Shown: in pieces, positions 1 to 64,000 of the stretch
Numbering within the stretch: the stretch's first letter is position 1
Layout of the letters: the number at the start of each line of letters is the position of its first letter
Virus record (IMG/VR): IMGVR_UViG_3300036715_000626
Coordinates: 141,016 to 205,015 of that record
Length of the DNA stretch: 64,000 nucleotides
Reading direction: 5' to 3' (one strand)
Program-made: the position numbers and the translations under genes
The notes under the pieces: generated by a model
The model's database searches: none
The model's input: only the letters and a program-made list of their open reading frames with translations
What the model was told of the DNA's origin: nothing

Positions 1-125
1 TTGATAATACTATCTAAGAATTCTGGTACGTGTTTAAGTATGCTTGTAGATGTGCCCTCCGTAACATCTTTGTTTATCTGTGGCGTGTGGTTAAGTACCA
101 TAGCGGAAAATATATCGTTCATCAT
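1..125 (-). CDS. N-terminus (truncated by window edge) of probable non-virion RNA polymerase beta-like subunit (phiKZ gp123-like)
   Basis: ATG at 125 reads MMNDIFSAMVLNHTPQINKDVTEG... and stays open to the window edge. Its position after DnaB, MCP and a gp122-like gene matches phiKZ-like gene order. Only 41 codons are visible. Confidence 0.45.
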   Translation of the reverse strand, partial: MMNDIFSAMVLNHTPQINKDVTEGTSTSILKHVPEFLDSII

Positions 126-132
126 TACCCCT

Positions 133-1338
133 TTAGAAGATTTTAATCGCAGTATTTGCGAATGTTATTAACTTAGATCCAACATCCAATACCGATTTAG
201 TATTGTCTATCTTATTTTTAAACATTAGTGTAGCCATTTCGATTTTAAACTTACTTAATGTTATATGTAGATCTGTCATTCCCTTGCCGTACACTAAATT
301 AGTTTCTACACGTTTTTTATGCATTTCGAGTTCGTGCTTCTCTTTATAGTGTTCCATTTCTAAACGTAACTTCTCACGCTCATACGACATTTTATCATAC
401 TCTAACTTTATTTTAGATAGATCTAATTCAAGTTTACGCACTTCAGCCAATTTAGCAGTATCTCCTTCGGTTATAGCTTGGTCATAAGTTCTGTAAATAC
501 CCATACCGGATAAATCTGATATACCACAACGGTTATCATCTGTCTGATAAGAACCGTTCTTTTTAATCGACATATACCCACCATTGATCTTTGTAGGATC
601 TTTATGCGATAGTATCTTATGTACATCGTTACCAATCTTAATAAAATAAGGTATGGTGTTGTCATTGTCGATTATCTCTAAATAGATAATATTGTTTCCT
701 TCCATGTTTTGTAGTTTGTTGGTAACTGCTTTATCTGTTACCGAATTTGGATGTATTAAACCTGGATTAATGTTACCATTAATTAAGACAATATTAGGAC
801 CTGGTACAAATACGTTTGTGTGTTCGTGAAGCGCCTTCTCGCCTATAAAATTTACTAACCGTAATTGTATCTCTGGTGGTATCCTGTTGCCTTTACGTTC
901 ACCAAGAGTCTTGATGATGTGTTCGGTTACATTATAATCGATATTGATATTATGGGACTCTAGGTAATAATCTATTGCAGATTCTCCTATCGTAGTAGCA
1001 TCGCTTCTAATAGTAAAATACTCTACAATATAAATACCATTAGACACATTGTTTTTACCAAGATGTTTAGCAATCTCAGCATACATTCCATAACCATTTA
1101 AAGTTGTTTTTAATCGAATAGGAAGTACCATGTTATTAGGGTACATTGCATTTACCCCTTTACCCATAGTACTAAATAAGTATTGTGTGTAATCAGGTTT
1201 GTTATAATCTCTATCATTCACTATCATATTGCTACCAGGATTGTAGCCTACAATAGTATTAAATACCATATCATTCTGCGGTGTTTGTTTACTGTGGAAT
1301 ACGATGGGTGGTACAGCAGTTATTATAGTAGAATTCAT
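133..1338 (-). CDS. Conserved phiKZ-like hypothetical protein with C-terminal coiled coil (gp122-like by synteny)
   Basis: 401-aa ORF with a charged heptad-like C-terminus, immediately downstream of the major capsid gene and preceded by a TATATTAT motif. Confidence 0.55.
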   Translation of the reverse strand: MNSTIITAVPPIVFHSKQTPQNDMVFNTIVGYNPGSNMIVNDRDYNKPDYTQYLFSTMGKGVNAMYPNNMVLPIRLKTTLNGYGMYAEIAKHLGKNNVSNGIYIVEYFTIRSDATTIGESAIDYYLESHNINIDYNVTEHIIKTLGERKGNRIPPEIQLRLVNFIGEKALHEHTNVFVPGPNIVLINGNINPGLIHPNSVTDKAVTNKLQNMEGNNIIYLEIIDNDNTIPYFIKIGNDVHKILSHKDPTKINGGYMSIKKNGSYQTDDNRCGISDLSGMGIYRTYDQAITEGDTAKLAEVRKLELDLSKIKLEYDKMSYEREKLRLEMEHYKEKHELEMHKKRVETNLVYGKGMTDLHITLSKFKIEMATLMFKNKIDNTKSVLDVGSKLITFANTAIKIF

Positions 1339-1393
1339 ATCATGCTCCGAAAGGAAGGTTAATTTAGAATTTACATTCTAAACACTTATATTA

Positions 1394-1401
1394 ATAATAT
1401 A
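1394..1401 (-). promoter_or_regulatory. Putative early (virion RNAP) promoter core TATATTAT
   Basis: ataatata on the + strand, upstream of the minus-strand gene ending at 1338. The same motif recurs before about 11 genes and resembles the phiKZ early consensus TATATTAC. Confidence 0.6.
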
Positions 1402-1443
1402 TGTTTATAGAATATTGATATTCTGAATAGACGTCAATTACCA

Positions 1444-1474
1444 GATACACTACAGCGGTATGCTGTAGTGTATC
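1444..1474 (-). terminator. Hairpin terminator after the major capsid gene
   Basis: 13-bp perfect stem gatacactacagc / gctgtagtgtatc with a 5-nt loop, 12 nt after the MCP stop. Confidence 0.75.
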
Positions 1475-1486
1475 GTAGTGGTACTG

Positions 1487-3643
1487 TTAGACAGTGTGCA
1501 TGTTGATGGCAAGTTTGCCAAGAGCAAGGTTAAGGTTAGCAACAGTGATCTGTGCAAGGACCGGAAGGTTGATGATGTGCATGTAACGAGGGATATTGTG
1601 GAATTCACGAATAACCGCTCCACCATTAGAACGAACTACGTCAGTAGTAATCGTTGGCGCCCACAAGAAGTTACCGAAGTTCAATGGGTTAATCACTGAA
1701 TTTTTCTCAGCATCATCGACAACGAATGTGATGAAGATTTTACCAGAAACAAGTTTGTTAGGTGTACTAACAACAGTAACTTCGAATTCTTCACCGATGT
1801 TCAAACGACTTGAATCAGATGTCAAGTATTGTTTAAGGTGTGGGTCTGTACCGATAACAACACCGATTTTACCGCCAAGGTTACCACGCATAACTTCATG
1901 AGCAACATTGTAGTTACTAGAAACGTACATGCTAAGTACTTCTTCACGGATTTTGTTTACCAATGCAGCACGGATGTCATTGTAACGTTCATTAGATTTG
2001 ATACTATCAACAGATGTACCAAGGTCTACAGAGAACTCATGGTAGTAAGGGTTAACCAAGTAACCACCAGCACCGACAAGTTTAACGTCAGCAGCAGCAC
2101 CAGAACTAATCACTTGGCTCAATGTACCAGCGTAGTTAGTAAGTGTTTGAACTGCAGAAACGTTTGCACGAATACCAGCTGTTTGAATTTGGCTTGTCAA
2201 TTTAGAAGCATCGTTATCGACACCACCAGCATTGTTAACCGGAGAAAGAACAGTGATACCAGAACGGTAGTTAACGTTGTAAACTTGAACATATTTGTCG
2301 TTAGTTACAAGCAATCCACGAGTACGCAAGTTGCTGTTAGTACGCCATGCATCAAGAGTATAACCAAGGAATGAACCAGTGTTGAATACCGCAGCGATTG
2401 CGATGTAGTCAGCGTTAGTAGACGGAAGAACGTCTCCAGCAGCATTTTTGATTTCAACGATTTCGAACGCAGAACCATATACAGAAATATCACCAACTTG
2501 AACGTTAGCATCACCGTGTAGTTTCATTTTCAAACGTACAGTGTGGTTGTTAGCAAGACTACCAAGAATAGTAGACGCAGCGCCATTAGCCATAGTTGTA
2601 GTATCTGTGTTAACAATGATTGAATCGCTGTCGAAAGACAATGTCATTGTTTTGAAGTTACCTTGTAGTTGACCAACAAAGTTAGCACCAGGGAATGCAG
2701 AAACAGTCATACGGAAAGTTTCGGTTACAAGTGATTGACCGCTGCCTTCAGTAAGTGTGAAATACACTTTGTCAAGGTTGATGCTGTGGTCGATTGCATC
2801 AGTTGAATCCATTACACCTTTTGCAAGCATAGCCGGAGTTTGTGAAATACCAAGAAGGTTAACAGTTTTACCGATAGCCAAAGGTGCAGTTGTGAAAGTT
2901 TCACCATTTGCAGTAACGCTTGTATCTTGATTCGCGACAAAGAATGCAGAAGAATCTGTAGTTTTTACTGGAATAAGACGGTTTTTGTCTGTACCGAACA
3001 ATGTGTTATCATAGATCGCTTTAACAACCGGAGTACGTTGGAACTTAGCTGCATTAGAAGCACCAGAAGCGCTACGCTCGAAGTCAGTATAGATAGACGT
3101 AAATTCAACGTCAACAGAAATACCAGAAACAGTTGGATCGATAACGATAGTTGGGAAGAATGCTTCACCGAATGTATCTTGACGAGCAGCACCTGCATTG
3201 AAAACGATAGAGTAGTAAAGGGCATTGTTAACCGCTTGACCATCAAAAGCTTCGGTAGATAGCATATCAGATTGAACAACATCACCATAACCAAGTGATT
3301 CAGCGCTTACTTGTGTAGAACCAGCTGGCGCAGTTACTTCACGAAGTGGAGCACTCATGTACGACTTAGGATCAACTGCAAGTTTAGCGATCATCATAGC
3401 CGCTTGACGTTGAGTACCTGAAAGTTTGAAATCTTCATTACCAGCTGAAAGCATAGTGATTGAACGATCAATCGCTTCAGAAAGAGAATCAGATGCTACT
3501 TGAGCATGACTACGAGTCGCTTCATCAAGACCTTCTGCTCCAAGAGCAAGACCTGTAATTTCTTTACGACCATCAAGGCCACTAGCGGTAATAGTTTGTT
3601 TGGTTGATTTAAGCAAATCACCAACGAATGACTTAAGATTCAT
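1487..3643 (-). CDS. Major capsid protein (phiKZ gp120-like)
   Basis: 718 aa with motifs typical of phiKZ-like capsids (AARQDTFGEAFFPTIV, RTNSNLRTRG, PRYMHIINLPV). It has a GGAG-like RBS and lies next to DnaB. Confidence 0.9.
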   Translation of the reverse strand: MNLKSFVGDLLKSTKQTITASGLDGRKEITGLALGAEGLDEATRSHAQVASDSLSEAIDRSITMLSAGNEDFKLSGTQRQAAMMIAKLAVDPKSYMSAPLREVTAPAGSTQVSAESLGYGDVVQSDMLSTEAFDGQAVNNALYYSIVFNAGAARQDTFGEAFFPTIVIDPTVSGISVDVEFTSIYTDFERSASGASNAAKFQRTPVVKAIYDNTLFGTDKNRLIPVKTTDSSAFFVANQDTSVTANGETFTTAPLAIGKTVNLLGISQTPAMLAKGVMDSTDAIDHSINLDKVYFTLTEGSGQSLVTETFRMTVSAFPGANFVGQLQGNFKTMTLSFDSDSIIVNTDTTTMANGAASTILGSLANNHTVRLKMKLHGDANVQVGDISVYGSAFEIVEIKNAAGDVLPSTNADYIAIAAVFNTGSFLGYTLDAWRTNSNLRTRGLLVTNDKYVQVYNVNYRSGITVLSPVNNAGGVDNDASKLTSQIQTAGIRANVSAVQTLTNYAGTLSQVISSGAAADVKLVGAGGYLVNPYYHEFSVDLGTSVDSIKSNERYNDIRAALVNKIREEVLSMYVSSNYNVAHEVMRGNLGGKIGVVIGTDPHLKQYLTSDSSRLNIGEEFEVTVVSTPNKLVSGKIFITFVVDDAEKNSVINPLNFGNFLWAPTITTDVVRSNGGAVIREFHNIPRYMHIINLPVLAQITVANLNLALGKLAINMHTV

Positions 3644-3669
3644 AGGAGTCCTTTTTGTTTTTTATAATT

Positions 3670-4305
3670 TTACGATCGAATAAAAGATTTAAAAAGATCT
3701 GTTTGATAAACAGTCTCTTCCCCGAAGGCATTAAACACACAATCCATTAACTTGTTTAAAAAATAAACTTTAAAGGCATTACTGTTGTAAACCAAAAAGT
3801 TGGTAAACCCGCTATGAAGAATAACAAATACAGTATTATCAGTTACTTGGAACTCAAATACTTTTTTGTAGCTATCATCTTCACTCAGTATAATAGCATT
3901 AATATCAACGTCTCGGTTACTATAGAATGTTATAAAGTCATTAATACTGTAACTTGTATAAAGTTCTGCTGCGTAAGATAACTCATCTGTGATATACATA
4001 CCTAGACCTCTGTCACGCACAGAGTAGTCCGATTTACTAGGAAGGATGTGATCTCGTAACATTATATTAGCGAGTTTGAGATCAATAAGATCCGTTTTTG
4101 AGACACGCTCTAAAAACATAGCGTTTAGTAATTTAACGTTTTCGCTATTACTAAGAGTGCTAGTTTCAACAGAAGTAATTTTATCCAGTTGTTCAAATGT
4201 GATGCCTACAGCAGGTAGGGTTTTTGCTAAATAATCAGGTATCATCGCAACACTAACTGGTTTAGTGTTTTTATATTGCATACCTTTAGTAACACTCTCG
4301 GTCAT
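3670..4305 (-). CDS. Hypothetical/virion protein (phiKZ gp119-like by position)
   Basis: 211-aa ORF with AGGAG RBS, between DnaB and MCP. Confidence 0.5.
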   Translation of the reverse strand: MTESVTKGMQYKNTKPVSVAMIPDYLAKTLPAVGITFEQLDKITSVETSTLSNSENVKLLNAMFLERVSKTDLIDLKLANIMLRDHILPSKSDYSVRDRGLGMYITDELSYAAELYTSYSINDFITFYSNRDVDINAIILSEDDSYKKVFEFQVTDNTVFVILHSGFTNFLVYNSNAFKVYFLNKLMDCVFNAFGEETVYQTDLFKSFIRS

Positions 4306-4383
4306 ATTGGCTCCTAAAACATAATTTCAATTAAAGTTTCTATTCTATGCTATTATATAGACAAGAACGAGCAAGGATACTTT

Positions 4384-5895
4384 ATGAATAAACTCGATAT
4401 ACTATTAAAATGTATTATGTTGTTATTCCGAGAACGAGAATTAGAGAACAGCAGTGATGACTCACGTGACCTTGTGAAGACCATTTTAACAACATTTAAA
4501 TATGTAAGAGGTAAATCAGTTATTGGCGGAGAGACTACTTTATTAGAAGACTTGAAGCATTTCATCACGGATATGATTAACAATCCTGATGGACATGATA
4601 AAATAACCATTCTTCAATCTTTAGAGATTATACTTAAAGATAAAGAAGCGGTCTTTAAAACATTAGAGAAATCTATATCGCCAGATATGTCAGTAGCAAG
4701 TATTAAACGTAATGTGGTAACACTCCGTAACACATTAAACAACTACTATACTGAGCACGAGATAACTAATCTTATAACAAGAGCTAACTATGCGTTAACA
4801 ACCGGTAAGTTTGACGATGGTGAAAACGTTCGTGACTACACAGCTAAGTTGGTAAGTAACTTAGAAGCTCTTAATGTATTATCAGTAACTAAAGATCCTG
4901 GTATTGTGGATGAATTAGATATTTCTGATCATGAGAATATGTCTAAAGTACTTAAGAAAGCTAAGAACAATGCTTTGGGTGGTGGTAAGTTAATAACAGG
5001 TTGGAAAGAAATCAATGCCATGACACAAGGCGGTTTTAGAAGGGGAGAGTGTGTTGTAATTAACGCACTGCAGCACAAGTATAAGTCTGGATTTACACAG
5101 AGTTTATTTATGCAGCTTGCTTCTAGAAACGTTCCTATTATGGATGACGTTAGTAAGAAGCCACTTATTATTTATATTAGTTTTGAAGATGATACCGAAG
5201 TATATACTTCGTTTATGTATAAGTATCTTTACTATAATGAAAATAAAGTTATGCCTGATATGTCACTGGTTACTGAAGGTGACATTGCTAAGTATATATC
5301 TGAACGTCTGTGTAAGACTGGTTACCACGTTAAGATTATGCGTGTTAATCCGTCCGAGTGGACTATTAAGCATATGTTTAATAAGATTATTAAATACGAA
5401 GCAGAGGGTTATGAGATACATGCAGTGTTAGCAGACTATCTTGCTAAATTACCTACTATTGGTTGTACTAATACAGGTCCTGGTGGAACTGAAGTTAGGG
5501 ATTTGTTTAACAGATCTCGTAACTTCTTTGGTAGTAGACGTATTTTGTTTATAACACCACACCAAATGAGCACGGAAGCTAAACAGCTTATTCGTAACGG
5601 GGTACCTGATGCTAACTTCGTTAAAGAAGTAGCTGGTAAAGGTTATACGGAGTTATCTAAACAGATCGACCAAGTAGTTGACTTAGAATTATACATACAC
5701 ATTGCAAGTATTAACCGGAAACCACATCTTACGATATTCCGTGGTAAGCATCGTGTGGATAGTATTCTGGATGAAGATAAGTTCTATGCTGTATTACCAT
5801 TCCCTTACAAAGCTCCTATTCTTGAGAATCTTGACGAACCTGATACGGGAGATATTCTTAGTGAAAAGGGTCTTAGTGATGATATGGATTTCTAA
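4384..5895 (+). CDS. dnaB: DnaB-like replicative helicase (phiKZ gp118-like)
   Basis: TGWKEINAMTQGGFRRGE, degenerate Walker A ALQHKYKS, YISFE, Walker B region VLADYL, ITPHQMS and RGKHR motifs; divergently oriented to MCP as in phiKZ-like phages. Confidence 0.88.
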   Translation: MNKLDILLKCIMLLFRERELENSSDDSRDLVKTILTTFKYVRGKSVIGGETTLLEDLKHFITDMINNPDGHDKITILQSLEIILKDKEAVFKTLEKSISPDMSVASIKRNVVTLRNTLNNYYTEHEITNLITRANYALTTGKFDDGENVRDYTAKLVSNLEALNVLSVTKDPGIVDELDISDHENMSKVLKKAKNNALGGGKLITGWKEINAMTQGGFRRGECVVINALQHKYKSGFTQSLFMQLASRNVPIMDDVSKKPLIIYISFEDDTEVYTSFMYKYLYYNENKVMPDMSLVTEGDIAKYISERLCKTGYHVKIMRVNPSEWTIKHMFNKIIKYEAEGYEIHAVLADYLAKLPTIGCTNTGPGGTEVRDLFNRSRNFFGSRRILFITPHQMSTEAKQLIRNGVPDANFVKEVAGKGYTELSKQIDQVVDLELYIHIASINRKPHLTIFRGKHRVDSILDEDKFYAVLPFPYKAPILENLDEPDTGDILSEKGLSDDMDF

Positions 5896-5904
5896 AGGAG
5901 TTGT

Positions 5905-6078
5905 ATGTTAGTAGAATTGTATAAGATACTTATGGTTATCACTATTGTAAGTTTTCTTGCAGTAGGTCTTGTTAAAGATGAAGGCGGTATGCTAGGTGGG
6001 TTAAATCAGTTTATATGGTTTATCATATGGTTAATCCTTAACCTAGTTATGTGGTTGTTATACTTTGCTTTAAAATAA
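5905..6078 (+). CDS. Small two-helix membrane protein (57 aa; absent from the ORF track)
   Basis: AAGGAG RBS, then MLVELYKILMVITIVSFLAVGLVKDEGGMLGGLNQFIWFIIWLILNLVMWLLYFALK*. Confidence 0.7.
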   Translation: MLVELYKILMVITIVSFLAVGLVKDEGGMLGGLNQFIWFIIWLILNLVMWLLYFALK

Positions 6079-6088
6079 AAAAAATAAT

Positions 6089-6117
6089 ACACTAGACAGT
6101 CATTGACTGTCTAGTGT
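6089..6117. terminator. Hairpin terminator between convergent genes
   Basis: 14-bp inverted repeat acactagacagtca-t-tgactgtctagtgt with an A-tract to its left. Confidence 0.75.
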
Positions 6118-6123
6118 TGTACT

Positions 6124-6891
6124 TTAACTATCGAAGATAGTTTGGCATAATGTTTTTAACAAGATACTACCAACAGTCATAATATCATCCTGAAGTTCTT
6201 CTGGTACGTTAAACATAAGACGTAGTATACCAAGATCAATATTAACACCATCGTTACCCTGAATTTCATATTTAATAACATTACGATTAACCGTGTTTAG
6301 CATATTATTGTAAACAGTGGCTGCGTCAATAAGTCGGCCTATCGTTTTATCTTCGATATTAGTGATCAGACATTTAGTCAAAATTGATTTTTCATAATCA
6401 GTACATGATGTAAGTATGCTGTCCGTTAAGTAACTTGATCCGGCAATCAGTATTAAATACTTAGGTGGTTTTTCTCTGTAGGTAACGCAGACATCTTCCA
6501 TCACTTGTTCTGTAGTCTGTTTACCAGCGGACATAAGATATTCTCCGTCGATACTTCGACTAAGTTTGTCAATATACTTTTCAAACTCTAGTTTACAACT
6601 TAATGGTAACAGAGTTCTTCCAAAACGATTACCCATTCGGTCTAGTGAGGTATCACGCATTACCCCAAGACAATTATACATAACACGATAGCCAGAACCA
6701 GTACTAAGATTAGCTTCGTGAACTTGGTCTTGGTTAAGCATTGTTGTGAACTCAACAAGAATGTATGTTTCATCTGTTCCTGGATAAACCTGATAGGTCC
6801 CGTGTGCCACAACCAAACCAACACCGCGTAATATATCGTAAACTTTTGCGTCATGCGCTAACCACAATGGTATTATTTTTTCTTCATGCAT
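6124..6891 (-). CDS. Hypothetical protein
   Basis: ORF track 6124..6939; start reassigned to ATG 6891 (MHEEKII) behind an AAAGGA RBS. Confidence 0.65.
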   Translation of the reverse strand: MHEEKIIPLWLAHDAKVYDILRGVGLVVAHGTYQVYPGTDETYILVEFTTMLNQDQVHEANLSTGSGYRVMYNCLGVMRDTSLDRMGNRFGRTLLPLSCKLEFEKYIDKLSRSIDGEYLMSAGKQTTEQVMEDVCVTYREKPPKYLILIAGSSYLTDSILTSCTDYEKSILTKCLITNIEDKTIGRLIDAATVYNNMLNTVNRNVIKYEIQGNDGVNIDLGILRLMFNVPEELQDDIMTVGSILLKTLCQTIFDS

Positions 6892-6907
6892 AGTATTTAT
6901 TCCTTTT

Positions 6908-7237
6908 TTAATCTTTATCATCAGTAGGAACTTTGCCATAAAGTTCTGTACATTTCCATACTTCAGGTTTTATAGTAGATGTACCGAATACAATGCTACC
7001 ATCATTCTTAAGACCGATAACGATCTTTTCTTTAAATCCGTTTACTCCTGTAAACAGATTTAGTTTACGGTCGTAAGTTAAATCAATATCATCACCGATG
7101 ATGTGATTTTTGTCTTTAAGGTATATATATACCTCACCTTTGTTATCCGGACTCACACAGCTATAGTGTGAGTGTGTTTTTAAAGGACTCGCTGTTAACA
7201 ACGAGAACGTGATCAGCAAGATAGCCGCAACTTTCAT
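6908..7237 (-). CDS. Small exported protein
   Basis: Sec-type signal peptide MKVAAILLITFSLLTA, two Cys, GAGGAG RBS and an upstream TATATTAT motif. Confidence 0.7.
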   Translation of the reverse strand: MKVAAILLITFSLLTASPLKTHSHYSCVSPDNKGEVYIYLKDKNHIIGDDIDLTYDRKLNLFTGVNGFKEKIVIGLKNDGSIVFGTSTIKPEVWKCTELYGKVPTDDKD

Positions 7238-7268
7238 ATGAACTCCTCTCTTATTTGGATCTACTTAT

Positions 7269-7276
7269 ATAATATA
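7269..7276 (-). promoter_or_regulatory. Putative early promoter core TATATTAT
   Basis: Motif about 30 nt upstream of ATG 7237, with a T-tract 7 nt further upstream. Confidence 0.6.
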
Positions 7277-7336
7277 AGGGTGTAAAAAAATAAGAATGTC
7301 TAATAAACTTTCTTGATAATAATATAAAGGACTACT

Positions 7337-7858
7337 ATGCCATACGTAAACTTACGTTTGTCTACTAATTTTACATTAGACGAACTTACTGATTCTGCTA
7401 ACCATCCCGATCTTGTACCTGGTAACAGAGCAGAAATTGCTTCTAAACCAGAGCTAATTAAAAACATAACTGATCTAGCAGTACATGTATTACAACCACT
7501 TCATGATGCGTTATCAAAACATTTTGGTAAAACGGTATCGGTGTTCGTATCGTCTGGATACCGTGGAACCGTTTTAAATGTAAAAGTAGGTGGAAGTCCT
7601 ACTGGAGCACACCCGCGTGGTCACGGAGCTGATATTAATGTACATGAGTTTAGTGTCGATGATTTGTTTCAGTTTATTAAAGATAACTTGAATATCTTTA
7701 ATGGTTGGTTAGATAAATGTATCATCGAGAAAGTTGGTGATAAAGAATGGATACATATTTCTGCAGATATTCCAGAGAATGCTCGATGTGAGTTCTATAC
7801 CACTAATGATGGTAAGAAATATGACCTAGTGTATAAAGGTCTTGTCGCTAAGAAATAA
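7337..7858 (+). CDS. Peptidase M15 family endolysin (Zn D-Ala-D-Ala carboxypeptidase-like)
   Basis: LSTNFTLDEL start, SSGYR, NxxVGG, HxxGxxAD and WIHIS motifs. Confidence 0.88.
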   Translation: MPYVNLRLSTNFTLDELTDSANHPDLVPGNRAEIASKPELIKNITDLAVHVLQPLHDALSKHFGKTVSVFVSSGYRGTVLNVKVGGSPTGAHPRGHGADINVHEFSVDDLFQFIKDNLNIFNGWLDKCIIEKVGDKEWIHISADIPENARCEFYTTNDGKKYDLVYKGLVAKK

Positions 7859-7889
7859 GATACAGTACTCCATATGGAGTACTGTATCT
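7858..7889. terminator. Perfect 32-bp palindrome between convergent genes
   Basis: agatacagtactccat|atggagtactgtatct. Confidence 0.75.
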
Positions 7890-7890
7890 A

Positions 7891-8337
7891 TTATTTTTCG
7901 TTAAATGTGTATTGTAACAATTTCAATAAGTCTTCCGGAGAGAACTTATTGGGAACATAATATCCATGTATTACTTCAGCCTTTAATAAGGCAGCTAATA
8001 CAAACTCACTGCAGAACCATTTAGAAGTACTTTGGTGTCCGGCATTAATAATCTGCGATAAGAAGATACCAGACCAATCATAATCACAACCAAGTTCATC
8101 CTCACAGTATTCTAGTATGTTCTCTAATTCTTCATCAGTAACTGATATAGGAAATAACTCGTAATCAGTTATTACAATATCAACTGTCTTACGTGTTCCT
8201 TTAAATGGAACCGCACCATACATAATTCCTTCTATCAAGAACTCTACGTGAGAAGTAGTTCCTTTAGTCCAGAATCTAATAAGTGTATCTAATAGATTAC
8301 CTTTAGCAGTATAGAATGCTATATGGATAGTTCGCAT
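7891..8337 (-). CDS. Permuted papain-like NlpC/P60 (YiiX/YaeF-like) protein
   Basis: His motif SHVE precedes the Cys motif KWFCSEFV, with GxxYDW between them and a C-terminal SPEDL. Confidence 0.8.
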   Translation of the reverse strand: MRTIHIAFYTAKGNLLDTLIRFWTKGTTSHVEFLIEGIMYGAVPFKGTRKTVDIVITDYELFPISVTDEELENILEYCEDELGCDYDWSGIFLSQIINAGHQSTSKWFCSEFVLAALLKAEVIHGYYVPNKFSPEDLLKLLQYTFNEK

Positions 8338-8338
8338 A

Positions 8339-8911
8339 TTAAGCTCTTTGTGCTCTGGTTATCCAGCCATCTAAGAATTCTGCTTGAGAGGGGTCGTTGA
8401 TAACTATCTTTTTAACAAAAGATACTCTTGATTTTCTAAGATCGTTAAGGAGACCTACTTGATCAGGATACGCGTTTATTTTCTTAACTGTGTTAGGACC
8501 AATATCACCGTCTACTACAGAGCCTACAAGAATCTGGATAGCTTTAGCTGGATAGCCTTCACCCGAGTTTACTTCCCAATCATAAAGGGTGTTAGCTATG
8601 TCTTGAGATACAATAAGATCGCCACAGATGGTATCCCAGAAGTTAACTTTATAAAAAGCTGTTACTAATTCATCTAGTCTAGGAATTTTAGCTAGATAGG
8701 TATCAATAATTTTCCAGTTATCTTTGGCATGTAGGTCTTGTGGGAAACCAGGTAAAGTTTTAGCTCCGTCTATGAGTACCCAGCCAGACCATTTAGGCCA
8801 GTTAACTCTAGATATACCATCGTAGGTTTCTTTACCTTTATCATTAGGGTTATTAGAATACCCACCTTCATTACCACCTGTTTTCTTTTTAGCTATTACA
8901 AATTCCGCCAT
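8339..8911 (-). CDS. Glycoside hydrolase family 108 lysozyme with peptidoglycan-binding C-terminus
   Basis: EGGYSNNPNDKGKETYDGI, VDGDIGPNT and FLDGWITR motifs. Confidence 0.9.
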   Translation of the reverse strand: MAEFVIAKKKTGGNEGGYSNNPNDKGKETYDGISRVNWPKWSGWVLIDGAKTLPGFPQDLHAKDNWKIIDTYLAKIPRLDELVTAFYKVNFWDTICGDLIVSQDIANTLYDWEVNSGEGYPAKAIQILVGSVVDGDIGPNTVKKINAYPDQVGLLNDLRKSRVSFVKKIVINDPSQAEFLDGWITRAQRA

Positions 8912-8930
8912 TTTAGTTCCTTTAAATAAA

Positions 8931-8962
8931 TAAGTAACGTAGTCAAATGACTACGTTACTTA
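8931..8962 (-). terminator. Hairpin terminator after the tail fibre operon
   Basis: 15-bp stem taagtaacgtagtca-aa-tgactacgttactta. Confidence 0.7.
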
Positions 8963-8971
8963 GAAAAGTTA

Positions 8972-9133
8972 TCACGCCATTGCAGTCGTTGAGAATATAG
9001 TTTTAACAGTTACGTCAGGTTTGACATAACCTGCTCCCAATTTAGTAAGTTTGTAAGTTAATACGCTTGTTGTTGTGCTATATCCAACTAAGAACATATC
9101 AATTTGAGCAGGGTCATTAGCCGCAACACTTGT
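8972..9133 (-). pseudogene. In-frame coding relic behind the tailspike stop codon
   Basis: 53 open codons in the same frame after TAA at 9134-9136 (TSVAANDPAQIDMFLVGYSTTTSVLTYKLTKLGAGYVKPDVTVKTIFSTTAMA), ending TGA TAA. Confidence 0.55.
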
Positions 9134-10729
9134 TTATAAGCTATAGCCAAAAGCTTTAGTTTCTATATGGCATACCCAAGTAGTATATCGGTTAAGATTA
9201 TTCACCTGAAGATTCCCAGATGAAATTTGAATACTTGGGGTTACCCCATTCATTCCAAAGTCAGAAACTAAAGTAGTCATATCAATTGTAGCTAAATCAC
9301 CACGAACTAAAAATTTTAATTCGGAATAATGTGTAACTGTTGAACTTTCCCGTCCTATAAGAACCAATCTTATAAGTTGCGGAACCGCTGAAAAGACATT
9401 CATAGGAGTTAGTGTGTTCCACGATGTCGAATAGTCAGATGTCGAATAATCCCCCAATCCTATCCATGTAATGAAATCTTTAGCAGTAGTATTCGCACCT
9501 AGAACGAGACCGCCTTTGGCTGTTATTTTTGCATCAGACGTAATACCCACGTTGGTAGAAAGACCATTTGATCTATCAAATACACTATACGATGCGCCAG
9601 AAGCAAAGGTTATTCCATTTATATAAGTATTGGTAAATAGTTTCTCACAACTTATAGCTGTGAATGAACTGTTACCAGTCATTGTGTTATTAAATATTCC
9701 AGTAAAATTGGCATCAAAAAATACGCCATTTAAGTTTATGAAACCTTGAGTAAGACTAACACTGCTATTTATTAAACTAGTAGGCGTTGTCGAATTTCCA
9801 TAATAAAATCCACCATTAATATTTAGACATAATGTAGGTGATGCGTTCAATATAATAGTTCCGGCATGGTCCTCGCTATAAGCAGAATTAATATTAATAG
9901 CCCCTGCTAAACTCCCAAACTGGTAATCAGCTGTAGTGGATCCTTCTATAATTGATTTGCTTATTGTTACGTTTTTAGAATTTACGTAAAGATTTACTAC
10001 ATTACTTTCAATTCTAGAATTAGATATATCTGAAGCTTGAATAGCACCATTAGGGTCATAAATACCATAATTATTTCTACGTATATCCAATTTACTTAAT
10101 CTACAACCAAGAGACTCATATCCACCAATAGCACCATCAAAAGCTATAGGTTTGTCTAGACCATATGCGGAAATATTGAAAAGCTCTACACCAACTGCTT
10201 TCCTGATAAATATTCCTCCAGAACCCGCAACTTTTGAATTTGTTGCATCATTACAATAAAATCCATTAATCTTAGGATTAACGACTATGTTAGTGACTAA
10301 AGCGCCCCCAGTTGTTTGCCCGATAGTAATGATTGGATAAGTTGTGGGCGTAAATGAACCAACACAAATCACTTCTTGGTAGTTTAAAGTCATGCATAAA
10401 GTTGCAGACGGAACATACAAATCGCCGTCGAGAATTACATATTTATTATAATTTATAGCAGATTGATAAGCGGCGGTCGTTGTTCCGAACCAGTTAGCAT
10501 AGATATACTTGTCACATTCACGAACAAAATAAGTCGAACTTATACCCGCAAATGTAATTCCGTTGTCAATGCTTCCGCTTCCAACACGGTTAAATATACC
10601 GCCTTGTATAACATCTTTAACATATACAGTTGCTATAGTTAACGGGACTGTTAATAAATCTGTAACTAGAGCTACTGTGTATGTGTGGTTTCCAACTCCC
10701 GAAGGAGTTTTGAATTCTTGTATAGGCAT
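9134..10729 (-). CDS. Tailspike / beta-helix receptor-binding protein (putative depolymerase)
   Basis: N-terminal GGxF...DNG...WFG domain shared with two neighbours, followed by an Asn/Gly/Ile-rich region resembling a parallel beta-helix. Confidence 0.75.
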   Translation of the reverse strand: MPIQEFKTPSGVGNHTYTVALVTDLLTVPLTIATVYVKDVIQGGIFNRVGSGSIDNGITFAGISSTYFVRECDKYIYANWFGTTTAAYQSAINYNKYVILDGDLYVPSATLCMTLNYQEVICVGSFTPTTYPIITIGQTTGGALVTNIVVNPKINGFYCNDATNSKVAGSGGIFIRKAVGVELFNISAYGLDKPIAFDGAIGGYESLGCRLSKLDIRRNNYGIYDPNGAIQASDISNSRIESNVVNLYVNSKNVTISKSIIEGSTTADYQFGSLAGAININSAYSEDHAGTIILNASPTLCLNINGGFYYGNSTTPTSLINSSVSLTQGFINLNGVFFDANFTGIFNNTMTGNSSFTAISCEKLFTNTYINGITFASGASYSVFDRSNGLSTNVGITSDAKITAKGGLVLGANTTAKDFITWIGLGDYSTSDYSTSWNTLTPMNVFSAVPQLIRLVLIGRESSTVTHYSELKFLVRGDLATIDMTTLVSDFGMNGVTPSIQISSGNLQVNNLNRYTTWVCHIETKAFGYSL

Positions 10730-10743
10730 AAATGTTCCTTTGG

Positions 10744-13700
10744 TTAAACGCGCAACGCGTTCATAGAGTATTTATAATAAGTATTAGCTGCGCTAGCACT
10801 CGTTACACGAAGTCTCATATATCCACCAGATATATCTACGGTATAGGTACATAACGCAGTACCTATCAGTATTTCATTACTAGGAACATATGTAACCGTC
10901 GCTCCATTATGAATAGCTTTGATATTTATACTGTAATAATTACCAGAATCATCACTAACTTGTAATTCAACAAACATAGTTCTGTGCGACGTAATCGCTA
11001 CTTGAACTAAGGTAGTTTGCGTTACAGTCGCTAGCGTCATATCGTACTTAACGTCGCCTAGAATTTCCCAAGGCATCTGTGATGAAGCCCCAGAATTTAA
11101 AGAATTTCCTGCAGCCCATTTGGGCTTAAAAGTAATGCCTTTATTTACAGTACCTTTAGTGCATTGTATCAATGCTGTGAACGGCGTAGCGTCCACTTGC
11201 ATTGTAACATCACGAGTTAATACCCACGGAATTTTAGTAGTACCTACTTGAGTCATCATGTATAGACCATTATATAGATCTTTAGAAGCCATTGCTAACC
11301 CACCAAGATTAATTTGGTTCTTAACTATAATACGTTCTTTATAAGCTGGGTTAAACCCATCGACTAGTAACGCAACAACTGATTGGTTAAACAAAGTTAC
11401 TTCATTAGTTACTGTAGCTAATGAATTAGCAGACATCGTATACTGAGTAGCACTCTGAATACTTAAAATAGTAGTTCCTGAAGGGAACGAAGTGGTAGTA
11501 GTATTAACGCTAGCACCAACTTTTAAATCAGCAGTAGAAGCTACGGTAACTATAGGTGATCCTGACGACGTAGTTAACTTCTTAGGAATAGCTTGATCGA
11601 AAGAAGTATCAGCTGTTCCAGATGTTCGTACAAAAGAAATAGTTCCTTGTACAGTAGCAGTCGTGGCAATATTGTTACCGCCGTTCCATGTTACGGTTGT
11701 AGTGGTACAACCAGTTACAACAAACGTACCATTCATACTAGCTGGAGTTAATCCCGACACAGTAATAGAAGAATTTACCTTATAAGGTATGTAAGTTTGT
11801 GCTGCAAAAGTAGCTGTTACAACGCCAGTATTAGCAGCTCCCACAACACTTGTTGTGACTATGTCTGGTAATGGTGTCATTACAAATGTAGTAGCGTTAG
11901 TAATAGACGCAATAGTACTACCAGCAGGTGCAAATAATGTAGCGAGCAATATAGGTGACCCAACTATGAATCCAGAAGTATCAGGAACCGTGACATTATA
12001 GTTACTAGTATTATGAGTACACGATACATAAAGAGAGCCTGAATACCCTTGTAAAGTACTAGCCGCACCAGCTAATCTAGAACTTGCTCCTAGATCATCA
12101 GTTGTTGCAAATACATCTTTAATAGTTTCATAGTTACCATCGAAGAACCTATAATCTGACCCATCGAACCATACTGGTTTATTAGGAACAGTCTTAGACA
12201 TAAATTGATAACCGGCAAAAGGGCTAATTGAACGTCGATCATTGTTAGTAAACGAAAGATCATTAGCACCATAGCCTTCTGAAGTTCTCCAAAAGTCGTA
12301 AGGTATTTCAGTATCAGCATAAGTCCCACCCATTACCGATGATGACATTGAAGAATCACAGGCTGCGATTAAGTATGTTGGATTTCCTTTTGGTACACCC
12401 GCAGTTCCTGAATAACCAAAACTTCTACCAGTTACCTCAAAAAATCTTCTACCCTGAGCACCAGTCCTAACCGTTAGTAAACCACCCGAATAGGAATCCC
12501 CATATATTGAAGATAAACGCATAGCTGTTCTAATTGTGCCATCGATGACGTATTCCCCTTCTAAAAGGTTATAAAAATCTCGATACGTCATTATGCCATT
12601 TGTACCTGATGGTTTAATGTAATAATGTAAACCATCAAAAGCAACAATGCCTGTGGAATCAAGGGTTAGGATTAAATTTCTATTATGTAAATCTTGTACA
12701 CTAGATTTTTCTGCAGAAGTGTAATCTAAGTTAACTTTCTCAATCTCATAACTAGCCTGAGGATTGCCAATATCAATAGAAGGAATTCCTAAACTATTAC
12801 TTTGAAGACAATAGGCGTAGTTTTTATTTGAAACTGGCCCATTCCAATCCCAAGGTAAGCAGGACTCTAAATCTAAGGCTGAAGTACCTACAACTTTAGC
12901 AAAGTACATAGTATACGTAGAAGATTGGTGAGAACAGTTCTGGACAATACCATTACACCCTTGTGGAATATTAGTCACAGCCCCACCCGGATTTGTACAT
13001 TCAGAAACGAATCCGAATAACACATCTTCCATCTGCCAATCATTCATAATAGAGGTTGTAATCCAAGGAGCAATCGTCAACCCAATATAAATCCATTTTA
13101 AGCCATCGAAGTAGATATAGTAATTTTGTGTCCAAAAAGTATTTCCATCGATAGAGGAGTGACCAGCTGTTGTGATAAGATAGTAGTCTCCCATTGTACC
13201 AACACCAGACGTAATTGCAGGTGTATTGGTTTGAGCGTTCCAAGTTCCCTTATTAGTTCCATTTGCGATGCGAGAATCAATATCAGCATACAGCTGTTCA
13301 ACTTTAAGATGACCACCTATGTACCATTCACCGTTTACACGGATATTATCAAAGCTGAATCCCCACGGGTCGAAACCTTTACCTGTAGAGTGTACTCTGA
13401 CTGCAGAACCACCTGAAACACAGTTGTTAGTAAAGTTACTAAATATAGAAGTTGAAATACCAATATCCTCTGCATGTTGGTCACGACCTCCAAACCAATG
13501 ACTCCAAGGTAACCATAACGGTCTCCCATCATAATCCCCCCCAGCCAATGTGCTACCATCACCACGAGTGAATTCATTCCACTCACTATTTATATACAAT
13601 CCTGAACCGAAGAAGCGATCAACGTTTGAAATAGTTCTACCCATAATTGTAGCAGTGTATGCTGTCATAATGTTGGTTTGAACGGTCATTGTTGTTGCTG

Positions 13701-14508
13701 TTACAGATAATACTGTGTAAGTCCCATCTAAGACGTGTCTAGGGATGTTTGCAACTGCTACGACAGAACCTAGTAACTCTATTTTAGACCCTATTGGGAA
13801 ATTTGTGGGGACGGTTGCATCGGAATCATAAGTGATAGTTGCAACACCTGAAGAAGAATTAGATACGGCAGTGTTAACTTTGTATTTGCCATTACCGGCC
13901 GCTACATGTAAGTCAAACCCAGCTGCTCTCGTTTTAGCTCCTAACCAAATACAGTTATTAGTTTGATTTGCGACAATGCTACAATCTTGTTTAAATACAA
14001 GACGTGAGTTCTTAGGCCCGAGTATACCAACACCTTCAATAAGTTTTAACTCAGTGTTGTTTAGTAAGTACATTCGGTTAGTTCGCAATAACCAAGTTAC
14101 ATGCGGTATTGCCATACACGCAAGGAATACTGCTGTATCATCAGTACCTGTTCTTAGATCCCAGTTATAGTCACCTTGAGCTCCAAACCATTCAAACTCA
14201 TAGTGAGCTACTTCAGTTCTTACCCAATAACCACTAGTACCAGCAAACACAATACCATTGTCAACAGTATATCCTGTTGCATACCAGTTGAATACACCCC
14301 CACGAAGAGGGTCTGATACTCTTACCGTTCTAACTGCTGCTGGTACGTTAGTAAAGTTACTAACAGTGGCAATAGTAAAATAAGTATTAGCATCAGCAGA
14401 ACCGGCTATCCCGGTTATACCTGCACCGTTTCCTACTAAATAACCAGCGGTGATAGTACCAGATACTAACATATCGCCGATATATCGTATAGCTTTCTTA
14501 AGTCCCAT
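10744..14508 (-). CDS. Large modular tail fibre/tailspike
   Basis: 1254 aa; SDPLRGGVF...EWFGAQGD...GTDDTAVF tailspike-type start, Thr-rich inserted modules, and a C-terminal domain shared with 14522..18385. Confidence 0.8.
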   Translation of the reverse strand: MGLKKAIRYIGDMLVSGTITAGYLVGNGAGITGIAGSADANTYFTIATVSNFTNVPAAVRTVRVSDPLRGGVFNWYATGYTVDNGIVFAGTSGYWVRTEVAHYEFEWFGAQGDYNWDLRTGTDDTAVFLACMAIPHVTWLLRTNRMYLLNNTELKLIEGVGILGPKNSRLVFKQDCSIVANQTNNCIWLGAKTRAAGFDLHVAAGNGKYKVNTAVSNSSSGVATITYDSDATVPTNFPIGSKIELLGSVVAVANIPRHVLDGTYTVLSVTATTMTVQTNIMTAYTATIMGRTISNVDRFFGSGLYINSEWNEFTRGDGSTLAGGDYDGRPLWLPWSHWFGGRDQHAEDIGISTSIFSNFTNNCVSGGSAVRVHSTGKGFDPWGFSFDNIRVNGEWYIGGHLKVEQLYADIDSRIANGTNKGTWNAQTNTPAITSGVGTMGDYYLITTAGHSSIDGNTFWTQNYYIYFDGLKWIYIGLTIAPWITTSIMNDWQMEDVLFGFVSECTNPGGAVTNIPQGCNGIVQNCSHQSSTYTMYFAKVVGTSALDLESCLPWDWNGPVSNKNYAYCLQSNSLGIPSIDIGNPQASYEIEKVNLDYTSAEKSSVQDLHNRNLILTLDSTGIVAFDGLHYYIKPSGTNGIMTYRDFYNLLEGEYVIDGTIRTAMRLSSIYGDSYSGGLLTVRTGAQGRRFFEVTGRSFGYSGTAGVPKGNPTYLIAACDSSMSSSVMGGTYADTEIPYDFWRTSEGYGANDLSFTNNDRRSISPFAGYQFMSKTVPNKPVWFDGSDYRFFDGNYETIKDVFATTDDLGASSRLAGAASTLQGYSGSLYVSCTHNTSNYNVTVPDTSGFIVGSPILLATLFAPAGSTIASITNATTFVMTPLPDIVTTSVVGAANTGVVTATFAAQTYIPYKVNSSITVSGLTPASMNGTFVVTGCTTTTVTWNGGNNIATTATVQGTISFVRTSGTADTSFDQAIPKKLTTSSGSPIVTVASTADLKVGASVNTTTTSFPSGTTILSIQSATQYTMSANSLATVTNEVTLFNQSVVALLVDGFNPAYKERIIVKNQINLGGLAMASKDLYNGLYMMTQVGTTKIPWVLTRDVTMQVDATPFTALIQCTKGTVNKGITFKPKWAAGNSLNSGASSQMPWEILGDVKYDMTLATVTQTTLVQVAITSHRTMFVELQVSDDSGNYYSINIKAIHNGATVTYVPSNEILIGTALCTYTVDISGGYMRLRVTSASAANTYYKYSMNALRV

Positions 14509-14521
14509 AATAATTCCTTTC

Positions 14522-17500
14522 TTATACTTCTATAAGTGTTGCAGTGTATTTAAACACTGTGCTGTTAGCTGTTGCTGGTGTAAGAAGTATTCTTACATTA
14601 CCACTACTTATATCAGTAGATACGGTAAATTGATCTGTGCCAATTACCAATGAAGCTAATTCAATATGATTAGGAGTCGTGCCATCATGATTAACCAATA
14701 TTTCGGTATCATGATAGTTAGTACCCTGTGTTGCTTGAATTGTCATACGAACAGACCGATAGGTTGCAATAGGAAAAGTAGCCAACACCTGGTTAGCTGT
14801 AACCGAAGTAGTTGTTAATGATCCTTTACAAGTACCGATATCCCAAGTTGCACCATTCCATGTTATACTGCAACCTAGTGTGGTATCGTAATAACGTTGG
14901 TTAATTTTAAGATTAGTAGCTGGTCGTTGAGCGGTAGTTCCAGAGGTTAACGCATCTGCTGGAGTTCCCAATTCATCACTATTAATCCATATACTACCAT
15001 TCCAGATAATATTTCTTCCAAGTGTTGTGTCGAAATAAGGTTGACCAACTACCATAAAGGTGTGTGCTGGGCGTTGCGCTGTGGTTCCTGAAAATAACTG
15101 TTCTACTAATGATTCGTTAATAACTAAATAACCATTTTCATCGACGTATCCAGCACCCACTCTTCTATATACTTCTCTAGGTGTCGATAAATCAGATATC
15201 CATATATCATCACCATTCTGGTATACATCTTTTCCATAAGTTAGGTTTGCTTTAGTAGATAATCTACTAGCTAATGCATATCTACCAGAACTATCTTTCC
15301 AGAATGTTCTAGATATCTCTTTATCGGCAAATACTGATGATTCAATATTAGCTAATGAATAACCTAAACAAGCAAATAATACACCAGTTCTCGCACCACC
15401 AGCATATCGGTCAAGTACTAATCTAGTAGGTGTTCCGGATGTAACAGTTACTGACGTACTAGATACATATGTATATGTATTAGCATCAACTACTGTGATA
15501 TATTTATCCATTTCTTCAACTACGTTGTCTAGATTAGTATCAAAACTTAATATTTTACCAGTGCTGTAACCATGAGCAGTATGTGTAACTGTGGCTGTTG
15601 TTCCTGATTGTGCATAAGTAGCACTATTAATAACAGTAGGAATAGATTGTGTTACAGGGGTATATCGTAAAAATTTAATACCATCATAACCTTCCCAGAC
15701 ATCTAAATAACCAGGTTCTGCTGGTGTATTAGGATTCCGCATTTGTAAACTGGTAGTAACATTACTATCATTAGCGATATAATAACGTCCGTTAACCAAA
15801 CGAGCAATATCTCTATAGGTCCATTTACCAACACTGTTAGCAAGTTTAGAAGAACCTTTTGTAGGTAATGTATTTTGAATTAGTGTAGTCTCTTGTCCAA
15901 ATACAGATGGGTTAACAGCACCTAAAGTAATCTGTTTACGTATTTCAGAATTTGCTTTAATCAACATTCTAACAGTACCATTAGTGGTAGATGATGATGC
16001 TGCTACATATGTAAAGTTATTAGCATCAACAACACTAGCTATAGTATATTGACCATCGTAACCTGAACCAGTATTATATTTAAGCCATACATAATCGCCT
16101 ACAGATTTACCATGATTAGGTATATTTACATTAACTGTTGTAGTACCAGTCATAGTATAAGTACCAGAAACATACTCACCACGAATATCAATGTTACCAT
16201 CAATAGAGTCTAGGTCTGTAAATTGAGCACCACTAAAGTTAGTAGTTTGGTTAATAGCATAACCTTCATTCCCGATAGAATAAGGTTTATAGGTAGTTCC
16301 GGTAGCAGGATTACAGTTAGCTGTGTTCGCCCAGTCCCAAGGAGTACAGTTAATAAGTCTTGGATTGTGAGAACTCATGCCATAGAAGAATACTTCTGAT
16401 CTCCAGCGAGTCATAGTTGTATTGACACCTGAAGCCGTAACTAACGCAGGTTGATCAAAAGTTACTGTGGTACCATTTATATTAGTAATTTTACTACCAA
16501 ATATAAATTGTGTCGTAGTAGTAGCTACCATATGACCGATAGCTAACCCACTAACCGATGCAAATGTAGCATCGTATGAACCAGCAGTAGTTGTAACAGA
16601 ATATGTAGTACCAATAGTATCATTAACTGCTTGCGCCCATATATTAGTATACGTTGTTTTAGCGATCTCACCACCGAGTTGTGACGTGATAGTTTTACCA
16701 CCTGTATTTCTGTGGATTTCTCTAATAATATTTTTAGAAGATGCTACTGTGAAATCTTCAAAGTTACCAGAGTTAATCCAAGAATAATGCGATGTAGTGT
16801 CACTATCTGGATACATCTGATCAGCGATAGTAGAAATAGTCCAGTCCCATTTACCAGAAACATGGATTTCTCTAAATAAGTGTCCCCACGGGGAAGTACC
16901 TTTACCAGTAGCGATACAAGTAATAGCCGAGGCACCATTAGAGACTCCGTTATTATTCCACGATGAACCAAGAGATATTCCATTATCTGCTAAGATAATA
17001 GATACTTTACTTACTTTAGGTCTACGTGTCATGTCACCATAAGCATAGCCATTCGAATCAATTCCACCAGAAGATAATACATAGGATTCATATTGAGCAT
17101 AGGTATTATATTCACTATTGTACATAATACCAGAACCTGCAAAGGTAGTATTGTGTATTCCTAAACGGATACCATCTATGATACAAGGACCTGCTACCCA
17201 TAAACCAGATTTAGTAGAACCAGCTGTTGAGTAAGTAATATCCATTACAGCACTACCGTCACTTTGTAGTTTACAGGTAGACGGAACTTTAAATTCGATA
17301 TCTGTAAATTTATAAGTTGTATTATGTGTTAAAATCAAAGATTTCAAAGTACCGCGCCAACGCATATATGCATTGTTATAATCAGTAGTTTCCGTAGAGT
17401 GTCTAAACCACTCTAACTTACAGTATGTATCACCATAATCACGTTTAAGATATGTGTTAGATAAACCGGCAAATATAGTACCATCGTCAGTATAGAATTT

Positions 17501-18385
17501 AACATAACCACATTCAGTAGATGATACATCAGAAGTAACTATCAAATCATAGGTACCTGCTACAACACTACCAGAAGAAGTATACGTTACAGAGTTAACA
17601 TCACACGCGGTAACGGTAACAGTACCGTTGTATCCAGTTTTAGCAGTAACTGTGATAGATTGCCCGACGGTAAATGGTGCTTCTGCTTGGGTAATACCAA
17701 ATGTTGCCACAACAGGTTTTGCGCTTCCAGAAGTAGCTACATAAACACGACTAAAACGAATATAACGACACACTTCAGCAGTTGAAGTACGTTTAAACGT
17801 ACCACCACGTAATGGGTCTGAAACAATTATGTTATTATATGTTACAGGTACAGTTGCGAGATCATCTACGGTAGCAACGATATATGGAGCTGGTAATGTG
17901 ATATCTGCAGTATCGTCAAATAGAGTACCGTGAATATGAAAAGCGGCAAAAGCACTCCCGCTACCGCCACTGATAACTATATTACCAGGACCAATAATAG
18001 AGTTATTATTAATAGTTTTTAAGTTACTAAATAATGTATCTATTTGACTTGTCGAATAAGCACCAATTTGCGCTGGCGTATGTGTATGATCGCTAGCAGC
18101 TTTATTAGCTAAAGCAGTAGCTAATCCTGCGATATTGCTAATAGATAATGTATCTAAAGTAGTTTTATTTAAAACGATATAATCTACTATCTCTTGAAGT
18201 GTGTCAAGATTAACATTATTACTACCTACGAGTGTGATTAAGTTATCAATGTACCCTTTAAGTAACTTACCTTGATTAGCGCTAAGTGCTTTACTAGTAG
18301 CAGTAGATGTTAAGTTATCTATAATATCACTTATGGTCATTCCACCAGAAAGCGTTCCTGGTACTCTTAGTGAACCGAATGGCAT
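14522..18385 (-). CDS. Large modular tail fibre
   Basis: 1287 aa; IIDNLTS...ALSANQGKLLK and LDTLQEIV fibre motifs, HTHT knot, two SGTTAQRP repeats; paralogous to 10744..14508. Confidence 0.8.
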   Translation of the reverse strand: MPFGSLRVPGTLSGGMTISDIIDNLTSTATSKALSANQGKLLKGYIDNLITLVGSNNVNLDTLQEIVDYIVLNKTTLDTLSISNIAGLATALANKAASDHTHTPAQIGAYSTSQIDTLFSNLKTINNNSIIGPGNIVISGGSGSAFAAFHIHGTLFDDTADITLPAPYIVATVDDLATVPVTYNNIIVSDPLRGGTFKRTSTAEVCRYIRFSRVYVATSGSAKPVVATFGITQAEAPFTVGQSITVTAKTGYNGTVTVTACDVNSVTYTSSGSVVAGTYDLIVTSDVSSTECGYVKFYTDDGTIFAGLSNTYLKRDYGDTYCKLEWFRHSTETTDYNNAYMRWRGTLKSLILTHNTTYKFTDIEFKVPSTCKLQSDGSAVMDITYSTAGSTKSGLWVAGPCIIDGIRLGIHNTTFAGSGIMYNSEYNTYAQYESYVLSSGGIDSNGYAYGDMTRRPKVSKVSIILADNGISLGSSWNNNGVSNGASAITCIATGKGTSPWGHLFREIHVSGKWDWTISTIADQMYPDSDTTSHYSWINSGNFEDFTVASSKNIIREIHRNTGGKTITSQLGGEIAKTTYTNIWAQAVNDTIGTTYSVTTTAGSYDATFASVSGLAIGHMVATTTTQFIFGSKITNINGTTVTFDQPALVTASGVNTTMTRWRSEVFFYGMSSHNPRLINCTPWDWANTANCNPATGTTYKPYSIGNEGYAINQTTNFSGAQFTDLDSIDGNIDIRGEYVSGTYTMTGTTTVNVNIPNHGKSVGDYVWLKYNTGSGYDGQYTIASVVDANNFTYVAASSSTTNGTVRMLIKANSEIRKQITLGAVNPSVFGQETTLIQNTLPTKGSSKLANSVGKWTYRDIARLVNGRYYIANDSNVTTSLQMRNPNTPAEPGYLDVWEGYDGIKFLRYTPVTQSIPTVINSATYAQSGTTATVTHTAHGYSTGKILSFDTNLDNVVEEMDKYITVVDANTYTYVSSTSVTVTSGTPTRLVLDRYAGGARTGVLFACLGYSLANIESSVFADKEISRTFWKDSSGRYALASRLSTKANLTYGKDVYQNGDDIWISDLSTPREVYRRVGAGYVDENGYLVINESLVEQLFSGTTAQRPAHTFMVVGQPYFDTTLGRNIIWNGSIWINSDELGTPADALTSGTTAQRPATNLKINQRYYDTTLGCSITWNGATWDIGTCKGSLTTTSVTANQVLATFPIATYRSVRMTIQATQGTNYHDTEILVNHDGTTPNHIELASLVIGTDQFTVSTDISSGNVRILLTPATANSTVFKYTATLIEV

Positions 18386-18386
18386 A

Positions 18387-18653
18387 TCATACCTCCTCGC
18401 ACCAGATCACATCAATAACATAATCACTATCAGACCAAACCCATGTTGGTAGGTGTCCTCCGTACTCAATATAGGTACTGTTACTTAGCGGAAACCCAAA
18501 AGTAGGTTGCGTCGTGCTATGTGCATACCGTGCACCTTGAAAAAATTCTACTCCTTTAACAGACTGACCTTCCACACCAAACTTAACTTCTACTGATCCA
18601 TCTGATATTTGGAATGGTACATTCCCGACATCTAATTCACGTTTCATACCCAT
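18387..18653 (-). CDS. Small virion-associated protein heading the tail fibre operon
   Basis: 88 aa with AAAGGA RBS; its stop lies 1 nt from the fibre start. Confidence 0.6.
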   Translation of the reverse strand: MGMKRELDVGNVPFQISDGSVEVKFGVEGQSVKGVEFFQGARYAHSTTQPTFGFPLSNSTYIEYGGHLPTWVWSDSDYVIDVIWCEEV

Positions 18654-18762
18654 AATATATCCTTTGCATAAGTTAACATTTATCGCTAAATGTTACTATA
18701 AATTTAAACGATTAACTTCATGTAAATATCGAAAATCCCTGATAGGAAGAAAAAAATAACTT

Positions 18763-18791
18763 AGACTACAGAGCTTATAGCTCTGTAGTCT
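18763..18791 (-). terminator. Hairpin terminator
   Basis: 13-bp stem agactacagagct-tat-agctctgtagtct; T-tract on the minus strand about 6 nt later. Confidence 0.75.
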
Positions 18792-18801
18792 TAAGGTATA
18801 A

Positions 18802-19374
18802 TTAACAATCGATTTGTTCAACAACAACACCTAACCTACGAAGTTTATCAATACCTTTAGTATTAGTATAATCATGCTTGTAAACCACTCTACTTATTTT
18901 AGATTGAATAAGTGCGTTAGCGCATTTTATACAAGGTGCTAACGTTACATAGATAGTTCCTCCTCTAGCAGCTATACCGTTAGCAGCACAATCTGATAGT
19001 AAATTAATTTCAGCATGTATAATGGCATCATCATCACCATGTTTTTCTATAACGATAACTGGAATAGGCACATCATCCGGATATACAGTTTTGGTGCCAC
19101 ATATGTATTTATTATGCTCGTTTGCGTCATCAAAGGCTTCAAATTCCATACCGCAATGACTGCATACATAGTAATCTTTTTCACAACAGTTATTATCACC
19201 AGCAACAGTTCCATTTCGTGAGCTGGCTCTCTCACGCTCATCTACCACTAATACACAACCAACTTTAGCGTTAACACAAGTTGATTCTTCAGCCCATTTC
19301 ACAGCTGATCTCATAAAGATATAATCATCTTTAGTAAAGTCAACATCATTCATTCTTTCCTCAAACACACCCAT
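18802..19374 (-). CDS. dCMP deaminase
   Basis: STC..AKVGCVLV, HAEIN and TLAPCIKC Zn-deaminase motifs. Confidence 0.9.
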   Translation of the reverse strand: MGVFEERMNDVDFTKDDYIFMRSAVKWAEESTCVNAKVGCVLVVDERERASSRNGTVAGDNNCCEKDYYVCSHCGMEFEAFDDANEHNKYICGTKTVYPDDVPIPVIVIEKHGDDDAIIHAEINLLSDCAANGIAARGGTIYVTLAPCIKCANALIQSKISRVVYKHDYTNTKGIDKLRRLGVVVEQIDC

Positions 19375-19383
19375 AGTATTTCC

Positions 19384-19749
19384 TTAATTAGATACAAATT
19401 GTGTATATTTAAGACTAACATCACAGTCAAAACGTTTTTTAGCTGTGATTATATTATCAACATCCATAGGATATAACCCAAACACATAAGGTATACACTC
19501 ACCCGGTCTGAAAACGTACGGTGTGTCTTTATTATCATCAGTATGCCCGATAATACGTAACCGGCTTGGTTCGGTATTAAAATTAAGATTCTTCATCACC
19601 AACTTATCGATAATTGGTAAGTATTCTGATGGGATTTGTTCTCTTAAACGAATCATATCATTGGTATCGTTAATTACGATATCAATATCCTCTTTTACCA
19701 GTAACACAATTGTTATTCCAGAAACATTACGAAAAGTATTTTTTGTCAT
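19384..19749 (-). CDS. Hypothetical protein
   Basis: 121-aa ORF with AAAGG RBS, in an operon with the deaminase. Confidence 0.6.
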   Translation of the reverse strand: MTKNTFRNVSGITIVLLVKEDIDIVINDTNDMIRLREQIPSEYLPIIDKLVMKNLNFNTEPSRLRIIGHTDDNKDTPYVFRPGECIPYVFGLYPMDVDNIITAKKRFDCDVSLKYTQFVSN

Positions 19750-19784
19750 GAGAGACCTTTCTTTATTATTAGATATTTAACGTA

Positions 19785-19818
19785 CTAACACACATATCAT
19801 ACATGATATGTGTGTTAG
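19785..19818 (-). terminator. Hairpin overlapping a stop codon
   Basis: 16-bp stem ctaacacacatatcat-ac-atgatatgtgtgttag. Confidence 0.7.
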
Positions 19819-20045
19819 ATTATTCGTGCTTTACCAGCATCGACAAGATTGTTCACAGGTATAAAAATAGTACCCGACATAGTTTTACTAATTCCGAAAC
19901 ACGGAAACGAATCTTTATCATTTCCGATGTCAAAAGAGTCACCTTTTTTAAGGGCAACTTTAAATCCATCTTCAGCAGTACTGTCAAGGGGGTACATATC
20001 AATATCCTGAGTTAACACTACTTTAGGTGGTGCTTTTTCAGTCAT
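19815..20045 (-). CDS. Hypothetical protein
   Basis: 76 aa, ATGA-coupled to the upstream gene. Confidence 0.6.
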   Translation of the reverse strand: MTEKAPPKVVLTQDIDMYPLDSTAEDGFKVALKKGDSFDIGNDKDSFPCFGISKTMSGTIFIPVNNLVDAGKARII

Positions 20046-21196
20046 CGCAGTTCCTTATATTTAGTCTCAAGGTCATGTAATAGGGCTTTGTCACCTTTTC
20101 TACGTTTGAGCTGTTTAATTTGTCGTTTAAGATCCGCTCTTTCGAGCATACGTCTTTTATCTTCTTCTGACTGAGTTGGTGGTTCGTTACGAAGTGATGA
20201 TTTTAAACCATCAAATGGGTTAGGCAACACAGGACAATCCGTACTACCCGTCATGGCTATTAAACTAGCCAACATCATATTAGCCGCTCTACCTCGTCCG
20301 GTATTAAGCTGATTAGTAGCAGAAAAATATTCCGAAGTTTCAGGTATATCATCCATAAAACCAGTGGTGTCGTATCGAATTGCCTCGCCGCCACAGCTAT
20401 CAAAGTCAGTACCTAACCCTCTTAAAGCTTGAAGCATTTGCTCTGGTTCATACTGAGCTTGTTCGCCTCTCACTATGTGAGTTCCGGAAGAATGATGACC
20501 TACCATATTACCACCTGCGTCGTGATGCTCGATCGCAACCGCAGACATATCTAGAGTCGGTCTGTTCGCCATAATTCTTTTAAATAAAATATTCATGGAG
20601 AGTTTCATCTCATCTGCTAGTTCAGGTGTATCGAACAATCCGTCAGCATCAAGACCAAATACATCTAGTGTATTTAACCAATTAGGATTTTCATCTTTAT
20701 ATGCTTGTATTTTTTCTTCTACCAAACCTATGGTAAACTCTTCATTTACTGGAGGTATATTGTCAGAATTAAAAGAAATAACTCCGGTATCACTAGGTAG
20801 TTCAAAATAAGGATTATAACCATAGCCATGTGGCTTGGTATCATCTTTAAAAAGAACATCCATTGGTTTGTGGTCGTATGGTGTTATAGCGTTGTACCTA
20901 CTGTAAGAGGCTATTTTATGTTCATCCACCGCGGCGTAAGTTTTATCAAATTCATTATGAAACTGACCTGTATTACATTCTGAACAAAGCATAAGAATAT
21001 CCGTAGGGGGTTTAATACCGTTAGGAAAATTACGCAAAGTCTCTTTTGTTAAATGTGTACCAAGGTTAACTTCATCACCATATCCTTGCATTTCCATCAT
21101 ATGCATGTTAGGATAACTTGGATCGGTACCAGCACCTATATCAGCACAAGCGGTATTCTCAATACACCGACAATTTTCACATACGAATAAACTCAC
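20042..21196 (-). CDS. Hypothetical protein with N-terminal Cys/His metal-binding motif
   Basis: GTG start with GAGGAG RBS; SLFVCENCRCIENTA ... LCSEC..GQFHNEF pattern of a phage Zn-binding family. Confidence 0.65.
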   Translation of the reverse strand: MSLFVCENCRCIENTACADIGAGTDPSYPNMHMMEMQGYGDEVNLGTHLTKETLRNFPNGIKPPTDILMLCSECNTGQFHNEFDKTYAAVDEHKIASYSRYNAITPYDHKPMDVLFKDDTKPHGYGYNPYFELPSDTGVISFNSDNIPPVNEEFTIGLVEEKIQAYKDENPNWLNTLDVFGLDADGLFDTPELADEMKLSMNILFKRIMANRPTLDMSAVAIEHHDAGGNMVGHHSSGTHIVRGEQAQYEPEQMLQALRGLGTDFDSCGGEAIRYDTTGFMDDIPETSEYFSATNQLNTGRGRAANMMLASLIAMTGSTDCPVLPNPFDGLKSSLRNEPPTQSEEDKRRMLERADLKRQIKQLKRRKGDKALLHDLETKYKELR

Positions 21197-21558
21197 TATT
21201 GCTCCTCTTTCATCTTTAGAATATTTATGTTTTCTCTGCCATATCTAAAGAAAGATTCACCAAGCATATTAAAAGCTAAATATAGCCTAGCCTGATTTTG
21301 ATCATCGGCCTTGTAAAATAAGTCCAATACGGCGGTATCAAAACTATTTAAGTTACGTTCTTTATAAGCAATCATTAACTCTTTCAGTTTAACAACGTCG
21401 TAGTTACTAAAATTAGCTCTGCGGTGAAAAATTGCGGTAACAACAATTATATCAATATCAGAGGGAGTTTTATCAAAACCATCATGATCTATAGCATCCT
21501 GAATCAAGGCTAGGCCAGCTTTGCTAAATATACTTTCTACATTTACTGTATTGTTCAC
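21196..21558 (-). CDS. Hypothetical protein
   Basis: 120 aa, coupled to both neighbours, GGAGG RBS. Confidence 0.6.
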   Translation of the reverse strand: MNNTVNVESIFSKAGLALIQDAIDHDGFDKTPSDIDIIVVTAIFHRRANFSNYDVVKLKELMIAYKERNLNSFDTAVLDLFYKADDQNQARLYLAFNMLGESFFRYGRENINILKMKEEQ

Positions 21559-21980
21559 TATTCCTCCTTTTTATAGTTTTTGTCAAACGCGTACCAACCA
21601 TCATCACCAGGTATTTTTATACCCATAATACTGCAATCCGGATAAGTAAAGTCGGTTAAATACGCGCCATCTTTATCAACGTATATGAATACAGGCATGT
21701 TATCGATAATGCGTATATCTACATACGCCACAGTTGATTTGTTAAGTAACAGTACATGATTGCTAAAAATAGGGTTTCCGCCCATATCAACACAGTTTGT
21801 AGGGAAACCAACATCTTGTAATAGAGATGTCTCTATAAATATATGATTCTGTGTACAGAATGTTATGTTTGGAACAAAAATATATGCTGGGTCCGAATAC
21901 CCGGCCTTAATTTTTACATGACCTTCTAACGCAGATTGGTTAGCTTTATTATTATGCTGCGACATTGTTTTCCTTAACAC
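21558..21980 (-). CDS. Hypothetical protein
   Basis: ORF within a tightly packed operon; the true start may be the internal ATG (MSQHNN). Confidence 0.6.
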   Translation of the reverse strand: MLRKTMSQHNNKANQSALEGHVKIKAGYSDPAYIFVPNITFCTQNHIFIETSLLQDVGFPTNCVDMGGNPIFSNHVLLLNKSTVAYVDIRIIDNMPVFIYVDKDGAYLTDFTYPDCSIMGIKIPGDDGWYAFDKNYKKEE

Positions 21981-22293
21981 TAAGATATTTAGCCAACTGA
22001 TTGAATTCTTCGTAACTAATAGCTAACTTTACAGTAGCTTTACCCAAGTGAGTTATTTTTATTAACTCGTTATCAAGTAGATATTTCATAACTAACTCAC
22101 ACTCAGTAACACTACTTGTGAGTACTTGAGCTCGTTTAGTTACATACACAGTAAGTTCTTCTGGTAACACCATAGACTTGTTAGTAGCCAGTATTTTACC
22201 AAATGCATCCAAACGGCGTTTATCTAACTTGGAAAGTCCAGTAGCAAACTGAACAACTAATTTACCGATAATCTTTTCAATGTTAGAATTCAT
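21952..22293 (-). CDS. Hypothetical protein
   Basis: 113 aa with AAGGG RBS. Confidence 0.6.
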   Translation of the reverse strand: MNSNIEKIIGKLVVQFATGLSKLDKRRLDAFGKILATNKSMVLPEELTVYVTKRAQVLTSSVTECELVMKYLLDNELIKITHLGKATVKLAISYEEFNQLAKYLSVKENNVAA

Positions 22294-22345
22294 TATTTCC
22301 CTTTAACTATTTTATACCGTCTTATGACGTTATTGATATCGTTAG

Positions 22346-23605
22346 CTAACTTTCAGCCTCAACCGAATCGTCAAGAGTAGCATTGTTACTATTATAGTAC
22401 ACAGTGTCTACAATATTACGAATAGCTTTAACCGCAGTAGAAGTTTGCTCCTGGGTCCAGTTCTTCCAAACATCTTGGTTAGCGTTACGTTCGGTGAATA
22501 GGTGCTTCCATACCTTAGGGTCGTTAAACCAACCGGTCATGATCATTTCTTTATAACGGAACTCAAGCATAGCTCGTTGGTAGATCTCTTTAGGATAACC
22601 AATATACTTAAGAAACTGCATAATGGTGTGTTGTGAGTACTTGTGAATAAAGTCATACACAACGCCATCAATCGATGTTTTAGTTAGAACACTGTGAAAG
22701 ATATCCTGAAGTTCATTAGGAATCATATGTGGATCTTGATAATTAACATTGTAAGTTCGTTTACGAAGATCTTCCGGCAACCAATAATCGACATCTGAGA
22801 TATCAACCATGCGCTCACTACGAGACTCTTTTGAAATAGCTGTGTGTGTAATCAAATGGTTAAACACGAACATAGGAATTTTGGCTTTAACCGCTTTGAA
22901 GTCTTTAAGTTCTTCAACAGTGTTATAAGGAATATCCTCATAATCGATACCGGCATTAAGACACGCGCGCATGTTAGTAAACAATTTGAAAGAACTTTGA
23001 TCGTGAGGGAGTTCGTTATATTCAACATAACCGAATTTAGATAAGTTATTTAAGAAGTCATCTCCCCACATAGTTACCCAGTTACCACTTTTAGTTACTA
23101 TAGAAAGTCTTAGAGGGTTGTCAGACATAATTTGACAATCCAACATTACTGGGCAAAATTCCAAAGGACGGCTAGGGCTTCCCTCTAATTTAGACTTCCA
23201 GTTAGGAAGTAACCCATTTACAGAATACTCTGTGTATCCACATTTTGAGCACTTAATTTCCATTCCGATAGATTTAGTCTCAAGAACACCTGTAGCTACC
23301 TCTACCTTTTCGGTATCGTTATGCATTTCAACAGTACCACTTTTGCATTTAGGACACATAATAACGCCATTATCGCTAAGCGTGTTATACGTATCAATGG
23401 TATCTTGTGTCGGAGCAGCTTCTTTAAGAAGTGCTTGATAACGTTTAGGAGGGTTAGCACTCTCCGATTTACCTCTTGAAATCGCCGCAAGATCTGTTAC
23501 GAACTTGATACGATTTTCTTCGTTAAGGTTAGCTTCACAAGCTTTGACTGTTGATACCTCATCTGTTGCGTATCCTAACGCATATCCGTAAAAATGTTCT
23601 ACCAT
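22346..23605 (-). CDS. thyX: Divergent FAD-dependent thymidylate synthase (ThyX-like) with inserted Zn ribbon
   Basis: SPSRPLEF, IPMFVFNHLITHTAISKESRSER (ThyX RHRx7S motif altered to THTx7S), EIYQRAMLEFRYKEMIMTG, WKHLFTER and TQEQT; CPKC...CSKC insert. Confidence 0.7.
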   Translation of the reverse strand: MVEHFYGYALGYATDEVSTVKACEANLNEENRIKFVTDLAAISRGKSESANPPKRYQALLKEAAPTQDTIDTYNTLSDNGVIMCPKCKSGTVEMHNDTEKVEVATGVLETKSIGMEIKCSKCGYTEYSVNGLLPNWKSKLEGSPSRPLEFCPVMLDCQIMSDNPLRLSIVTKSGNWVTMWGDDFLNNLSKFGYVEYNELPHDQSSFKLFTNMRACLNAGIDYEDIPYNTVEELKDFKAVKAKIPMFVFNHLITHTAISKESRSERMVDISDVDYWLPEDLRKRTYNVNYQDPHMIPNELQDIFHSVLTKTSIDGVVYDFIHKYSQHTIMQFLKYIGYPKEIYQRAMLEFRYKEMIMTGWFNDPKVWKHLFTERNANQDVWKNWTQEQTSTAVKAIRNIVDTVYYNSNNATLDDSVEAES

Positions 23606-23946
23606 TGTATTTCCTTATTACATATTTTTTGTAGAGTTTCTAAATATATTTTAAAATCCAATTTCATATCTATAATAGAAACAAACTCTAATATAGGTTT
23701 ATAGTATGAATTGTATTCTTTATTAGATAAAGAACTAAACTTATCTTTAGTTAATTCCATTATTAACAACTCTGTTAACGCACGCGGACCTTCGCCTGAA
23801 TAACCCCAACTTATTCCGCTATTAACAGCTTCCATAGGGTCAATTTCTTTTAAAATAGCTATTCCGCCAATAGCACCTTCAGCACAATATTGTAAAACAT
23901 TTGCATAAGGTTCTTTTTCTACAACTCTGTAAAAGTATTTAAGCAT
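23599..23946 (-). CDS. Hypothetical protein (WGYxGxGP motif family)
   Basis: ISWGYSGEGPRALTELL motif; AAGGAG RBS; TATATTAT upstream. Confidence 0.6.
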   Translation of the reverse strand: MLKYFYRVVEKEPYANVLQYCAEGAIGGIAILKEIDPMEAVNSGISWGYSGEGPRALTELLIMELTKDKFSSLSNKEYNSYYKPILEFVSIIDMKLDFKIYLETLQKICNKEIQW

Positions 23947-23971
23947 TTTAGCTCCTTCGTTAGTTACTTAA

Positions 23972-23979
23972 ATAATATA
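23972..23979 (-). promoter_or_regulatory. Putative early promoter TTTAA-cca-TATATTAT
   Basis: + strand aataatatatggttaaa; the same string occurs at 63728. Confidence 0.65.
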
Positions 23980-24028
23980 TGGTTAAACTATATTGATTAT
24001 GGAAAACTCAACACCGAGTCTTTACCGC

Positions 24029-24451
24029 TTATCTATAACTGGATAATGTTTCTAGTATCTTTAAAGCTTCGATACTATCTTTAAAGATTACTAATTCCCA
24101 CATCCGTCTTTCCGTAATTAAACATTCGTCTAGATGAGAAGTTACAGTACCAGAACCCTTATCAGTATGATAGTTATATATAGGAAAATAACTACCTATA
24201 GTAACATTAGACCTACTGAAGGTGTCAAACTTTTGAATAATCGGTTCGTTAGCAACTCTTTTCTTATCTTTACGACATAACACACTGGCTAAGTTAGTAA
24301 CCACTTCTTCTAAGGGATACTTTATTATGTTTATCTCATGTGGAACTTCACCAAGATATACACCTATCTTAACTTTACCATTTTTTGTATATACCCAAAT
24401 ACCATCTATATTAAATGTTGAATGTGTGACGCAGTCGTTAATTTCTAACAT
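24029..24451 (-). CDS. Hypothetical protein
   Basis: 140 aa with AAAGGA RBS. Confidence 0.6.
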   Translation of the reverse strand: MLEINDCVTHSTFNIDGIWVYTKNGKVKIGVYLGEVPHEINIIKYPLEEVVTNLASVLCRKDKKRVANEPIIQKFDTFSRSNVTIGSYFPIYNYHTDKGSGTVTSHLDECLITERRMWELVIFKDSIEALKILETLSSYR

Positions 24452-24592
24452 AATAATTCCTTTAGTTAGTTGTCAGTTATAAATTCTAATTGAAATTTTT
24501 ATCTGTCCGATTACTGTATATAATAGCTATGTTTTAAATAGTAATTTTAACTACCTATTATTATGAATATCACAATATAAAAAAGGTTAATT

Positions 24593-26905
24593 ATGGACAC
24601 TAAACAGCTGTTATCTGACTCGAAATACTTTGAGTCATACGCTAGATATTTGGACGACAAAGGTCGTTATGAAACATGGGATGAAGCTGTAGAGCGTGTA
24701 ATGGGGATGCATAAGACATACTATGCTGACAAACTGACTCCTGAACTTATTGGACTACTGGATGAAGTAGAAGAAGCGTATAAAGATAAACTGTTTTTAG
24801 GCTCACAAAGAGCTCTACAATTCGGCGGAGAACAACTTCTAAAAAATCACTCTAAACTTTATAACTGTACCGCCTCTTATTGCGATCGTGTTGAAGTATT
24901 CGGCGAAATTTTCCATCTCATGCTTTCTGGTTGTGGAGTAGGGTTTAGTGTGCAACAGCAACACATATCTAAACTTCCAAACTTACTACCGCGTGGTGAA
25001 AAGACTGTTACTTATATAGTAGAAGATTCTATTGAAGGTTGGGCTTCTAGTGTTGATGTACTATTAAGTTCATTTTTCGACAATGGTGGTAAACACCCTG
25101 AGTATCACGGGTATCAAATTCATTTTGATTTAAGCAATATACGACCTAAAGGTTCCTTTATTTCAGGTGGATTTAAAGCTCCTGGTCCAGATGGTTTACG
25201 TATGGCTCTCGCTAAAATTGAATTGTTGCTAATTAAACTATTAGAAACAAGTAACGTTATTAATAGTATAACCGTTTATGATATTATTATGCACATAGCA
25301 GATGCCGTTATTTCGGGTGGTGTTCGTAGAGCAGCAACTATTTGTCTGTTCTCTAAAGAAGATACCGATATGATAACTGCTAAAACTGGCGATTGGTATA
25401 CCACTAATCCTCAAAGAGGAAGATCTAATAATTCATGTTTGTTATTACGTAACGATACAACTAGAGAAGAATTTGAAACTATCATGGCAAGTGTTAAAGA
25501 ATACGGTGAACCCGGATTTATTTGGACTGATAGCTTAGAGCTGCTTTTTAACCCATGCGTTGAAATTGGTTTATACGCTAAAACTGCTAGCGGTGTTTCT
25601 GGTTTTTCTATGTGTAACTTAACAGAGATTAATGGCGGTAAAAGTGACAATGCTGATACGTTTTACTTACAATGTAAAGTAGCCTCTATTATGGGAACTT
25701 TACAAGCTGGATACACAGACTTCAAGTTTTTATCACCGGCTACTAAAGAAATTGTTGATCGCGAAGCACTTCTTGGTGTATCTATCACTGGGTGGATGAA
25801 CAATCCTACAGTATTGTTCGATCCGGATATTTTAAAAACTGGAGCTGAAATTGCTAAACAGTGGAACAAGATTACTGCTAAACTTATCGGCATTAATGCA
25901 GCTGCCCGGGTGACTACAGTTAAACCTAGTGGTAATGCGTCAGTGTTGCTAGGAACAGCTTCTGGTATACACGGAGAACATTCTAAACGGTATTTACGGC
26001 ATGTACAATTTAATAAAGAAACAGAGATTGCTAAAGCATTTCTTAAACATAATCCTAAAATGTGTGAGCAAAGTGTATGGGGAACTACTGATATTGTTGT
26101 AGCGTTCCCTATTACTCCTAAAGAAGGGTCTATTTATAAGAAAGATCTATTAGGGGTTAAGCAACTTGAATATGTTGTTAAAGCACAGCGAGATTGGGTT
26201 AATAACGGACGTAATGATGATCTTTGTGTTATGCCATTTCTTAAACATAATGTTAGTAATACTATCACCGTAGATGATTGGGACAATGTATCTGATTTTA
26301 TTTATGATAACCGTAACTTCTTAGGCGGTGTGTCATTGTTAGCTGCTGGTGGTGATAAGTCGTATCCACAAGCTCCATTTACAGAAGTATTTACTTATGA
26401 CGAGATCGTTTCTAAATACGGTGAAAATACTTTATTCACATCAGCACTTATTGAAGCTGGATTAACAGCATTTAATAATGATTTATGGGCAGCTATCAAT
26501 ACAGCACTTGGTTATGGCGAGCAGCTTAAAGATAGTCGTCTTGACGAACTTCGTACTAAATTGAACTCAGTTATTGGTAATGAAGTATTGCTCGAAGAAG
26601 GTGAAAAAAATAGTCTTTATGAATCTATTAATAACGCTATTCAATATAGCGGGGTTCTCGGTGAAAGTAGTATTGATTTACTTAAGCGCGACTTTGTACG
26701 TCGTTTCAATAAGTTTGCTAAACGGTTTGAATCCGCACATGTATGTGCTGACTGTCTTAAGGATGTATATAATCTGCATAAGTGGTCTAATATACAACTT
26801 AACTTCACAGATGTAGATTGGTTAGTGCATTTAACAGAAAAAAAATACGTTGACGTTAATACCTTAGCGGCACAAGCATGTTCTGGCGGTAAATGCGAGA
26901 TTTAA
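24593..26905 (+). CDS. nrdJ: Ribonucleotide reductase, probably class II (NrdJ-like, adenosylcobalamin-dependent)
   Basis: RYETWDEAVERV, LYNC, GCGVGFS, GGVRRAA, FNPCVEI thiyl Cys, CNLTEIN, TTVKPSG and C-terminal CSGGKCEI; no small-subunit gene in the window. Confidence 0.8.
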   Translation: MDTKQLLSDSKYFESYARYLDDKGRYETWDEAVERVMGMHKTYYADKLTPELIGLLDEVEEAYKDKLFLGSQRALQFGGEQLLKNHSKLYNCTASYCDRVEVFGEIFHLMLSGCGVGFSVQQQHISKLPNLLPRGEKTVTYIVEDSIEGWASSVDVLLSSFFDNGGKHPEYHGYQIHFDLSNIRPKGSFISGGFKAPGPDGLRMALAKIELLLIKLLETSNVINSITVYDIIMHIADAVISGGVRRAATICLFSKEDTDMITAKTGDWYTTNPQRGRSNNSCLLLRNDTTREEFETIMASVKEYGEPGFIWTDSLELLFNPCVEIGLYAKTASGVSGFSMCNLTEINGGKSDNADTFYLQCKVASIMGTLQAGYTDFKFLSPATKEIVDREALLGVSITGWMNNPTVLFDPDILKTGAEIAKQWNKITAKLIGINAAARVTTVKPSGNASVLLGTASGIHGEHSKRYLRHVQFNKETEIAKAFLKHNPKMCEQSVWGTTDIVVAFPITPKEGSIYKKDLLGVKQLEYVVKAQRDWVNNGRNDDLCVMPFLKHNVSNTITVDDWDNVSDFIYDNRNFLGGVSLLAAGGDKSYPQAPFTEVFTYDEIVSKYGENTLFTSALIEAGLTAFNNDLWAAINTALGYGEQLKDSRLDELRTKLNSVIGNEVLLEEGEKNSLYESINNAIQYSGVLGESSIDLLKRDFVRRFNKFAKRFESAHVCADCLKDVYNLHKWSNIQLNFTDVDWLVHLTEKKYVDVNTLAAQACSGGKCEI

Positions 26906-26914
26906 AAAAATATT

Positions 26915-26944
26915 GTACATAGCTAACAACTGTTAGCTATGTAC
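26915..26944. terminator. Hairpin terminator between convergent genes
   Basis: 14-bp stem gtacatagctaaca-ac-tgttagctatgtac. Confidence 0.75.
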
Positions 26945-27470
26945 TTTCTTTGGTTAATTGTTTATTTAAAAAAGCCTGAGCTTCTTTAAATTTGTCGACA
27001 GTATGTTTATTTTCTTCAAGCATACGAACCGCCGCTATTATTTTTGCTTTAACACTATCCGGTTTATCAATAGCGTTATATTTTTTCAGAATAGCATGTT
27101 CTTTAGTTATAGAACTTATCATAGCTTTTTTATCTTTTAATACCGAATATACTCGACTTTTATTAATAAGAAGCTCGCTTTTAGTATACTCTAAAAGCTT
27201 TACATATTTAAAAGCATTCTTAATTTTCTTAAGTGCGGAATCATGAGAAGCTTCATAAGATAAATATGCTTTATGAAGTTTCTCCAACTCTTCTATAGTA
27301 AAATTCGACATAGATGCTTTTTGGGTTATCCCGATCATAGGACACATATCATACACATTATACATAACATTTGAGTTAAGGTTGCCGTTAGTTGCTAAAT
27401 TAATAACTTCTAATTCTTCCTTATTCATAATAACATCAGTATACTTATTCTTCGGCTTTAACTCAGTCAT
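26937..27470 (-). CDS. Hypothetical basic helical protein
   Basis: 177 aa, AGGAG RBS, TATATTAT at 27503-27510. Confidence 0.6.
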   Translation of the reverse strand: MTELKPKNKYTDVIMNKEELEVINLATNGNLNSNVMYNVYDMCPMIGITQKASMSNFTIEELEKLHKAYLSYEASHDSALKKIKNAFKYVKLLEYTKSELLINKSRVYSVLKDKKAMISSITKEHAILKKYNAIDKPDSVKAKIIAAVRMLEENKHTVDKFKEAQAFLNKQLTKEST

Positions 27471-27502
27471 ATTGACTCCTTGGTCTTTTAGATTCTACTA
27501 TT

Positions 27503-27510
27503 ATAATATA
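27503..27510 (-). promoter_or_regulatory. Putative early promoter core TATATTAT
   Basis: + strand ataatatatggttaa upstream of ATG 27470. Confidence 0.6.
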
Positions 27511-27598
27511 TGGTTAATTGATACTAGGAATATAAAAAATGATTCTGAATATGAAGATCTATTATTAACATTAAACAGCTTATAGATATTAAAAAAGG

Positions 27599-28093
27599 AT
27601 GAATATGACATACCAAGAATGGGTAACAGATCACAATGAAAAGGTGTCTAAAATATTAAATAAATTATCTTTACAAGGAATATCTACTATTGAAGAAATA
27701 GTAGATTACTTTGATTTTGATAGTATGGCTAAAAATGAACCTGAGTTTTGTCCACTTTATAAGGATAATATCAAATGCCACAGTATAGAAAAACTTAATT
27801 GTTATCACTGTGCGTGTCCTCACTTTGTTATTAACAAGAATCCTGCTACTAAAGGTAAGACTACCATAGCCAGTGTATGTAGTATTGATTCTCGCTTTAA
27901 AGATGAGTTCTACGAAAATCCAGATGAGAATAATGTAGTTAAAATACATTGTGATTGTACTAACTGCTACTTACCGCATAAGCAGTCTTATGTTTTAAAA
28001 TCATTACATAACCAACAAAAAGACTATATTAAATTAAAAGAGTGTGATTCATTATTAGATTACTTACGTGTAAATCAAATGAAGAAAAAATAA
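27599..28093 (+). CDS. Cysteine-rich small-domain (Zn-binding) protein
   Basis: FCPLY...CH....LNCYHCACP...CSI...DCTNCYLPH pattern, which I recall from a conserved Campylobacterota protein. Confidence 0.7.
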   Translation: MNMTYQEWVTDHNEKVSKILNKLSLQGISTIEEIVDYFDFDSMAKNEPEFCPLYKDNIKCHSIEKLNCYHCACPHFVINKNPATKGKTTIASVCSIDSRFKDEFYENPDENNVVKIHCDCTNCYLPHKQSYVLKSLHNQQKDYIKLKECDSLLDYLRVNQMKKK

Positions 28094-28124
28094 GACTACA
28101 TACCGCATCTGCGGTATGTAGTCT
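28093..28124. terminator. Hairpin terminator between convergent genes
   Basis: 15-bp stem agactacataccgca-tc-tgcggtatgtagtct. Confidence 0.75.
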
Positions 28125-28752
28125 AGTATTTAAACACGTAACCTGATGCATTTGACAAACTATCAATATCCGTAACGTTAATGTCTTGAGTACCGTCATT
28201 ATTAATGATGTATACTTTAAGATAGTCACCGCTCTTAATAATTTTAAAAACATATTTAGGTATATCAGAAGTTTTTAAACTACCATTAGAACCAAAAGTA
28301 CCAGACACCACAGTTGTCTTACCGAGGTCTAATGTTAAAGCACGTTCTTTTTCTTCTAATGATTTCCAGTTACCACGGTTATTAGAATAGTATTGTGGTA
28401 TCATGTTCGCCATAGAAAAACTCTCATATTGCGAGCTAGTAGTCGGCATATTCCCACACGGAGCTAAATGACCCTTATCGTACTCACTATTTACGAAGTT
28501 ATGTAATATATGTGTGTTAAGTTTAGGGTCCTCGTGAAATGCGTCCACTCTTGGTACATTATCTGCTTTACGTAAGTTAGCTGCTGTTAAGTCCTCAACG
28601 CTATAAACTGATCTATTTAGATCATTCGAGTAACAAGTTGTAAAATGTGTATATTTAACGCATTTAACTGTGTAAGGTGAAGTTATTGAGATAAACTCGC
28701 TAGCCAACATGTTACTATATATCAATAGTAAAAGAAAAAAGATCTTAATCAT
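28123..28752 (-). CDS. Exported DNA/RNA non-specific endonuclease (NucA/Serratia-type)
   Basis: Signal peptide, then YDKGHLAP, ESFSMANMIPQ, NRGNWKSLEE and IPKYVFKII. Confidence 0.9.
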   Translation of the reverse strand: MIKIFFLLLLIYSNMLASEFISITSPYTVKCVKYTHFTTCYSNDLNRSVYSVEDLTAANLRKADNVPRVDAFHEDPKLNTHILHNFVNSEYDKGHLAPCGNMPTTSSQYESFSMANMIPQYYSNNRGNWKSLEEKERALTLDLGKTTVVSGTFGSNGSLKTSDIPKYVFKIIKSGDYLKVYIINNDGTQDINVTDIDSLSNASGYVFKY

Positions 28753-28790
28753 CGGTACTCCTTAGTATTCAAGTAATAAAAAAAGATTCT

Positions 28791-28818
28791 CTGTATATAG
28801 GGATATCCCTATATACAG
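28791..28818 (-). terminator. Perfect 28-bp palindrome
   Basis: ctgtatatagggat|atccctatatacag with an A-tract at about 28777-28784. Confidence 0.7.
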
Positions 28819-28950
28819 TATATGATTTACTCCACCTTTAGATTAGGCTCGGTTATTTTAACAATGTAACGAGTAGGGTCATTCATCCCATCACTATCAA
28901 TAACCCAATGAGCTAATCTTACAACATCAATCGGTTTCATTCGCGATGGG

Positions 28951-29211
28951 TTATGATAATGTAGTGATACGGATATTACTGTCCGTATTGACTTCGATAA
29001 TTGTCAAAGTCCAAACAGCTGTATTAAACTCTGGAAAGACACTACAAAATTTTTCTTTTTTAGCAACAGCCCAGTTATCAATACGATCAGTCATGACTTC
29101 GATTGAATCGAAGTCACAGCTATTAAACTCATTCGCAGAAGTTACGAAACTAGTATCTGTAAGTTTTCTAGTAAGTACTCCTATAAAAACAATATTTGCC
29201 GACATCACCAC
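28951..29211 (-). CDS. Hypothetical protein, possibly frameshifted (alternative frame open 28827..29003)
   Basis: AGGAG RBS; a second frame continues to TAA at 28827, just before the hairpin. Confidence 0.45.
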   Translation of the reverse strand: MVMSANIVFIGVLTRKLTDTSFVTSANEFNSCDFDSIEVMTDRIDNWAVAKKEKFCSVFPEFNTAVWTLTIIEVNTDSNIRITTLS

Positions 29212-30113
29212 TCCTTATTTTGTTGTATTTTAATATAGCCATTCTCTAGCTCATCTTCACTATATAATTCCTTCACGCACACTATGCCTTTCACAGCATC
29301 AGTTATAACCATTTCGGAATATAACCTATGGCACATGTCTATCTCACTTTGCTTTAATGCATCACCTTTTTCAAGTTTATTAATAGCTTGTAAGTAAGCA
29401 CCAAACGCACACAACTTTGCTTTATGGTTAACCACTAGCTTGAATATTACCGTATTAGACTCTAGAACACACGCTTTAGACATGTATAGTGTATCTATAG
29501 GTATGTGCTTAAGCATAATATAAGAGCGTGAGTTATGTATAAACAAATTACGAATATGTCCTAACATTCTTAACAAATTGTATTGTTGTTTAGTTACCAA
29601 TTTATTTTCATAGCACAAATCTAACGCTTCGCTATAAGAATAAATAATATCTGTGCTTAATAACAATATATTAAGTAACGCCTCAGCTGTGTCAAACATA
29701 GCTCTAAGACTCAATTCGAATCTATCGCTAAAGATTTTACAATTACCCCAGAGTAATTCCACCTTTTTAAAATTGGATGGTTTCTTACTCCCGCCGTCTT
29801 TAATTTTGATATCTTCGATTTCTTCTTTAAGCTTAATTATCGTTGTCAAGTTTTTAGAAACCATTGGTGTACCAGACTTTATAGATTCTAAATTGTCTTC
29901 ACCAGCATATGCTATGCCGTTTATTAACTCTAAAGCCACATCAGTCATTGTTACCCGTCTCATTTTTTTACTGTACATTAGTAACTCTTTCGATTTACTA
30001 TACACATCAGAACTCTCAGAACTTAAAAAGTTTCTTAAATCTGATAACTTCTTTTCTTTACCTAACCGCTCTTGTTTATCTTTAACGGTTTCTACAACTC
30101 GAATACTTTTCAT
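29205..30113 (-). CDS. Protein with HEPN-like domain (Rx4H motif)
   Basis: E..L...L....YSEALDLCYENKLVTKQQYNLLRMLGHIRNLFIH; GAGGAG RBS; TATATTAT at 30144-30151. Confidence 0.6.
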   Translation of the reverse strand: MKSIRVVETVKDKQERLGKEKKLSDLRNFLSSESSDVYSKSKELLMYSKKMRRVTMTDVALELINGIAYAGEDNLESIKSGTPMVSKNLTTIIKLKEEIEDIKIKDGGSKKPSNFKKVELLWGNCKIFSDRFELSLRAMFDTAEALLNILLLSTDIIYSYSEALDLCYENKLVTKQQYNLLRMLGHIRNLFIHNSRSYIMLKHIPIDTLYMSKACVLESNTVIFKLVVNHKAKLCAFGAYLQAINKLEKGDALKQSEIDMCHRLYSEMVITDAVKGIVCVKELYSEDELENGYIKIQQNKEW

Positions 30114-30143
30114 TTAGACTCCTCAATCTTTATGTATAAAGCT

Positions 30144-30151
30144 ATAATATA
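30144..30151 (-). promoter_or_regulatory. Putative early promoter core TATATTAT
   Basis: Motif 30 nt upstream of ATG 30113. Confidence 0.55.
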
Positions 30152-30155
30152 ATGT

Positions 30156-30184
30156 GTAAGTAGGAAGCAATGCTTCCTACTTAC
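30156..30184 (-). terminator. Hairpin overlapping the topA stop
   Basis: 14-bp stem gtaagtaggaagca-a-tgcttcctacttac. Confidence 0.65.
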
Positions 30185-32534
30185 GATTAAACTTTTTGAA
30201 GGGTTTCTTTTTAACAGGATCGTTTTCCTGTTTCGCTATAATAGCAACGACCTCATCGACGGTTAAGTTTCTTATAGCACTTTCTAACATATCTTTAGGT
30301 AATTTAAAGTTACCTTTTGGATATCCACCACCCACCCCATGTCTGAGTATATATGGTCCAAACCGACCATTTATAATACTAATTTCTCCATAGGGATTAA
30401 TCGTTTTATTCCAAAGTAATGCAGTTGCTTTCTTCTCATCAATCTCTTTGATAATATCTAATGCTCTAGATATTTCTATAGTATAGACATTATCTTGCTC
30501 TGAGTTAAGAGGATAGTATTTATTTCCAGATTTTAGATATGGACCAAACTTACCGATACCGACAATTACATTTTCCCCTTTATTATTTTTACCCAGTATC
30601 TTAGGAATAGTTAAGTACACCAAAGCTTGTTCTAATGTTACTTCGTTAAATTTCACATCCCTAGGTACTGTCGCTACTTTAGGTTTTATCTTTTTCTCTT
30701 TATCAGGATCGCCTACCTGAATGTAGTTTCCGTAATTACCAGATTTAACTTTAATAGCTAACCCAGTTTCAGCATCTACCCCAAGCACTCGTTCTTCCGT
30801 GTATTGAACACGCTCACCATCTTCTTTAGCTACCAAATCTTTACTAAAGTTGGTATAGAAGTTACGGATAACCTCTTGCCACTCAATTTCACCTGCGGCT
30901 ATCTTATCAAACTCTGCTTCAATATTCGCAGTGAAAGCTATATCCACGATATAAGGAAAGTTCATCGTTAAGTAATCAGTAACAGCCATAGCAATAACAG
31001 TAGGTACCAGTTTCTTATCGCCATCAATCTCAACATAACCTCTGGTTGTTATGGTAGATAAAGTAGAAGCATAGGTTGATGGTCTACCGATCCCTTCTTG
31101 CTCCATCTTCTTAACTAGAGAAGCTTCCGTGTATCTAGGAGGTGGTGATGTAAAATTTTGCTCGGCTGAAAGAACTGTATTATTAAACATGGTATTCAAA
31201 GGAACGTTAGGAAGAAACTTTTCTTTCTTACCTATACTCTCATCACCATCGTCATTACCTTCGGTATAGGCTTTCATAAACCCAGGAAATAATATCTTGG
31301 TTCCTTTAGCTACGAATTCGTATTCTCTATTAGAACCTCCATATATTTTATAGGTAGTAGTAGCAACTTTAGCTGCTGTCATTTGTGTTGCTAATGTTCT
31401 TTGCCAAATCAACGTATAGAGCTTTAACTCTTTGCTGTCAACATACCGAGCAATATCACTTGGCTTAATAGACATATCAACAGGCCGTATAGCTTCATGT
31501 GCTTCTTGGGCAGCTACTTTAGCATTACCTTTGGCGCTATAAGTTCTAGGTGAACTAAGAGCATACTCTGTTCCGTAGTCAGAGAGTATAACCCGTTTAC
31601 AAGCATCAAGAACCAGCTGTGAAAGATTGAGACTATCTGTTCTCATATACGTTATAAGACCACCAGGTTGATTGGGTATACTAAACCCACCTTCATACAG
31701 CTTCTGTGCAACAGACATAGTTTGTTTAGGAGACATACCTGCTTTGGTACTTGCTTCTTGTTGTAATGATGATGTTGTAAACGGAGCAGGAGGAGTTCTA
31801 AAACTATCCTTCTCATCAACACTACTCAGAACATAATTACTCTTATCACACTCAGCTTTTATAGTGGATGCTTGTAACTCGTTTTCTACTTTAATAACCT
31901 TACCGTTGTGTTTAGAAAATTCAGCCTTAAATGCCAGGTCAGTAAGTATGTCAAGTTTTAGCTTCCAAAATTCATCTGGTATAAAACTTTTTATTTCACG
32001 TTCTCTGTCAACAACAATTTTAAGAGTAGAGCTTTGAACCCTACCAGCACTCAGGCCACCTTTAACTTTCTTCCATAATAGAGGAGAGAGCTTGTAACCA
32101 ACGATACGATCAAGTATGCGTCTAGCCTGCTGAGCATTAACCATATTGATATCTAACTCTCTAGGGTGCTCTAACGCGTGCAGGATAGCAGACTTGGTTA
32201 TCTCGTGAAATACAATCCGTTTAGGATTGTAATTCTCAATACCTAGCGTAGGAATAAGATGCCATGATATAGCTTCACCTTCACGGTCTTCATCACTGGC
32301 TAGGTAAATAGTAGTGTCTTTACCTATATATCGTTTTAGTTCAGATATAACTCTTTTCTTATCGACAGAAACTTCGTACTGAGGATTGAAGTTATTTTCA
32401 GTATCTACTCCTAAAGTAGATTTAGGAAGATCTCGTATATGACCATATGACGCCAGTACTTTGTATTCACTTCCTAAAAACCCAGTAAGTGTTTTGGCCT
32501 TAGCAGGAGATTCTACAATAATCAGATTTTTCAT
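30177..32534 (-). CDS. topA: Type IA DNA topoisomerase (topoisomerase I)
   Basis: IVESPAKAKT, GHIRDL, DEDREGEAI, SAGRVQS, catalytic GLITYMRTDS, AHEAIRP, GIGRPSTYA and C-terminal G(K/R)FGPY repeats. Confidence 0.96.
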   Translation of the reverse strand: MKNLIIVESPAKAKTLTGFLGSEYKVLASYGHIRDLPKSTLGVDTENNFNPQYEVSVDKKRVISELKRYIGKDTTIYLASDEDREGEAISWHLIPTLGIENYNPKRIVFHEITKSAILHALEHPRELDINMVNAQQARRILDRIVGYKLSPLLWKKVKGGLSAGRVQSSTLKIVVDREREIKSFIPDEFWKLKLDILTDLAFKAEFSKHNGKVIKVENELQASTIKAECDKSNYVLSSVDEKDSFRTPPAPFTTSSLQQEASTKAGMSPKQTMSVAQKLYEGGFSIPNQPGGLITYMRTDSLNLSQLVLDACKRVILSDYGTEYALSSPRTYSAKGNAKVAAQEAHEAIRPVDMSIKPSDIARYVDSKELKLYTLIWQRTLATQMTAAKVATTTYKIYGGSNREYEFVAKGTKILFPGFMKAYTEGNDDGDESIGKKEKFLPNVPLNTMFNNTVLSAEQNFTSPPPRYTEASLVKKMEQEGIGRPSTYASTLSTITTRGYVEIDGDKKLVPTVIAMAVTDYLTMNFPYIVDIAFTANIEAEFDKIAAGEIEWQEVIRNFYTNFSKDLVAKEDGERVQYTEERVLGVDAETGLAIKVKSGNYGNYIQVGDPDKEKKIKPKVATVPRDVKFNEVTLEQALVYLTIPKILGKNNKGENVIVGIGKFGPYLKSGNKYYPLNSEQDNVYTIEISRALDIIKEIDEKKATALLWNKTINPYGEISIINGRFGPYILRHGVGGGYPKGNFKLPKDMLESAIRNLTVDEVVAIIAKQENDPVKKKPFKKFNRK

Positions 32535-32655
32535 CGGACCTCTTTTGTTTATTATTATTTACTAGAACGTAACTCAAATATACGTATGTAATTATCATAT
32601 TGTTCTAATAGTGAATTGCCTGGTACACATTCTTGTTGATTGTGTAAGAGTATAG

Positions 32656-32853
32656 TTAATACATCGTTAATTCTTCAAGTCCCTTTAAAGCTTCTTTGGT
32701 TTCTTCTATACTAGGAATCTCAGGAATACCTGTTTCTTCACCTTTTTTAGGAAACTTATCATTACCACGATATTGAATATCGCGCACATTACCATTTTTC
32801 GCTATTTCTTTACTACCACCTACAAGGTTTAACATAGGTTGGGCTATTAGCAT
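32656..32853 (-). CDS. Small hypothetical protein
   Basis: Start reassigned to ATG 32853 (MLIAQP) behind GAGGAG; a CATATTAT promoter variant lies at 32884-32891. Confidence 0.55.
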   Translation of the reverse strand: MLIAQPMLNLVGGSKEIAKNGNVRDIQYRGNDKFPKKGEETGIPEIPSIEETKEALKGLEELTMY

Positions 32854-32913
32854 TGTAACTCCTCTTAATATATTGCTACTTAAATAATATGTGTTTGTAA
32901 AAAAATAAGAGGA

Positions 32914-32937
32914 CACACTAGCTTAAAAGCTAGTGTG
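32914..32937 (-). terminator. Hairpin terminator
   Basis: 11-bp stem cacactagctt-aa-aagctagtgtg with an A-tract at 32899-32905. Confidence 0.65.
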
Positions 32938-32953
32938 CGTATCACTTTTTATT

Positions 32954-34171
32954 CTACTTACTGTACAGATCTACTTTAAGTTTGAAGTTGTCAACAACTT
33001 CATTATAGGTATCCCCGACAGCATCGATTAAATCGATACCTGTGTTAACATAACAATACCATGTATTGGTATGACGATTATACGAGATCTCTCCTATACA
33101 ACCTTCATATTCGACAGTATTGTTACTAAAATTATTAAACTCGATATGTTTATCGTTATTAAAAATATCGTAATTAAAAATATCGTAATAATCACGAATA
33201 TCAATACTTTGGTTATCAATTTCTCCAAAGGTTCTCAATAAGAACATACCCATATCAAAAACTACACCTGGTGCGGTGATGCAGTTAAAGAATTCTGCCA
33301 TATCTAAGTTAGCGCTATCTAGCGGTATACTTCTACCCGCAGCATGTTTATGTCCCTTAGGAACTAATAACTTAGTTAAATCGATACTTGGATCAGATGA
33401 TCGAAATGAAAACACTAACTCAGTAGCTGTAAAGAAATACATCATAACAAATGGATATTGTTTAGACAACTCATTACCGATTTCAGATATTAACGTAGTT
33501 GTATTTAAACAAGGTATTTCATATTTACCCCATTTAACTAACGCAGGTTGTTTAGAAGCTACTTTAGTAATAATACTTGCTTGGTATTCTAAAATACCCT
33601 TACCGCCAGTCGTAGCTCCTAATAAAAATTCACTATCAGACACATCATACATTGTTTTAAGTGTTGATATATCATTAATGTAAAGTGATAAATAAGCATT
33701 AACTTCTTTAGAAAACGACTGTTCCCATTTCCAAATATCACGATCCTCTATATATTTAAGCATGAGAGGAACTTCTCTAAATGGAAATAAGAATTGAAAT
33801 GTCAACACAGCGCCTGAATGGGTCTTATCAAAGATACAGAAATCTAAACCTGTAAGTTCTTTTTCAGCTGATTCATGATGGTCGATTAAGACTAATGAGT
33901 TTGCCTCTTTTTCCATCGCTAATAAAGTTTCTCTATCGAATGAGAAATCTGCTATTAAAACATTTTTACCTTTAACATCCGGTTTTACCGGATTTTGCCC
34001 GTACTGAGCTGAGTATACTTCGGGTCTTTCGATACCCGCCTCGTCAGCCGCTTGGTTACAGGCGAGAATACACCCGTTACCATCCATGCAACCCTTATGG
34101 GTAATTAAAACCCATGGTCGATCATTTTCTAAAATCGCATTTATGAATGCATCTTTTTTTTCTTGTGTCAT
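32954..34171 (-). CDS. DHH family phosphoesterase with C-terminal HicB-like domain
   Basis: THKGCMDG, IADFS, LIDHHES, SGAVLT, IEDRDIW and GHKHAAG motifs; the C-terminus EYEGCIGEISY...DLIDAVGDTYNEVVDNFKLKVDLY resembles HicB. Confidence 0.85.
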   Translation of the reverse strand: MTQEKKDAFINAILENDRPWVLITHKGCMDGNGCILACNQAADEAGIERPEVYSAQYGQNPVKPDVKGKNVLIADFSFDRETLLAMEKEANSLVLIDHHESAEKELTGLDFCIFDKTHSGAVLTFQFLFPFREVPLMLKYIEDRDIWKWEQSFSKEVNAYLSLYINDISTLKTMYDVSDSEFLLGATTGGKGILEYQASIITKVASKQPALVKWGKYEIPCLNTTTLISEIGNELSKQYPFVMMYFFTATELVFSFRSSDPSIDLTKLLVPKGHKHAAGRSIPLDSANLDMAEFFNCITAPGVVFDMGMFLLRTFGEIDNQSIDIRDYYDIFNYDIFNNDKHIEFNNFSNNTVEYEGCIGEISYNRHTNTWYCYVNTGIDLIDAVGDTYNEVVDNFKLKVDLYSK

Positions 34172-34199
34172 TTTACTTCCTTTTATTTTATCTGTTATT

Positions 34200-34207
34200 A
34201 TAATATA
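34200..34207 (-). promoter_or_regulatory. Putative early promoter core TATATTAT
   Basis: Motif about 28 nt upstream of ATG 34171. Confidence 0.55.
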
Positions 34208-34246
34208 GAACTATAAAATATTGGAACTAACATAAAAAAAGAACTA

Positions 34247-34274
34247 CTACACTAACCCAATTGGGTTAGTGTAG
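34247..34274 (-). terminator. Perfect 28-bp palindrome
   Basis: ctacactaacccaa|ttgggttagtgtag with an A-tract at 34234-34240. Confidence 0.75.
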
Positions 34275-34418
34275 GTAATTACAATGTGCGAGTGAATCTA
34301 TAAGCTGCTCTTGTATGTCTTGGTCTACTAGAGACCGATACTTATCAGAAGCATACTTTTTATATAACTCGAGATCTGTAGATACGTATTGATTTGGTAC
34401 TTTTACATTGTTATCCAT
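34266..34418 (-). CDS. Small hypothetical protein (50 aa; absent from the ORF track)
   Basis: MDNNVKVPNQYVSTDLELYKKYASDKYRSLVDQDIQEQLIDSLAHCNYLH*; starts 1 nt after the upstream stop, with GGAGG upstream. Confidence 0.55.
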   Translation of the reverse strand: MDNNVKVPNQYVSTDLELYKKYASDKYRSLVDQDIQEQLIDSLAHCNYLH

Positions 34419-34419
34419 A

Positions 34420-34764
34420 TTACAAAGAGCCTCCTATAACTCGCGCTGCAACAGATTCAATCTGGTTACTAAGGTCGTCTATGAACGCACGCATACACGT
34501 TATAAACATCATAACGAATGCTGTTTCACTAGATAAACCACCTAGTTGAAAATGGTTTAAGATGACATCTGGAAGATAGTCACTAAGAGTAACTCCCAAT
34601 GACTCCATACTTTCTTTCACTTCATCTACCATTTGATTAACACGAGTAATGTTTATTTCATTACTATTTAACTTTTGCATACTGCAAAGTTCGGTGTAAC
34701 TAGGCATTATAATGTTATCAAGTTTATCAATAGCCTCTGCTACTAATTCTTTAGGTGTTTTCAT
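34420..34764 (-). CDS. Hypothetical protein
   Basis: 114 aa with AAGGA RBS. Confidence 0.6.
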   Translation of the reverse strand: MKTPKELVAEAIDKLDNIIMPSYTELCSMQKLNSNEINITRVNQMVDEVKESMESLGVTLSDYLPDVILNHFQLGGLSSETAFVMMFITCMRAFIDDLSNQIESVAARVIGGSL

Positions 34765-35104
34765 TTGCCATCCTTAGAAACAAGTAAGATAGGTTCGACA
34801 TCAATTTTATTTTCATTAGTATATTGTGGTGTTTCGAAGTCGATCACCGCTCGTGCCGCGACATCATTATTACGAGTATCAACTATAGTTTCAAGACCAC
34901 AGATAATATAGTTTCAAGACCACAGATAATTCCTTTTTCTAAACTTAATGGAGTTAAGATTTCTAACCACTTAGCTTGAATGTCAGGTTCCCCGTAATTT
35001 TCATAGTCTTGAAAAGTGTTACGACCATCAGGTATTTTGATAGCTACTTTTTGTAAAGTATTATCTATAAAAATAGACAATAAAACATATAAATCTGAAT
35101 TCAT
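34761..35104 (-). pseudogene. Gene frameshifted by a 23-bp tandem duplication
   Basis: Removing one repeat copy gives a 106-aa ORF whose TGA overlaps the next ATG (ATGA at 34761-34764). Confidence 0.75.
34884..34929. repeat. Perfect 23-bp tandem duplication
   Basis: tatagtttcaagaccacagataa at 34884-34906 and again at 34907-34929. Confidence 0.95.
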
Positions 35105-35162
35105 TTACACTCCCTCTATTTTTGTTATATATTCAAAACTATGACCAGTTTTACCACACCAC

Positions 35163-35933
35163 TCACGTAGATCGTCTAATAACTCTTCTGTGATAATTTT
35201 GGTTTTCTATAAACTCTTTTCTAGCAGTTAGTCGTGATTCTTGGTTATCTAATAACCCCGTTCCATAATGTGAGTTATCGTTAAACCTTTTAGCGGATTT
35301 TGATAAAGCCTCTTGTATCAACTCAGGCGCAATCTCGGCTATAATATCATGAACAACATACGACATAACCTGACCACCATCAATAATCTTGAAACAATGC
35401 TTATCAAAAGTTTCACACCCACTATAAAATAACATAATACTAGAGTATAATTCAGATTGTTTTTTAGCTTTATCAATAGTAGTAAATACATCTCCAACGC
35501 TATTATCTCCTCTGAGGTGTAAACGTTTTATTGCTACATCAGGTTTGACATCAATATAAAATGTCAAGTCAGGTTTGATGTCGAACTTAGCCATTCCTAC
35601 AATGTCTGAAAATAATGAGTCATCGAGATACGCGATAGTGGAATAAAACCAGCGGTCACATAGAACAATAATACCTTGATCTAGATATACCTTAATCTCT
35701 TCTACAACATTATGTAGTTCTGCTAAGAATAAATTAGCAATATATCTATCATTAACATAAGGTTCCTTATGATTAATAATATCTCTAAGCAATACTCCTA
35801 AAGGTCCTTTAGTAATATTCTTAACAGCGACTGCAGGAACAGCGTTGCTGTTAAGTATGTTTGCTACAGACTCTACAGCAGATGATTTACCCGCGCCATC
35901 AATTCCTTCAAATACGTATAATTTACCGTACAT
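35163..35933 (-). CDS. tmk: Thymidylate (dTMP) kinase with C-terminal extension
   Basis: VFEGIDGAGKSS P-loop, VLCDRWFYSTIAY and KPDLTFYIDV. Confidence 0.9.
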   Translation of the reverse strand: MYGKLYVFEGIDGAGKSSAVESVANILNSNAVPAVAVKNITKGPLGVLLRDIINHKEPYVNDRYIANLFLAELHNVVEEIKVYLDQGIIVLCDRWFYSTIAYLDDSLFSDIVGMAKFDIKPDLTFYIDVKPDVAIKRLHLRGDNSVGDVFTTIDKAKKQSELYSSIMLFYSGCETFDKHCFKIIDGGQVMSYVVHDIIAEIAPELIQEALSKSAKRFNDNSHYGTGLLDNQESRLTARKEFIENQNYHRRVIRRST

Positions 35934-35942
35934 AGTCTTTCC

Positions 35943-36410
35943 TTATTTAATTTTAGCCAGAAGTTGTTTTACTACTTTGCCTATCTCTTTAGGTATAGCA
36001 TCGTATACCATTTCTATTGGTAACATATCATATTGTTGTTCCAATCCTGATATATCTACCATACCAATAACACCGTCTCTTACCGTGTCGATAGCAGTGT
36101 AATAATCATTTTGCGATAGATTATACATAAACGCAGAACATATTACATAACCACCGGCTTGAACCATATTAAAAATTCCTTCCATCAGTTCTTTAAATAT
36201 TACAGATGAAAATATCTGACCTATCTTAATCGATGTTTGTTCGGGGTCTGTACCTACATCACTTAGTAATAACGCAACATCTTTCTCCATATTGTTATCT
36301 ATAATGATAACTGTGTATCCTCGTTTAACAAGAACACGTTTAATATAGATAGAAACTATTGCACTAATAACTGGGTCATTTTCAACAACCGCTACTATAT
36401 TACCTACCAT
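35943..36410 (-). CDS. Hypothetical protein, possibly a degenerate dTMP-kinase-fold paralog
   Basis: GNIVAVVE start, RGYTVI and GGYVICSAFMY echo the Tmk layout, but the P-loop GK(S/T) and DR motifs are absent. Confidence 0.45.
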   Translation of the reverse strand: MVGNIVAVVENDPVISAIVSIYIKRVLVKRGYTVIIIDNNMEKDVALLLSDVGTDPEQTSIKIGQIFSSVIFKELMEGIFNMVQAGGYVICSAFMYNLSQNDYYTAIDTVRDGVIGMVDISGLEQQYDMLPIEMVYDAIPKEIGKVVKQLLAKIK

Positions 36411-36422
36411 TTTATTCCTTTG

Positions 36423-37421
36423 TTATGTGCTATAAAATAGATCTTCTATTTGTGGTCCTGAAGTACCGGCTTCGCCTGTAAAACTACCATCATCACTTAC
36501 TAATAGCACCATTAATCCGTTACCAGATCTACAGGTAACTTTATCGTTATCAATGCTAATAACATCTTTACCAGAAATACTAATAGTCGTATAATCTTTA
36601 AGACTAATATACTCCCTACCGTTCTTATCAAAACGATCCTTAGGGAAACTGTACGGATTAAACTCTACTGGTTCGTTATCCGTGTTTCTTATTTCCTTAA
36701 CAATATACATAATGTCTTTAGTAAGTATATCAAGATTAAGTATTGTAAGTAGATACTCTAGACTATCATTAGGATGAGCCAAGTGTTCTTTGACTAAGGC
36801 TTGTAAATGATCGAAGCTAAATACAATTGACTTCTTATAGATATTTTTCAAATCATTATGAAATTTGGGATCTACATTATAGTCAGCGCAGTATTCAGTA
36901 ATAATGCTTTCTTCAATACGACTATAGTCAATTCGATAGAGTGCCCTGCCGGGTCTACTACGAATAAAACTAGAGATAGTATGTTTGTTATTCTCTGTTA
37001 TAAAAAACAGTTTCTTAGTACGGTTAATACCGGATAACATGGTTAACATTTTCTCTTGAAGTTGCATATTGAAATTCTTACTGAACTCGTCAAACAGTAT
37101 GACTGCGTCAGTTACACCATTGATATATTTAACCGTATCAATATCAGCATTTATATCCGTTACAACGATAACCGGTAGCCCACAATCTATAGCGATATTG
37201 GCAGTTACTTGCGCTTGCTCAGTTTTACCAGATCCTGAATTACCTGTAAGTATTACTCCGATAGATTTTTCAGATACAGCAAAGGTATTCCAAAAACGAA
37301 GAGCTAATTGTTCTACATTACCATACAGTTTCTTAGGTAAAGTGAATCTTTCGATATCAGGTTCGATGTAATGAACATTATCTTGTTTTCTTAAATAATA
37401 TACTCCAGCTGGGTATTGCAT
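36423..37421 (-). CDS. AAA+ ATPase
   Basis: GVILTGNSGSGKT, ILFDEFSK, FFITEN and arginine finger SRPGR. Confidence 0.88.
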   Translation of the reverse strand: MQYPAGVYYLRKQDNVHYIEPDIERFTLPKKLYGNVEQLALRFWNTFAVSEKSIGVILTGNSGSGKTEQAQVTANIAIDCGLPVIVVTDINADIDTVKYINGVTDAVILFDEFSKNFNMQLQEKMLTMLSGINRTKKLFFITENNKHTISSFIRSRPGRALYRIDYSRIEESIITEYCADYNVDPKFHNDLKNIYKKSIVFSFDHLQALVKEHLAHPNDSLEYLLTILNLDILTKDIMYIVKEIRNTDNEPVEFNPYSFPKDRFDKNGREYISLKDYTTISISGKDVISIDNDKVTCRSGNGLMVLLVSDDGSFTGEAGTSGPQIEDLFYST

Positions 37422-37461
37422 GTTATCTCCTAGTGCTTCTATTTAATAGAGGTCTCTATAA

Positions 37462-37469
37462 ATAATATA
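37462..37469 (-). promoter_or_regulatory. Putative early promoter core TATATTAT
   Basis: + strand aataatatatggtt upstream of the AAA ATPase operon. Confidence 0.6.
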
Positions 37470-37504
37470 TGGTTGTCTCTTTTTAAATATATGTTTGAAA
37501 TAAA

Positions 37505-37708
37505 ATGATTACAGGAACTACTATGCCACAGACCACTACACAAAAACAATTTAACCAAGCTATACAAGAAATATTAAGAAATATTGATTTAAATCAAGGA
37601 GATATGGGAGAGGATGGCTGTTTAACAGACCAGTTCTATGACAGAGATGACATTTCTGCTGAAAAGAAAAAGATTCTTAAAAATCTAACTACTATGCTGA
37701 AAGGTTGA
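37505..37708 (+). CDS. Small hypothetical protein
   Basis: ORF coupled to the next gene; the start may be the second ATG (MPQTTT) behind AGGA. Confidence 0.5.
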   Translation: MITGTTMPQTTTQKQFNQAIQEILRNIDLNQGDMGEDGCLTDQFYDRDDISAEKKKILKNLTTMLKG

Positions 37709-38772
37709 ACATGCTTATTATAGAAGATTTAAATACTGGGGCTATACATAAATTAGAGAATACCTGTATTACTAAAAGCTTACGAGCTATTCGTGAATAT
37801 GAAAACATTATCTTGTTTCTGGATAAAGTGTCGTTTAAACAACTAACTGAGCAACAGAAAAGTGTGTTATTAGATTATACGATAACTAACTATAATTATG
37901 ATGTTTTTAAACTACCGGCTTTAGAGATAGTGGTATTTATGTATAATAAACCTTCAGATATTAACCGCATAAAAGATGGCTTTGTAGATTATAAGAATGC
38001 GCATGGAATTACCATAACTCATAATTATTTTTTAATACGACCATTTATACATGATAATAATCTTAAAGGAGCATGGGAAATGGCTACGTTACCAAATCTA
38101 CCAATCGAGCATATTGTTGCCAGTGTTAATGTAAATGAGACTGGTATATGGACACGTTTAAAGAAACGTTTAGGAATATACAGTACAAAAGATCTTGTTG
38201 ACGCTTCTAACTATACTTTGAGTATAGCTAATGACCAGATATCTCGTATGAATAGTGCAAATACTATCTTGGGTACAAACTATAGAGAAATGCAGGATAG
38301 TCGCGATGCTATGAGTAAAGATCTTAAAGAAGCTCTTATTGCAGTTGAAGTAGGTAAAAATAGTTCTGCTGCCATAGTTACTAAACTAAACGAAGAAAAA
38401 TTAACTGCTCTCGATGACCAGTCTCGTAGATATGAAGAACGTCTACGTGACAATAATGCGGCACACGAAAATATTCGCGTTAAACTTGAAGGTTCTGTTA
38501 ATGAGCTAACACGTATTAATAAAGATCTTGAATCTAAACTTACTGACACATTAATACAACAAGCTTCAGCGAGTTTACCGATTCCAATTCCGGAAAATTT
38601 TACTAAAGTTAAACCAACTATTAGACTGTTTAGCTGTGAAGAAGTAACCGCTATTCGAGAAATGGCTGATAAGCATTCAGTTCCTCTTAAACTTCTTAAA
38701 ATCGTAACTGGGTCATCAAGTTCAACACTTTCTCGTATGATTCGTAAACTTACGTATGCGGAATGCAAATAA
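37705..38772 (+). CDS. Coiled-coil protein with possible C-terminal helix-turn-helix
   Basis: Long heptad region, then EEVTAIRE...VPLKLLKIVTGSSSSTLSRMIRKLTY. Confidence 0.6.
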   Translation: MNMLIIEDLNTGAIHKLENTCITKSLRAIREYENIILFLDKVSFKQLTEQQKSVLLDYTITNYNYDVFKLPALEIVVFMYNKPSDINRIKDGFVDYKNAHGITITHNYFLIRPFIHDNNLKGAWEMATLPNLPIEHIVASVNVNETGIWTRLKKRLGIYSTKDLVDASNYTLSIANDQISRMNSANTILGTNYREMQDSRDAMSKDLKEALIAVEVGKNSSAAIVTKLNEEKLTALDDQSRRYEERLRDNNAAHENIRVKLEGSVNELTRINKDLESKLTDTLIQQASASLPIPIPENFTKVKPTIRLFSCEEVTAIREMADKHSVPLKLLKIVTGSSSSTLSRMIRKLTYAECK

Positions 38773-38782
38773 AAAAAGACTG

Positions 38783-38808
38783 CTACATACCGGATATCCG
38801 GTATGTAG
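38783..38808. terminator. Perfect 26-bp palindrome between convergent genes
   Basis: ctacataccggat|atccggtatgtag. Confidence 0.75.
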
Positions 38809-38812
38809 TTAG

Positions 38813-39256
38813 TTAATATTTTTCATCAAAGTTTTGACCTTTAATGGTAATGCGTTCCGCTTTATCCATATTAGCCAAAGCTAATGATATCTTAGCATTA
38901 GAACGTACTAAGCGGACTTCTTGCTCAAGAGACTTAACCGTGTCTCTTAGTGAACTAATACTATCTTCAAGACCCCATACCTCTTTAAAGAACATTTTAA
39001 GTTCACGTGCTTCTACTAAAACATCTCCGGTTAAACCGGAGTTAATTAACTCTACTGGAGTAATGTATTTATTATTACCCCTAGAATTTCTATTACCGAG
39101 TTCACTCACAACAATAGTAGCTTTAGTAGCTACTTTATTGTTAGCATCTTCGATCATCTTTATGAGCATTTGTACCTCGCCTGCTGTGATGTCAATCCGT
39201 TTATCCGGGTTCATCAACTTAATCTCACCTAGTGACACTGGTCTGCTTTTAAACAT
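38813..39256 (-). CDS. Hypothetical protein
   Basis: 147 aa with AGAGG RBS and TATATTAT at 39289-39296. Confidence 0.6.
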   Translation of the reverse strand: MFKSRPVSLGEIKLMNPDKRIDITAGEVQMLIKMIEDANNKVATKATIVVSELGNRNSRGNNKYITPVELINSGLTGDVLVEARELKMFFKEVWGLEDSISSLRDTVKSLEQEVRLVRSNAKISLALANMDKAERITIKGQNFDEKY

Positions 39257-39288
39257 GATAATACCTCTTTAGTATGTTATACTATATT

Positions 39289-39296
39289 ATAATATA
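39289..39296 (-). promoter_or_regulatory. Putative early promoter core TATATTAT
   Basis: Lies within the palindrome actatattataatatagt, with a T-tract 7 nt upstream. Confidence 0.55.
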
Positions 39297-39315
39297 GTCC
39301 TATAAAAAAATAGAA

Positions 39316-39341
39316 CTACATACCACATATGTGGTATATAG
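39316..39341 (-). terminator. Hairpin terminator ending the structural operon
   Basis: 13-bp arms with one mismatch that is a G-U pair only in minus-strand RNA; A-tract at 39304-39310. Confidence 0.75.
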
Positions 39342-39343
39342 GG

Positions 39344-40237
39344 CTAATAGGTACTAAATTGAATTGCTTTAAATACATTGTCTAAATTTGTTTTAACTAA
39401 CATAATATAGATCATGTTACTAGCAAATATATTTGCCGTAACTATAGGCTTAATACGGCGGGATACTGTATCAAAATCAGTATCGTATACATCAATATAA
39501 AATATCTGTGTAGCAGAATCGTTATGTATTTGATATATAATAACAGATAAACTACTTACGCCTATATTATACATAAAATCAAGTGTGTAGTTTTTATTAA
39601 CCACGATATCATTCAACGGTGACACAATACTCGCGTTGATATCTCCGGAAGTAATAAATGTCATAGTGGCGACTTGAGAACTATCATTACTACTACTATT
39701 AAAAATAGCTCTAGCGCGATATGCATTGTTTTCTTTAAGAATAACATCACAAATCAGCATATTGTTTAAATTAATACTATCTGCGATATGTTCCCATACG
39801 ACTACACCAAAGATATCTTCAATAATCCATGTAGTAGATTCGTGTGTTCCAGTGCCGTACGAGCTATACCCATGCACACTTAAAGTGAACATCGTTGTAA
39901 GGTGATTAGTGGCGTCTGATGAAGATGTCAATATAGGTGTAGAAAGCACGCTAGGCATCTCAGAACGTAGATCAAGATCTCCTAGATAGTTTGGAGTGGT
40001 AACATCAATATTACCCCACACCGTGTATCCTGTAGTAAGTAAAGACCGTGCTCTCGCGTAATAGCGTGATGTCGGATCAAGAGCATCGTTAAACATAATA
40101 CTAGATAGGTTAACATTATCCCCCATAGAACTAATAATAACATTAGTAAATTGTAAGTCGGTAGCTACCTGCCAATCTGTAGCAAGATGAGTTACTCCTG
40201 GTGGTAACAATAGTTCTGTAATTTTTAAAACAACCAT
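39344..40237 (-). CDS. Virion structural protein with tandem FN3-like modules
   Basis: Two copies of THxxTxW......N......L.....YxARA. Confidence 0.6.
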   Translation of the reverse strand: MVVLKITELLLPPGVTHLATDWQVATDLQFTNVIISSMGDNVNLSSIMFNDALDPTSRYYARARSLLTTGYTVWGNIDVTTPNYLGDLDLRSEMPSVLSTPILTSSSDATNHLTTMFTLSVHGYSSYGTGTHESTTWIIEDIFGVVVWEHIADSINLNNMLICDVILKENNAYRARAIFNSSSNDSSQVATMTFITSGDINASIVSPLNDIVVNKNYTLDFMYNIGVSSLSVIIYQIHNDSATQIFYIDVYDTDFDTVSRRIKPIVTANIFASNMIYIMLVKTNLDNVFKAIQFSTY

Positions 40238-40249
40238 ATTTTTCCTTCC

Positions 40250-40561
40250 TTAGTTCAATGCAATGATGGTATCTAATTTCTCTACATACCCACCATAGAT
40301 AAATTTACCATAATATACTTTATCATCGTCAGAGCGCATCTCGTAAAGCATATTAACATATGTATCAAGATATTCTTTAGAATTTATAATGTTACTAGTG
40401 CTCCAAATATATACACCAGGTATCTTAGTACTCTCATGACATACATTAGTAGTAATATCCACTAATGTATCTGTGATTATGTTAAGTAGTTTAATCGTAA
40501 CGGTTTTACCTGTAGCAAATATACCTATTAACCCATTCTCTTCATCTACACTATAACGCAT
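40250..40561 (-). CDS. Small putative virion protein
   Basis: 103 aa, tightly coupled within the structural operon. Confidence 0.55.
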   Translation of the reverse strand: MRYSVDEENGLIGIFATGKTVTIKLLNIITDTLVDITTNVCHESTKIPGVYIWSTSNIINSKEYLDTYVNMLYEMRSDDDKVYYGKFIYGGYVEKLDTIIALN

Positions 40562-40564
40562 TTA

Positions 40565-43024
40565 TTACTCCCATTCTACATATCTAAACATACTACAATC
40601 ATTAATTATATTGTTACAGGATAAACTTAACCCTGTTTGTATCGTAGGTATTTCCACAATTATCCCACATCTTATGTCAGGCGTATTTATAACATACTCT
40701 GTGTGTATGCTAGATAGTTTAGTGTTAGCTACACCTGATGCTGTTATACCAGCAAATGAAGTACCGGTAGTTATGTTGTTTATAGAGGTAACTGTACTAA
40801 CATTTATATTCATAGCTGGATATTGTGTAACTGTGTTTATGTTATTTACTTTAGTATTAGAATATCCATGTGCATTTACGGCATTAAACACCGTACTGGT
40901 TGTTATAGGTACTACGGTAGCAATTGTGTTACTTCTACAAGTAACATTATTAAATACCGTTCCTGTTATTATAGGCGCTAACGCGATTAAATTGTTACCA
41001 GTAACAACTTCTAGAGGGAATAATGTTGTCGTAGATATCGGTATTATCTCGGCAGTAGCTTTGCCTATTACACTCGTAGAATTAAACGAAGTAGTGGTGT
41101 CTATAACACTAACCAAACTTCTGCTTGATCCATTAGCTGTCAAACTAGGAAATGTAGTACTAGTATTAATAGATGCGATATTAATATTTTGGTCTAGTTT
41201 AATCTTTATTTCATTATAAGTGGTATTAGTTTCTATAGTTAAAATAGCTATATTGTTACTACCATTAGCATTTACTGTTACTAAATTTGTAGAGGTATCA
41301 ATTGATGTGGCGTGACCTGTAGCACCGGCTCTTCCTGTTACATCTAGACTATTAGTGGATACTATAGTTCCAATCTGCGTAACTGCGCTACCGTAAACAT
41401 TAACATCTGTAAAAGAAGTATTAGTAACTAGGCTGGTTAACGTGACATCAGCGCTGTTTCTAACATATAAGTTACTAAATACCGTCTCGGTGTTTATGCT
41501 GTTTACAATAGCTTTAGCGTCACCTGTAGTATGCACTGTATCTATATAACCAAAACTATCGATACTGGTAATAGAAGTTATCGAGCTACCGTGTGCTAAA
41601 ATAATACCATTTATAATTGTATGTGTTTCTATTCCAGAAACACTAGTATACGCTAAACCAGTAATAGCTATATTATTTATAACAGTGGTAGTTGTTATCA
41701 TAGGCGTTGTAGATACACTACTACCGCTGCTGGTATTATTATTTATTATCGTGCTAGAAGGAATTGATAATAGATTTGTTTTACTATCACCAGTAACATT
41801 GTTATTATTAAAATTACTATTTGAATTTATAGCGGACACAACAGTGGTACTGTCACCGGTGCAATTTATATTATTAAATATAGTATTGGTTACTATAGTA
41901 GGTACAAGTGTATTTATAGGAATTCTTGCGATGATTCCGGTGACGGTAGTTGTCGTCTCTATACCGCTTATGCTAGTAACACTATCACCTTTTATAACAC
42001 CTGAATTTATATCTGTATATGTTTGTAAGGCAGATACCGGTGTTACTGAATACCCCATAGACTGTATTGATGTGAAATTAGTACTTGTCGTTATATTATC
42101 AATAGTAGTGTGTGAGTTACCGATTACGCTCATACTATTAAAAATAGTGTTAGCAATTATTTGGTCAATCGGAATAACTGCATTATTACGGATAGATATA
42201 CTAGGGAACGTAGTACTTGTATTAATAACAGTGGTATTAGTTATGCAGTTACCCTGAACACTTAATGTGTTAAATGTTGTATTGGTAACTATAGTATTAA
42301 TGGTGCTATTAGAAGAACCTTTAACAGTGGGAGTACCTATAGTGGTGCTCGTAATGTTAGCTATAACACTAGTTATTGCATCGCCACTAACAAGTATTTC
42401 GTTAAATACTGTATTCACACTTATATAACTTAACGCAGTATTAGATATCCCGTTCGTAGTGGATACGTTAAATAGTGTACTAGAAGGTATTGTTAACAAA
42501 TTAGTCTTGGATTCCCCAATTACTGTTATGTTATTAACTGTACTTGTTGTCAAAATAGGCGAAATTACCGCACTCGCACTAGCTTGAACTGTTATTGGTG
42601 TAAAATCCGTAACTGTATTTATCACCGGTACCACAACAGTCTCAGGTAAAGATATTGTTATAGGATTGAATGTAGTAGTAGTGCTAATACCATTAATACT
42701 AGTAGAAGCGCTACCGTAAACATTAATCGTGTTAACATTAGTACTGCTATTTATAGTGTTAGAAACAGTATGCGCATTTCCATTAATACTTATGCTTTGA
42801 AAATCACTAGTTGTTGATAACTCTGTAAATCCTGCTGTGGCGTTACCATTTACAGATATGTTATTAATAGATGTATTTGTACCTATAACACCACTAGCTG
42901 CGTTAGCATCTCCCGTAACAATTATATCGTTAAAAGAAGTTGTCGTGGCTACTACCGCCATGTTGACGGTAGTGCTTACACTAGTTGCACCGGCAGTATA
43001 TAGGGGGTATAATGTAAGTAACAT
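40565..43024 (-). CDS. Thr/Ser/Asn/Ile-rich 22-aa repeat fibre protein
   Basis: About 36 degenerate 22-residue units (IxTxTxFNxIxVxGxxxTxxxx) with very few charged residues. Confidence 0.7.
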   Translation of the reverse strand: MLLTLYPLYTAGATSVSTTVNMAVVATTTSFNDIIVTGDANAASGVIGTNTSINNISVNGNATAGFTELSTTSDFQSISINGNAHTVSNTINSSTNVNTINVYGSASTSINGISTTTTFNPITISLPETVVVPVINTVTDFTPITVQASASAVISPILTTSTVNNITVIGESKTNLLTIPSSTLFNVSTTNGISNTALSYISVNTVFNEILVSGDAITSVIANITSTTIGTPTVKGSSNSTINTIVTNTTFNTLSVQGNCITNTTVINTSTTFPSISIRNNAVIPIDQIIANTIFNSMSVIGNSHTTIDNITTSTNFTSIQSMGYSVTPVSALQTYTDINSGVIKGDSVTSISGIETTTTVTGIIARIPINTLVPTIVTNTIFNNINCTGDSTTVVSAINSNSNFNNNNVTGDSKTNLLSIPSSTIINNNTSSGSSVSTTPMITTTTVINNIAITGLAYTSVSGIETHTIINGIILAHGSSITSITSIDSFGYIDTVHTTGDAKAIVNSINTETVFSNLYVRNSADVTLTSLVTNTSFTDVNVYGSAVTQIGTIVSTNSLDVTGRAGATGHATSIDTSTNLVTVNANGSNNIAILTIETNTTYNEIKIKLDQNINIASINTSTTFPSLTANGSSRSLVSVIDTTTSFNSTSVIGKATAEIIPISTTTLFPLEVVTGNNLIALAPIITGTVFNNVTCRSNTIATVVPITTSTVFNAVNAHGYSNTKVNNINTVTQYPAMNINVSTVTSINNITTGTSFAGITASGVANTKLSSIHTEYVINTPDIRCGIIVEIPTIQTGLSLSCNNIINDCSMFRYVEWE

Positions 43025-43027
43025 ACT

Positions 43028-45871
43028 TTAGAACCAGAGCATAGTACGGTATAACTCGGCTCCGCTATTACGCATGTGATAAAGGTAATTTATACCAGAA
43101 TCACTTTTTACAATTTCCATACGGTTACCAATAGCCGGAGCTAACTGTGTATTAGGTACAGCACCCGCTCCAAATATTCTACCAAGTGTTATATCATAAT
43201 AGTATACATACTGCACAACTCCAGAAGCAACAGCTGGTGAAAAATATATACGGTTAACTCCGTCATATGCATAATAAGTACCAGCCCCCATAGTATCTGT
43301 TTGAGGAGTAAAGAATAACGAATACTCAAATAGTTCCGTTGTAATGTCATAACGATCAGCTGTATTAGATCCTCCGCCGCGCGGTAAAAACATATATTTA
43401 CCATTAGATACTCCACCAAACATCCATAGTAATTCAATACCCACACCTCTATTAGGTACACTTAGTATAGTATAGGTCGTAGTTGCATCAGGAGCAAAAC
43501 CTGTAATCGCTGTGAATGTCAATGTATTCGAAGTGTTCGAAACAATTGTTATTTCATTAAGCGCCGCTGCTAAACCGAACCCACTACCACCAGTGATACG
43601 GACTTTCTTACCTGCCCATTGATTAACAACCCAGTTTTGGGTGGTATCTACTAGTGTAGATGCAGAACCAGCCCCAGTGCAAACACCAAAACTATCCTGA
43701 ATAATATATCTAGTAGTCGAATCTGGCGTAAACGACTGTGTTGCATACGTTAATGTATTGTTAGTATTACTAGTAATAGTTATATAGGTATCTCTACCGG
43801 TACCTGCTAATATTCTAAACCGATAACCAGCCCACTGATTAGTGTTCCAATTTTTAGTAGTATCTACTAATGTGGTCGTAGAACCACCTGTAGCTAACCC
43901 ATATGAACTTTTTGTAAGATCCTTATATTGCTCATCTCTACCAAACATACTATTATTAACAATAACATATCGACCGGTACCGTTTACAAGTGCGGTTGTG
44001 ATAGTAGCTACCGTTAAGGTAGTCGCTGTGTTAGAAGTAATTATACGTGGTTGAACTGCTCCAGATGTACCTACTAAATGGGTCTGAACTATTTTACCAA
44101 CATGTTCGTTAACGGTCCAGTTTTTAGTAGAATCTACTATAACGGTAGCTGATAATGCATTAGCCGCGGTCATGTTACCAGATGCTGCCGTAGCAAAATC
44201 GAAACCAGTTAATGAATCACACCCTATAATGGTAACAGTACCTGCGTACGAGGAATCTCCCGAAAGAACTACTGAATCGCCTATTTTAAAGTTATGGTTA
44301 ATAGCGGTCACTACGTTACACACAACACCTACTACAGTTACGTTAGCTACAAATCCAGTTCCGACACCAGTTGTCGCAGATTGCGCGAAAGTAGTTACAG
44401 AATAACCACTACCTGGACGGTACAGCGATATACCAGTTACTACACCACCAGCACTAACTGAAGTTACTTGCACCTTACCACTAGTTCCGGTCACAAGAGT
44501 GATTATTTCACCGACGACATACCCAGTACCCGCTGCAGATATAGTTACTGTTTTAATACCAGATGTTGTTCTTGTACCTGAAGTTAGAGCTATTGTAGGG
44601 GTATCCAAACCAGGAAAGTTAGCGCCTAAAATACACGCCACCCCGTCATCATATTTACTACCTTCTATCACTAAGTCTGAATCTACATCATATTGTAACA
44701 TAGCCGCTTGAGCATTACCTGTAATATAAAATTTATCTTTATCTGCTATAATTTCATATACTGATGTATTATCAGGTGTAATAGTCCATTTTCTAGCAAC
44801 TTCTACGTAATTTGTTCCGGTACTAATTATTCGTCTTTGTTGCCCCACACCAGTACCAGAAGTAATACGTACTCTATAATTATTATATTGATTTACTGTA
44901 TATGCTTTAGCCGTGTTGACTAATGTATAGACGGTACCGGAAGTAGCTGTTCCGGTATCATATATTCCCCCAATCTCACTAGTACGTTCAAGTGTTCCGT
45001 CCGTACCAAATGCAGCCAGTGTTATATTGGTAGGTACTGTTTTATATTGCCATGTATCCATAGCAGTATCATAATACTGTAATGAAAAAAACGGAGCTGC
45101 TACAGAAGATGTTAACAACCAACAACCACCCGACTCTACTTTATAGGTAGATGTGTAATCTGGTTGTACAGTCCATGGTGTATCGACAGTTACGTCTGAA
45201 GCTTCAATAACAAAGTGGGATTGTGAACCGGCTGTTGTAGACGGAGTAGTAACAAAACTGACATTATTAAACGGATATAGCGGTTGGTAGTTAGCATCTG
45301 CAACATACAATGTTGTATTATCATTATACAAAATCTTACGTATTTGTGTCATACCAGTACTAAAGGTAATTCGTACTTGATAACCGCACCATTGATTCAT
45401 TTTCCATTTTTTAGTAGAATCACCGATACTTGTAGCTGATGCAACAGTAGCTACTCCTTGATCATACTTTGTAGGAATCCCTGTCGTAGTTATTGTTCTA
45501 GTTTGTCCGCTACCAGTACCAGAAGTAATACGTATTTTAAATCCATCTAAAATATTTGCATTAAATCCAGCTATTCGTATTTGATTAGCGGCAGGAGTAC
45601 TGATAACACGCCCGTATGTTCCACTGAACGCAGAATATCTTAAAGATGCAAATACTGTAGGGGAAAGCAAAAGAGGAGCAAGTTTATGCGGGACATTACC
45701 ATAGGTATCGTATTTATAAAATGACGCTCCGGACACATAATAAATTCCCCTTCCCTTCCCGTCTTCTTGTGTAGTTAATGCGGACAACGCACTTGAAGCT
45801 ACTGGTAGCGGTTCCATAGATTGCCAAAGTTGTTTATTGTCGATTGTGTGGTTATTATTCGTAGTGGCCAT
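43028..45871 (-). CDS. Repeat-containing virion/adhesin-like protein
   Basis: About six ~70-aa units DxTKxWxxNQWxGxxxRIxxGTG...PDxTxxYxI. Confidence 0.7.
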   Translation of the reverse strand: MATTNNNHTIDNKQLWQSMEPLPVASSALSALTTQEDGKGRGIYYVSGASFYKYDTYGNVPHKLAPLLLSPTVFASLRYSAFSGTYGRVISTPAANQIRIAGFNANILDGFKIRITSGTGSGQTRTITTTGIPTKYDQGVATVASATSIGDSTKKWKMNQWCGYQVRITFSTGMTQIRKILYNDNTTLYVADANYQPLYPFNNVSFVTTPSTTAGSQSHFVIEASDVTVDTPWTVQPDYTSTYKVESGGCWLLTSSVAAPFFSLQYYDTAMDTWQYKTVPTNITLAAFGTDGTLERTSEIGGIYDTGTATSGTVYTLVNTAKAYTVNQYNNYRVRITSGTGVGQQRRIISTGTNYVEVARKWTITPDNTSVYEIIADKDKFYITGNAQAAMLQYDVDSDLVIEGSKYDDGVACILGANFPGLDTPTIALTSGTRTTSGIKTVTISAAGTGYVVGEIITLVTGTSGKVQVTSVSAGGVVTGISLYRPGSGYSVTTFAQSATTGVGTGFVANVTVVGVVCNVVTAINHNFKIGDSVVLSGDSSYAGTVTIIGCDSLTGFDFATAASGNMTAANALSATVIVDSTKNWTVNEHVGKIVQTHLVGTSGAVQPRIITSNTATTLTVATITTALVNGTGRYVIVNNSMFGRDEQYKDLTKSSYGLATGGSTTTLVDTTKNWNTNQWAGYRFRILAGTGRDTYITITSNTNNTLTYATQSFTPDSTTRYIIQDSFGVCTGAGSASTLVDTTQNWVVNQWAGKKVRITGGSGFGLAAALNEITIVSNTSNTLTFTAITGFAPDATTTYTILSVPNRGVGIELLWMFGGVSNGKYMFLPRGGGSNTADRYDITTELFEYSLFFTPQTDTMGAGTYYAYDGVNRIYFSPAVASGVVQYVYYYDITLGRIFGAGAVPNTQLAPAIGNRMEIVKSDSGINYLYHMRNSGAELYRTMLWF

Positions 45872-45880
45872 ATTGATCCT

Positions 45881-46330
45881 TTATACGTATTGTATGTTAT
45901 TTAATATTCCAGTATTAAAAGCTGTATCCATCTGAGCTTCTACCACACGTTGCGCTTGTACATCCCCTATTCGAGCTTGATTGGATAAAGTACCTACAGT
46001 TGTAGTAGTAGCAACTGTTGTTACTGTTGTTACGGTCCCAACTGTTCCTAGTCCTCCGGATTTAGCTAAATTTACATATAACTGTTTAGCTGGATCGGTA
46101 ATCATGCCAAATTCTAATCGATCTAGAAAATATGCCATAATGTTGTATATGTCAGTCATAGTTTTATCGTTGGTAGGCATCGGGTTATCAGTAGAAACTA
46201 ATCCACCATCTACAGAACTTCCACCTAATTGCAATTTAACTATTTGTGTTTCAGTATTGTCAGTTAGCTTATCCGTGTTAACACTATGTAGTGTACTATT
46301 AGTGTCGCTAAGCACTACTTCAGTTTGCAT
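45881..46330 (-). CDS. Putative virion protein
   Basis: 149 aa with VSTDNPMP and TVTTV repeats; AGGAG RBS. Confidence 0.6.
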   Translation of the reverse strand: MQTEVVLSDTNSTLHSVNTDKLTDNTETQIVKLQLGGSSVDGGLVSTDNPMPTNDKTMTDIYNIMAYFLDRLEFGMITDPAKQLYVNLAKSGGLGTVGTVTTVTTVATTTTVGTLSNQARIGDVQAQRVVEAQMDTAFNTGILNNIQYV

Positions 46331-46363
46331 GTTGTCTCCTTGTATGTGATAAAAAAATACTAC

Positions 46364-46390
46364 GTTCTAGAGGATATAATCCTCTAGAAC
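46364..46390 (-). terminator. Hairpin terminator
   Basis: 12-bp stem gttctagaggat-ata-atcctctagaac with an A-tract at 46351-46357. Confidence 0.7.
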
Positions 46391-46413
46391 TATTGTACCG
46401 AATATGTGTTAAA

Positions 46414-46821
46414 TTAATTCCATACAAAAATACCAGCGGCATTGTTGATATCAGCCACGAACGCGCCATCTGTAGATGTACGATCGCTTCCGAAGTCAAT
46501 GACGCAAACACATTTGTTACCGTTGGTAGCGTTGTAGATCATCGCGCCACGTGCTGTGATACTAGCTGCCGGCCAAGTGATGTCATCACAAGTAAACCCT
46601 ACAGCTGGGGCAGCTGTAGCTAAGGCGACATTGACTAACGATTGTCCGCCTGCAGTATATCCTGTTCCGGATACTTCACCTGTTGTTGTGTACACTGTAG
46701 TAGTAGAACTTAAAGTCGCTGCTGATGTGTATAGTGCAATTTTATAGGTATCCGCTAAATGATGTTCCCCGTTAAAAACCTGTTGTTTGTACGATGTGGC
46801 TAGGCCAGCACTGATTGCCAT
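46414..46821 (-). CDS. Small phage structural protein of a widespread family
   Basis: SYKQQ...YKIALYTSAATL...GEVSGTGYTAGG...ITARGAMIYN...VIDFGSD pattern, common in aquatic tailed phages. Confidence 0.7.
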   Translation of the reverse strand: MAISAGLATSYKQQVFNGEHHLADTYKIALYTSAATLSSTTTVYTTTGEVSGTGYTAGGQSLVNVALATAAPAVGFTCDDITWPAASITARGAMIYNATNGNKCVCVIDFGSDRTSTDGAFVADINNAAGIFVWN

Positions 46822-46880
46822 GGTAATCCTTTTCTGTTATGAGGTATGTATTTTTAGTACTAATCATTAAATAAACAATC

Positions 46881-47411
46881 TTACACACCAAAGGTATAAG
46901 TAGTATTTATAATGTTCGCACCATCTAATAGGATTGTTTTAATAAGTGGTTTAGGATAACCAGTTTTACCTGTTAGTGTTATTACAATTTTATTTTTAAT
47001 TGTTCTATCAATAACCGCTATTACAGTATCAGTACTATTTATTTTATATGTTTTAGTTATGAGTTTTTTATTACTCATATCAGTTGTAACTGGAAAACTA
47101 CCCATATTTTTATAGATACGCTCGAACGTTACGCTCGTCAACGCGTTATTCATAGCTATGTATTCAGCTGTGTGCAACGGCGGGTATTCTGGATCCACTG
47201 GCGGTTCTGGATCTGTAGGTGGTAAGTTAGTTATATCTGTGCAATTCCCCGTTAATCGACACAATGGGTTATTGTTTTCTGCTTTATAACTAGCTAGACT
47301 TAAATTGTCTATGACACCAGTATCTTCTTTAACAGTGACGTTGGCAGATTTCTCTGTAATATTGAATGGGTTGGGACTATTTAGACCTGTTAAAAATGTA
47401 TTACTTATCAT
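46881..47411 (-). CDS. Putative virion protein with Pro-rich linker
   Basis: Start reassigned to ATG 47411 behind AAGGA; PPTDPEPPVDPEYPP linker. Confidence 0.55.
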   Translation of the reverse strand: MISNTFLTGLNSPNPFNITEKSANVTVKEDTGVIDNLSLASYKAENNNPLCRLTGNCTDITNLPPTDPEPPVDPEYPPLHTAEYIAMNNALTSVTFERIYKNMGSFPVTTDMSNKKLITKTYKINSTDTVIAVIDRTIKNKIVITLTGKTGYPKPLIKTILLDGANIINTTYTFGV

Positions 47412-47459
47412 GGTAATCCTTAAAAGTATCTTCATGTATAACTTGGAGAAAACTCCAAG

Positions 47460-47777
47460 TTATACAGTAGTGGTTATTGAAGTAGGGACAACGGGGGATA
47501 ATACCGCAATCGGATCAGTGATGACTGATGTGCGTATTTCTTCAATACGGTTAAGTTTAATCATCGTGTCGGTAATAATCGGATCGTTTTTAATCTCAGG
47601 TATTTTGTCTACAATAACGTTTAACATGGTTATTAGTAAATTGATTTGCGCATATTCAGCACCAACCTCGCTGAGAATGGTTTGTCGTTTAGCAGCTTTA
47701 TCTGCAGGCCACAGTGTCGGTTCATCTTGGTACATAGTTTTATGCACGCGGTCTGTTGTAATTTTAACTACTTTCAT
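47460..47777 (-). CDS. Hypothetical protein (possible fibre chaperone)
   Basis: 105 aa, directly after three paralogous tail genes. Confidence 0.5.
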   Translation of the reverse strand: MKVVKITTDRVHKTMYQDEPTLWPADKAAKRQTILSEVGAEYAQINLLITMLNVIVDKIPEIKNDPIITDTMIKLNRIEEIRTSVITDPIAVLSPVVPTSITTTV

Positions 47778-47781
47778 AAAG

Positions 47782-50151
47782 TTAAACCACCTTTGTTAAT
47801 ATTGTTCGTAAACGTTTGATTCGGTTCTCAGCTTGTACTGCTACCATTTTTTCTTGGATAACTCTAAATGAGTAAGCAGTAGCTACTTTGTTATAATCCA
47901 CGGTCATACTCATTTCAACTTCACTAGCAATATAAGCTTGTTTAATAAGCTGCGTACCACCATCTATCACATGTGCGGTATAAGGTAATACAGTTGCTTC
48001 GATTAGTCCATTGTACATATGCTCAATTGTTTCCCAACCATCGGCAAATGGTGCTAAATAAATATTACTCACCCCAGTGTTACCAGAGGTATTAACCATA
48101 CCACCCGCTAAATAAATACCGGATTTAGTTACAAATAACGCACTGTTTGTTAATAATACTGGAAGATCACTAATCTGAGTTAACGTAATAACACTTCCAG
48201 GCGCTACTGGGTTGTTATCTGTATCTATATCGAAATAGTATACTGAATTAGTTATAGTGGTGCCGTTAGTGTTACCACCTATTAAGTATACTCTATTCTT
48301 AGTTTGAACTATACTGGCTATTACTTTATTAAAAGGTAATATTGCATATAGTGTCCACGAGCTTAACAATCCATTAGCATCGATAGTTGCTTTATACACA
48401 CTGTTAACGGTAGTATAGTTAGACATAGCCCCGCCAACTAAGAATACGTTATTACCAGAAACAAACATTCTAGAATAACCTAAAGCCGCAGGTAATGCAT
48501 TACTGTTAGTAGACCAAGAACCTAAATCTCCTGTAACAGGATCTATTGTAGCACGCATAATACTGTTTACTGCTTGCAAGATTCCGTTAACTGTTTGATC
48601 CCCACCTATAACATAGAGATGAGAATTAGTTATCAATAACTGTGTTTTGGCAATAGCTATAGGCATATTACCATATATTTCGAAACTACTTATAGTTCCG
48701 TCCGAAAGAATGGTAGCTTTTAAGATAGCTGCTAGCGCGGTACTACCATTAGCACCACCCATAATATACACATTATTCTTAATAATAGCTATTCTACCCG
48801 CATACATTGCTATAGGAATAGTTCCGTATAACGTAAAGTCGCCTATAATTCCATTAGTATCAATAGGCGCTGAATAAATAGTGTTTACAGGAACCTCGCT
48901 ACCAGCGCTTCCGCCTACAATGAACGCATGGTTATTAGTAGTAAATGTCGTACCGCCATAAAGATTTGCTGGTAAATTACCGATATCACCCCAAACTAAA
49001 TCAGTTACCGTAGAAGGTTGGTTTTGATTTTCATAATGATAATTGTTAAAGTATTGACCTTTACAATATAAACTGTTAGAACAGTTAATATTAGGATCAA
49101 TATAGGTAACTGTTCCTAAACTACCATCAATAGCTTCCCACCCATTATCCTGGGTGATATCATCAACATATACAGTAGTACCGGTTACATCGCCATAGAC
49201 AGTTACATCAGTAGCCGTGGATGTTAATCTTCTATTAAAGGTTCCTACTTTAGGAGACATCCCAAACACAGCTTTATCTGGTTCGACTGATATGTACACA
49301 GCAGGATCGATAGTGAGATAATTTGTAGCGGTCTTAGCTTTAAGGATAGGTAATGCAAAATATTCTGTTACAACACCAGCTATTACTGGAGATGTTTCAG
49401 TTTTTACTATATCGTATTGACCGTTACCGTTAACAACCACGCTACCTATTTTAACCATTACTTTGACACCATCTACAGTAACTAACGCATTATCGCCAGC
49501 AGTCAATGGCTCAGCAAGTGTGAGCAGTGTATCTGTATCGGTAACTAGTATATTAACAGGGTTAAGCATAAGCTGGCTTCTGTGTGTTACCCAATCTGTA
49601 TCTGTATCTTCTTGGTAATACTGATAAACTGCTATTTCACCATCAGTTGGCGATAGATCGGCGTCTAATCCGTTCTGCCATATCACATAGTCATCCAGAG
49701 TTTCCATCAGTTGTAAATTACGCACGGCGACAGTTGTCACAGTGCTAACTGTTTTACTAGACATCTTAGCCGATATGAACAATGATGTGTCAGTAGTACT
49801 TGTTACTGGGTGAAATACCACTGTCAATACACCATTATAAACAAAACCTGATATAACATCTTCATTCTGGGATTCAACAGTATATGTTATATCGTGTGAG
49901 TAGTTGGTAATAGTCACATTGACGCTACTACCTTCTGAATACTGTAGTGTATATGTAGACAGTGTAGGAGCATCTGTAACGCTAATAACAGAAAAAATAG
50001 CCAATGTTTCATTGACGTCTACATCAGTAATTAATATACCTGGCTTTACAGGAAAGTATAAGGTCTGGTTTGAAAGCATAGATGTTGGTGTTATAACAAT
50101 ATTCTTATCAGTAACAGCATCGTGCATCGGAATATTTGGTAGTGACGGCAT
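47782..50151 (-). CDS. Kelch-like beta-propeller tail/receptor-binding protein (paralog 3)
   Basis: Six Y/FxxGG...IYxAxIDxxGxxxxW repeats inside a scaffold shared with two neighbours. Confidence 0.78.
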   Translation of the reverse strand: MPSLPNIPMHDAVTDKNIVITPTSMLSNQTLYFPVKPGILITDVDVNETLAIFSVISVTDAPTLSTYTLQYSEGSSVNVTITNYSHDITYTVESQNEDVISGFVYNGVLTVVFHPVTSTTDTSLFISAKMSSKTVSTVTTVAVRNLQLMETLDDYVIWQNGLDADLSPTDGEIAVYQYYQEDTDTDWVTHRSQLMLNPVNILVTDTDTLLTLAEPLTAGDNALVTVDGVKVMVKIGSVVVNGNGQYDIVKTETSPVIAGVVTEYFALPILKAKTATNYLTIDPAVYISVEPDKAVFGMSPKVGTFNRRLTSTATDVTVYGDVTGTTVYVDDITQDNGWEAIDGSLGTVTYIDPNINCSNSLYCKGQYFNNYHYENQNQPSTVTDLVWGDIGNLPANLYGGTTFTTNNHAFIVGGSAGSEVPVNTIYSAPIDTNGIIGDFTLYGTIPIAMYAGRIAIIKNNVYIMGGANGSTALAAILKATILSDGTISSFEIYGNMPIAIAKTQLLITNSHLYVIGGDQTVNGILQAVNSIMRATIDPVTGDLGSWSTNSNALPAALGYSRMFVSGNNVFLVGGAMSNYTTVNSVYKATIDANGLLSSWTLYAILPFNKVIASIVQTKNRVYLIGGNTNGTTITNSVYYFDIDTDNNPVAPGSVITLTQISDLPVLLTNSALFVTKSGIYLAGGMVNTSGNTGVSNIYLAPFADGWETIEHMYNGLIEATVLPYTAHVIDGGTQLIKQAYIASEVEMSMTVDYNKVATAYSFRVIQEKMVAVQAENRIKRLRTILTKVV

Positions 50152-52418
50152 TACATACTCCTTTTAGTAAGATATGTTGTGATATTCCGTATAGCTGCTA
50201 ATGCAGTTTGTGGTAATGTAAGGGTTAAGTAGTTTTGTATATATCTAAACGACGGCAACGGCGTTATACTCGTAAAGGATACTTTAATATCTGTATTAGC
50301 ATAGCTAACTGACGCTTTAATATCTTTAACATAAGCAACTGCAGATAAATCATTACTAATACCTGTTCTAGTACTTAGTTCTGGTAGAACATAAGTTTTA
50401 TCAATATTATCAGTAATTACTGGCGTGGTTAATGCTTTCTTAAAACGATATGCTGTTTTACCTGCGGTATTGTCATTAAGACGGCAATCCCAGCCATCTA
50501 CTGTAGCTGAATAGTATTTTTCTAAGGTGTTACCGAAGATATATAATTTATTATTAATAATGAAAGTTTTCATTTTATTATCAGCAGTCCAAACACTCGT
50601 CATTAAGCTGAGATTATCGCTATCTAAAAGAATTGTTGGGGTTGTTAAATATCCGTCGGTATCTACTATAAATTTTATTATTTTAGTATGCCCATTTTCT
50701 ACAGCAGTTGAGTGTGTATGGTTTTGATAATAAACGGGTTTTCTAATAATCATATAGACATAATTACTAGTTACAATTACGTTAACATGTTTAATAGAGT
50801 ATATAGCGTTATTATCTACGAGTTCCATTCCTGAATATATCCAAGAACCTATACTTCCAGAACTATCAATGTCGCTGTAATATAAAAAATAATTTGCAGA
50901 ACCATTTATAATAACTTCAGAACCATCTCCAATAACTGCGTATACTCTGGATTTTGTTTTAAATATGTTATGTACGTAATAGTTATTCTGTCCTGTGAAT
51001 CCTGGTGCTACTACACTACCAACCAGAGCGTCTAAATAACCGTCATTAGTTAAACTGTAAAGACTACCACTCCACCCAGTTCCGTCAGTGTTACCGTAAC
51101 CATAAATGTATAATTTACCTTTAGTTACTACAAATGAAGGATCTGATAAACGTGGTGAAGTATTGTTAATAATCACCCAGCTACCAATATGTCCGTTAAT
51201 ATCGATAACAGCAGAGAGTAAATAACTTAATAACCCACCTGTAGACAATGTTCCTAGCTGACTAGTTATTATGTTGCTACCACCAGTTATATATATTTTA
51301 TCTTTAAGCTGTACAAGCGCCGCTTCATACATAGCTACTGGTAACCCAGACACACCGGTATCTTCTACCCAAGGGGTAGATGGTATAGATCCATCAGGAT
51401 TAAGCTCTTTGTAAAAAGAACGATTTGTAACAGCAGCTATCCATCCTTGTATCGGGTCGGTAAAATAGTTGTATGTATAAATTCCTCTAGTACAACCACC
51501 AAATCTGTATATACGACTACTGGTAACTATAGACATACTGTCAGCATAACCAATATCAGTACTTGACGTTATTGTAGGTAAATTTGGTAACGTTGAATCA
51601 TATGTCACCGGATCTATGGTTTTTAACAAATTAGTATTGTTATAGTTATCATAATGAGTAAATTCACAAGGATAACCTAAAAACGCATTGGTATTGTAAC
51701 TTGAATTATCGTTAACTTTAGCGAGATTTAAATTACCCATTGTGGTGTGTACCGCAACATCAGTTCCTACCGGAATTTGTATAGAGGTATTAACATATGT
51801 AGCATCTTCTGATAAAAACACATTATTAGCAGCCAGTACAACATCATTTTGATAGGTCACCCAATCAGTTTCACCTACTCCTTGAGCAGCTACCGATGTT
51901 TCTACAACACTAGCACTTGAATTCAAATCGGTATCAACTCCATTTTGCCAAGTAACCATATTGTCAGCAACGGCAGGAATAACTAGATTATTAATAACGA
52001 TTACATTTTGGCTACTTTGTATTTTACCAGATTCAGTACATGTGATACTTATAGTTCCAGTGGTATCAGTTCGCACTGGTAAGAATGTTACATGGATAAT
52101 ATCGCCAGCTCTGCTAGTGGTAACTAATCCTGATGTGTTGAATATGCTATATTGATTACCTGGAATATAGTTAGTGATAGTTATGTCGACAGTACTGCCT
52201 TCATAGTACGTAAGTGTGTTTGTATTTACTGTAGGTTCGCCTGTAATTATTCCATAACTAAGAGCTGTTAACATGTCATTGAGATCATCTTGAACTAGCA
52301 TAGTACCAGTTCTAGCAGGTAATTGTAATAGGGTGTCTACTGTAATATCAGTATCTGGTTTCAGTTCTATTTTTTTACCAGTCGAAGAATCGACTAGCTT
52401 TATAGTAGAGTTTGGCAT
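50151..52418 (-). CDS. Kelch-like tail protein (paralog 2)
   Basis: Shared N-terminus (LQLPARTG, YYEGS, WQNG, GETDWV), degenerate Kelch-like repeats and a shared FRxIQ...TYLTKR end. Confidence 0.75.
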   Translation of the reverse strand: MPNSTIKLVDSSTGKKIELKPDTDITVDTLLQLPARTGTMLVQDDLNDMLTALSYGIITGEPTVNTNTLTYYEGSTVDITITNYIPGNQYSIFNTSGLVTTSRAGDIIHVTFLPVRTDTTGTISITCTESGKIQSSQNVIVINNLVIPAVADNMVTWQNGVDTDLNSSASVVETSVAAQGVGETDWVTYQNDVVLAANNVFLSEDATYVNTSIQIPVGTDVAVHTTMGNLNLAKVNDNSSYNTNAFLGYPCEFTHYDNYNNTNLLKTIDPVTYDSTLPNLPTITSSTDIGYADSMSIVTSSRIYRFGGCTRGIYTYNYFTDPIQGWIAAVTNRSFYKELNPDGSIPSTPWVEDTGVSGLPVAMYEAALVQLKDKIYITGGSNIITSQLGTLSTGGLLSYLLSAVIDINGHIGSWVIINNTSPRLSDPSFVVTKGKLYIYGYGNTDGTGWSGSLYSLTNDGYLDALVGSVVAPGFTGQNNYYVHNIFKTKSRVYAVIGDGSEVIINGSANYFLYYSDIDSSGSIGSWIYSGMELVDNNAIYSIKHVNVIVTSNYVYMIIRKPVYYQNHTHSTAVENGHTKIIKFIVDTDGYLTTPTILLDSDNLSLMTSVWTADNKMKTFIINNKLYIFGNTLEKYYSATVDGWDCRLNDNTAGKTAYRFKKALTTPVITDNIDKTYVLPELSTRTGISNDLSAVAYVKDIKASVSYANTDIKVSFTSITPLPSFRYIQNYLTLTLPQTALAAIRNITTYLTKRSM
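51339..51414. repeat. 76-bp direct repeat, copy 1 (73/76 identical to 53551..53626)
   Basis: Direct sequence comparison by eye. Confidence 0.9.
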
Positions 52419-52419
52419 G

Positions 52420-54609
52420 TTAACCTCGTTTTGTTAAATATGTTCTGATTCTAATAATTACACGCACAGCATTTTTAATAATAACGTTATGCTGCATAGC
52501 TCTAAAACTATTGATAGGTTTATAACCTGCATAATTAATTGTAATCGTATTATTAATTTTAAATGCATCAGCCGTGATAGGTGTTACAGTGTCAATAACG
52601 GAATAAATAAATCTGGCACTAAATGTACCTACTATATCCATAGCTGTTTTAACGCTAAGCTTAGGTAATAAGTATATAGTATTAGGCGTATTTGTTAATA
52701 CCGGTAATGTTTCAAGTTTCTTAAACTTATATTGGCTGGTAAGTGCTGTAGTATCGTTTAATCTACTATTCCAACCATCTACTGTTATATGTAAATATTG
52801 ACTCATATGTTCGTCAAATAGTATAAAAGTGTTATTAATAATAAATACACCACTCCACCATTTAACACTTAATGACCATATACTATTAAATGGTATTGTA
52901 GTAAGTGTACCTAACATGATATTGGTCCCCAGGATTCCATTACTATCAATACTCGACCTACTTAATTTAGTGTAACCGCCATTCGCATCGTGTATTATAA
53001 AATAAACATAATTATTAAATACTAAAGTAGCTAACCCGAAACTACCAGTAGCATACCCAGTAGTACCATAAACACTTGCTGTACCTAATGGTTGTGAAAT
53101 CCACGCACCTATACTCCCATCAGAATTAATTACAGCATAGTAACCATCTGTTATGTATAGTCTAGATTTAGTTTTGAATAAGTAACCTTTCGATTGACTA
53201 CCTGTGTTAGGTAATGTAATAGCGACAAATGATCCCAAGGTACCATCAGTGTTGATATCAAATTTAAAACCCACTCTAGTACTAGAAATAAAGTTACCGG
53301 GAAAAGCTATCAATAACCCAGATAGATACATTTTATTCTTAGTAATAACTATACTAGGTTCTGATATATTAGGAGATACTCCGCTAGAAACCCATGCGCC
53401 AACATGACCGTTAATATCAATAGGAGCTTTATAAATAGTGTTATTAATACCACCACCTGTATAATTTCCTGATGATGTAGTAAAATTATTGCCACCAACC
53501 AAATAAACAGTGTTTTTTAACACTATTAAGCCGAACCCATTTAGTCCTGTTGGTAACCCAGACACACCGGTATCTTCCATCCAAGAGGTAGATGGTATAG
53601 ATCCATCAGGATTAAGCTCTTTGTAATAGGATTTATTTATAGAAGCGCCGACACCGTTAAACACATAGGTATACCCACCAAACTTATATATCCTACTTGA
53701 TGTAATAATAGACCCTGGATTAGCCCATAACGCATTATCTTGTGTATAATATGAATCGCTAGTATTATTAACTGGCGCTGTTAAAATAGCATTATCATAA
53801 TTAACTGGGTCTATAGTTTTTAGTAGGTTATTATTCCAGTAATTGTCGTAATGACTAAATTCGCACGGATACCCTATATATGCTCCAGTAGTAGCATTTA
53901 CGACATCTCCTACCTTAACCACACCAGTATCTACTACAAGCAAATCGTCACCGTTAACAACTGGATCAGTTACAGTTATATAAACGCCATCATCTGCCGT
54001 GAATATATTGTCGCCGGCAATCATTTCTAGTTTATCAGTATACATAACCCAATCAGTCTCGCCATCACCTTGTAACGCAATACCCGTTGAGATTACATCT
54101 AGACCGGATCCTAGATTGGCGCTTGTACCATTCTGCCACATAACTAAATCGTCGGTAACTTCGGCTATATTCATATTGGTAATCGCTACCATAGTTTTAT
54201 AACTTTCAAGTTTACCAGGAGCTGTCATTTTAACAACTAAGTTACAGCTAATATCGATATTTGTAGGAAGAAACGTCAAATAAATATTAGCTCCAGTTCT
54301 CGATACTTGAACGATCCCAGTAGTATCAGCATAAATATTAAAAGTATTGGCAGCATCATAGTTACTAATGGTTACTATAGCTACACTTCCTTCATATTGC
54401 GAAAGAGTTGCTACCGATAGTATAGGTCCAGCAGTTACCATGTTATTATTAAAAGAAGAAATAGCTGCCGTTAAATCGGCTCTTGTTAAGAGTATCCCGT
54501 TTCGAGTAGGCAGCCGTAATGTTAAATCGTTTGGTACTTGATCTGGTAACTGTATCTCCAATAGTTTACCATTTATTTTATTCCGAAAAGTTATTGATTT
54601 AGAAGCCAT
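52420..54609 (-). CDS. Kelch-like tail protein (paralog 1)
   Basis: Same scaffold; GYPCEF.HYDNY and YKELNPDGSIPST segments are shared with paralog 2. Confidence 0.75.
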   Translation of the reverse strand: MASKSITFRNKINGKLLEIQLPDQVPNDLTLRLPTRNGILLTRADLTAAISSFNNNMVTAGPILSVATLSQYEGSVAIVTISNYDAANTFNIYADTTGIVQVSRTGANIYLTFLPTNIDISCNLVVKMTAPGKLESYKTMVAITNMNIAEVTDDLVMWQNGTSANLGSGLDVISTGIALQGDGETDWVMYTDKLEMIAGDNIFTADDGVYITVTDPVVNGDDLLVVDTGVVKVGDVVNATTGAYIGYPCEFSHYDNYWNNNLLKTIDPVNYDNAILTAPVNNTSDSYYTQDNALWANPGSIITSSRIYKFGGYTYVFNGVGASINKSYYKELNPDGSIPSTSWMEDTGVSGLPTGLNGFGLIVLKNTVYLVGGNNFTTSSGNYTGGGINNTIYKAPIDINGHVGAWVSSGVSPNISEPSIVITKNKMYLSGLLIAFPGNFISSTRVGFKFDINTDGTLGSFVAITLPNTGSQSKGYLFKTKSRLYITDGYYAVINSDGSIGAWISQPLGTASVYGTTGYATGSFGLATLVFNNYVYFIIHDANGGYTKLSRSSIDSNGILGTNIMLGTLTTIPFNSIWSLSVKWWSGVFIINNTFILFDEHMSQYLHITVDGWNSRLNDTTALTSQYKFKKLETLPVLTNTPNTIYLLPKLSVKTAMDIVGTFSARFIYSVIDTVTPITADAFKINNTITINYAGYKPINSFRAMQHNVIIKNAVRVIIRIRTYLTKRG
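53551..53626. repeat. 76-bp direct repeat, copy 2
   Basis: tggtaacccagacacaccggtatcttc...ggtagatggtatagatccatcaggattaagctctttgtaa. Confidence 0.9.
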
Positions 54610-54663
54610 AGTGATATCCTAGTTTCAGTATTAATTCATTTATTTGCGTCGCTAAAAATAATG

Positions 54664-54698
54664 TAACAGTACTACCGACATAGTCGGTAGTACTGTTA
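54664..54698 (-). terminator. Hairpin closing the signalling cassette
   Basis: 16-bp stem taacagtactaccgac-ata-gtcggtagtactgtta overlapping the porin stop. Confidence 0.75.
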
Positions 54699-55886
54699 GA
54701 AATCTGAATACCATTGTAGCATAATAGAACTTGATGATGTAACACTATCTTTAATAGTATCATTATTACCATATTCAGGAGTAAATCCTTTATAAGTACT
54801 AACTCCATCGGAATCATAATGACAGTATCTTAGTTTAAGTAGGTTATCTTTATTTAGCGATACTCCTATACTGGCGTTAATAGTTGTTCCTATATCAGCA
54901 TACGACAACAGCGATATCGGTTTACCGGCTAATAAACTATGGTATCCAGGAGATTTGTAAGCGTACTCGATTCCGAATGACATATCCTTATTCCAGATGA
55001 CGTCATCTACTTCTTTTTTAAATCCAGCAGTTATACTATAACCAGCTGTGTCATAACCACCAAAGTAATAGCCGTCATCTTCAAAAGGTTTCTTAGTAGG
55101 AGAGAGTTGTTCATTGTCACCAGATGATTTAGTTAATACCACACTACCATAATAAGTAAATCCAGTATTCTCTTCGTCACTATATGTAAAAGCTCCTCCA
55201 AGTATATCTGAAGCTATAATAGGGTTACTATTGATAACTTGTTCTATCTTGTAATAGTTAACTTCTAAATACAGATTATCCAACTGATGTTTATCTATAA
55301 TAAAATAACCACCGGTATTTTTATAACTATCGTAGGAAACCGGACCGCTACTAGCATCATAATCGTAGAATGATTTAAAATATTTATCAAAGTTTATCTT
55401 ACCACCGCTTAAAGTATGTTCCTTAGTTGGTTTATAGGTAAGTATGATTCCTTGCATTGTTACATCGTTTACATTATACAATCCGTTACCTAAACGAGTA
55501 CCATTATATGCCATTTCATAAAGAGTGCCTTTTCTAAAAGGAAACAAACCAACTGACACAGAAACATCTTTAAAGATGTTATATGTATAATACAGTTCAT
55601 TCAGATAGATAGCTTTCATCTTAGTGACATCATCTTTAACAATGCTGTTGTATACAGAATTATCTGTATAATATATACCTGGTGAAAAAGTAAACTTACT
55701 ATTACAAAAGTAGAAATCGTTATTAACAACAACGTCTACTGTATCAATATGCGAAGATATGTTCTTCCCATTCTCTTTATAAGTAGATAACGCGCTTGTT
55801 AGCTCTGCATTACCAGACATGTCGTATTTGAAATCAACAGGGTATAAAAAAGAGAAACATAAAACCATAAAAACGATGAACTTCAT
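54696..55886 (-). CDS. Outer-membrane beta-barrel protein / putative porin (DUF3373-like)
   Basis: Signal peptide, alternating aromatic/polar strands, IYLNELYYTY...VSVG.FP and SFGIEYAYKS.GY motifs, and a C-terminal Phe signature (MLQWYSDF). Confidence 0.78.
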   Translation of the reverse strand: MKFIVFMVLCFSFLYPVDFKYDMSGNAELTSALSTYKENGKNISSHIDTVDVVVNNDFYFCNSKFTFSPGIYYTDNSVYNSIVKDDVTKMKAIYLNELYYTYNIFKDVSVSVGLFPFRKGTLYEMAYNGTRLGNGLYNVNDVTMQGIILTYKPTKEHTLSGGKINFDKYFKSFYDYDASSGPVSYDSYKNTGGYFIIDKHQLDNLYLEVNYYKIEQVINSNPIIASDILGGAFTYSDEENTGFTYYGSVVLTKSSGDNEQLSPTKKPFEDDGYYFGGYDTAGYSITAGFKKEVDDVIWNKDMSFGIEYAYKSPGYHSLLAGKPISLLSYADIGTTINASIGVSLNKDNLLKLRYCHYDSDGVSTYKGFTPEYGNNDTIKDSVTSSSSIMLQWYSDF

Positions 55887-56173
55887 CGTGGATCCTCCAA
55901 GTCGGTATTTTCAAAACTTCTATAACTAACAGAGGTTACTTCTTTATCGATACACTCTTTTAGTAGATGTTTATCTTTCACAGATAAGGGTAATTTTGTA
56001 TACAATTGTAATTTATTATTATTATAGGCCCGTAACCAGCCTTTCGGCTTTTTTATATTCATGTCAATACCGTATTTATTAAATACATTTTCGCAGTATT
56101 GTTCTGGTTGGTCTGGGTATATGTTAGTTGCTATTAAACAGTTAAAAAATAATAATAGGATAAATTTATTCAT
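55883..56173 (-). CDS. Small exported (periplasmic) protein
   Basis: Signal peptide MNKFILLLFFNCLIA, two mature Cys, ATGA-coupled to the porin gene. Confidence 0.7.
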   Translation of the reverse strand: MNKFILLLFFNCLIATNIYPDQPEQYCENVFNKYGIDMNIKKPKGWLRAYNNNKLQLYTKLPLSVKDKHLLKECIDKEVTSVSYRSFENTDLEDPR

Positions 56174-56193
56174 CTAGCATTCCATTAAAGTAT

Positions 56194-57594
56194 TTAATCA
56201 TCGCGTCTCGGTTTAACAGGAATAGTTATTTTGAACAACGTCCCATCTTTAGACGTATTTATCAGCTTAACATCCCCACCGGAATTAACAGCGATTCCTT
56301 TTGTAAATGATAGACCAGCTCCTCTTGGGACAATACTGTCCTTAAGTATACCAATCTTAACCATGAATTTAAGGAACCAAGATCTATTATTAATATTTTC
56401 ACCTTGCATAGTTTTAGTAGTATACCCATAGCTAAATATTTCATTTGTTTCTACTATATTACCAGCTCTATCTCTGATACCTCTACCGTTATCGGAGAAA
56501 TAAATATTAAGTTTATACTTACTTGGTAATAACTCAGCTCCGATAGTGATGACCGTAGCTTTAGCTTCTATACTATTAGTAGTATGAGCATGTATTATAT
56601 TTAATAGATCGCCATTAGTCATACCATAACCGACAGCATAATTCTTTAATATATCGAGGTTATTATAAACCACGGTTACTTTATTAACCTTCAAACTGTT
56701 GTTTGTTTTTATAATATTATCTATAATACTATGTATCGCTGTATTACCGTTACTGTATTTTATATGTTTACTGGCAGCCATTTGATTTAATGGTGCTTCT
56801 AAACGTTCTATAGCAAACTTCATCTTTAAGAAATAGTTCTTAGCTATATCGTCATTAATTAGATCTTTATTGCGTAAAACACAATCAGCACATTTTGTAG
56901 TATCTACATCAGTTTCAGAGGTGCATAGATTACATATCCCGGACTTACTATATGAACATGGGAATAGTGTAGAATATAAGTCCCATACTAATGTTTTAAT
57001 AAGAGCTACTGGCATACCCATTTCATGGTGCGCAGATTCTGACATATCTCTCTGTAGTTTATTTTCTAATCCTATCTTATACGACGTTTTCTCAATAGCG
57101 GCATTACGGTTTTCTATGTATAGCTGTTTAAGAAATATGTAGCTATACAATAAAAAAAATATGAACGAGTTTAAATACATAATATTAAGAAATGTATCTA
57201 TGTAACGCTTATCGTTAACAACGATCGTATGATCATTATATCTAAGTACGGTCTTAAGATCAGCAGTAAAACTTCCCAAATATTTAGCCTGATCTGGTTG
57301 AGCAGGAGTTAATAATAAATACCCATCTTTACCTAAGATGTAATTCATATTACCATCTGTAATAGTTTCACATGACACTACACTACACATAAGACTAAGG
57401 TCTTCTCCTTCTCTACTTACAATAGTAGAGAGCTTCTTAATATAATCAGTCATAGTTCCTTTATAAATAGAATGCACTGTAGATACTTCTATTATTAGGA
57501 AAATTATAAAAAACATTATATAGTACTTAATAAATTTATATATTGTTTTGCTATTAAAAAACAGCATGAACTTATCAATGTCTATTTGTAACAT
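56194..57594 (-). CDS. Membrane-bound sensor histidine kinase
   Basis: Two TM helices flank a ~95-aa periplasmic domain. H-box ESAHHEMGMPV, N-box NIIHAHTTNSIEA, G1 FSDNGRGI, F-box IFSYGYTTK and G2 RGAGLS...GGDV...GTLFKITIP are all present. Confidence 0.93.
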   Translation of the reverse strand: MLQIDIDKFMLFFNSKTIYKFIKYYIMFFIIFLIIEVSTVHSIYKGTMTDYIKKLSTIVSREGEDLSLMCSVVSCETITDGNMNYILGKDGYLLLTPAQPDQAKYLGSFTADLKTVLRYNDHTIVVNDKRYIDTFLNIMYLNSFIFFLLYSYIFLKQLYIENRNAAIEKTSYKIGLENKLQRDMSESAHHEMGMPVALIKTLVWDLYSTLFPCSYSKSGICNLCTSETDVDTTKCADCVLRNKDLINDDIAKNYFLKMKFAIERLEAPLNQMAASKHIKYSNGNTAIHSIIDNIIKTNNSLKVNKVTVVYNNLDILKNYAVGYGMTNGDLLNIIHAHTTNSIEAKATVITIGAELLPSKYKLNIYFSDNGRGIRDRAGNIVETNEIFSYGYTTKTMQGENINNRSWFLKFMVKIGILKDSIVPRGAGLSFTKGIAVNSGGDVKLINTSKDGTLFKITIPVKPRRDD

Positions 57595-57598
57595 GACC

Positions 57599-58228
57599 TT
57601 ACTCGTACAAGAAACTGTTTATACGGGATACTCTATCAGAGTTTTTATTCATATAGTAGTTGTTAATATTTAAACCGGTTACTGTTTCAAATTTATTAAT
57701 ATAATACATAATATCCGCATTGCGGCGGTTCATGGTATGCGCAGTACTAAATAGTATTTTAGCATTAGGGTTCTTATCTAGAATAAGAATAGCGATGTCC
57801 ACACCATCGAATTCTACATAAGCTCCATCTTGCAGCTTAACGATATAACCAAGTGTTATATCTAAGATAGCGTAATCGACTTTACCATTTTCAATACTAC
57901 AATACTTATGTGCCATTAACCCTGCTCTAGGATCAAGACATTTAACCAAAGTGAAATCGTTTAAAACATCCTTCTGGTACAAACGTTTTATATTTTTAAA
58001 ATCTACTGAATAAAGTATGTATGTTTCTGGAATATCATCCATAATAAATAGATATGGTTTGTCACAGCCTACACAAGATACTTCTGCTGAGGGAACACTA
58101 GTATAGTCAATAGTTGTATCATATACTGTTTTAGCATGTGTTTCTGTTATAGCTTCCAGTACTGGAGATATAGCCGAAGTATTATCTTTCTTAAATAGTC
58201 TGGTTAATAGCTTTATATATTTTAGCAT
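57599..58228 (-). CDS. Stand-alone response regulator receiver (CheY-like) protein
   Basis: LFIMDD acidic pair, phosphoacceptor in DYAILDITL, FDGVDIA, ILFSTAH and YMNK; no DNA-binding output domain. Confidence 0.88.
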   Translation of the reverse strand: MLKYIKLLTRLFKKDNTSAISPVLEAITETHAKTVYDTTIDYTSVPSAEVSCVGCDKPYLFIMDDIPETYILYSVDFKNIKRLYQKDVLNDFTLVKCLDPRAGLMAHKYCSIENGKVDYAILDITLGYIVKLQDGAYVEFDGVDIAILILDKNPNAKILFSTAHTMNRRNADIMYYINKFETVTGLNINNYYMNKNSDRVSRINSFLYE

Positions 58229-58229
58229 T

Positions 58230-58670
58230 TTAGTTTCCTGTAAAGATTGATCGAATCATATCTAGTATTTCTTTTGTCAATGTTGGATTTATGTAATGTA
58301 TACCTACCAATATAACTATTAAAATACCGATAGAAATTATAATTTTACCGCTATCCGGAAAATCACTAAAAAACCCTTTACTAGGTTTAACAACAACAGG
58401 TGCAGCTTCAGAATTAACATTCTTTTTTAAACTAGAAAGCATTTCAATGTTAGCATCTATTAATTTATTTAAAGTTACTATTTGACTAAACTTCATAGTT
58501 TGCATAGAGGATTTATAATTACTATGTAACAATATTAATGTTTCGAATACTTCATCAGTTACATCTTTTAATTGTACTAAACGTGTAAAGTCATCATTGT
58601 TATCATTTTCAATATGAGTGTCATATATTTCATCTTTTAGAGCAAGCAATCTTTTTTCTACATTATCCAT
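58230..58670 (-). CDS. Helical protein with C-terminal transmembrane anchor
   Basis: About 105-aa helical N-domain, then IIISIGILIVILVGIHYI; AGGGAG RBS; stop 1 nt from the receiver start. Confidence 0.7.
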   Translation of the reverse strand: MDNVEKRLLALKDEIYDTHIENDNNDDFTRLVQLKDVTDEVFETLILLHSNYKSSMQTMKFSQIVTLNKLIDANIEMLSSLKKNVNSEAAPVVVKPSKGFFSDFPDSGKIIISIGILIVILVGIHYINPTLTKEILDMIRSIFTGN

Positions 58671-58719
58671 CTTTTTCTCCCTTAAAATCGTTAAATAATC
58701 AATAAATACTCAAAGATTA

Positions 58720-58750
58720 ATACAACACATAGCATAGCTATGTGTTGTAT
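58720..58750 (-). terminator. Hairpin upstream of the signalling cassette
   Basis: 14-bp stem atacaacacatagc-ata-gctatgtgttgtat; no clear U-tract, so read-through is possible. Confidence 0.6.
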
Positions 58751-58756
58751 CATATG

Positions 58757-59062
58757 TTATTTAGTAACGGTTTTCTCGATGTTAGATAAAACATTTGTTA
58801 TTGGGTTATCCGTACTAGCACTTGTTGATGTGTAGAATCCGTACGCTGCTGCTAGTGCTGCACATATTGTACCATAGAGTACATTGGTTGCTCCGTCTGG
58901 TTTACCCCATGCAAATATCATAACAATACCAATAGTAGATATTACCCATGTTACAAGGATAGTTAAAAGGACTGCTTTTCTAAATCGTGTAGGTTCACCT
59001 TCAGTCCATAGTATAAACTTACGAACATAGGTATTTTCGTTTTTAATAGTTTCTTCTTCCAC
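58757..59062 (-). CDS. Holin-like two-TM membrane protein
   Basis: 101 aa, GTG start with AAGGA RBS; RFRK, then TM1, a short turn, TM2 ending AYGFY, and a polar tail. Confidence 0.55.
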   Translation of the reverse strand: MEEETIKNENTYVRKFILWTEGEPTRFRKAVLLTILVTWVISTIGIVMIFAWGKPDGATNVLYGTICAALAAAYGFYTSTSASTDNPITNVLSNIEKTVTK

Positions 59063-59112
59063 ACAGTATCCTTAATTTTAAAATAATCACTAAAGATCAA
59101 AAAAATAACCTA

Positions 59113-59138
59113 GTATGAAGGTCATATGACCTTCATAC
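59113..59138 (-). terminator. Perfect 26-bp palindrome overlapping a stop codon
   Basis: gtatgaaggtcat|atgaccttcatac with an A-tract at 59099-59105. Confidence 0.7.
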
Positions 59139-59625
59139 CATTTTTAAGATTAAAGATCATGATTAGCGCATTATTAATCACGATCTCTATTACAGGGGGT
59201 TTCCCGAAGTCATAATCGACTAACTCTTTCTCCGGTACTTGTTTAGAACCCGTATTAATCGGGATCGTGTACATACCGGGATACTCACCTCTGGTAATGC
59301 TACCATTGGCAAGATATAGAACATTTATACCATCAGTGTATAAATCATTCTCTTCGGTGATTTTAATAACATCATTACTAGCACTACTAGTAAAATGTTC
59401 TATAAGTTCCCCTAAGTGACCTATTCGGTAAATATCGTGGTTAAAGATATTTTCATCTTTAGCTAAACGCTTACCGGAATTAATATAAAACAAAATACTA
59501 CCAACACTTCCATAACGTGCTGTATACAAATTGGTATAGAACACCGATCCAAAGATACGATGTTCTACTTGCTTAATTAGGACAATACTGTCTATCTTAT
59601 TTTGTTCTACTACAAATATGGACAT
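59122..59625 (-). CDS. Hypothetical protein
   Basis: Start reassigned to ATG 59625 (MSIFVVEQ) behind GAAGGAGG; a CATATTAT variant lies at 59656-59663. Confidence 0.65.
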   Translation of the reverse strand: MSIFVVEQNKIDSIVLIKQVEHRIFGSVFYTNLYTARYGSVGSILFYINSGKRLAKDENIFNHDIYRIGHLGELIEHFTSSASNDVIKITEENDLYTDGINVLYLANGSITRGEYPGMYTIPINTGSKQVPEKELVDYDFGKPPVIEIVINNALIMIFNLKNGMKVI

Positions 59626-59687
59626 ACTGTCCTCCTTCACTCTTAAACTATTTTTATAATATGTATTCAAAAAAAATTGAAACCTAT

Positions 59688-59715
59688 AGTAGTAACCGTA
59701 TATACGGTTACTACT
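59688..59715 (-). terminator. Perfect 28-bp palindrome
   Basis: agtagtaaccgtat|atacggttactact with an A-tract at 59669-59676. Confidence 0.75.
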
Positions 59716-61228
59716 TAGTACGCACCATTTTAGGATAATCCATAAGAATATATGTTTTTGCTTTAGGCTTAATAATCTTCGTTCGATCATGATGCATTTT
59801 AACTTGTTTAGGTATATCCTTAGAATAAAGATAACCATAGTATACTTCACGACCATCATCAAGTTTTCTTAACCTTCCAACATTTTGCAAGTTAGCTTGG
59901 ATACTACTTATTAAAACTGTTTGTAATACAGCAATAAGATTAGGTATATCAAGAGCCGTACCAGCACTTAGAGTAGTACTAAAACAGATATCACTTTCTA
60001 ATACGTTTACTAACGGGTCATCTTCCACATATCTTCGTACGTCAAATTGTTTATACTTACGATTAAAATGATTTGCTAGGACAGTACACATACGTATAGA
60101 CGCTGCGAAAATCAGAATCCGATCGCCCGGTTTCCTACGACTAATATATAAGTCCGCTATATAGTAATCGATCATGTTAATATACTCTCGCAAGAATACA
60201 CTATTGCGCATAAGCGTTTGTTCGAATAAGATATGGTTATAACCCTTAACCCCCATGAACCTAATTCCGCGTAACGATTCAATCTTATAGTTAATAGCAA
60301 TAACGTTAGCATATTTATCATACTCTACGATATTACTTATACGATTTGTAGCAGGAAATAGATTCATATACATTTTATTCACATCTGGTTGATTACTAAG
60401 TAACGTTGCAGATGAACCTATAAGGTATAATGGGTTAAGATATAAAATACATTTGAAGATACTATAAAATTCTTCATGAGTCTCATCATTATAGATAATG
60501 CCTATACCAAGAGTTTCAAGTATCTTATCGGGAGTTATCGGAAAAGTATAGCTATGACATTCCTCAAAATCGGTAATAAGATTCATCATGGTTCTACTAC
60601 TAAAAATAACAAACTTATACGAAGTATTTTTATCTTCAATAAGATGTAATAAACTTTCTTCACCCTGTACGATATAAATATCGTTATCAGTTACATCAGT
60701 ATACTTCTTAAGATCGATTATCCATTTCTCGATATACTTAGGTCTTAATAATAGACCTGTTCGCATATTGAGTTTAGCAACGGCAGCCATCGCTATGACC
60801 GATTTACCGCGACCTGTCTGTAGGTCAATAAGTGTTATTTTAGTGGCGTTTTCAGCTACTAATGCGTTTATATAAATATGTTGATAATCTCTAATAGTAA
60901 AAGACGAGTTAACTTTAATGTTAATGGGTTTAATATTAAAATTCTTACGATATTCCACATGTATCATATCTCTAGTGACATAATGGCTACCAAGTAACAG
61001 CATGAAATCTTTTAAATTCATTATACTGAATCTATACGTATTGGTATGTGGTAAATGTGACATGAATATCTTATCACGCTGTCGTATATTTCGTTTAAGT
61101 ATTTTATCATATACAAAATCATAAGTAGACAATTCGTTTATCATAATGTTTAAAACACTATTCAGTTTTTCATCAAGCAGCTTAACGGTGAATGATGTGT
61201 TAAATATTACTATTTCTAAGCGTTTCAT
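59711..61228 (-). CDS. Superfamily 2 helicase (phiKZ gp75-like)
   Basis: IRDYQ Q-motif, LQTGRGKS, DETH, SAT, SAGTALDIPNL and QNVGRLR. Confidence 0.88.
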   Translation of the reverse strand: MKRLEIVIFNTSFTVKLLDEKLNSVLNIMINELSTYDFVYDKILKRNIRQRDKIFMSHLPHTNTYRFSIMNLKDFMLLLGSHYVTRDMIHVEYRKNFNIKPINIKVNSSFTIRDYQHIYINALVAENATKITLIDLQTGRGKSVIAMAAVAKLNMRTGLLLRPKYIEKWIIDLKKYTDVTDNDIYIVQGEESLLHLIEDKNTSYKFVIFSSRTMMNLITDFEECHSYTFPITPDKILETLGIGIIYNDETHEEFYSIFKCILYLNPLYLIGSSATLLSNQPDVNKMYMNLFPATNRISNIVEYDKYANVIAINYKIESLRGIRFMGVKGYNHILFEQTLMRNSVFLREYINMIDYYIADLYISRRKPGDRILIFAASIRMCTVLANHFNRKYKQFDVRRYVEDDPLVNVLESDICFSTTLSAGTALDIPNLIAVLQTVLISSIQANLQNVGRLRKLDDGREVYYGYLYSKDIPKQVKMHHDRTKIIKPKAKTYILMDYPKMVRTK

Positions 61229-61251
61229 AATTGCCTCCTTTAAAAAATAAG

Positions 61252-61273
61252 TAAGCGGGGAAATTCCCGCTTA
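61252..61273 (-). terminator. Short GC-rich hairpin
   Basis: taagcggg-gaaatt-cccgctta with an A-tract at 61242-61247. Confidence 0.6.
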
Positions 61274-61636
61274 TGGTGTTAGTAGCATCTGTATTAATGC
61301 TACTAATAATAGTGTATTACACACAGCTATAGTATACATAAGTGTGTATACCACTATCAAATAAACATCGAGTGTTTTGTAGGGTTTCCAGAACAATGCA
61401 GTTAAAAACAATATCATAAGTGCTATTCCGAATATAACTAAATACATGGATATATCCGTGTACTGGTTAAAAACATAACCAAGGTAATGCATACAGTACC
61501 ATACAATACCCCAATTAAAACTATTTATTATTACCATCCCGATATTGTAAAAAGTTACATATTGGATTAGTCTAACTAATTTCCAATTAGTACCTAACGA
61601 CATGACATCAAGATGCAAAAGTCTATTTATAAACAA
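61271..61636 (-). CDS. Three-TM membrane protein
   Basis: Hydrophobic 121-aa ORF with TTG start and AAGGAG RBS. Confidence 0.65.
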   Translation of the reverse strand: MFINRLLHLDVMSLGTNWKLVRLIQYVTFYNIGMVIINSFNWGIVWYCMHYLGYVFNQYTDISMYLVIFGIALMILFLTALFWKPYKTLDVYLIVVYTLMYTIAVCNTLLLVALIQMLLTP

Positions 61637-61646
61637 GATAAACTCC

Positions 61647-63659
61647 TTAGTTTACAATTGATCCGTAGTAGTCCAAGATAGTCTTATTAGGAGATAACAG
61701 AACATCCAGTGGGTGGTCGCAAGCATTGCGTCCATTAAACGTACCTGGTGAAAGTATGGTATGTATAACACGTTCCCATGCATATGAACCACCAGCACTT
61801 CTATTAGGTAGGATACCTTCGATTTTCATCAACTGTGTGTCATCACTGTTTCTACCGAGATCGTAATTCTTGTCTTTAATAGACATGATACTAAATGCAT
61901 ATACAATAACTTCTAACAAAGCAATGTTAACATTTAGTTTGGTATTAACCGTATCGAACAATGATTGTAGTAATGACTCTTGTGTTTCAGAACTACGCAC
62001 ACCTTTAACAATTTCCATATGTTTAAACATAGAAGTAACATCCTTAGAAAGTGCCAAGAAGTTAAATTCTACTTGCGGTAGAACAATAAACGGAATAGTG
62101 GATTTCCATCCTGAAAGATCCATTACGTATCTATCCATATCGTCCAGTACATACCCAGTATTGATAATGTATTTTAGGAATTCATACGTAAATGATCCGT
62201 ACTTACTTCCTTCCTTAACAACGATTGGATAATACTTATCTTTACCATTATCATTTACTACCAGTATAAACGAATCGATACGTGTCACCCGTGAGATGTT
62301 CAGTGTATAGACATCAACGGTTTTGTTCAAGTCTTTAATACCGAATGCCGCAAACTGTGTAACGATCATCCGGTAAGAGATATTCTTCTTACCGATAATT
62401 CCTGGTTTGAAACCATAACCATTCTTGCTCTTAACATTGAAGAACATCTCAGCATTCTTATCCAAAACAATATCACCGGTAGTTGCGTTCGAGGTAATAT
62501 GTTTAGTAGATAGGATATTCTGAGAAATTTGTTGTGTTAATGTAGTACTACAGATATGTCCAATACTAGTATGTTTATGAATACCATATGATAGTTCTCC
62601 AAAACATGCTGTACATATTTGTCGTTTATCGGGTAGTTTACATTTAGTAGCAATACGCAACTTAATGGTGTTACCTTCTAAGTATTTATGCTTCTTAGTG
62701 ATAACCTCTTCACGCCCAGTATCTTCATTAAGGAATCGTTTACCAATAAGATTATCGATATCGGATTTACCAGTAATCTCAGGACCTCGTACATACCAAT
62801 GTAAGTAATCTTTGTTACCACAGTCACCGTCAACTAGATTTTCTACCATCATAGTAACCAATTGTAACTCACGCGCTGAATACTCACTCGTTTGAATAGC
62901 TTTATTCGATAAGAACAACGCTTTAGCGCCTGAACGTGATTCAACAGCTAAGTCATACAGATCCGACATACCTAACGTAAATGACGACGCGATAGGGTAT
63001 TTAAAGATACTACTATCAATCTCAGTAACATAACCACGAGACGCAAGCATTTGATTAACTTGGTTCTTATTGAAAGTTCCTGAGATATAACCACGAGCTA
63101 TGATGTTATTTCGTAACTCTGGTTTAGTGTAAATAATTCGTTCTAGTATTTCATAAGTCTTATTAACGGTTTCAAGAGTCTTTTCAGTATAGACATCTTT
63201 CATAGCCGATATTAACTCTGGATCGAACTGGATATCCAAAAAGTCTTTAATATTAATAGACACCGCATAGTGAATATTATCATACGTAACTTCATTATAG
63301 ATATCGTTAAAGATATTATACATACGTTCATACACTACTGGTAAGAACTCTCTGTTATCAAGAGGTTTGATATACGCCACAACAATAGCTTCCAGTATAA
63401 CTTCAAAAGCTTTGTTAATTGTTTTAGCGGTATAAATACCATTTGTGTAGAAGTTAGTAATACTGAACTCAGACCGGATAGCTAATTCTGGTACAAGTTC
63501 CAATACACCAAACACATAACGGTTAACTATGATCTCACGCGATGTAAGATTAAGTACTACGTTATCTTCAAAAAGAACGGAATGGTTTTGTTTTAACCCA
63601 CTCATAAGTTCTTTAGGTTTAAATTTCATAAACTCTCTTACAGGTACTACTTTAGACAT
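61647..63659 (-). CDS. Non-virion RNA polymerase beta'-like subunit (phiKZ gp74-like)
   Basis: QMLASRGYVTEID, bridge-helix-like ESRSGAKAL...SEYSARELQL, GDCG, Zn site C......ICTACFG, and trigger-loop-like TQQISQNILSTKH; adjacent to the SF2 helicase. Confidence 0.88.
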   Translation of the reverse strand: MSKVVPVREFMKFKPKELMSGLKQNHSVLFEDNVVLNLTSREIIVNRYVFGVLELVPELAIRSEFSITNFYTNGIYTAKTINKAFEVILEAIVVAYIKPLDNREFLPVVYERMYNIFNDIYNEVTYDNIHYAVSINIKDFLDIQFDPELISAMKDVYTEKTLETVNKTYEILERIIYTKPELRNNIIARGYISGTFNKNQVNQMLASRGYVTEIDSSIFKYPIASSFTLGMSDLYDLAVESRSGAKALFLSNKAIQTSEYSARELQLVTMMVENLVDGDCGNKDYLHWYVRGPEITGKSDIDNLIGKRFLNEDTGREEVITKKHKYLEGNTIKLRIATKCKLPDKRQICTACFGELSYGIHKHTSIGHICSTTLTQQISQNILSTKHITSNATTGDIVLDKNAEMFFNVKSKNGYGFKPGIIGKKNISYRMIVTQFAAFGIKDLNKTVDVYTLNISRVTRIDSFILVVNDNGKDKYYPIVVKEGSKYGSFTYEFLKYIINTGYVLDDMDRYVMDLSGWKSTIPFIVLPQVEFNFLALSKDVTSMFKHMEIVKGVRSSETQESLLQSLFDTVNTKLNVNIALLEVIVYAFSIMSIKDKNYDLGRNSDDTQLMKIEGILPNRSAGGSYAWERVIHTILSPGTFNGRNACDHPLDVLLSPNKTILDYYGSIVN

Positions 63660-63728
63660 ATTACTCCCTCTCGGTTAATCACTACAACTTACTTAGATAA
63701 AAATTTTATCTAAGAGTATTCTACATAA

Positions 63729-63736
63729 ATAATATA
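63729..63736 (-). promoter_or_regulatory. Putative early promoter TTTAA-cca-TATATTAT for the nvRNAP subunit
   Basis: + strand aataatatatggttaaa, about 70 nt upstream of ATG 63659. Confidence 0.65.
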
Positions 63737-63764
63737 TGGTTAAATGCTGGTGAAAAAAAAATAT

Positions 63765-63792
63765 GTAGACTAGCGGTTACCCGCTAGTCTAC
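63765..63792 (-). terminator. Hairpin terminator
   Basis: 12-bp stem gtagactagcgg-ttac-ccgctagtctac with an A-tract at 63753-63761. Confidence 0.75.
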
Positions 63793-63989
63793 TATAACGC
63801 GTTGATAATAGCAGCAAAATCTTTGTAGCATTTACTGTTAACTATGATCTCGAAAACAATTCGACGCATTTCGATTGCTTTTTCCAGTTGTGTTTCTGAG
63901 TCTGTGTTCCATATATTATGGTACATAAGCCGGATGGATTTAGCTTGCGCTAAACCACTAAACTCTTTAAAAATCGCATGTTTACACAT
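63792..63989 (-). CDS. Hypothetical protein (start uncertain, near the window edge)
   Basis: 65-aa ORF ending at the hairpin. Confidence 0.45.
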   Translation of the reverse strand: MCKHAIFKEFSGLAQAKSIRLMYHNIWNTDSETQLEKAIEMRRIVFEIIVNSKCYKDFAAIINAL

Positions 63990-64000
63990 ACCATGATCAA

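Follow-up and report, generated by a model that had tools for sequence, protein, structure and literature searches.

A group of uncultured giant phages carries its own bacterial-style sensor kinase and partner protein, usually together with a private outer-membrane barrel and a small periplasmic protein. We examined this cassette in a distant phiKZ-like jumbo phage contig, in a window of 64,000 nucleotides from the IMG/VR record IMGVR_UViG_3300036715_000626, that also encodes the major capsid protein, the virion RNA polymerase beta subunit and a helicase. Five tightly packed genes on the minus strand, which we refer to as A to E, lie between two strong hairpins (Table 1), with gaps of 1, 4 and 20 nt between the first four genes and an overlap of 4 nt between the last pair. 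A first-pass annotation had described the five genes, their spacing, the key residues of each protein and the enclosing hairpins from the sequence alone, and each of these details was confirmed by our analysis.

Table 1. Positions of the cassette genes and associated elements within the window
Feature	Position	Strand	Size	Description
Upstream hairpin	58720-58750	-	16-bp stem	Terminator of the preceding 101-aa gene, marking the 5' boundary of the cassette's transcription unit; -21.3 kcal/mol, z -5.5
Candidate promoter element	58693-58706	-		TTTATTGATTATTT, between the hairpin and the ribosome-binding site of gene A
Second copy of the candidate element	59081-59094			Before the 101-aa gene
Gene A	58230-58670	-	146 aa	Tail-anchored helical protein; N-terminal cytoplasmic helical domain with an ETLILLHSNYK-type motif, one C-terminal membrane segment within residues 103-132, short tail
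Gene B	57599-58228	-	209 aa	Single-domain response regulator; N-terminal amphipathic basic helix, variable linker, predicted receiver domain (about residues 57-209)
Gene C	56194-57594	-	466 aa	Sensor histidine kinase; first membrane segment, periplasmic domain of roughly 90 aa with a conserved C-x4-C (C70, C75), second membrane segment, dimerisation helix with H190, Cys4 insert (C213, C221, C235, C238), ATP-binding domain
Gene D	55883-56173	-	96 aa	Small exported periplasmic protein; signal peptide, conserved W-x-R and Cys framework
Gene E	54696-55886	-	396 aa	Predicted outer-membrane beta-barrel, a divergent relative of DUF3373; signal peptide, about 16 strands, C-terminal ...Y-S-D-F signal
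Downstream hairpin	54664-54698	-	16-bp stem	Intrinsic terminator with a T-run, its stem starting at the stop codon of gene E; -25 kcal/mol, z -8.7

The hairpins are of a type that punctuates this genome. In the 10-kb neighbourhood of the cassette the scan found 10 terminator-like hairpins against 2.9 expected, and across the window there are 54 short-loop inverted repeats, many of them at gene boundaries. A hairpin equivalent to the upstream one, followed by a T-run, lies upstream of gene A in most of the related loci. A TGATTAAT-like motif is found at the same position as the candidate promoter element in about 10 related loci, but as it is not enriched across the window we have little confidence in this assignment.

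Protein C is a real but very divergent sensor histidine kinase. The residues of the H, N, G1, F and G2 boxes are conserved, with H190, P195, N340, A344, D368, G370, G372, R424, G425 and G427 invariant in 28 homologues, and the catalytic motifs are also intact in the most divergent modules, at the related loci L018 and L020. Pfam HATPase_c hits 28 of 28 family members with a best E-value of 1.5e-12, though the window's own kinase scores below the cut-off (22.5 against 26.4 bits), and HisKA is only seen weakly, in 9 of 28 members with a best E-value of 0.014. A profile search of the PDB hit the catalytic domains of WalK, ZraS, FixL and CheA. The Thr/Asn of the HisKA phosphatase motif is a Met in the window protein and varies across the family.

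Protein B gave no hit to Response_reg in the window, and only 14 of 44 family members are hit, weakly, by this profile. The AlphaFold2 model, however, is confident (pLDDT 86.8) and shows a (beta-alpha)5 fold, for which the top 50 Foldseek matches in the PDB are all receiver domains or proteins containing one, including those of CheY, Spo0F and PorX. The acidic pair (D64/D65), the phospho-acceptor (D123), the Ser/Thr (S162/T163) and the Lys (K195) sit at the canonical strand ends, and D65, D123 and K195 are invariant in 44 sequences. The domain has a beta-hairpin insert after the phospho-Asp, and there is no output domain.

The model of protein E (pLDDT 87.2) is an outer-membrane barrel that matches AlgE, Omp32, chitoporin, PorB and OprP in Foldseek with E-values of 1e-13 to 1e-10, and F396 at its C-terminus is invariant. 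The first-pass annotation had suggested DUF3373 for this protein. While the window protein and its 19 closest relatives do not hit this family at all, the suggestion holds in that distant members of the barrel family score above the Pfam gathering threshold. For protein D, two of the four framework cysteines are lost together in the window and at the related locus L005, which implies two disulfides, and its stop codon overlaps the start of E in 8 of 10 loci. The signal peptides of D and E are conserved in homologues. Homologues of A, with the same C-terminal membrane segment, come first in the module in all loci, but no significant family or PDB match was obtained for A, and no structure or homologue was found that informs the function of either A or D.

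To investigate whether the cassette is host cargo, a possibility that the first-pass annotation had set as a test of its own reading, we looked for it in other genomes. The same five-gene order recurs in 17 independent metagenomic phage contigs from JGI, ENA, NCBI and Logan assemblies, at 29-61% kinase identity. The cassette is syntenic with the virion RNA polymerase and helicase genes. No family member was found in 185,579 species genomes or in 50,697 GenBank phage records. The identities of A, B and C co-vary with the adjacent virion RNA polymerase subunit (Spearman 0.61-0.69), whereas the divergence of D and E does not track the phage backbone (Spearman about 0 and 0.19, with only six genomes). 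The only clue to the host is one relative binned with an Arcobacter MAG.

Nine further contigs carry A-B-C alone, the D-E pair being cleanly missing between the kinase and the same downstream tail-fibre-like gene. The core is therefore the anchor, receiver and kinase, and kinase and receiver are adjacent in every one of the 26 distinct contigs. Every barrel homologue whose context was examined lies directly behind D and the kinase, including three that were chosen only by distant barrel similarity, so that D-E is an accessory pair that was never seen away from the kinase. Most of the kinases without D-E keep the periplasmic domain, which suggests that the kinase can sense without them, while the one kinase that has lost this domain, at the related locus L028, also lacks D-E.

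The interpretation in the first-pass annotation was that the cassette supplies a component for each compartment, letting the infected cell sense an external cue such as superinfecting phage, a lysis product, a metal or redox state, and that it is a domesticated phage module rather than recent cargo. This is partly supported. The five protein assignments and the long residence in phages hold, but our data do not show that the five proteins act as one envelope-spanning chain, the five-part composition is not obligatory and the cues remain proposals only. Porin-like barrels as such are also not unprecedented amongst metagenomic phage proteins.

The explanation we favour, with moderate confidence and without biochemical evidence, is a phage-owned two-component signalling operon, inherited vertically within a deep clade of uncultured phiKZ-like jumbo phages of a diderm host. 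We take as established, from sequence and structure prediction, that the five genes form one hairpin-bounded unit, that C has every catalytic residue of a HisKA-type sensor kinase with a periplasmic domain between two membrane segments, that B folds as a receiver with all five phosphorylation-site residues and no output domain, that E is an outer-membrane barrel of about 16 strands, that D is a secreted, disulfide-bonded mini-protein and that A is tail-anchored in the inner membrane. How these would work together is inferred. After infection E would be inserted into the host outer membrane by the BAM machinery, with D made in step with it through translational coupling. D would act in the periplasm as an accessory co-sensor for the C-x4-C domain of the kinase, the cue either entering through E or being reported from it. 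C would autophosphorylate on H190 and transfer the phosphate to D123 of B. As B has no DNA-binding domain but has a conserved amphipathic N-terminal helix, it would act by protein-protein contact at the membrane, where the most economical partner is the always co-inherited A. In this view D-E is an optional input front end that about one third of lineages lack, and the finding of A-B-C alone but not of D-E alone is the asymmetry expected of an accessory input to the kinase.

An alternative that is possible but less likely is that two independent devices are merely co-transcribed, with A-B-C a self-contained membrane-sensing core and D-E a separate outer-membrane function that feeds no signal to the kinase, such as masking a receptor against superinfection, taking up a nutrient or remodelling the envelope. 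The nine contigs without D-E, the retention of the periplasmic C-x4-C domain in most of their kinases, the failure of D and E to follow the RNA polymerase subunit and the position of the module next to receptor-binding-type genes would all be consistent with this. On the other hand, the barrel family was never found away from the kinase in 17 loci, the C-D-E order and close spacing are conserved, with overlaps in several loci, and the kinase at L028 has lost its periplasmic domain in the absence of D-E. It seems unlikely that the pair exists to interfere with host signalling, with the kinase phosphorylating host response regulators, or the lone receiver draining phosphate from host kinases or binding a host target such as the flagellar switch or a protease adaptor, so as to reprogramme the infected cell. 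Although B resembles the single-domain receivers CheY and Spo0F, and a ClpX-like gene sits divergently next to one distant module, the kinase and receiver diverge together as cognate pairs do, and the family is far from any cellular kinase found, which argues against mimicry of a particular host partner. Recently captured host cargo or an assembly chimera is effectively refuted. Two-component systems are typical bacterial genes and the GC content of the cassette (0.30-0.32) is slightly below the window mean of about 0.35, but the recurrence in independent assemblies, the synteny, the genome's own hairpin punctuation and the absence of a cellular counterpart among the species genomes are all against it. 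It is very unlikely that B is a cREC-type enzyme, the divergent receiver fold described in jumbo phages that processes cyclic nucleotides or ADP-ribose derivatives in counter-defence (PMC7824862). The window protein has a weak Pfam cREC_REC hit (E 0.17) and two of 44 homologues are hit (E 0.0086 or weaker), but Response_reg hits 14 of 44, no NAD/ADP-ribose enzymes lie in the module, and cREC is stated in that paper never to be found with histidine kinases, whereas B is always next to one.

The closest known systems are classical bacterial two-component systems in which a HisKA-type membrane sensor kinase is paired with a single-domain response regulator of the CheY, Spo0F, DivK or CpdR type. 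The kinase architecture, the receiver fold and residues and the adjacency of the two genes are alike, but the phage system is encoded by lytic-type jumbo phages and was found only in phage-like contexts, with no family member in the species genomes scanned, the window proteins are too divergent for Pfam thresholds, the kinase has the Cys4 insert in the dimerisation-helix loop, and the receiver has the beta-hairpin insert, the N-terminal amphipathic helix and an Asn rather than a Pro following the Lys. In the Vibrio chitin-sensing pathway, the chitoporin ChiP, the periplasmic binding protein CBP and the kinase ChiS follow the same logic of an outer-membrane channel, a periplasmic accessory protein and the periplasmic domain of an inner-membrane kinase, and other kinases such as LuxQ and TorS are regulated by the periplasmic partners LuxP and TorT. 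Protein D, however, has only about 70 mature residues and is not a Venus-flytrap binding protein, there is no sequence relationship, no ligand is known and D-E is optional. In the Rcs and Cpx envelope-stress systems (RcsF threaded through outer-membrane barrels; NlpE and CpxP with CpxA) a small, disulfide-bonded envelope protein is likewise associated with an outer-membrane barrel and reports to an inner-membrane kinase, but D has no conserved lipobox and so is not an outer-membrane lipoprotein, there is no IgaA-like or phosphotransfer intermediate and there is no homology. Members of DUF3373 (Pfam PF11853; TCDB 1.B.62, putative bacterial outer-membrane pore-forming proteins predicted to have 18 strands; PMC4827864) share with E a large barrel fold and a C-terminal aromatic residue, though the window protein and its closest relatives are shorter, at about 390 aa against about 505 aa, and every context examined was a phage module.

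Other phage-encoded sensors, namely RI and holin T in T4 lysis inhibition, the arbitrium AimR system and the VqmA quorum receptor of phage VP882, also let the virus condition its programme on a signal from the periplasm or from outside the cell. None of these is known to use His-Asp phosphotransfer or to bring its own outer-membrane protein, and most act on transcription or on a holin, whereas the output here is inferred to be at the membrane, with lysis timing, a response to superinfection and envelope state as candidates for what the system serves. The presence of this cassette suggests that these lytic viruses monitor the envelope of the cell they infect.

The IMG/VR contig IMGVR_UViG_3300036715_000626, from which the window derives, is 205 kb long. 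The window encodes a phiKZ-type major capsid protein (phrog_3231, E 3e-140), and its best deposited relatives are only 27-37% identical and include Ralstonia RP12/RP31, Burkholderia FLC9 and Escherichia phage Goslar. A virion RNA polymerase beta subunit, a DnaB-like helicase and a ribonucleotide reductase are also present, so that this is a distant, uncultured phiKZ-like jumbo phage. The five minus-strand ORFs, which we call A to E in order of transcription, lie exactly where the first-pass annotation had placed them, with gaps of 1, 4 and 20 nt and one 4-nt overlap, and the observation therefore held. The unit is bracketed by two stable hairpins of a type that punctuates the whole genome. A scan of the surrounding 10 kb found 10 terminator-like sites against 2.9 expected, and there are 54 short-loop inverted repeats in the 64 kb of the window. 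These long, near-perfect hairpins, with stems of 13-27 nt and loops of 0-3 nt, mark many gene boundaries, often between convergent or tandem genes. After the upstream hairpin and its T-run a TGATTAAT-like motif recurs 25-35 nt before the ribosome-binding site, at the same position upstream of gene A in about 10 related loci. This may be a promoter element of this phage group, though it is not enriched across the window.

Coordinates of features of the module and its surroundings in the window and in related contigs (numbered L)
Source	Coordinates	Strand	Feature
Window	47782-54609	-	Three tandem tail-fibre-like paralogues directly downstream of the cassette (789, 755 and 729 aa)
Window	54664-54698		Downstream hairpin, 16-bp stem and T-run, -25 kcal/mol (z -8.7)
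Window	56194-57594	-	Gene C, predicted sensor histidine kinase
Window	57599-58228	-	Gene B, predicted receiver
Window	58720-58750		Upstream hairpin, -21.3 kcal/mol (z -5.5)
Window	58693-58706 and 59081-59094	-	Candidate promoter motif
Window	58757-59062	-	Gene for a 101-aa membrane protein, in its own unit bounded by hairpins 59113-59138 and 58720-58750
Window	59122-59862	-	246-aa ORF with a TTG start
Window	59711-61228	-	Helicase gene (505 aa)
Window	6081-6125, 7858-7889, 19785-19818, 26902-26957, 28086-28131, 59113-59138		Examples of long hairpins at gene boundaries
L014	12946-17984		Single protein of about 770 aa downstream of the module, followed by a diversity-generating retroelement
L015	11790-16956		As for L014
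L017	13631-18717		As for L014
L002	14632-15366		Second outer-membrane-family protein (DUF481)
L017	19603-20364		Second outer-membrane-family protein (DUF481)
L030	6399-7010		Cys-rich protein between receiver and kinase
L048	4724-5320		Cys-rich protein between receiver and kinase
L028	6458-7462		Kinase without a periplasmic domain
L011	6891-7346 and 15647-16543		Acb1 (anti-CBASS) gene immediately upstream of the module and actin-like ALP_N/MreB-like gene nearby
L018	4008-5249		Divergently oriented ClpX-like AAA+ gene
L005	5323-7890		Helicase enlarged to 855 aa with a LAGLIDADG insertion

For the kinase, C, the window protein alone gives only a sub-threshold match to Pfam HATPase_c (E 1.6e-4, 22.5 bits against a cut-off of 26.4). 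A search of 5.8 billion proteins found 28 homologues of the same length at 29-61% identity, all of them metagenomic. In their alignment the putative phospho-acceptor His190, which lies in an H-box of the form E-S-x-H-H-E-M-G-x-P on the dimerisation helix, is invariant, as are Pro195, Asn340, Asp368, Gly370, Gly372, Arg424, Gly425 and Gly427, while Glu191 and Phe387 are each present in 27 of 28. The H, N, G1, F and G2 boxes are thus all represented. All 28 members match HATPase_c (best E 1.5e-12), whereas HisKA is matched only weakly, by 9 of 28 (best E 0.014). The family profile also matches the catalytic domains of WalK, ZraS, FixL and CheA in the PDB at E values of 6e-7 to 1e-5. From the N-terminus the protein has a first membrane segment, a periplasmic domain of about 90 residues with a C-x4-C pair (Cys70 and Cys75, in 27 of 28), a second membrane segment, the H-box helix, a C-x7-C-x(9-13)-C-x2-C insert in the loop of the dimerisation hairpin and the ATP-binding domain. 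Each of the four insert cysteines is present in 25-27 of the 28 homologues, though the insert is missing in the deepest-branching modules. The Thr/Asn of the HisKA phosphatase motif is Met in the window protein and varies across the family.

The receiver, B, is not recognised by any library when the window protein is used alone. It has no Pfam Response_reg hit, the best match being cREC_REC at E 0.17, and a profile of eight homologues found nothing in the PDB by sequence. Of 44 family members 14 match Response_reg weakly (best E 5e-4) and only 2 match cREC, so that membership rests on fold and residues rather than on sequence score. With a 44-sequence alignment AlphaFold2 gave a model with a pLDDT of 86.8, above 90 through the core, in which five strands (59-64, 93-98, 119-123, 157-162 and 192-194) alternate with five helices and a small beta-hairpin is inserted after strand 3. 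The 50 best Foldseek matches in the PDB are all receiver domains or proteins containing one, including Spo0F, CheY, ArcA, DrrB/DrrD, PorX and ComE, with target-normalised TM-scores of 0.53-0.72 for stand-alone receiver-domain chains. The residues of the predicted phosphorylation site fall where the (beta-alpha)5 fold requires them, with Asp64/Asp65 at the end of strand 1, Asp123 at the end of strand 3, Ser162/Thr163 at the end of strand 4 and Lys195 at the end of strand 5. Asp65, Asp123 and Lys195 are invariant in the 44 sequences. There is no output domain. The roughly 55 residues before the receiver are variable, except that the first 15 or so form a basic amphipathic helix in nearly all members, with a mean hydrophobic moment of 0.53 against 0.37 for composition-matched shuffles and 89% of sequences above their shuffle mean. 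We infer that this is a membrane-binding or docking helix.

Barrel E has a hydrophobic N-terminus and an invariant terminal Phe in a Q-x-Y-x-D-F ending. The AlphaFold2 model (pLDDT 87.2) has about 16 long antiparallel strands, and Foldseek matches it to AlgE, Omp32, chitoporin, PorB and OprP/OprO at E values of 1e-13 to 1e-10 with a TM-score of about 0.5, so that E is a generic large porin-like barrel. Pfam detects nothing in the 20 closest members. An exhaustive profile search of 1.84 billion representatives, however, found 102 relatives, and three of the distant ones match DUF3373 at E values of 7e-5 to 4e-9, two of them above threshold. DUF3373 is TCDB family 1.B.62, a putative 18-strand pore former (PMC4827864). 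The suggestion of DUF3373 in the first-pass annotation was therefore right at superfamily level, E being related to DUF3373 without being a scoring member. Related phages encode a second outer-membrane-family protein (Pfam DUF481, E 8e-14) a few genes downstream of the module, so this clade carries more than one envelope protein.

The small protein D has a signal peptide, and its mature part carries a four-cysteine framework. The two inner cysteines are both absent in the window and in the related contig L005, and this paired loss is the signature of two disulfides and hence of a periplasmic location. The D stop overlaps the E start in 8 of 10 loci, which suggests coupled translation. An outer-membrane lipoprotein of the RcsF, NlpE or o-spanin type was considered for D but rejected, since only one of 10 homologues (that of L012) has a plausible lipobox and Cys12 of the window protein is not conserved. 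Gene A encodes a helical protein with a conserved E-T-L-I-L-L-x-S-N-Y-K-type motif and one membrane segment near the C-terminus. This position, together with the absence of a signal peptide, rules out an i-spanin. A histidine phosphotransfer protein was also rejected, because the only candidate residue, His49, is Gln or Tyr in four of nine homologues. Weak matches of A to nickel superoxide dismutase (E 0.0025 and 0.063) were taken as helical-composition noise, and PDB profile matches to CorA and syntaxin were not significant. Searches of PHROGs and NCBIfam gave nothing significant for any of the five proteins.

To investigate the distribution of the module, gene contexts were recovered for homologues found through the kinase, the receiver or the barrel. 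The order A-B-C-D-E, with very similar protein sizes, recurs in 17 distinct contigs from JGI, ENA, NCBI and Logan assemblies, several of which are 100-250 kb long. Three of these were picked only because their barrel was a distant match to E (E 4e-27, 1e-28 and 9e-13), and each barrel again lay behind a D-like gene, a kinase and a receiver. Two of the three also have a same-sized gene in the A position, which in L020 matches the A profile and in L018 does not, although it has a C-terminal membrane segment. All five proteins of the divergent L020 module match the family profiles, while L018 matches for B to E only, at E values from about 1e-4 (D) to 4e-43 (C). Both keep the catalytic motifs of the kinase, including the H-box. 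The flanks are phage-like, with multi-subunit RNA polymerase fragments, helicases, a DGR cassette, Acb1, T4-type RNA ligase and homing endonucleases, and in several loci the module sits, as in the window, between the RNA polymerase and helicase genes and a tail-fibre-like gene. Across six genomes the pairwise identities of A, B and C follow those of the adjacent RNA polymerase subunit (Spearman 0.61-0.69). No family member was found in one genome from each of 185,579 bacterial and archaeal species, where the kinase profile gave only two partial ATP-domain hits to ordinary kinases, in a Flavobacteriales MAG and in Ureibacillus. DNA and protein searches of 50,697 deposited GenBank phage genomes gave no match for the cassette, kinase, receiver or barrel. 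The cassette is therefore an old, vertically inherited phage module and is neither host cargo nor an assembly artefact.

Of the genes around the module, the three paralogues downstream in the window have Kelch beta-propeller hits, and the 729-aa and 755-aa proteins are 37% identical. In related phages the retroelement that follows the single protein at this position comprises bAvd, a reverse transcriptase and DUF4376, and the N-terminal 90 residues or so are shared. These look like two alternative ways of diversifying a receptor-binding protein. The 101-aa protein just upstream of the cassette has one strongly hydrophobic segment (residues 28-54) and possibly a second and could be holin-like; it has one weak PHROG hit of unknown function. 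A link to lysis genes is not conserved, however, since a homologue of this protein was found only in L005 and M15 peptidases lie upstream in L002 only. The 246-aa ORF overlaps the 3' end of the helicase gene by about 150 nt, and the real gene probably starts at an internal Met.

The first-pass annotation had read the cassette as a single five-part envelope-spanning unit resident in the phage, and this interpretation is only partly supported. Nine further contigs carry A-B-C, or B and C with an extra membrane protein between them, and have no D or E within the sequence available, which was 6-10 kb on each side. In L009, L028, L039, L043 and L046 the kinase is followed directly by a large protein of about 770-830 aa (cut short by the contig end in L046), in the position that tail-fibre-like proteins of similar size occupy behind E in several complete modules. 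Only for L028 was this homology shown, its 829-aa protein being homologous to the gene that follows E in L012. D-E thus appears to come and go as a pair. Most ABC-only kinases keep the periplasmic C-x4-C domain. One of the nine, that of L028 at 334 aa, clearly lacks it and has two adjacent membrane segments, though a single case is not decisive for a link between loss of D-E and loss of this domain. In two ABC-only lineages, L030 and L048, the extra protein is Cys-rich, of about 200 aa, with a membrane segment at each end, and precedes a shorter kinase of about 395 aa. It may be an alternative, inner-membrane-anchored co-sensor.

The simplest reading is that A-B-C is the functional core and that D-E is an accessory input device that depends on it, since E-family barrels were never seen without the kinase. 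It is also possible, though we consider it less likely, that D-E is an unrelated outer-membrane function that shares the transcript. Identities of D and E do not follow the phage backbone, although this sample comprised only six genomes. That B is a cyclic-phosphate processing receiver (cREC) of the kind found in jumbo phages is not supported, as cREC is linked to NAD/ADP-ribose or cyclic-nucleotide enzymes and never to histidine kinases (PMC7824862), whereas B is adjacent to a histidine kinase in all 26 distinct contigs and the module holds no NAD-processing genes.

What the analysis establishes is that the genes form one hairpin-bounded unit, long conserved within phages, with a kinase that is complete in its catalytic residues and has a periplasmic domain, a receiver that is likewise complete and has no output domain, an outer-membrane barrel, a disulfide-bonded exported mini-protein and a tail-anchored protein. 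The rest is inference from sequence and models: that E is inserted by the host BAM machinery, that D acts in the periplasm between E and the kinase sensor domain, that C autophosphorylates on His190 and passes phosphate to Asp123, and that phosphorylated B acts at the membrane through its amphipathic helix, probably on A. We hold this model with moderate confidence, and are more confident of the narrower claim that C and B form a functional phage-borne kinase-receiver pair. The closest functional analogies, which are not homologies, are pathways that run from a porin through a periplasmic partner to a kinase, such as Vibrio ChiP-CBP-ChiS and the envelope-stress sensors RcsF/outer-membrane protein and NlpE/CpxP-CpxA. 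A DNA-binding output would be awkward if this phage, like its better-known relatives, encloses its DNA in a protein shell, and this is consistent with a bare receiver that looks membrane-directed. A diderm host is implied by the barrel with its BAM-type C-terminus and by the periplasmic disulfides. The only taxonomic hint is weak and does not concern the window's own contig, namely that one related 165-kb phage contig was binned into an NCBI MAG labelled Arcobacter sp.

Literature searches on phage-encoded two-component systems, including histidine kinases in jumbo phages and in Chimalliviridae and phage-encoded kinase, regulator and porin combinations, retrieved no description of such a module. 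Searches of the 2021 comparative review of 224 jumbo phages turned up only the kinase-independent cREC domain, and the 2020 huge-phage survey makes no mention of two-component systems, histidine kinases, response regulators, porins or the outer membrane. Porin-like proteins do exist among metagenomic phage proteins, so the barrel alone is not new, and the other parts likewise belong to known kinds. What is new is their combination, its confinement to phages and its age, together with the Cys4 insert in the dimerisation loop of the kinase, the membrane-directed bare receiver, the dedicated tail-anchored partner and the optional barrel and mini-protein front end. The work also defines a new branch of DUF3373-like barrels and two protein families (A and D) with no known relatives.

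Two-component systems are the main sensory device of bacteria and are normally regarded as host property. In this clade a complete kinase-receiver pair has been kept by lytic-type jumbo phages across divergence down to about 30% identity, with its own accessory membrane proteins and no cellular counterpart that we could detect. A more speculative view, which we regard as doubtful but not excluded, is that a deep clade of virulent, phiKZ-like jumbo phages runs a private trans-envelope sensory pathway, made up of its own outer-membrane channel, periplasmic co-sensor, His kinase, membrane-associated CheY-like regulator and tail-anchored effector. Such a pathway would let the infected cell report extracellular or envelope conditions and would adjust a late decision such as lysis timing or the exclusion of superinfecting phage, and it would be the first His-Asp phosphorelay shown to serve a virus's own decision-making. 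If the pair is active, large phages carry dedicated environmental sensing during infection, and what a virulent phage needs to know while replicating becomes directly testable, because the kinase, the receiver and their catalytic residues are defined.

What the first reader, a model, noticed from the sequence alone, without database searches (positions are those of the whole stretch)
56320..57033. Histidine kinase with a five-Cys insert in the DHp hairpin and an extended ATP lid
Seen: after the unusual H-box (AHHEMGMP) comes C-x7-CNLC-x10-CADC, placed between the two DHp helices. Between YTTK and RGAGL lies a ~28-aa insert (NRSWFLKFMVKIGIL, amphipathic). The N-box has HAHTTN in place of NLxxN. 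Known: canonical HisKA domains have a short loop there, and paired CxxC motifs bind Zn or Fe-S. Inference: this is a second, cytoplasmic redox or metal input, or a specificity element insulating the phage pair from host regulators.
Basis: partly seen in the sequence, partly recalled or inferred. Interest (0 to 1): 0.62.

Follow-up and report, generated by a model that had tools for sequence, protein, structure and literature searches.

The report
Phage histidine kinase with four-cysteine hairpin
A giant phage from microbial mats carries its own membrane sensor kinase and partner receiver protein, and the kinase has a conserved four-cysteine knob, probably metal-binding, inserted at the tip of its dimerisation helices, a place where no cysteine cluster has been described in the kinases I could check.

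Summary
ORF 56194..57594 (-) encodes a 466-aa transmembrane histidine kinase. It has C213-x7-C221-x2-C224-x10-C235-x2-C238 between the two DHp helices and 29 residues between TTK394 and R424GAGL.

Three points need correcting:
- Only four of the five cysteines are conserved. C224 occurs in 2 of 28 homologs.
- The H-box (H190-E-x3-P195) is canonical in its core.
- The N-box Asn (N340) is invariant.

The protein belongs to a large family known only from metagenomes, with 218 clusters at E<=1e-30. I found no member in GenBank phages or in 185,579 species genomes. Catalytic residues are invariant in 153 of 153 representatives.

The Cys4 element is a roughly 23-residue insert with the motif Y-P-C-x7-C...C-x2-C. 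It is present in 52 of 153 representatives, clustered on the tree, and gained or lost at least 12 times. It is therefore accessory, not catalytic. The long ATP lid is family-wide and independent of the cysteines.

The upstream gene is a single-domain receiver. The pair sits in a conserved operon with a secreted Cys protein and a porin-like barrel.

My best reading is a structural Zn(Cys)4 knuckle at the DHp tip that tunes partner docking or autophosphorylation geometry. A redox or Fe-S sensing role is not excluded. No metal or activity data exist.

The parts
56194..57594 (-). Histidine kinase gene, 466 aa (P0001).
   Evidence: There are 28 full-length homologs and 218 clusters at E<=1e-30. The AF2 model has a DHp plus CA architecture. 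Foldseek hits are solved histidine kinases at E 1e-8 to 1e-7.
57463..57525 (-). TM1 (residues about 24-44). The N-terminus is Lys-rich, so it is probably cytoplasmic.
   Evidence: Kyte-Doolittle 19-residue windows score 1.6-2.06 over residues 17-45. AF2 predicts a helix at 15-62.
57196..57462 (-). Extracytoplasmic sensor domain (residues 45-133). It carries the conserved pair C70-x4-C75 (57385-57387 and 57370-57372).
   Evidence: C70 and C75 are each present in 149 of 153 representatives. AF2 gives a small alpha/beta fold with pLDDT 80-90. The Atlas search gave only weak leads to Cache/GAPES-type sensors.
57127..57195 (-). TM2 (residues about 134-156), continuing into the signalling helix.
   Evidence: The stretch FLNIMYLNSFIFFLLYSYIFL is hydrophobic. 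It is part of AF2 helix 129-210.
56965..57117 (-). Linker plus DHp helix alpha1 (residues 160-210), with the H-box S-A-H-H-E-M-G-M-P. The phospho-acceptor H190 is at 57025-57027.
   Evidence: H190 is present in 153 of 153, E191 in 149 of 153 and P195 in 148 of 153. The residue at H+4 is Met here and Thr in 58 of 153.
56860..56964 (-). DHp hairpin insert (residues 211-245). Four cysteines are conserved: C213 (56956-56958), C221 (56932-56934), C235 (56890-56892) and C238 (56881-56883). C224 (56923-56925) is not conserved.
   Evidence: Conservation is. The motif Y-P-C-x7-C-[DSN]-[FL]-x(7-20)-C-x2-C is. AF2 pLDDT is 51-61 here. No curated zinc-finger family matches.
56758..56859 (-). DHp helix alpha2 (residues 246-279), ending in the family motif K-H-I-K-Y-S-N-G.
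   Evidence: AF2 predicts a helix at 246-279. K276 is present in 147 of 153.
56209..56736 (-). Catalytic ATP-binding (CA, GHKL) domain, residues 287-462. It holds the N-box N340 (56575-56577), G1 D368-N-G-R-G372 (56479-56493), the F-box I-F-S-Y-G-Y-T-T-K394 and G2 R424-G-A-G-L428 (56311-56325).
   Evidence: Pfam HATPase_c scores 22.5 bits, below the 26.4 cut-off. N340, D368, G372, K394 and G425 are each present in 153 of 153. The PDB profile search hits YycG, ZraS, FixL and CheA.
56326..56412 (-). Extended ATP-lid insert (residues 395-423, 29 aa) with the hydrophobic, basic helix S-W-F-L-K-F-M-V-K-I-G.
   Evidence: The median length is 30 aa across the family and does not depend on the Cys class. 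Only 16 of 153 representatives have a lid of 5-16 aa. AF2 predicts a helix at 406-413 with low pLDDT.
57599..58228 (-). Single-domain response regulator (P0002, 209 aa). The receiver fold spans residues about 57-209, preceded by a roughly 55-aa low-confidence N-terminal extension. There is no output domain.
   Evidence: D65, D123 and K179 are invariant; D64 and T162 are present in at least 90% of 27 sequences. The AF2 model has pLDDT 86. All top Foldseek matches are receiver domains. The gene lies 4 nt upstream of the HK, and this arrangement holds in 11 of 11 contexts. Complex prediction gave weak support.
58230..58670 (-). 146-aa helical protein with a C-terminal TM segment. It is the first conserved gene of the module.
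   Evidence: A gene of about 140-195 aa is present upstream of the receiver in all 11 contexts. It has no family assignment.
55883..56173 (-). 96-aa secreted Cys-containing protein (P0003).
   Evidence: It has a signal-peptide-like N-terminus, and W46, R48 and C74 are invariant. It is present in 10 of 11 contexts.
54696..55886 (-). 396-aa porin-like outer-membrane beta-barrel (P0004), with a signal peptide and a C-terminal Phe.
   Evidence: The Atlas search by features gave porin families at 0.96-0.97. By structure the best match was DUF3373 (Campylobacterota) at TM 0.76. Alignment A5 has 54% mean column identity. It is present in 10 of 11 contexts.
54664..54698 (-). Terminator-like hairpin (16-bp stem plus T run) that ends the operon.
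59111..59140 (-). Terminator-like hairpin upstream of the operon (13-bp stem plus T run). It marks the 5' boundary of the transcription unit.

Best explanation
P0001 is a functional, phage-encoded transmembrane sensor histidine kinase. It autophosphorylates on H190 and passes the phosphoryl group to D123 of the single-domain receiver encoded 4 nt upstream.

Its DHp hairpin carries a roughly 23-residue accessory insert. The four conserved cysteines of the insert (C213, C221, C235, C238; Y-P-C-x7-C...C-x2-C) most likely chelate one Zn2+ per protomer. This would fold the otherwise variable loop into a rigid knuckle at the membrane-distal tip of the four-helix bundle.

The hairpin sets bundle handedness, and so whether autophosphorylation runs in cis or in trans. 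It also lies next to the surface where receivers dock. The knuckle is therefore inferred to tune autophosphorylation geometry and/or receiver docking, rather than to be needed for catalysis.

What is shown:
- kinase and receiver identity;
- Cys4 conservation with fixed spacing;
- the insert's nature as an insertion and its repeated gain or loss;
- the conserved operon.

What is inferred:
- zinc as the ligand;
- a structural or tuning role.
For: Kinase identity:
- H190, N340, D368, G372, K394 and G425 are each present in 153 of 153 family representatives.
- The AF2 model has a DHp plus CA architecture.
- Foldseek matches solved kinases (HK853, ZraS, CpxA, DesK, YF1) at E 1e-8 to 1e-7.

Cys4 unit:
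- C213, C221, C235 and C238 are kept in 25-27 of 28 homologs at 28-62% identity. C224 is kept in only 2 of 28.
- In 52 Cys4 representatives the first spacing is 7 in 49 and the last spacing is 2 in 51. The middle spacing ranges from 7 to 20.
- In non-Cys columns the commonest residue has a mean share of only 35%. Invariant ligands around a free loop are the usual signature of a small metal-stabilised module.

Insert character:
- The segment P195..K276 has a median of 55 residues in members with no Cys and 78 in members with four.

Accessory nature:
- Cys4 is clustered on the tree (14 changes against 43 for shuffled labels) but needs at least 12 changes, while the catalytic residues stay invariant.

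Location:
- The topology is N-in, TM1, periplasmic loop, TM2. This puts the insert in the reducing cytoplasm, where Cys4 sites normally bind metal rather than form disulfides (established knowledge).

Hairpin function:
- The hairpin determines handedness and cis or trans autophosphorylation (PMC6798134).

Partner:
- The receiver fold and the conserved active-site residues D64, D65, D123, T162 and K179 are supported.
- The receiver sits next to the kinase in 11 of 11 contexts.
- Complex prediction gave weak support: score 0.45 against 0.00 for the best of 3 controls. The mark was reached by 58 of 80 solved complexes and 2 of 110 mismatched pairs. At a score of 0.60 or under it was reached by only 7 of those 80 solved complexes and by both mismatches that passed. 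The runs agree in at least 88% of contacts and the partner's pLDDT is at least 83.
Against: - There is no metal, spectroscopic or activity measurement.
- AF2 models the insert with low confidence (pLDDT 51-61), and no coordinates were available to check thiolate geometry.
- The first Cys pair is C-x7-C, not a classical CxxC knuckle.
- No curated zinc-finger family matches the insert. The only hints are chance-level: GntX N-terminus at E 0.095 and RING at E 0.005 in one homolog.
- Four-Cys sets in other kinases bind Fe-S clusters, as in NreB and AirS (PMC8774646), so sequence alone cannot settle the ligand.
- No feature of the receiver co-varies with Cys4 in the 9 paired contexts aligned. This gives no support to a specific docking role.
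Confidence: 0.5

Rival explanations
1. Thiol-based redox switch. The hairpin cysteines, with or without bound Zn, are oxidised by cytoplasmic oxidants or quinones. Disulfide formation or zinc release then changes DHp packing and switches the kinase. This would give the phage a second, cytoplasmic input on the host's redox state.
For: - Conserved but non-catalytic cysteines in or near the DHp act this way in AccS. There, C694 and C697 lie 13 and 16 residues after the phospho-His, C863 lies in the CA domain, and oxidised quinones inactivate the kinase (PMC6456745).
- SrrB has a regulatory disulfide in its CA domain (PMC8774646).
- The Cys4 insert here is dispensable for the kinase core, as expected of a regulatory add-on.
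- The phage comes from microbial-mat and sediment samples, where redox gradients are steep.
- Twenty family members keep a single CxxC at the hairpin tip.
Against: - The positions are not homologous to those of AccS. Here the cysteines lie at H+23 to H+48, in an insert, whereas in AccS they lie at H+13 and H+16.
- Fixed spacing of all four cysteines around a variable loop is more typical of a metal site than of a reactive-thiol pair.
- No experiment has been done.
- Repeated loss in about two thirds of the family argues against a core sensory role.
Confidence: 0.2
2. Iron-sulfur cluster site. The four cysteines ligate a [2Fe-2S] or [4Fe-4S] cluster, and its oxidation or loss reports O2, NO or sulfide to the kinase core.
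For: - Four-Cys Fe-S sites regulate the kinases NreB and AirS (PMC8774646; PMC13478379, listed).
- The habitat is microbial mat and sediment, and one homolog of the partner receiver is labelled as coming from an Arcobacter MAG.
Against: - In NreB and AirS the cluster sits in an N-terminal sensor domain, not in the DHp.
- The variable middle spacing (7-20 residues) and the lack of any Fe-S family signature do not favour a cluster.
- A phage protein would depend on the host's Fe-S assembly machinery late in infection.
Confidence: 0.1
3. Specificity or insulation element. The knob, whatever holds it together, mainly serves as an extra docking surface. It would let the phage kinase phosphorylate only the phage receiver and exclude host regulators.
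For: - The insert lies at the membrane-distal end of the DHp, next to the region where receivers dock. Specificity residues map to the lower DHp helices and, in some kinases, to the loop (established knowledge; I did not re-read the sources).
- The phage receiver is itself atypical. It has a roughly 13-aa insert in the beta3-alpha3 loop and falls below Pfam thresholds.
- The complex prediction gave weak support: 0.45 against 0.00 for the best of 3 controls, with the calibration counts given under the best explanation.
Against: - The receiver's insert and active-site residues are the same whether the partner kinase has Cys4 (window, L002, L003, L007, L009), a different Cys pattern at the hairpin (L004), a CxxC only (L016), no Cys with a short hairpin (L014) or no Cys with a short lid (L015).
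- Family members without the insert must be insulated by other means.
- No interface contacts were returned.
Confidence: 0.15
4. A lineage-specific decoration with no function: the cysteines are chance or relaxed leftovers.
For: - The insert has been lost or degraded many times.
- C224 is clearly not conserved.
Against: - Four cysteines are kept at fixed spacing in 25-27 of 28 homologs down to 28% identity.
- They are kept in 26 of 28 members of one clade whose end branches are about 0.1-1.3 changes per column.
- The chance probability of the cluster is about 1e-3 for the whole protein.
Confidence: 0.05

Closest known systems
Canonical HisKA-type transmembrane sensor kinases (HK853, EnvZ, CpxA, ZraS, WalK/YycG)
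   Same: - N-in topology with two TM helices and a periplasmic sensor domain.
- DHp four-helix-bundle element with an H-E-x3-P H-box.
- CA domain with N, G1, F and G2 boxes.
- An adjacent cognate receiver.
- The fold matches these structures.
   Different: - A roughly 23-aa Cys4 insert in the normally short hairpin.
- About 29 residues between the F and G2 boxes, where 16 family members have only 5-16.
- An N-box of the N-S-I-E-A type that drew CheA and MutL matches.
- No Pfam HisKA hit, and HATPase_c below the gathering score.
- H+4 is Met, so the E-x-x-T/N phosphatase motif is not kept in this copy (the motif's role is from memory).
- Encoded by a phage.
Thiol-switch kinases AccS (Azoarcus), RegB and SrrB
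   Same: Conserved cysteines in the autokinase module that are not needed for catalysis but modulate it (PMC6456745; PMC8774646).
   Different: - AccS has a CxxC inside DHp alpha1 (H+13 and H+16) plus one Cys in the CA domain. SrrB has a disulfide in the CA domain.
- None of these has a four-Cys insert in the hairpin loop.
- There is no sequence relationship beyond the kinase core.
Fe-S kinases NreB and AirS
   Same: A set of cysteines binds a metal cofactor that controls the kinase.
   Different: The cofactor site is in the N-terminal PAS/GAF-type sensor domain, not in the DHp.
Virus-encoded histidine kinases: C. difficile phage phiCDHM1 AgrC, giant-virus kinases and 'uncultured Caudovirales' BaeS-like entries in BFVD
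   Same: A histidine kinase carried in a viral genome (PMC3901668).
   Different: - All BFVD matches are at most 17% identical.
- GenBank phages hold no relative at E<=1e-3.
- Here the kinase comes with its own receiver, a secreted protein and a porin-like barrel in one conserved operon.
Small Zn(Cys)4 modules inserted in loops (zinc ribbons or knuckles; the Rad50 zinc hook for the CxxC-only members)
   Same: Two Cys pairs with invariant spacing inside each pair and a variable linker between them. The analogy is from memory.
   Different: - The first pair is C-x7-C rather than CxxC.
- No curated zinc-finger profile matches.
- Metal binding is untested.

Membership tests
Two-component sensor histidine kinase (class I, DHp + CA) | Phospho-acceptor His in an H-box on DHp helix alpha1 | tested here: met
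   H190 is present in 153 of 153, E191 in 149 of 153 and P195 in 148 of 153. It lies on AF2 helix 129-210.
Two-component sensor histidine kinase (class I, DHp + CA) | GHKL ATP-binding domain with N, G1, F and G2 boxes | tested here: met
   N340, D368, G372, K394 and G425 are each present in 153 of 153. G370 and G427 are present in 152 of 153, and F387 in 135 of 153.
Two-component sensor histidine kinase (class I, DHp + CA) | Passes the curated Pfam models (HisKA PF00512; HATPase_c PF02518) | tested here: not met
   There is no HisKA hit. HATPase_c scores 22.5 bits against a cut-off of 26.4. PF02518 is on record for all homologs but one (a 283-aa fragment). The family is too divergent for these models, but the motifs and the fold are met.
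Two-component sensor histidine kinase (class I, DHp + CA) | Helical-hairpin DHp followed by an alpha/beta CA fold | tested here: met
   The AF2 model has pLDDT 76.6. Foldseek matches solved kinases at E 6.6e-9 and weaker, probability 1.00.
Two-component sensor histidine kinase (class I, DHp + CA) | Autophosphorylation and phosphotransfer to a cognate receiver | not testable with these tools
   The receiver is adjacent in 11 of 11 contexts. The complex prediction gave only weak support: 0.45 against 0.00 for the best control.
Response regulator receiver domain (CheY-like), for P0002 | Acidic pair after beta1, phospho-Asp after beta3, Thr/Ser after beta4 and Lys after beta5, on a (beta-alpha)5 fold | tested here: met
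   D65, D123 and K179 are invariant; D64 and T162 are present in at least 90% of 27 sequences. The AF2 model has pLDDT 86. All top Foldseek matches are receivers, with target-normalised TM up to 0.70.
Response regulator receiver domain (CheY-like), for P0002 | Passes Pfam Response_reg (PF00072) | tested here: not met
   Only 2 of 8 members match, with a best E-value of 0.048. The PDB profile search found nothing.
cREC (cyclic-phosphate processing receiver of jumbo phages) | Linked to NAD/ADPr-processing enzymes and never found with histidine kinases | tested here: not met
   The cREC_REC hit has E 0.17. The gene sits next to a kinase in 11 of 11 contexts, which is contrary to the definition in PMC7824862.
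Thiol-switch kinases (AccS/RegB type) | Regulatory Cys at the positions described for AccS (H+13 and H+16 in alpha1, plus one in the CA domain) | tested here: not met
   Here the cysteines lie at H+23, H+31, H+45 and H+48 within an insert, and the CA domain has none. The AccS positions are from PMC6456745.
Thiol-switch kinases (AccS/RegB type) | Kinase activity responds to oxidants or quinones through the cysteines | not testable with these tools
   This needs biochemistry.
Fe-S cluster kinases (NreB/AirS type) | Cys ligands located in an N-terminal cytoplasmic sensor (PAS/GAF) domain | tested here: not met
   The cysteines lie in the DHp hairpin. The N-terminal domain is extracytoplasmic and has only C70 and C75.
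Zinc ribbon / zinc knuckle Cys4 modules | Two Cys pairs with conserved intra-pair spacing and a tolerated variable linker | tested here: met
   The spacing is x7 in 49 of 52, x2 in 51 of 52 and x7-20 for the linker.
Zinc ribbon / zinc knuckle Cys4 modules | Match to a curated zinc-finger profile, or demonstrated Zn binding | tested here: inconclusive
   There is no significant Pfam match on ten hairpin pieces. Metal content cannot be tested here.

The most novel reading that the evidence does not exclude
The Cys4 hairpin is a true cytoplasmic redox or metal switch (Zn-thiolate or Fe-S) built directly into the DHp of a virus-encoded kinase.

On this reading a jumbo phage runs its own envelope-spanning sensory pathway: phage porin, then secreted Cys protein, then the kinase's periplasmic domain. 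It would combine that signal with the host's cytoplasmic redox state. The output would act through a stand-alone receiver on a phage decision such as lysis timing or developmental progression.
Probability: 0.15. Interest if true: 0.8.

Novelty: new variant of a known kind. Interest (0 to 1): 0.55.

Why it matters
Histidine kinases are thought to take their inputs through N-terminal sensor domains. The DHp hairpin is treated as a short passive connector that sets bundle handedness. A conserved metal-type Cys4 module grown into that loop would be a new place to regulate or stabilise the kinase core. It would also be a natural test case for how loop architecture controls cis or trans autophosphorylation and partner choice.

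Separately, the family shows that a widespread group of uncultured jumbo phages carries a complete kinase-receiver pair. The family has 218 clusters and no cellular member was found. The pair is linked to a porin-like barrel and a secreted protein. This suggests that the phages sense the state of the infected cell's envelope themselves. No function has been assigned to any phage two-component system of this kind.

Tried and rejected
- tblastn and megablast against 50,697 GenBank phage records found no match.
- The single-sequence scan of IMG/VR found nothing. The profile scan found two more viral contigs.
- The scan of 185,579 species genomes returned only generic CA-domain matches, in a Flavobacteriales MAG and in Ureibacillus, and no family member. 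The scan is pattern-based, so absence is not proven.
- PHROGs has no family for the kinase, the secreted protein or the porin-like barrel, and only a chance-level hit (E 0.035) for the receiver. NCBIfam gave only chance-level hits.
- PDB profile searches with the receiver alignment and the porin alignment gave nothing.
- Pfam on ten excised hairpin pieces gave no credible zinc-finger or Fe-S family.
- The Atlas search of the periplasmic domain gave only weak leads, with scores of 0.86 or less.
- I considered that P0002 might be the jumbo-phage cREC domain. I rejected this because cREC is defined as never linked to kinases and because P0002 has the classical conserved active-site residues and the receiver fold.
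- I looked for a receiver feature that co-varies with Cys4 or with lid length and found none in 9 contexts.
- I looked for RNA evidence. No RNA run holds the locus.
- The coordinates of the predicted models could not be read, so Cys-Cys distances could not be measured.
- The Cys columns are 52 of 52 by construction of the class. The unbiased conservation figures are those.
Full report
**What is there**

The finding's span (56320-57033) lies inside one ORF on the minus strand, 56194..57594, which encodes 466 aa (P0001). The window is the last 64 kb of a 205-kb IMG/VR virus record with direct terminal repeats.

- S-A-H-H-E-M-G-M-P.
- Then C213-x7-C221-N-L-C224-x10-C235-A-D-C238.
- 29 residues between Y-T-T-K394 and R424-G-A-G-L, including S-W-F-L-K-F-M-V-K-I-G-I-L.
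- H-A-H-T-T-N340.

The protein has only seven cysteines. Five fall within 26 residues, against a Cys frequency of 0.9% in the window's long ORFs. That gives P of about 3e-6 for a given window and about 1e-3 for the whole protein.

**Is it a kinase?**

Pfam gives only a sub-threshold HATPase_c match (22.5 bits against 26.4) and no HisKA match. PHROGs gives nothing. Three other lines of evidence support a kinase.

- *Homologs.* The word-index search found 28 full-length homologs at 28-62% identity. A profile of these found 218 clusters at E<=1e-30 and 361 at E<=1e-10 among 1.84 billion representatives.
- *Catalytic residues.* In an alignment of 153 full-length representatives, H190, N340, D368, G372, K394 and G425 are each present in 153 of 153. 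E191 is present in 149, P195 in 148, and G370 and G427 in 152.
- *Fold.* AlphaFold2 (pLDDT 76.6) gives an N-terminal TM helix, a small alpha/beta extracytoplasmic domain, one long helix 129-210 (TM2, linker and DHp alpha1), a poorly defined segment 211-245, helix 246-279 (alpha2) and an alpha/beta CA domain 287-462. Foldseek matches solved kinases (YF1, HK853, ZraS, CpxA, DesK, WalK) at E 1e-8 to 1e-7. The PDB profile search hits the CA domains of YycG, ZraS, FixL and CheA.

The H-box core H-E-x3-P is therefore canonical. The Asn of 'HAHTTN' is the invariant N-box Asn, and the following N-S-I-E-A is the motif type that drew CheA and MutL matches.

One real deviation remains. The residue four positions after the His is Met here (Thr in 58 of 153). 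The E-x-x-T/N phosphatase motif is thus not kept in this copy. The motif's role is from memory.

**The cysteines**

Among the 28 closer homologs, conservation is as follows:

| Residue | Conserved in |
|---|---|
| C213 | 25 of 28 |
| C221 | 27 of 28 |
| C224 | 2 of 28 |
| C235 | 25 of 28 |
| C238 | 26 of 28 |

The unit is Cys4, not Cys5.

In the 153 representatives the hairpin falls into four classes:

| Class | Number |
|---|---|
| Full C-x(6-8)-C-x(6-20)-C-x(2-3)-C | 52 |
| A single CxxC-type pair | 20 |
| Other partial patterns | 38 |
| No Cys | 43 |

The segment from P195 to K276 has a median of 55 residues without Cys and 78 with four. The Cys4 element is therefore a roughly 23-residue insertion.

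Within the Cys4 class the first spacing is 7 in 49 of 52 and the last is 2 in 51 of 52. A Pro precedes the first Cys in 48 of 52. The middle spacing runs from 7 to 20, and in the non-Cys columns the commonest residue has a mean share of only 35%.

On a tree built without the hairpin columns, Cys4 is strongly clustered: 14 changes against 43 for shuffled labels, with 0 of 500 shuffles as low. Starred branches still force at least 12 changes. One clade of 28 keeps the motif in 26 members despite end branches of about 0.1-1.3 changes per column.

The element is thus under selection where it exists. It is dispensable for the kinase as such.

**The lid**

The stretch between K394 and R424 has a median of 30 residues in every Cys class. 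Only 16 of 153 representatives have a lid of 5-16 residues, most of them in one subclade. It contains a conserved hydrophobic, basic helix (consensus S-W-W-K-R-F-L-F-K-L-G) that AF2 models with low confidence. It is only moderately amphipathic.

The long lid is a feature of the family, independent of the cysteines. Its role is unknown.

**Surroundings**

The gene 4 nt upstream (57599..58228) encodes a 209-aa protein. Residues about 57-209 fold as a receiver domain: AF2 pLDDT is 86, and all top Foldseek matches are response-regulator receivers. D65, D123 and K179 are invariant, and D64 and T162 nearly so, in 27 sequences.

It has no output domain, a low-confidence 55-residue N-terminal extension, and a roughly 13-residue insert in the beta3-alpha3 loop. 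It falls below Pfam's Response_reg threshold. A chance-level cREC hit is discounted, because cREC is defined as never associated with kinases (PMC7824862).

A complex prediction of two kinase cytoplasmic chains, zinc and the receiver gave weak support:
- The score was 0.45, against 0.00 for the best of 3 controls.
- The mark was reached by 58 of 80 solved complexes and 2 of 110 mismatched pairs.
- At a score of 0.60 or under it was reached by only 7 of those 80 solved complexes and by both mismatches that passed.
- The runs agree in at least 88% of contacts, and the partner's pLDDT is at least 83.

In all 11 genomic contexts examined, the order [140-195-aa C-terminal-TM protein][receiver][kinase] is kept. 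In 10 of 11 it is followed by a 76-112-aa secreted Cys protein and a 382-417-aa protein. In the window, that last protein (54696..55886) has a signal peptide and a C-terminal Phe. The Atlas search calls it a porin, with the best structural match to DUF3373 of Campylobacterota at TM 0.76.

Terminator-like hairpins at 59140..59111 and 54698..54664 bracket the unit.

The contigs that carry the family are 60-222 kb phage contigs. No GenBank phage and none of 185,579 species genomes holds a member. The DNA occurs in microbial-mat and sediment metagenomes. One receiver homolog is labelled 'MAG: Arcobacter sp.', which is a weak host lead.

**How it most likely works**

*Shown:*
- an intact kinase core;
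- a cognate-looking receiver;
- a cytoplasmic location for the insert, from the N-in topology;
- four invariant-spacing cysteines around a variable loop;
- repeated gain or loss of the insert.

*Inferred:* in the reducing cytoplasm such a set most often binds Zn2+ and serves to fold a loop that has no hydrophobic core of its own. DHp helices are normally joined by short hairpins whose handedness decides cis or trans autophosphorylation (PMC6798134). The lower DHp is where receivers dock. A rigid knuckle there would therefore be expected to fix loop geometry and add surface next to the docking site. I put this at 0.5.

The rivals are:
- a thiol or zinc-release redox switch (0.2; precedent in AccS, PMC6456745, though at non-homologous positions);
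- an Fe-S site (0.1; precedents NreB and AirS, though in N-terminal sensor domains);
- a docking or insulation role as the main purpose (0.15; no co-varying receiver feature in 9 contexts);
- no function (0.05).

The first four are not fully exclusive.

**Comparison with what is known**

The protein works like, and by motif and fold is, a class I sensor kinase, although it fails the curated Pfam thresholds. The Cys4 hairpin insert has no counterpart among the cysteine- or metal-regulated kinases I could check in the literature (AccS, RegB, SrrB, NreB, AirS). It also matches no curated zinc-finger family.

Virus-encoded kinases are on record, but all are unrelated at the sequence level (17% identity or less). 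They include phiCDHM1 AgrC (PMC3901668) and the giant-virus and 'uncultured Caudovirales' entries in BFVD.

**Verdict**

The interpretation as a metal-binding unit is reasonable. The interpretation as a second sensory input is untested. I rate this a new variant of a known kind, of moderate interest. The conserved phage operon of kinase, receiver, secreted protein and porin-like barrel is at least as noteworthy as the cysteines.

Noticed in passing
window 54696..55886 (-) and 55883..56173 (-): The phage encodes a porin-like outer-membrane barrel (Atlas: porin / DUF3373, TM 0.76) and a small secreted Cys protein directly downstream of the kinase. Both are conserved in 10 of 11 related contexts. 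This suggests an envelope-spanning sensory module.
   Followed up: partly
window 55883..56173 (-); alignment A3: In the small secreted protein, the Cys of 'R-V-C' and the first Cys of 'C-x-C' are both missing only in the window's copy and its closest relative (L006). A paired loss like this is expected if the two form a disulfide in the other copies.
   Followed up: no
window 57370..57387 (-), residues C70 and C75 of the kinase: A C-x4-C pair in the extracytoplasmic domain is conserved in 149 of 153 family representatives. That is more conserved than the hairpin cysteines. It is probably a periplasmic disulfide or a ligand site.
   Followed up: partly
window 57599..58228 (-), residues about 124-141 of the receiver: The receiver has a roughly 13-residue insert in the beta3-alpha3 loop, right after the phospho-Asp. 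The insert is present in all 9 contexts aligned, whatever the Cys or lid class of the partner kinase.
   Followed up: partly
window 54664..54698 and 59111..59140 (-): Two strong terminator-like hairpins (16- and 13-bp stems with T runs) bracket a six-gene unit. The gaps between the five genes from the 146-aa TM protein to the porin are 1, 4 and 20 nt and a 4-nt overlap. The scan found 7 terminator-like sites against 1.3 expected.
   Followed up: partly
window 58757..59062 (-) and 58230..58670 (-): A 101-aa protein with two TM segments and a 146-aa protein with a C-terminal TM precede the receiver. In L002 two M15 peptidases (endolysin-like) lie just upstream of the module. A link to lysis control is conceivable but untested.
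   Followed up: no
window 61647..63659 (-), 59711..61228 (-), 24593..26905 (+): The window also holds an RNA polymerase beta-subunit-like protein (phrog_3015, E 1e-127), a DNA helicase and a ribonucleotide reductase. Most large ORFs (729-1254 aa) have no PHROG match.
   Followed up: no
L008:11407-13199: A related phage contig carries bAvd and a reverse transcriptase (RVT_1) next to a DUF4376 gene, about 4 kb downstream of its kinase module. This looks like a diversity-generating retroelement.
   Followed up: no
L004:6402-6857; L006:1323-3890; L002:12632-13366: Related contigs show three further features: an Acb1 (anti-CBASS) gene two genes upstream of the module; a helicase enlarged to 855 aa with a faint LAGLIDADG hit; and a second outer-membrane family gene (DUF481).
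   Followed up: no
family-wide (P0167-P0192 subclade): One subclade of the kinase family has a short, canonical lid of 5-10 residues and a long Cys-free helical hairpin. Another 20 representatives keep a single CxxC at the hairpin tip. In a dimer, two such pairs could in principle share one metal.
   Followed up: no

What the first reader, a model, noticed from the sequence alone, without database searches (positions are those of the whole stretch)
57599..59062. Receiver without an output domain next to holin-like and TM-anchored proteins: possible phosphorylation-controlled lysis timing
Seen: the receiver has no DNA-binding or enzymatic domain. It has a ~55-aa N-terminal extension starting with a basic amphipathic helix (MLKYIKLLTRLFKK) and containing CVGC. 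The two upstream genes are a single-TM helical protein and a 2-TM holin-like protein. No TATATTAT early motif precedes the cassette, and it abuts tail genes. Known: stand-alone CheY-like receivers act by protein binding, and T4 lysis inhibition uses a small periplasmic antiholin to relay superinfection signals to a holin. Inference: the output may be post-translational at the membrane, gating lysis. Cross-talk with host chemotaxis or motility is an alternative.
Basis: inference. Interest (0 to 1): 0.72.

Follow-up and report, generated by a model that had tools for sequence, protein, structure and literature searches.

The report
Jumbo-phage two-component signalling operon
An uncultured 205-kb jumbo phage carries its own membrane sensor kinase and a stand-alone phospho-receiver, always paired with a small tail-anchored membrane protein and, in several related phages, sitting right behind the cell-wall-degrading lysis enzymes, so the phage may sense the cell envelope and use phosphorylation to control a membrane step such as lysis.

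Summary
The anatomy is real. ORF 57599-58228(-) is a genuine stand-alone receiver: a confident model matches solved receivers at Z 11-12.7. The DD/D/T/K phospho-acceptor residues are kept in 84-99% of 161 family representatives, and none has an output domain.

The unit is a tight five-gene operon bounded by hairpins:
- tail-anchored p146
- receiver
- kinase
- secreted p96
- porin-like outer-membrane barrel

The p146-receiver-kinase triad is present in all 24 related phage loci examined. The family has about 300 clusters, and none was found in 185,579 cellular species genomes.

The 2-TM "holin-like" ORF (59062-58757) is not a conserved partner. It occurs only in the closest relative, is bracketed by hairpins and matches no holin family. 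This genome's endolysins lie 47-50 kb away.

However, in at least seven related lineages, endolysin-type M15 peptidases lie within about 1.5 kb upstream of p146, directly adjacent in four of them. Phosphorylation-controlled lysis therefore stays plausible, with p146 as the candidate membrane target. The lysis role is inferred, not shown.

I found no published complete phage-encoded kinase-receiver pair.

The parts
57599..58228 (-). Stand-alone receiver (REC), 209 aa. Residues 1-14 form a basic amphipathic helix, 15-40 are disordered and variable, and 41-58 are a conserved lead-in. Residues 59-209 are a (beta-alpha)5 receiver with a beta-hairpin insert (126-141) between beta3 and alpha3. The phospho-acceptor is D123, with D64/D65, T162 and K195 completing the site.
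   Evidence: AF2 model. Foldseek and VIA hits to receivers. Alignments A1 and the 161-representative set. No Pfam PF00072 hit.
56194..57594 (-). Sensor histidine kinase, 466 aa. It has TM1 (~15-40), a periplasmic alpha/beta sensor domain (~45-126, with a conserved C70/C75 pair) and TM2 (~129-155). The DHp domain carries H190 (SESAHHEMGMP) and a Cys-rich insert at 211-245. The CA domain has N340, D368-x-G370-x-G372 and G425-x-G427. The gene starts 4 nt after the receiver stop codon.
   Evidence: HATPase_c match. Alignment A2 invariant residues. Profile hits to solved histidine kinases. AF2 model and Foldseek hits to sensor kinases. Junction sequence.
58230..58670 (-). p146, a tail-anchored membrane protein. 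It has a ~105-aa helical N-terminal (cytoplasmic) domain, one TM (~109-127) and a ~20-aa tail. Its stop codon is 1 nt before the receiver ATG, and a strong Shine-Dalgarno sequence (AAGGGAG) lies upstream. It belongs to no known family and is the candidate output partner.
   Evidence: A homologue of the same architecture lies directly upstream of the receiver in all 24 loci. No consistent Pfam or PHROG family. Junction sequences.
55883..56173 (-). p96, a small secreted (periplasmic) protein with a signal peptide. Homologues have co-varying Cys pairs, either four Cys or two. Its stop codon overlaps the porin start (ATGA).
   Evidence: Alignment of 11 homologues. ORF coordinates. Synteny.
54696..55886 (-). 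Porin-like outer-membrane beta-barrel, 396 aa, with a signal peptide and a C-terminal ...YSDF.
   Evidence: ESM Atlas structure search: TM 0.76 to the DUF3373 family (commonest in Campylobacterota) and 0.62-0.70 to porin families. Feature score 0.97 to porins. Conserved downstream of p96 in about 13 loci.
54664..54698 (-). Intrinsic-terminator-like hairpin (16-bp stem followed by a T-run) that closes the five-gene operon.
58720..58750 (.). Perfect 14-bp-stem palindrome between the 2-TM ORF and p146. It separates the 2-TM gene from the cassette.
58757..59062 (-). Small protein (101 aa, GTG start) with two hydrophobic TM-like segments read from the sequence. It is a lineage-specific insertion of unknown function.
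   Evidence: 51% identity to L005:7191-7466 only. Absent from other relatives. Only weak matches: phrog_1544 at E 0.002, and DUF6450-like by language-model features alone.
59111..59140 (-). Terminator-like hairpin (13-bp stem followed by a T-run). It overlaps the stop codon of the upstream 167-aa gene (59125-59625).
7337..7858 (+). Peptidase_M15_3 endolysin-type gene of this genome, about 50 kb from the cassette. Its homologues sit next to the cassette in relatives.
8339..8911 (-). GH108 + PG_binding_3 endolysin. The adjacent gene, 7891-8337(-), belongs to the same family (phrog_1128) as relatives' genes that match Pfam Peptidase_C92. Homologues of that gene also neighbour the cassette in relatives.

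Best explanation
The receiver is the response-regulator half of a phage-encoded two-component system.

Shown by sequence, fold and synteny:
- The genes p146, receiver, kinase, p96 and porin form a tight, hairpin-bounded operon.
- The kinase is a canonical 2-TM sensor histidine kinase with a periplasmic input domain and intact H, N, G1 and G2 boxes.
- The receiver keeps the full phospho-acceptor site and never carries an output domain.
- The triad of tail-anchored protein, receiver and kinase is universal in a large, phage-only family.

Inferred mechanism:
1. A periplasmic or envelope signal sets kinase activity. The signal may reach the kinase through the phage-made porin and the disulfide-bonded p96.
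2. The kinase phosphorylates D123 of the receiver.
3. The receiver is held at the inner membrane by its N-terminal basic amphipathic helix.
4. The phosphorylated receiver acts by binding a protein. The most likely target is the ~105-aa cytoplasmic domain of the tightly juxtaposed tail-anchored protein p146.

In several related lineages the same cassette directly follows endolysin-type peptidases, a C92 amidase-like gene and secreted nucleases. The output I consider most likely is therefore control of an envelope or lysis step, either timing or inhibition, with p146 acting as a holin- or antiholin-like membrane component. The 2-TM ORF at 59062-58757 is not part of the conserved system.
For: Receiver identity:
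- AF2 model pLDDT 86.
- Foldseek top 50 hits are all receivers, or constructs that contain one.
- VIA Z 11-12.7.
- D64, D65, D123, T162 and K195 lie at the ends of beta1, beta3, beta4 and beta5. They are kept in 84-99% of 161 representatives.

Kinase identity.

Operon structure:
- 1-nt and 4-nt spacers and an ATGA overlap.
- Flanking hairpins.

Conservation:
- Cassette synteny holds in about 20 distinct loci down to 25-30% identity.
- The triad is present in all 24 loci examined, including distant ones.
- The family has 306 clusters, all short.
- No member was found in 185,579 species genomes.

Amphipathic helix: conserved in most members.

Lysis linkage:
- M15 endolysin-type genes lie directly or closely upstream in L010, L011, L012, L013, L017, L026 and L038.
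- C92-like genes lie nearby in L009, L011, L017 and L022.
- Secreted nucleases lie nearby in L012, L022 and L026.
- These lysis-linked contexts are scattered over the whole receiver tree.
Against: - No phosphotransfer, binding or lysis assay exists.
- The complex prediction for receiver + p146 gave no answer (score 0.08).
- p146 matches no holin family and lacks a strongly charged tail.
- In this genome, and in its own sub-clade (L001, L003, L005, L019, L024), the cassette follows the RNA polymerase, helicase and p160 genes, not lysis genes. Here the endolysins are 47-50 kb away.
- Gene neighbourhood in phages can reflect shared timing or shared envelope location rather than a shared pathway.
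- The Pfam Response_reg model does not reach significance on this protein.
- No transcript data are available. Only DNA metagenomes hold the region.
Confidence: 0.5

Rival explanations
1. One reading: the phosphorylated receiver gates the 2-TM protein at 59062-58757, which is the phage holin.
For: The gene is real, with 51% identity to the L005 homologue. It has two TM segments. It lies 87 bp upstream of p146 on the same strand.
Against: It is found only in the closest relative. It is absent or replaced in L001 and L003, absent from every other locus fetched, and undetectable in five related IMG/VR records, two of them over 200 kb. It is bracketed by terminator-like hairpins. It has no holin family hit. 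It is not adjacent to an endolysin.
Confidence: 0.06
2. CheY mimic: the stand-alone receiver docks on the host flagellar switch or chemotaxis proteins and alters the motility of the infected cell.
For: It is a single-domain receiver. CheY structures, including Helicobacter pylori CheY, are among the good structural matches (Z ~11). The probable hosts are motile Campylobacterota (weak evidence).
Against: It has its own transmembrane sensor kinase, not a CheA. There are no che genes in the cassette. The neighbours conserved across all 24 loci are p146 and the kinase, and many loci also carry other envelope proteins. CheY is no better a match than Spo0F, PorX or ComE receivers.
Confidence: 0.08
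3. Phosphorelay or phosphate sink: the receiver acts like Spo0F. It passes phosphate to, or drains it from, host Hpt proteins, kinases or regulators to reprogram host transcription.
For: Spo0F is among the best structural matches (TM by target 0.70-0.72). There is no output domain.
Against: The genome has no Hpt domain. The only conserved His of p146 is replaced by Y or T in relatives, so p146 is not an Hpt. The receiver family is absent from cellular genomes, and the kinase family has only phage-type relatives at E<=1e-3. Both point to an insulated, phage-specific pair.
Confidence: 0.1
4. An envelope-sensing system unrelated to lysis. The kinase and receiver monitor the periplasm or outer membrane, and p146 carries out superinfection exclusion, envelope remodelling or control of uptake through the phage porin.
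For: A porin-like barrel and the periplasmic p96 belong to the operon in about 13 loci. Secreted nucleases lie nearby in some relatives. In this genome the cassette is far from the lysis genes.
Against: Recurrent direct adjacency to endolysin-type genes across deep branches of the family. The porin and p96 are dispensable in several lineages, whereas p146 is not.
Confidence: 0.22

Closest known systems
Classical bacterial two-component systems with single-domain response regulators (CheY, Spo0F, DivK/CpdR type)
   Same: A membrane sensor histidine kinase with DHp and CA domains, plus a stand-alone (beta-alpha)5 receiver with the DD/D/T/K pocket. The two genes are adjacent and tightly spaced. 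Output is by protein binding.
   Different: It is encoded by a lytic-type jumbo phage and confined to phage contigs. The receiver is too divergent for the Pfam model. The receiver has a 32-147-aa N-terminal extension with an amphipathic helix and a beta-hairpin insert after beta3. It always has a tail-anchored membrane protein partner gene. The kinase has a Cys-rich insert at the tip of the DHp hairpin.
Clostridioides difficile phage phiCDHM1 agr genes (AgrC histidine kinase, AgrB, AgrD; PMC3901668)
   Same: A phage genome carrying a sensor histidine kinase, presumed to let the phage take part in signalling.
   Different: Going by that paper's abstract and my own recall, phiCDHM1 is a phage of a Gram-positive host whose kinase is a recognisable host-derived AgrC with no response regulator. 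Here a complete kinase-receiver pair, with no close cellular relatives, sits in a phiKZ-like jumbo phage of a diderm host together with envelope proteins.
T4 lysis inhibition (holin T, antiholins RI and RIII) - from established knowledge
   Same: The concept is shared. An envelope or periplasmic signal is relayed post-translationally to a membrane lysis protein. A cytoplasmic factor (RIII) binds the cytoplasmic domain of a single-TM holin.
   Different: There is no sequence or fold relationship. Signal relay here would be by His-Asp phosphotransfer. p146 has the opposite topology to T: a large cytoplasmic N-domain and a short periplasmic tail. The lysis function of p146 is not shown.
cREC domains of jumbo phages (Iyer et al. 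2021, PMC7824862)
   Same: A divergent receiver-fold domain found in jumbo phages.
   Different: According to the paper, cREC is never associated with histidine kinases and is linked to NAD/ADP-ribose enzymes. The present receiver is always next to a histidine kinase and keeps the classical pocket.
Phage-encoded porins and outer-membrane proteins (for example the Lc porin of phage PA-2 and lambda Lom) - from memory
   Same: A phage-encoded outer-membrane beta-barrel.
   Different: Those are lysogenic-conversion genes of temperate phages with no associated kinase. Here the barrel is co-operonic with a sensor kinase and a small periplasmic protein.

Membership tests
Receiver (REC, CheY-like) domain | (beta-alpha)5 Rossmann-like fold superposable on solved receivers | tested here: met
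   AF2 pLDDT 86. Foldseek probability 1.00 to receivers, TM by target up to 0.72. VIA Z 11-12.7, rmsd 2.3-2.9 A, covering whole receiver chains.
Receiver (REC, CheY-like) domain | Conserved quintet: acidic pair after beta1, phospho-acceptor Asp after beta3, Thr/Ser after beta4, Lys after beta5 | tested here: met
   D64/D65, D123, T162 and K195 sit at those strand ends. They are kept in 94, 99, 99, 84 and 94% of 161 representatives.
Receiver (REC, CheY-like) domain | Match to Pfam PF00072 above the gathering score | tested here: not met
   No hit at E<=0.1 on the protein. No hit in the whole genome at E<=1. The best profile-to-PDB hit to a receiver is E 0.49. The family is a sequence outlier.
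Receiver (REC, CheY-like) domain | Phosphorylation of the conserved Asp | not testable with these tools
   Needs a biochemical assay.
Two-component system (cognate kinase-regulator pair) | Histidine kinase with H-box His and N, G1, G2 ATP-binding boxes | tested here: met
   H190, N340, D368/G370/G372 and G425/G427 are invariant in 27 sequences. HATPase_c match. Solved kinases are hit by profile and by fold.
Two-component system (cognate kinase-regulator pair) | Conserved operonic pairing of kinase and receiver | tested here: met
   A 4-nt spacer in this genome. The genes are adjacent in every locus with sequence downstream of the receiver.
Holin (claimed for 59062-58757) | Small membrane protein with at least one TM | tested here: met
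   Two hydrophobic segments, read from the sequence.
Holin (claimed for 59062-58757) | Membership of a described holin family, or adjacency to the endolysin | tested here: not met
   No Pfam or PHROG holin hit. No tblastn match in GenBank phages. The endolysins are at 7337-8911, 50 kb away.
   Present only in L005.
Holin (considered for p146, 58670-58230) | Small membrane protein encoded next to the endolysin | tested here: inconclusive
   Met in relatives: L011, L013, L017 and L038 directly, and L010, L012 and L026 within about 1.5 kb. Not met in this genome.
Holin (considered for p146, 58670-58230) | Membership of a described holin family; hole formation | tested here: not met
   No consistent family. 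One of 19 members has a noise-level hit to Phage_holin_5_2 at E 0.022. Hole formation cannot be tested here.
Hpt phosphotransfer protein (considered for p146) | Invariant phospho-accepting His in a helical bundle | tested here: not met
   H50 of the LLHSNYK motif is Y or T in several homologues. Only E43 and L47 are invariant. No PF01627 match in the genome.
CheY of the chemotaxis pathway | Partnership with CheA and che genes; binding to FliM | tested here: not met
   The partner is a 2-TM sensor kinase and there are no che genes nearby. FliM binding cannot be tested here.
cREC of jumbo phages (PMC7824862) | Never linked to histidine kinases; linked to NAD/ADP-ribose enzymes | tested here: not met
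   The receiver here is always linked to a histidine kinase.

The most novel reading that the evidence does not exclude
A phage-borne sensory pathway spans the whole envelope: porin-like barrel, periplasmic p96, sensor kinase, stand-alone receiver and tail-anchored p146. It would set the time of lysis by His-Asp phosphotransfer. That would be a lysis-inhibition-type decision carried out by a virus-encoded two-component system, widespread in uncultured phiKZ-like jumbo phages.
Probability: 0.25. Interest if true: 0.85.

Novelty: new variant of a known kind. Interest (0 to 1): 0.7.

Why it matters
Two-component systems are the main bacterial sensing device, but I found no published description of a complete kinase-receiver pair encoded by a phage. 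The nearest case is the lone AgrC kinase of phiCDHM1.

This system is not a one-off capture. It defines a family of about 300 clusters restricted to phage contigs, with its own obligate membrane partner.

If it controls lysis or another envelope step, lytic jumbo phages would read the state of the periplasm or the environment with their own sensor and act post-translationally. It would also provide a compact, testable module of five genes. Each step can be tested with standard phospho-dead and phospho-mimic mutants in surrogate hosts.

Tried and rejected
- **Hpt idea for p146.** A conserved-looking His in LLHSNYK suggested an HK, REC, Hpt relay. Rejected: the His is Y or T in relatives, and the genome has no Hpt domain.
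- **Receiver + p146 complex prediction.** Score 0.08, so no answer either way.
- **DUF6450 lead for the 2-TM protein.** It came from language-model features, was not confirmed by the Pfam model, and has no literature.
- **Searches of GenBank phages.** Nucleotide and protein searches with the receiver, kinase and 2-TM protein found nothing. Only the RNA polymerase fragment matches, to phiKZ-like jumbo phages at under 30% identity.
- **Search of 185,579 species genomes for the receiver.** Nothing found.
- **Expression data.** Only DNA metagenomes from microbial mat and sediment hold the region, so no reads were laid.
- **CVGC motif.** Not conserved.
- **TATATTAT as a promoter motif.** Not enriched.
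- **Other families and paralogues.** No reverse transcriptase. No paralogues of any cassette gene in this genome. No PF00959, PF01510, PF00182 or PF13539 lysozyme or peptidase genes. The only SLT domain lies in an 1805-aa open frame, which I take to be a virion protein rather than the endolysin.
- **p146 against Pfam, PHROGs and the ESM Atlas.** No informative match.
Full report
**Setting.**
- The window is the last 64 kb of a 205,015-bp IMG/VR virus record with direct terminal repeats.
- Its 670-aa RNA polymerase fragment matches the split polymerase subunits of phiKZ-like jumbo phages of Burkholderia, Ralstonia, Erwinia and Pseudomonas at under 30% identity. It is therefore a distant, uncultured jumbo phage.
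- The region is held only by microbial-mat and sediment DNA metagenomes.
- One homologue comes from a bin labelled Arcobacter, and the phage porin resembles a family commonest in Campylobacterota. Both are weak host hints.

**The observation.**
- On the minus strand the finding covers three ORFs: 59062-58757 (101 aa, two hydrophobic segments), 58670-58230 (146 aa, one C-terminal TM) and 58228-57599 (209 aa).
- The 209-aa protein has no Pfam, PHROG or NCBIfam hit. The Response_reg model finds nothing in the whole genome.
- It is nevertheless a receiver:
  - With a 22-sequence alignment, AlphaFold gives pLDDT 86. The model shows five strands and five helices from residue ~59.
  - Every top Foldseek hit in the PDB and Swiss-Prot libraries is a receiver or a construct that contains one.
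  - VIA-align gives Z 11-12.7 and rmsd 2.3-2.9 A over 113-124 residues, covering whole receiver chains.
  - D64/D65, D123, T162 and K195 lie at the C-terminal ends of beta1, beta3, beta4 and beta5. They are kept in 94, 99, 99, 84 and 94% of 161 representatives.
- An exhaustive profile search finds 306 clusters. Those examined (the 150 listed by the search, and the 161 aligned) are 133-309 aa long, with at most 41 residues after the receiver and an N-terminal extension of 32-147 residues. The family never has an output domain.
- The basic amphipathic N-terminal helix is real: hydrophobic moment 0.75, net charge +5. It recurs in most homologues. CVGC does not recur.

- Four nucleotides after the receiver stop codon begins a 466-aa sensor histidine kinase.
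- It has two TM helices around a ~90-aa periplasmic alpha/beta domain, then a DHp domain with H190 and a CA domain.
- H190, N340, the D368-G370-G372 box and the G425-G427 box are invariant in 27 sequences.
- Solved sensor kinases are hit both by profile and by fold. It is the only HATPase_c gene in the genome.
- Next come a 96-aa secreted protein and a 396-aa protein that overlaps it by ATGA. Cysteines in the secreted protein co-vary as two pairs across homologues.
- The 396-aa protein has a signal peptide and a C-terminal ...YSDF. Its Atlas model aligns to DUF3373 and porin barrels at TM 0.62-0.76.
- The p146 stop codon is 1 nt from the receiver ATG. p146 has a strong Shine-Dalgarno sequence, and a 14-bp palindrome lies upstream of it. 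A 16-bp hairpin plus T-run follows the porin gene.
- The unit is therefore a five-gene operon: p146, receiver, kinase, p96 and porin.

**Conservation.**
- tblastn of the window's proteins against 35 fetched loci shows the cassette order conserved in about 20 distinct phage contigs, down to 25-30% identity.
- In all 24 non-redundant loci, including four chosen from the distant end of the family, the receiver is preceded by a 104-182-aa protein with a single TM near its C-terminus. It is followed by a 2-TM kinase. About 13 loci also carry p96 and the barrel.
- No relative exists in one genome each of 185,579 prokaryotic species.
- The kinase search returned only same-architecture relatives.

**The 'holin-like' gene.**
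- The 2-TM ORF is a real gene, 51% identical to a 91-aa ORF in the closest relative, L005.
- It occurs nowhere else:
  - L001 has an HD-domain gene in its place.
  - L003 has nothing there.
  - No other fetched locus has it.
  - Five related IMG/VR records, two of them over 200 kb, give no match.
- It is bracketed by two hairpins: a terminator-like one after the preceding gene, and the palindrome before p146.
- It hits no holin family.
- This genome's endolysin-type genes lie at 7337-8911, 47-50 kb away: a GH108 + PG_binding_3 protein and a Peptidase_M15_3 protein.

**An unexpected link to lysis.**
- When I searched the window's lysis proteins against the relatives' loci, their homologues turned up beside the cassette. 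Pfam and PHROGs confirm them.
- Peptidase_M15_3 or M15_4 'endolysin' genes lie:
  - directly upstream of p146 in L011 and L017, on the same strand with gaps of 23-29 bp
  - one small ORF, or a few hundred bp, upstream in L013 and L038
  - divergently adjacent in L010, which has two such genes
  - within about 1.5 kb in L012 and L026
- Homologues of the window's gene 7891-8337 (phrog_1128) adjoin the cassette in L009, L011, L017 and L022. The L011 homologue matches Pfam Peptidase_C92, a permuted papain-like amidase family, just below its cut-off.
- Signal-peptide-bearing nucleases (Endonuclease_NS, SNase) lie between the hydrolase gene and p146 in L012, L026 and L022.
- On a receiver tree these lysis-linked contexts are scattered from the deepest branch to the window's nearest neighbours. 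The alternative context, RNA polymerase, helicase and p160 followed by the cassette, is the one seen in the window.
- The cassette is thus repeatedly embedded in an envelope-acting module. The gene that directly follows the endolysin in the tightest arrangements is the tail-anchored p146.

**Mechanism.**
- Shown: the parts list, their intact catalytic motifs, their order and their conservation.
- Inferred:
  - The kinase reads a periplasmic or envelope cue, possibly delivered through the phage barrel and p96.
  - It phosphorylates D123.
  - The receiver has no effector domain and sits at the membrane through its amphipathic helix, so it acts by binding a protein.
- p146 is the best candidate partner, because it is the only other universally co-inherited, tightly juxtaposed gene and it exposes ~105 cytoplasmic residues.
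- That p146 is a holin- or antiholin-like lysis component follows only from its recurrent position after endolysins. It matches no known family.
- The complex prediction was uninformative.
- p146 is not an Hpt protein. Its one conserved-looking His is replaced in relatives, and the genome has no Hpt domain.

**Comparison with known systems.**
- The system works like a classical two-component system with a single-domain regulator, and it meets the fold and active-site tests for that family. It fails the Pfam sequence threshold.
- I found no paper describing a phage-encoded kinase-receiver pair.
- The jumbo-phage review describes only cREC domains, which it says are never linked to kinases.
- Phage phiCDHM1 carries an AgrC kinase among its agr genes (PMC3901668). 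From my own recall it has no response regulator.
- T4 lysis inhibition is a functional analogy only.

**Verdict.**
- The proposed holin is not the partner.
- The idea of phosphorylation-controlled lysis survives in a modified form, with moderate comparative support and no direct evidence.

Noticed in passing
window 47782-54609 (-): The three consecutive large proteins (789, 755 and 729 aa) are paralogues, 37% and 26% identical to the 729-aa one. They carry Kelch/beta-propeller repeats. The N-terminal ~90 aa of the 729-aa protein matches the 770-aa protein that follows the cassette in L001, where a diversity-generating retroelement (bAvd + reverse transcriptase) lies next to it. This genome has no reverse transcriptase.
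   Followed up: partly
L005:3955-6522 and L003:4684-6936, compared with window 59711-61228: The helicase next to the cassette is 505 aa here but 855 and 750 aa in two relatives. The extra ~250-350 aa sit right after the Walker A motif and give a faint LAGLIDADG hit, which looks like an intein that this phage lacks.
   Followed up: no
window 56194-57594 (-), protein residues 70-75 and 211-245: The kinase has a nearly invariant periplasmic Cys pair (C70, C75). It also has a conserved Cys-rich insert (C213, C221, C235 and a neighbouring Cys) at the tip of the DHp hairpin. This could be a metal or redox site, and it is unusual for histidine kinases.
   Followed up: no
L012:3421-4092, L026:2617-3423, L022:1935-2402: Signal-peptide-bearing nucleases (Endonuclease_NS or SNase) are encoded between the endolysin/amidase gene and p146 in several relatives. 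The module therefore also exports a nuclease.
   Followed up: partly
window 5905-8911: This is the genome's lysis region. It holds a GH108 + PG_binding_3 endolysin (8339-8911, -), a phrog_1128 protein related to Peptidase_C92-like genes (7891-8337, -) and a Peptidase_M15_3 gene (7337-7858, +). It also has a 109-aa signal-peptide protein (6908-7237, -) and a 57-aa ORF with two hydrophobic stretches (5905-6078, +). The last two could be the real spanin or holin candidates.
   Followed up: partly
window 61271-61636 (-): A 121-aa ORF with several hydrophobic stretches (TTG start) lies between the RNA polymerase fragment and the helicase. It is conserved in L005 (120 aa).
   Followed up: no
window 55883-56173 (-) and homologues: In the p96 family, Cys residues are lost in pairs. 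Most members have four, while the window, L005 and L032 have two. This fits two disulfides and a periplasmic location.
   Followed up: partly
By this count it is not a demonstrated motif.
   Followed up: yes
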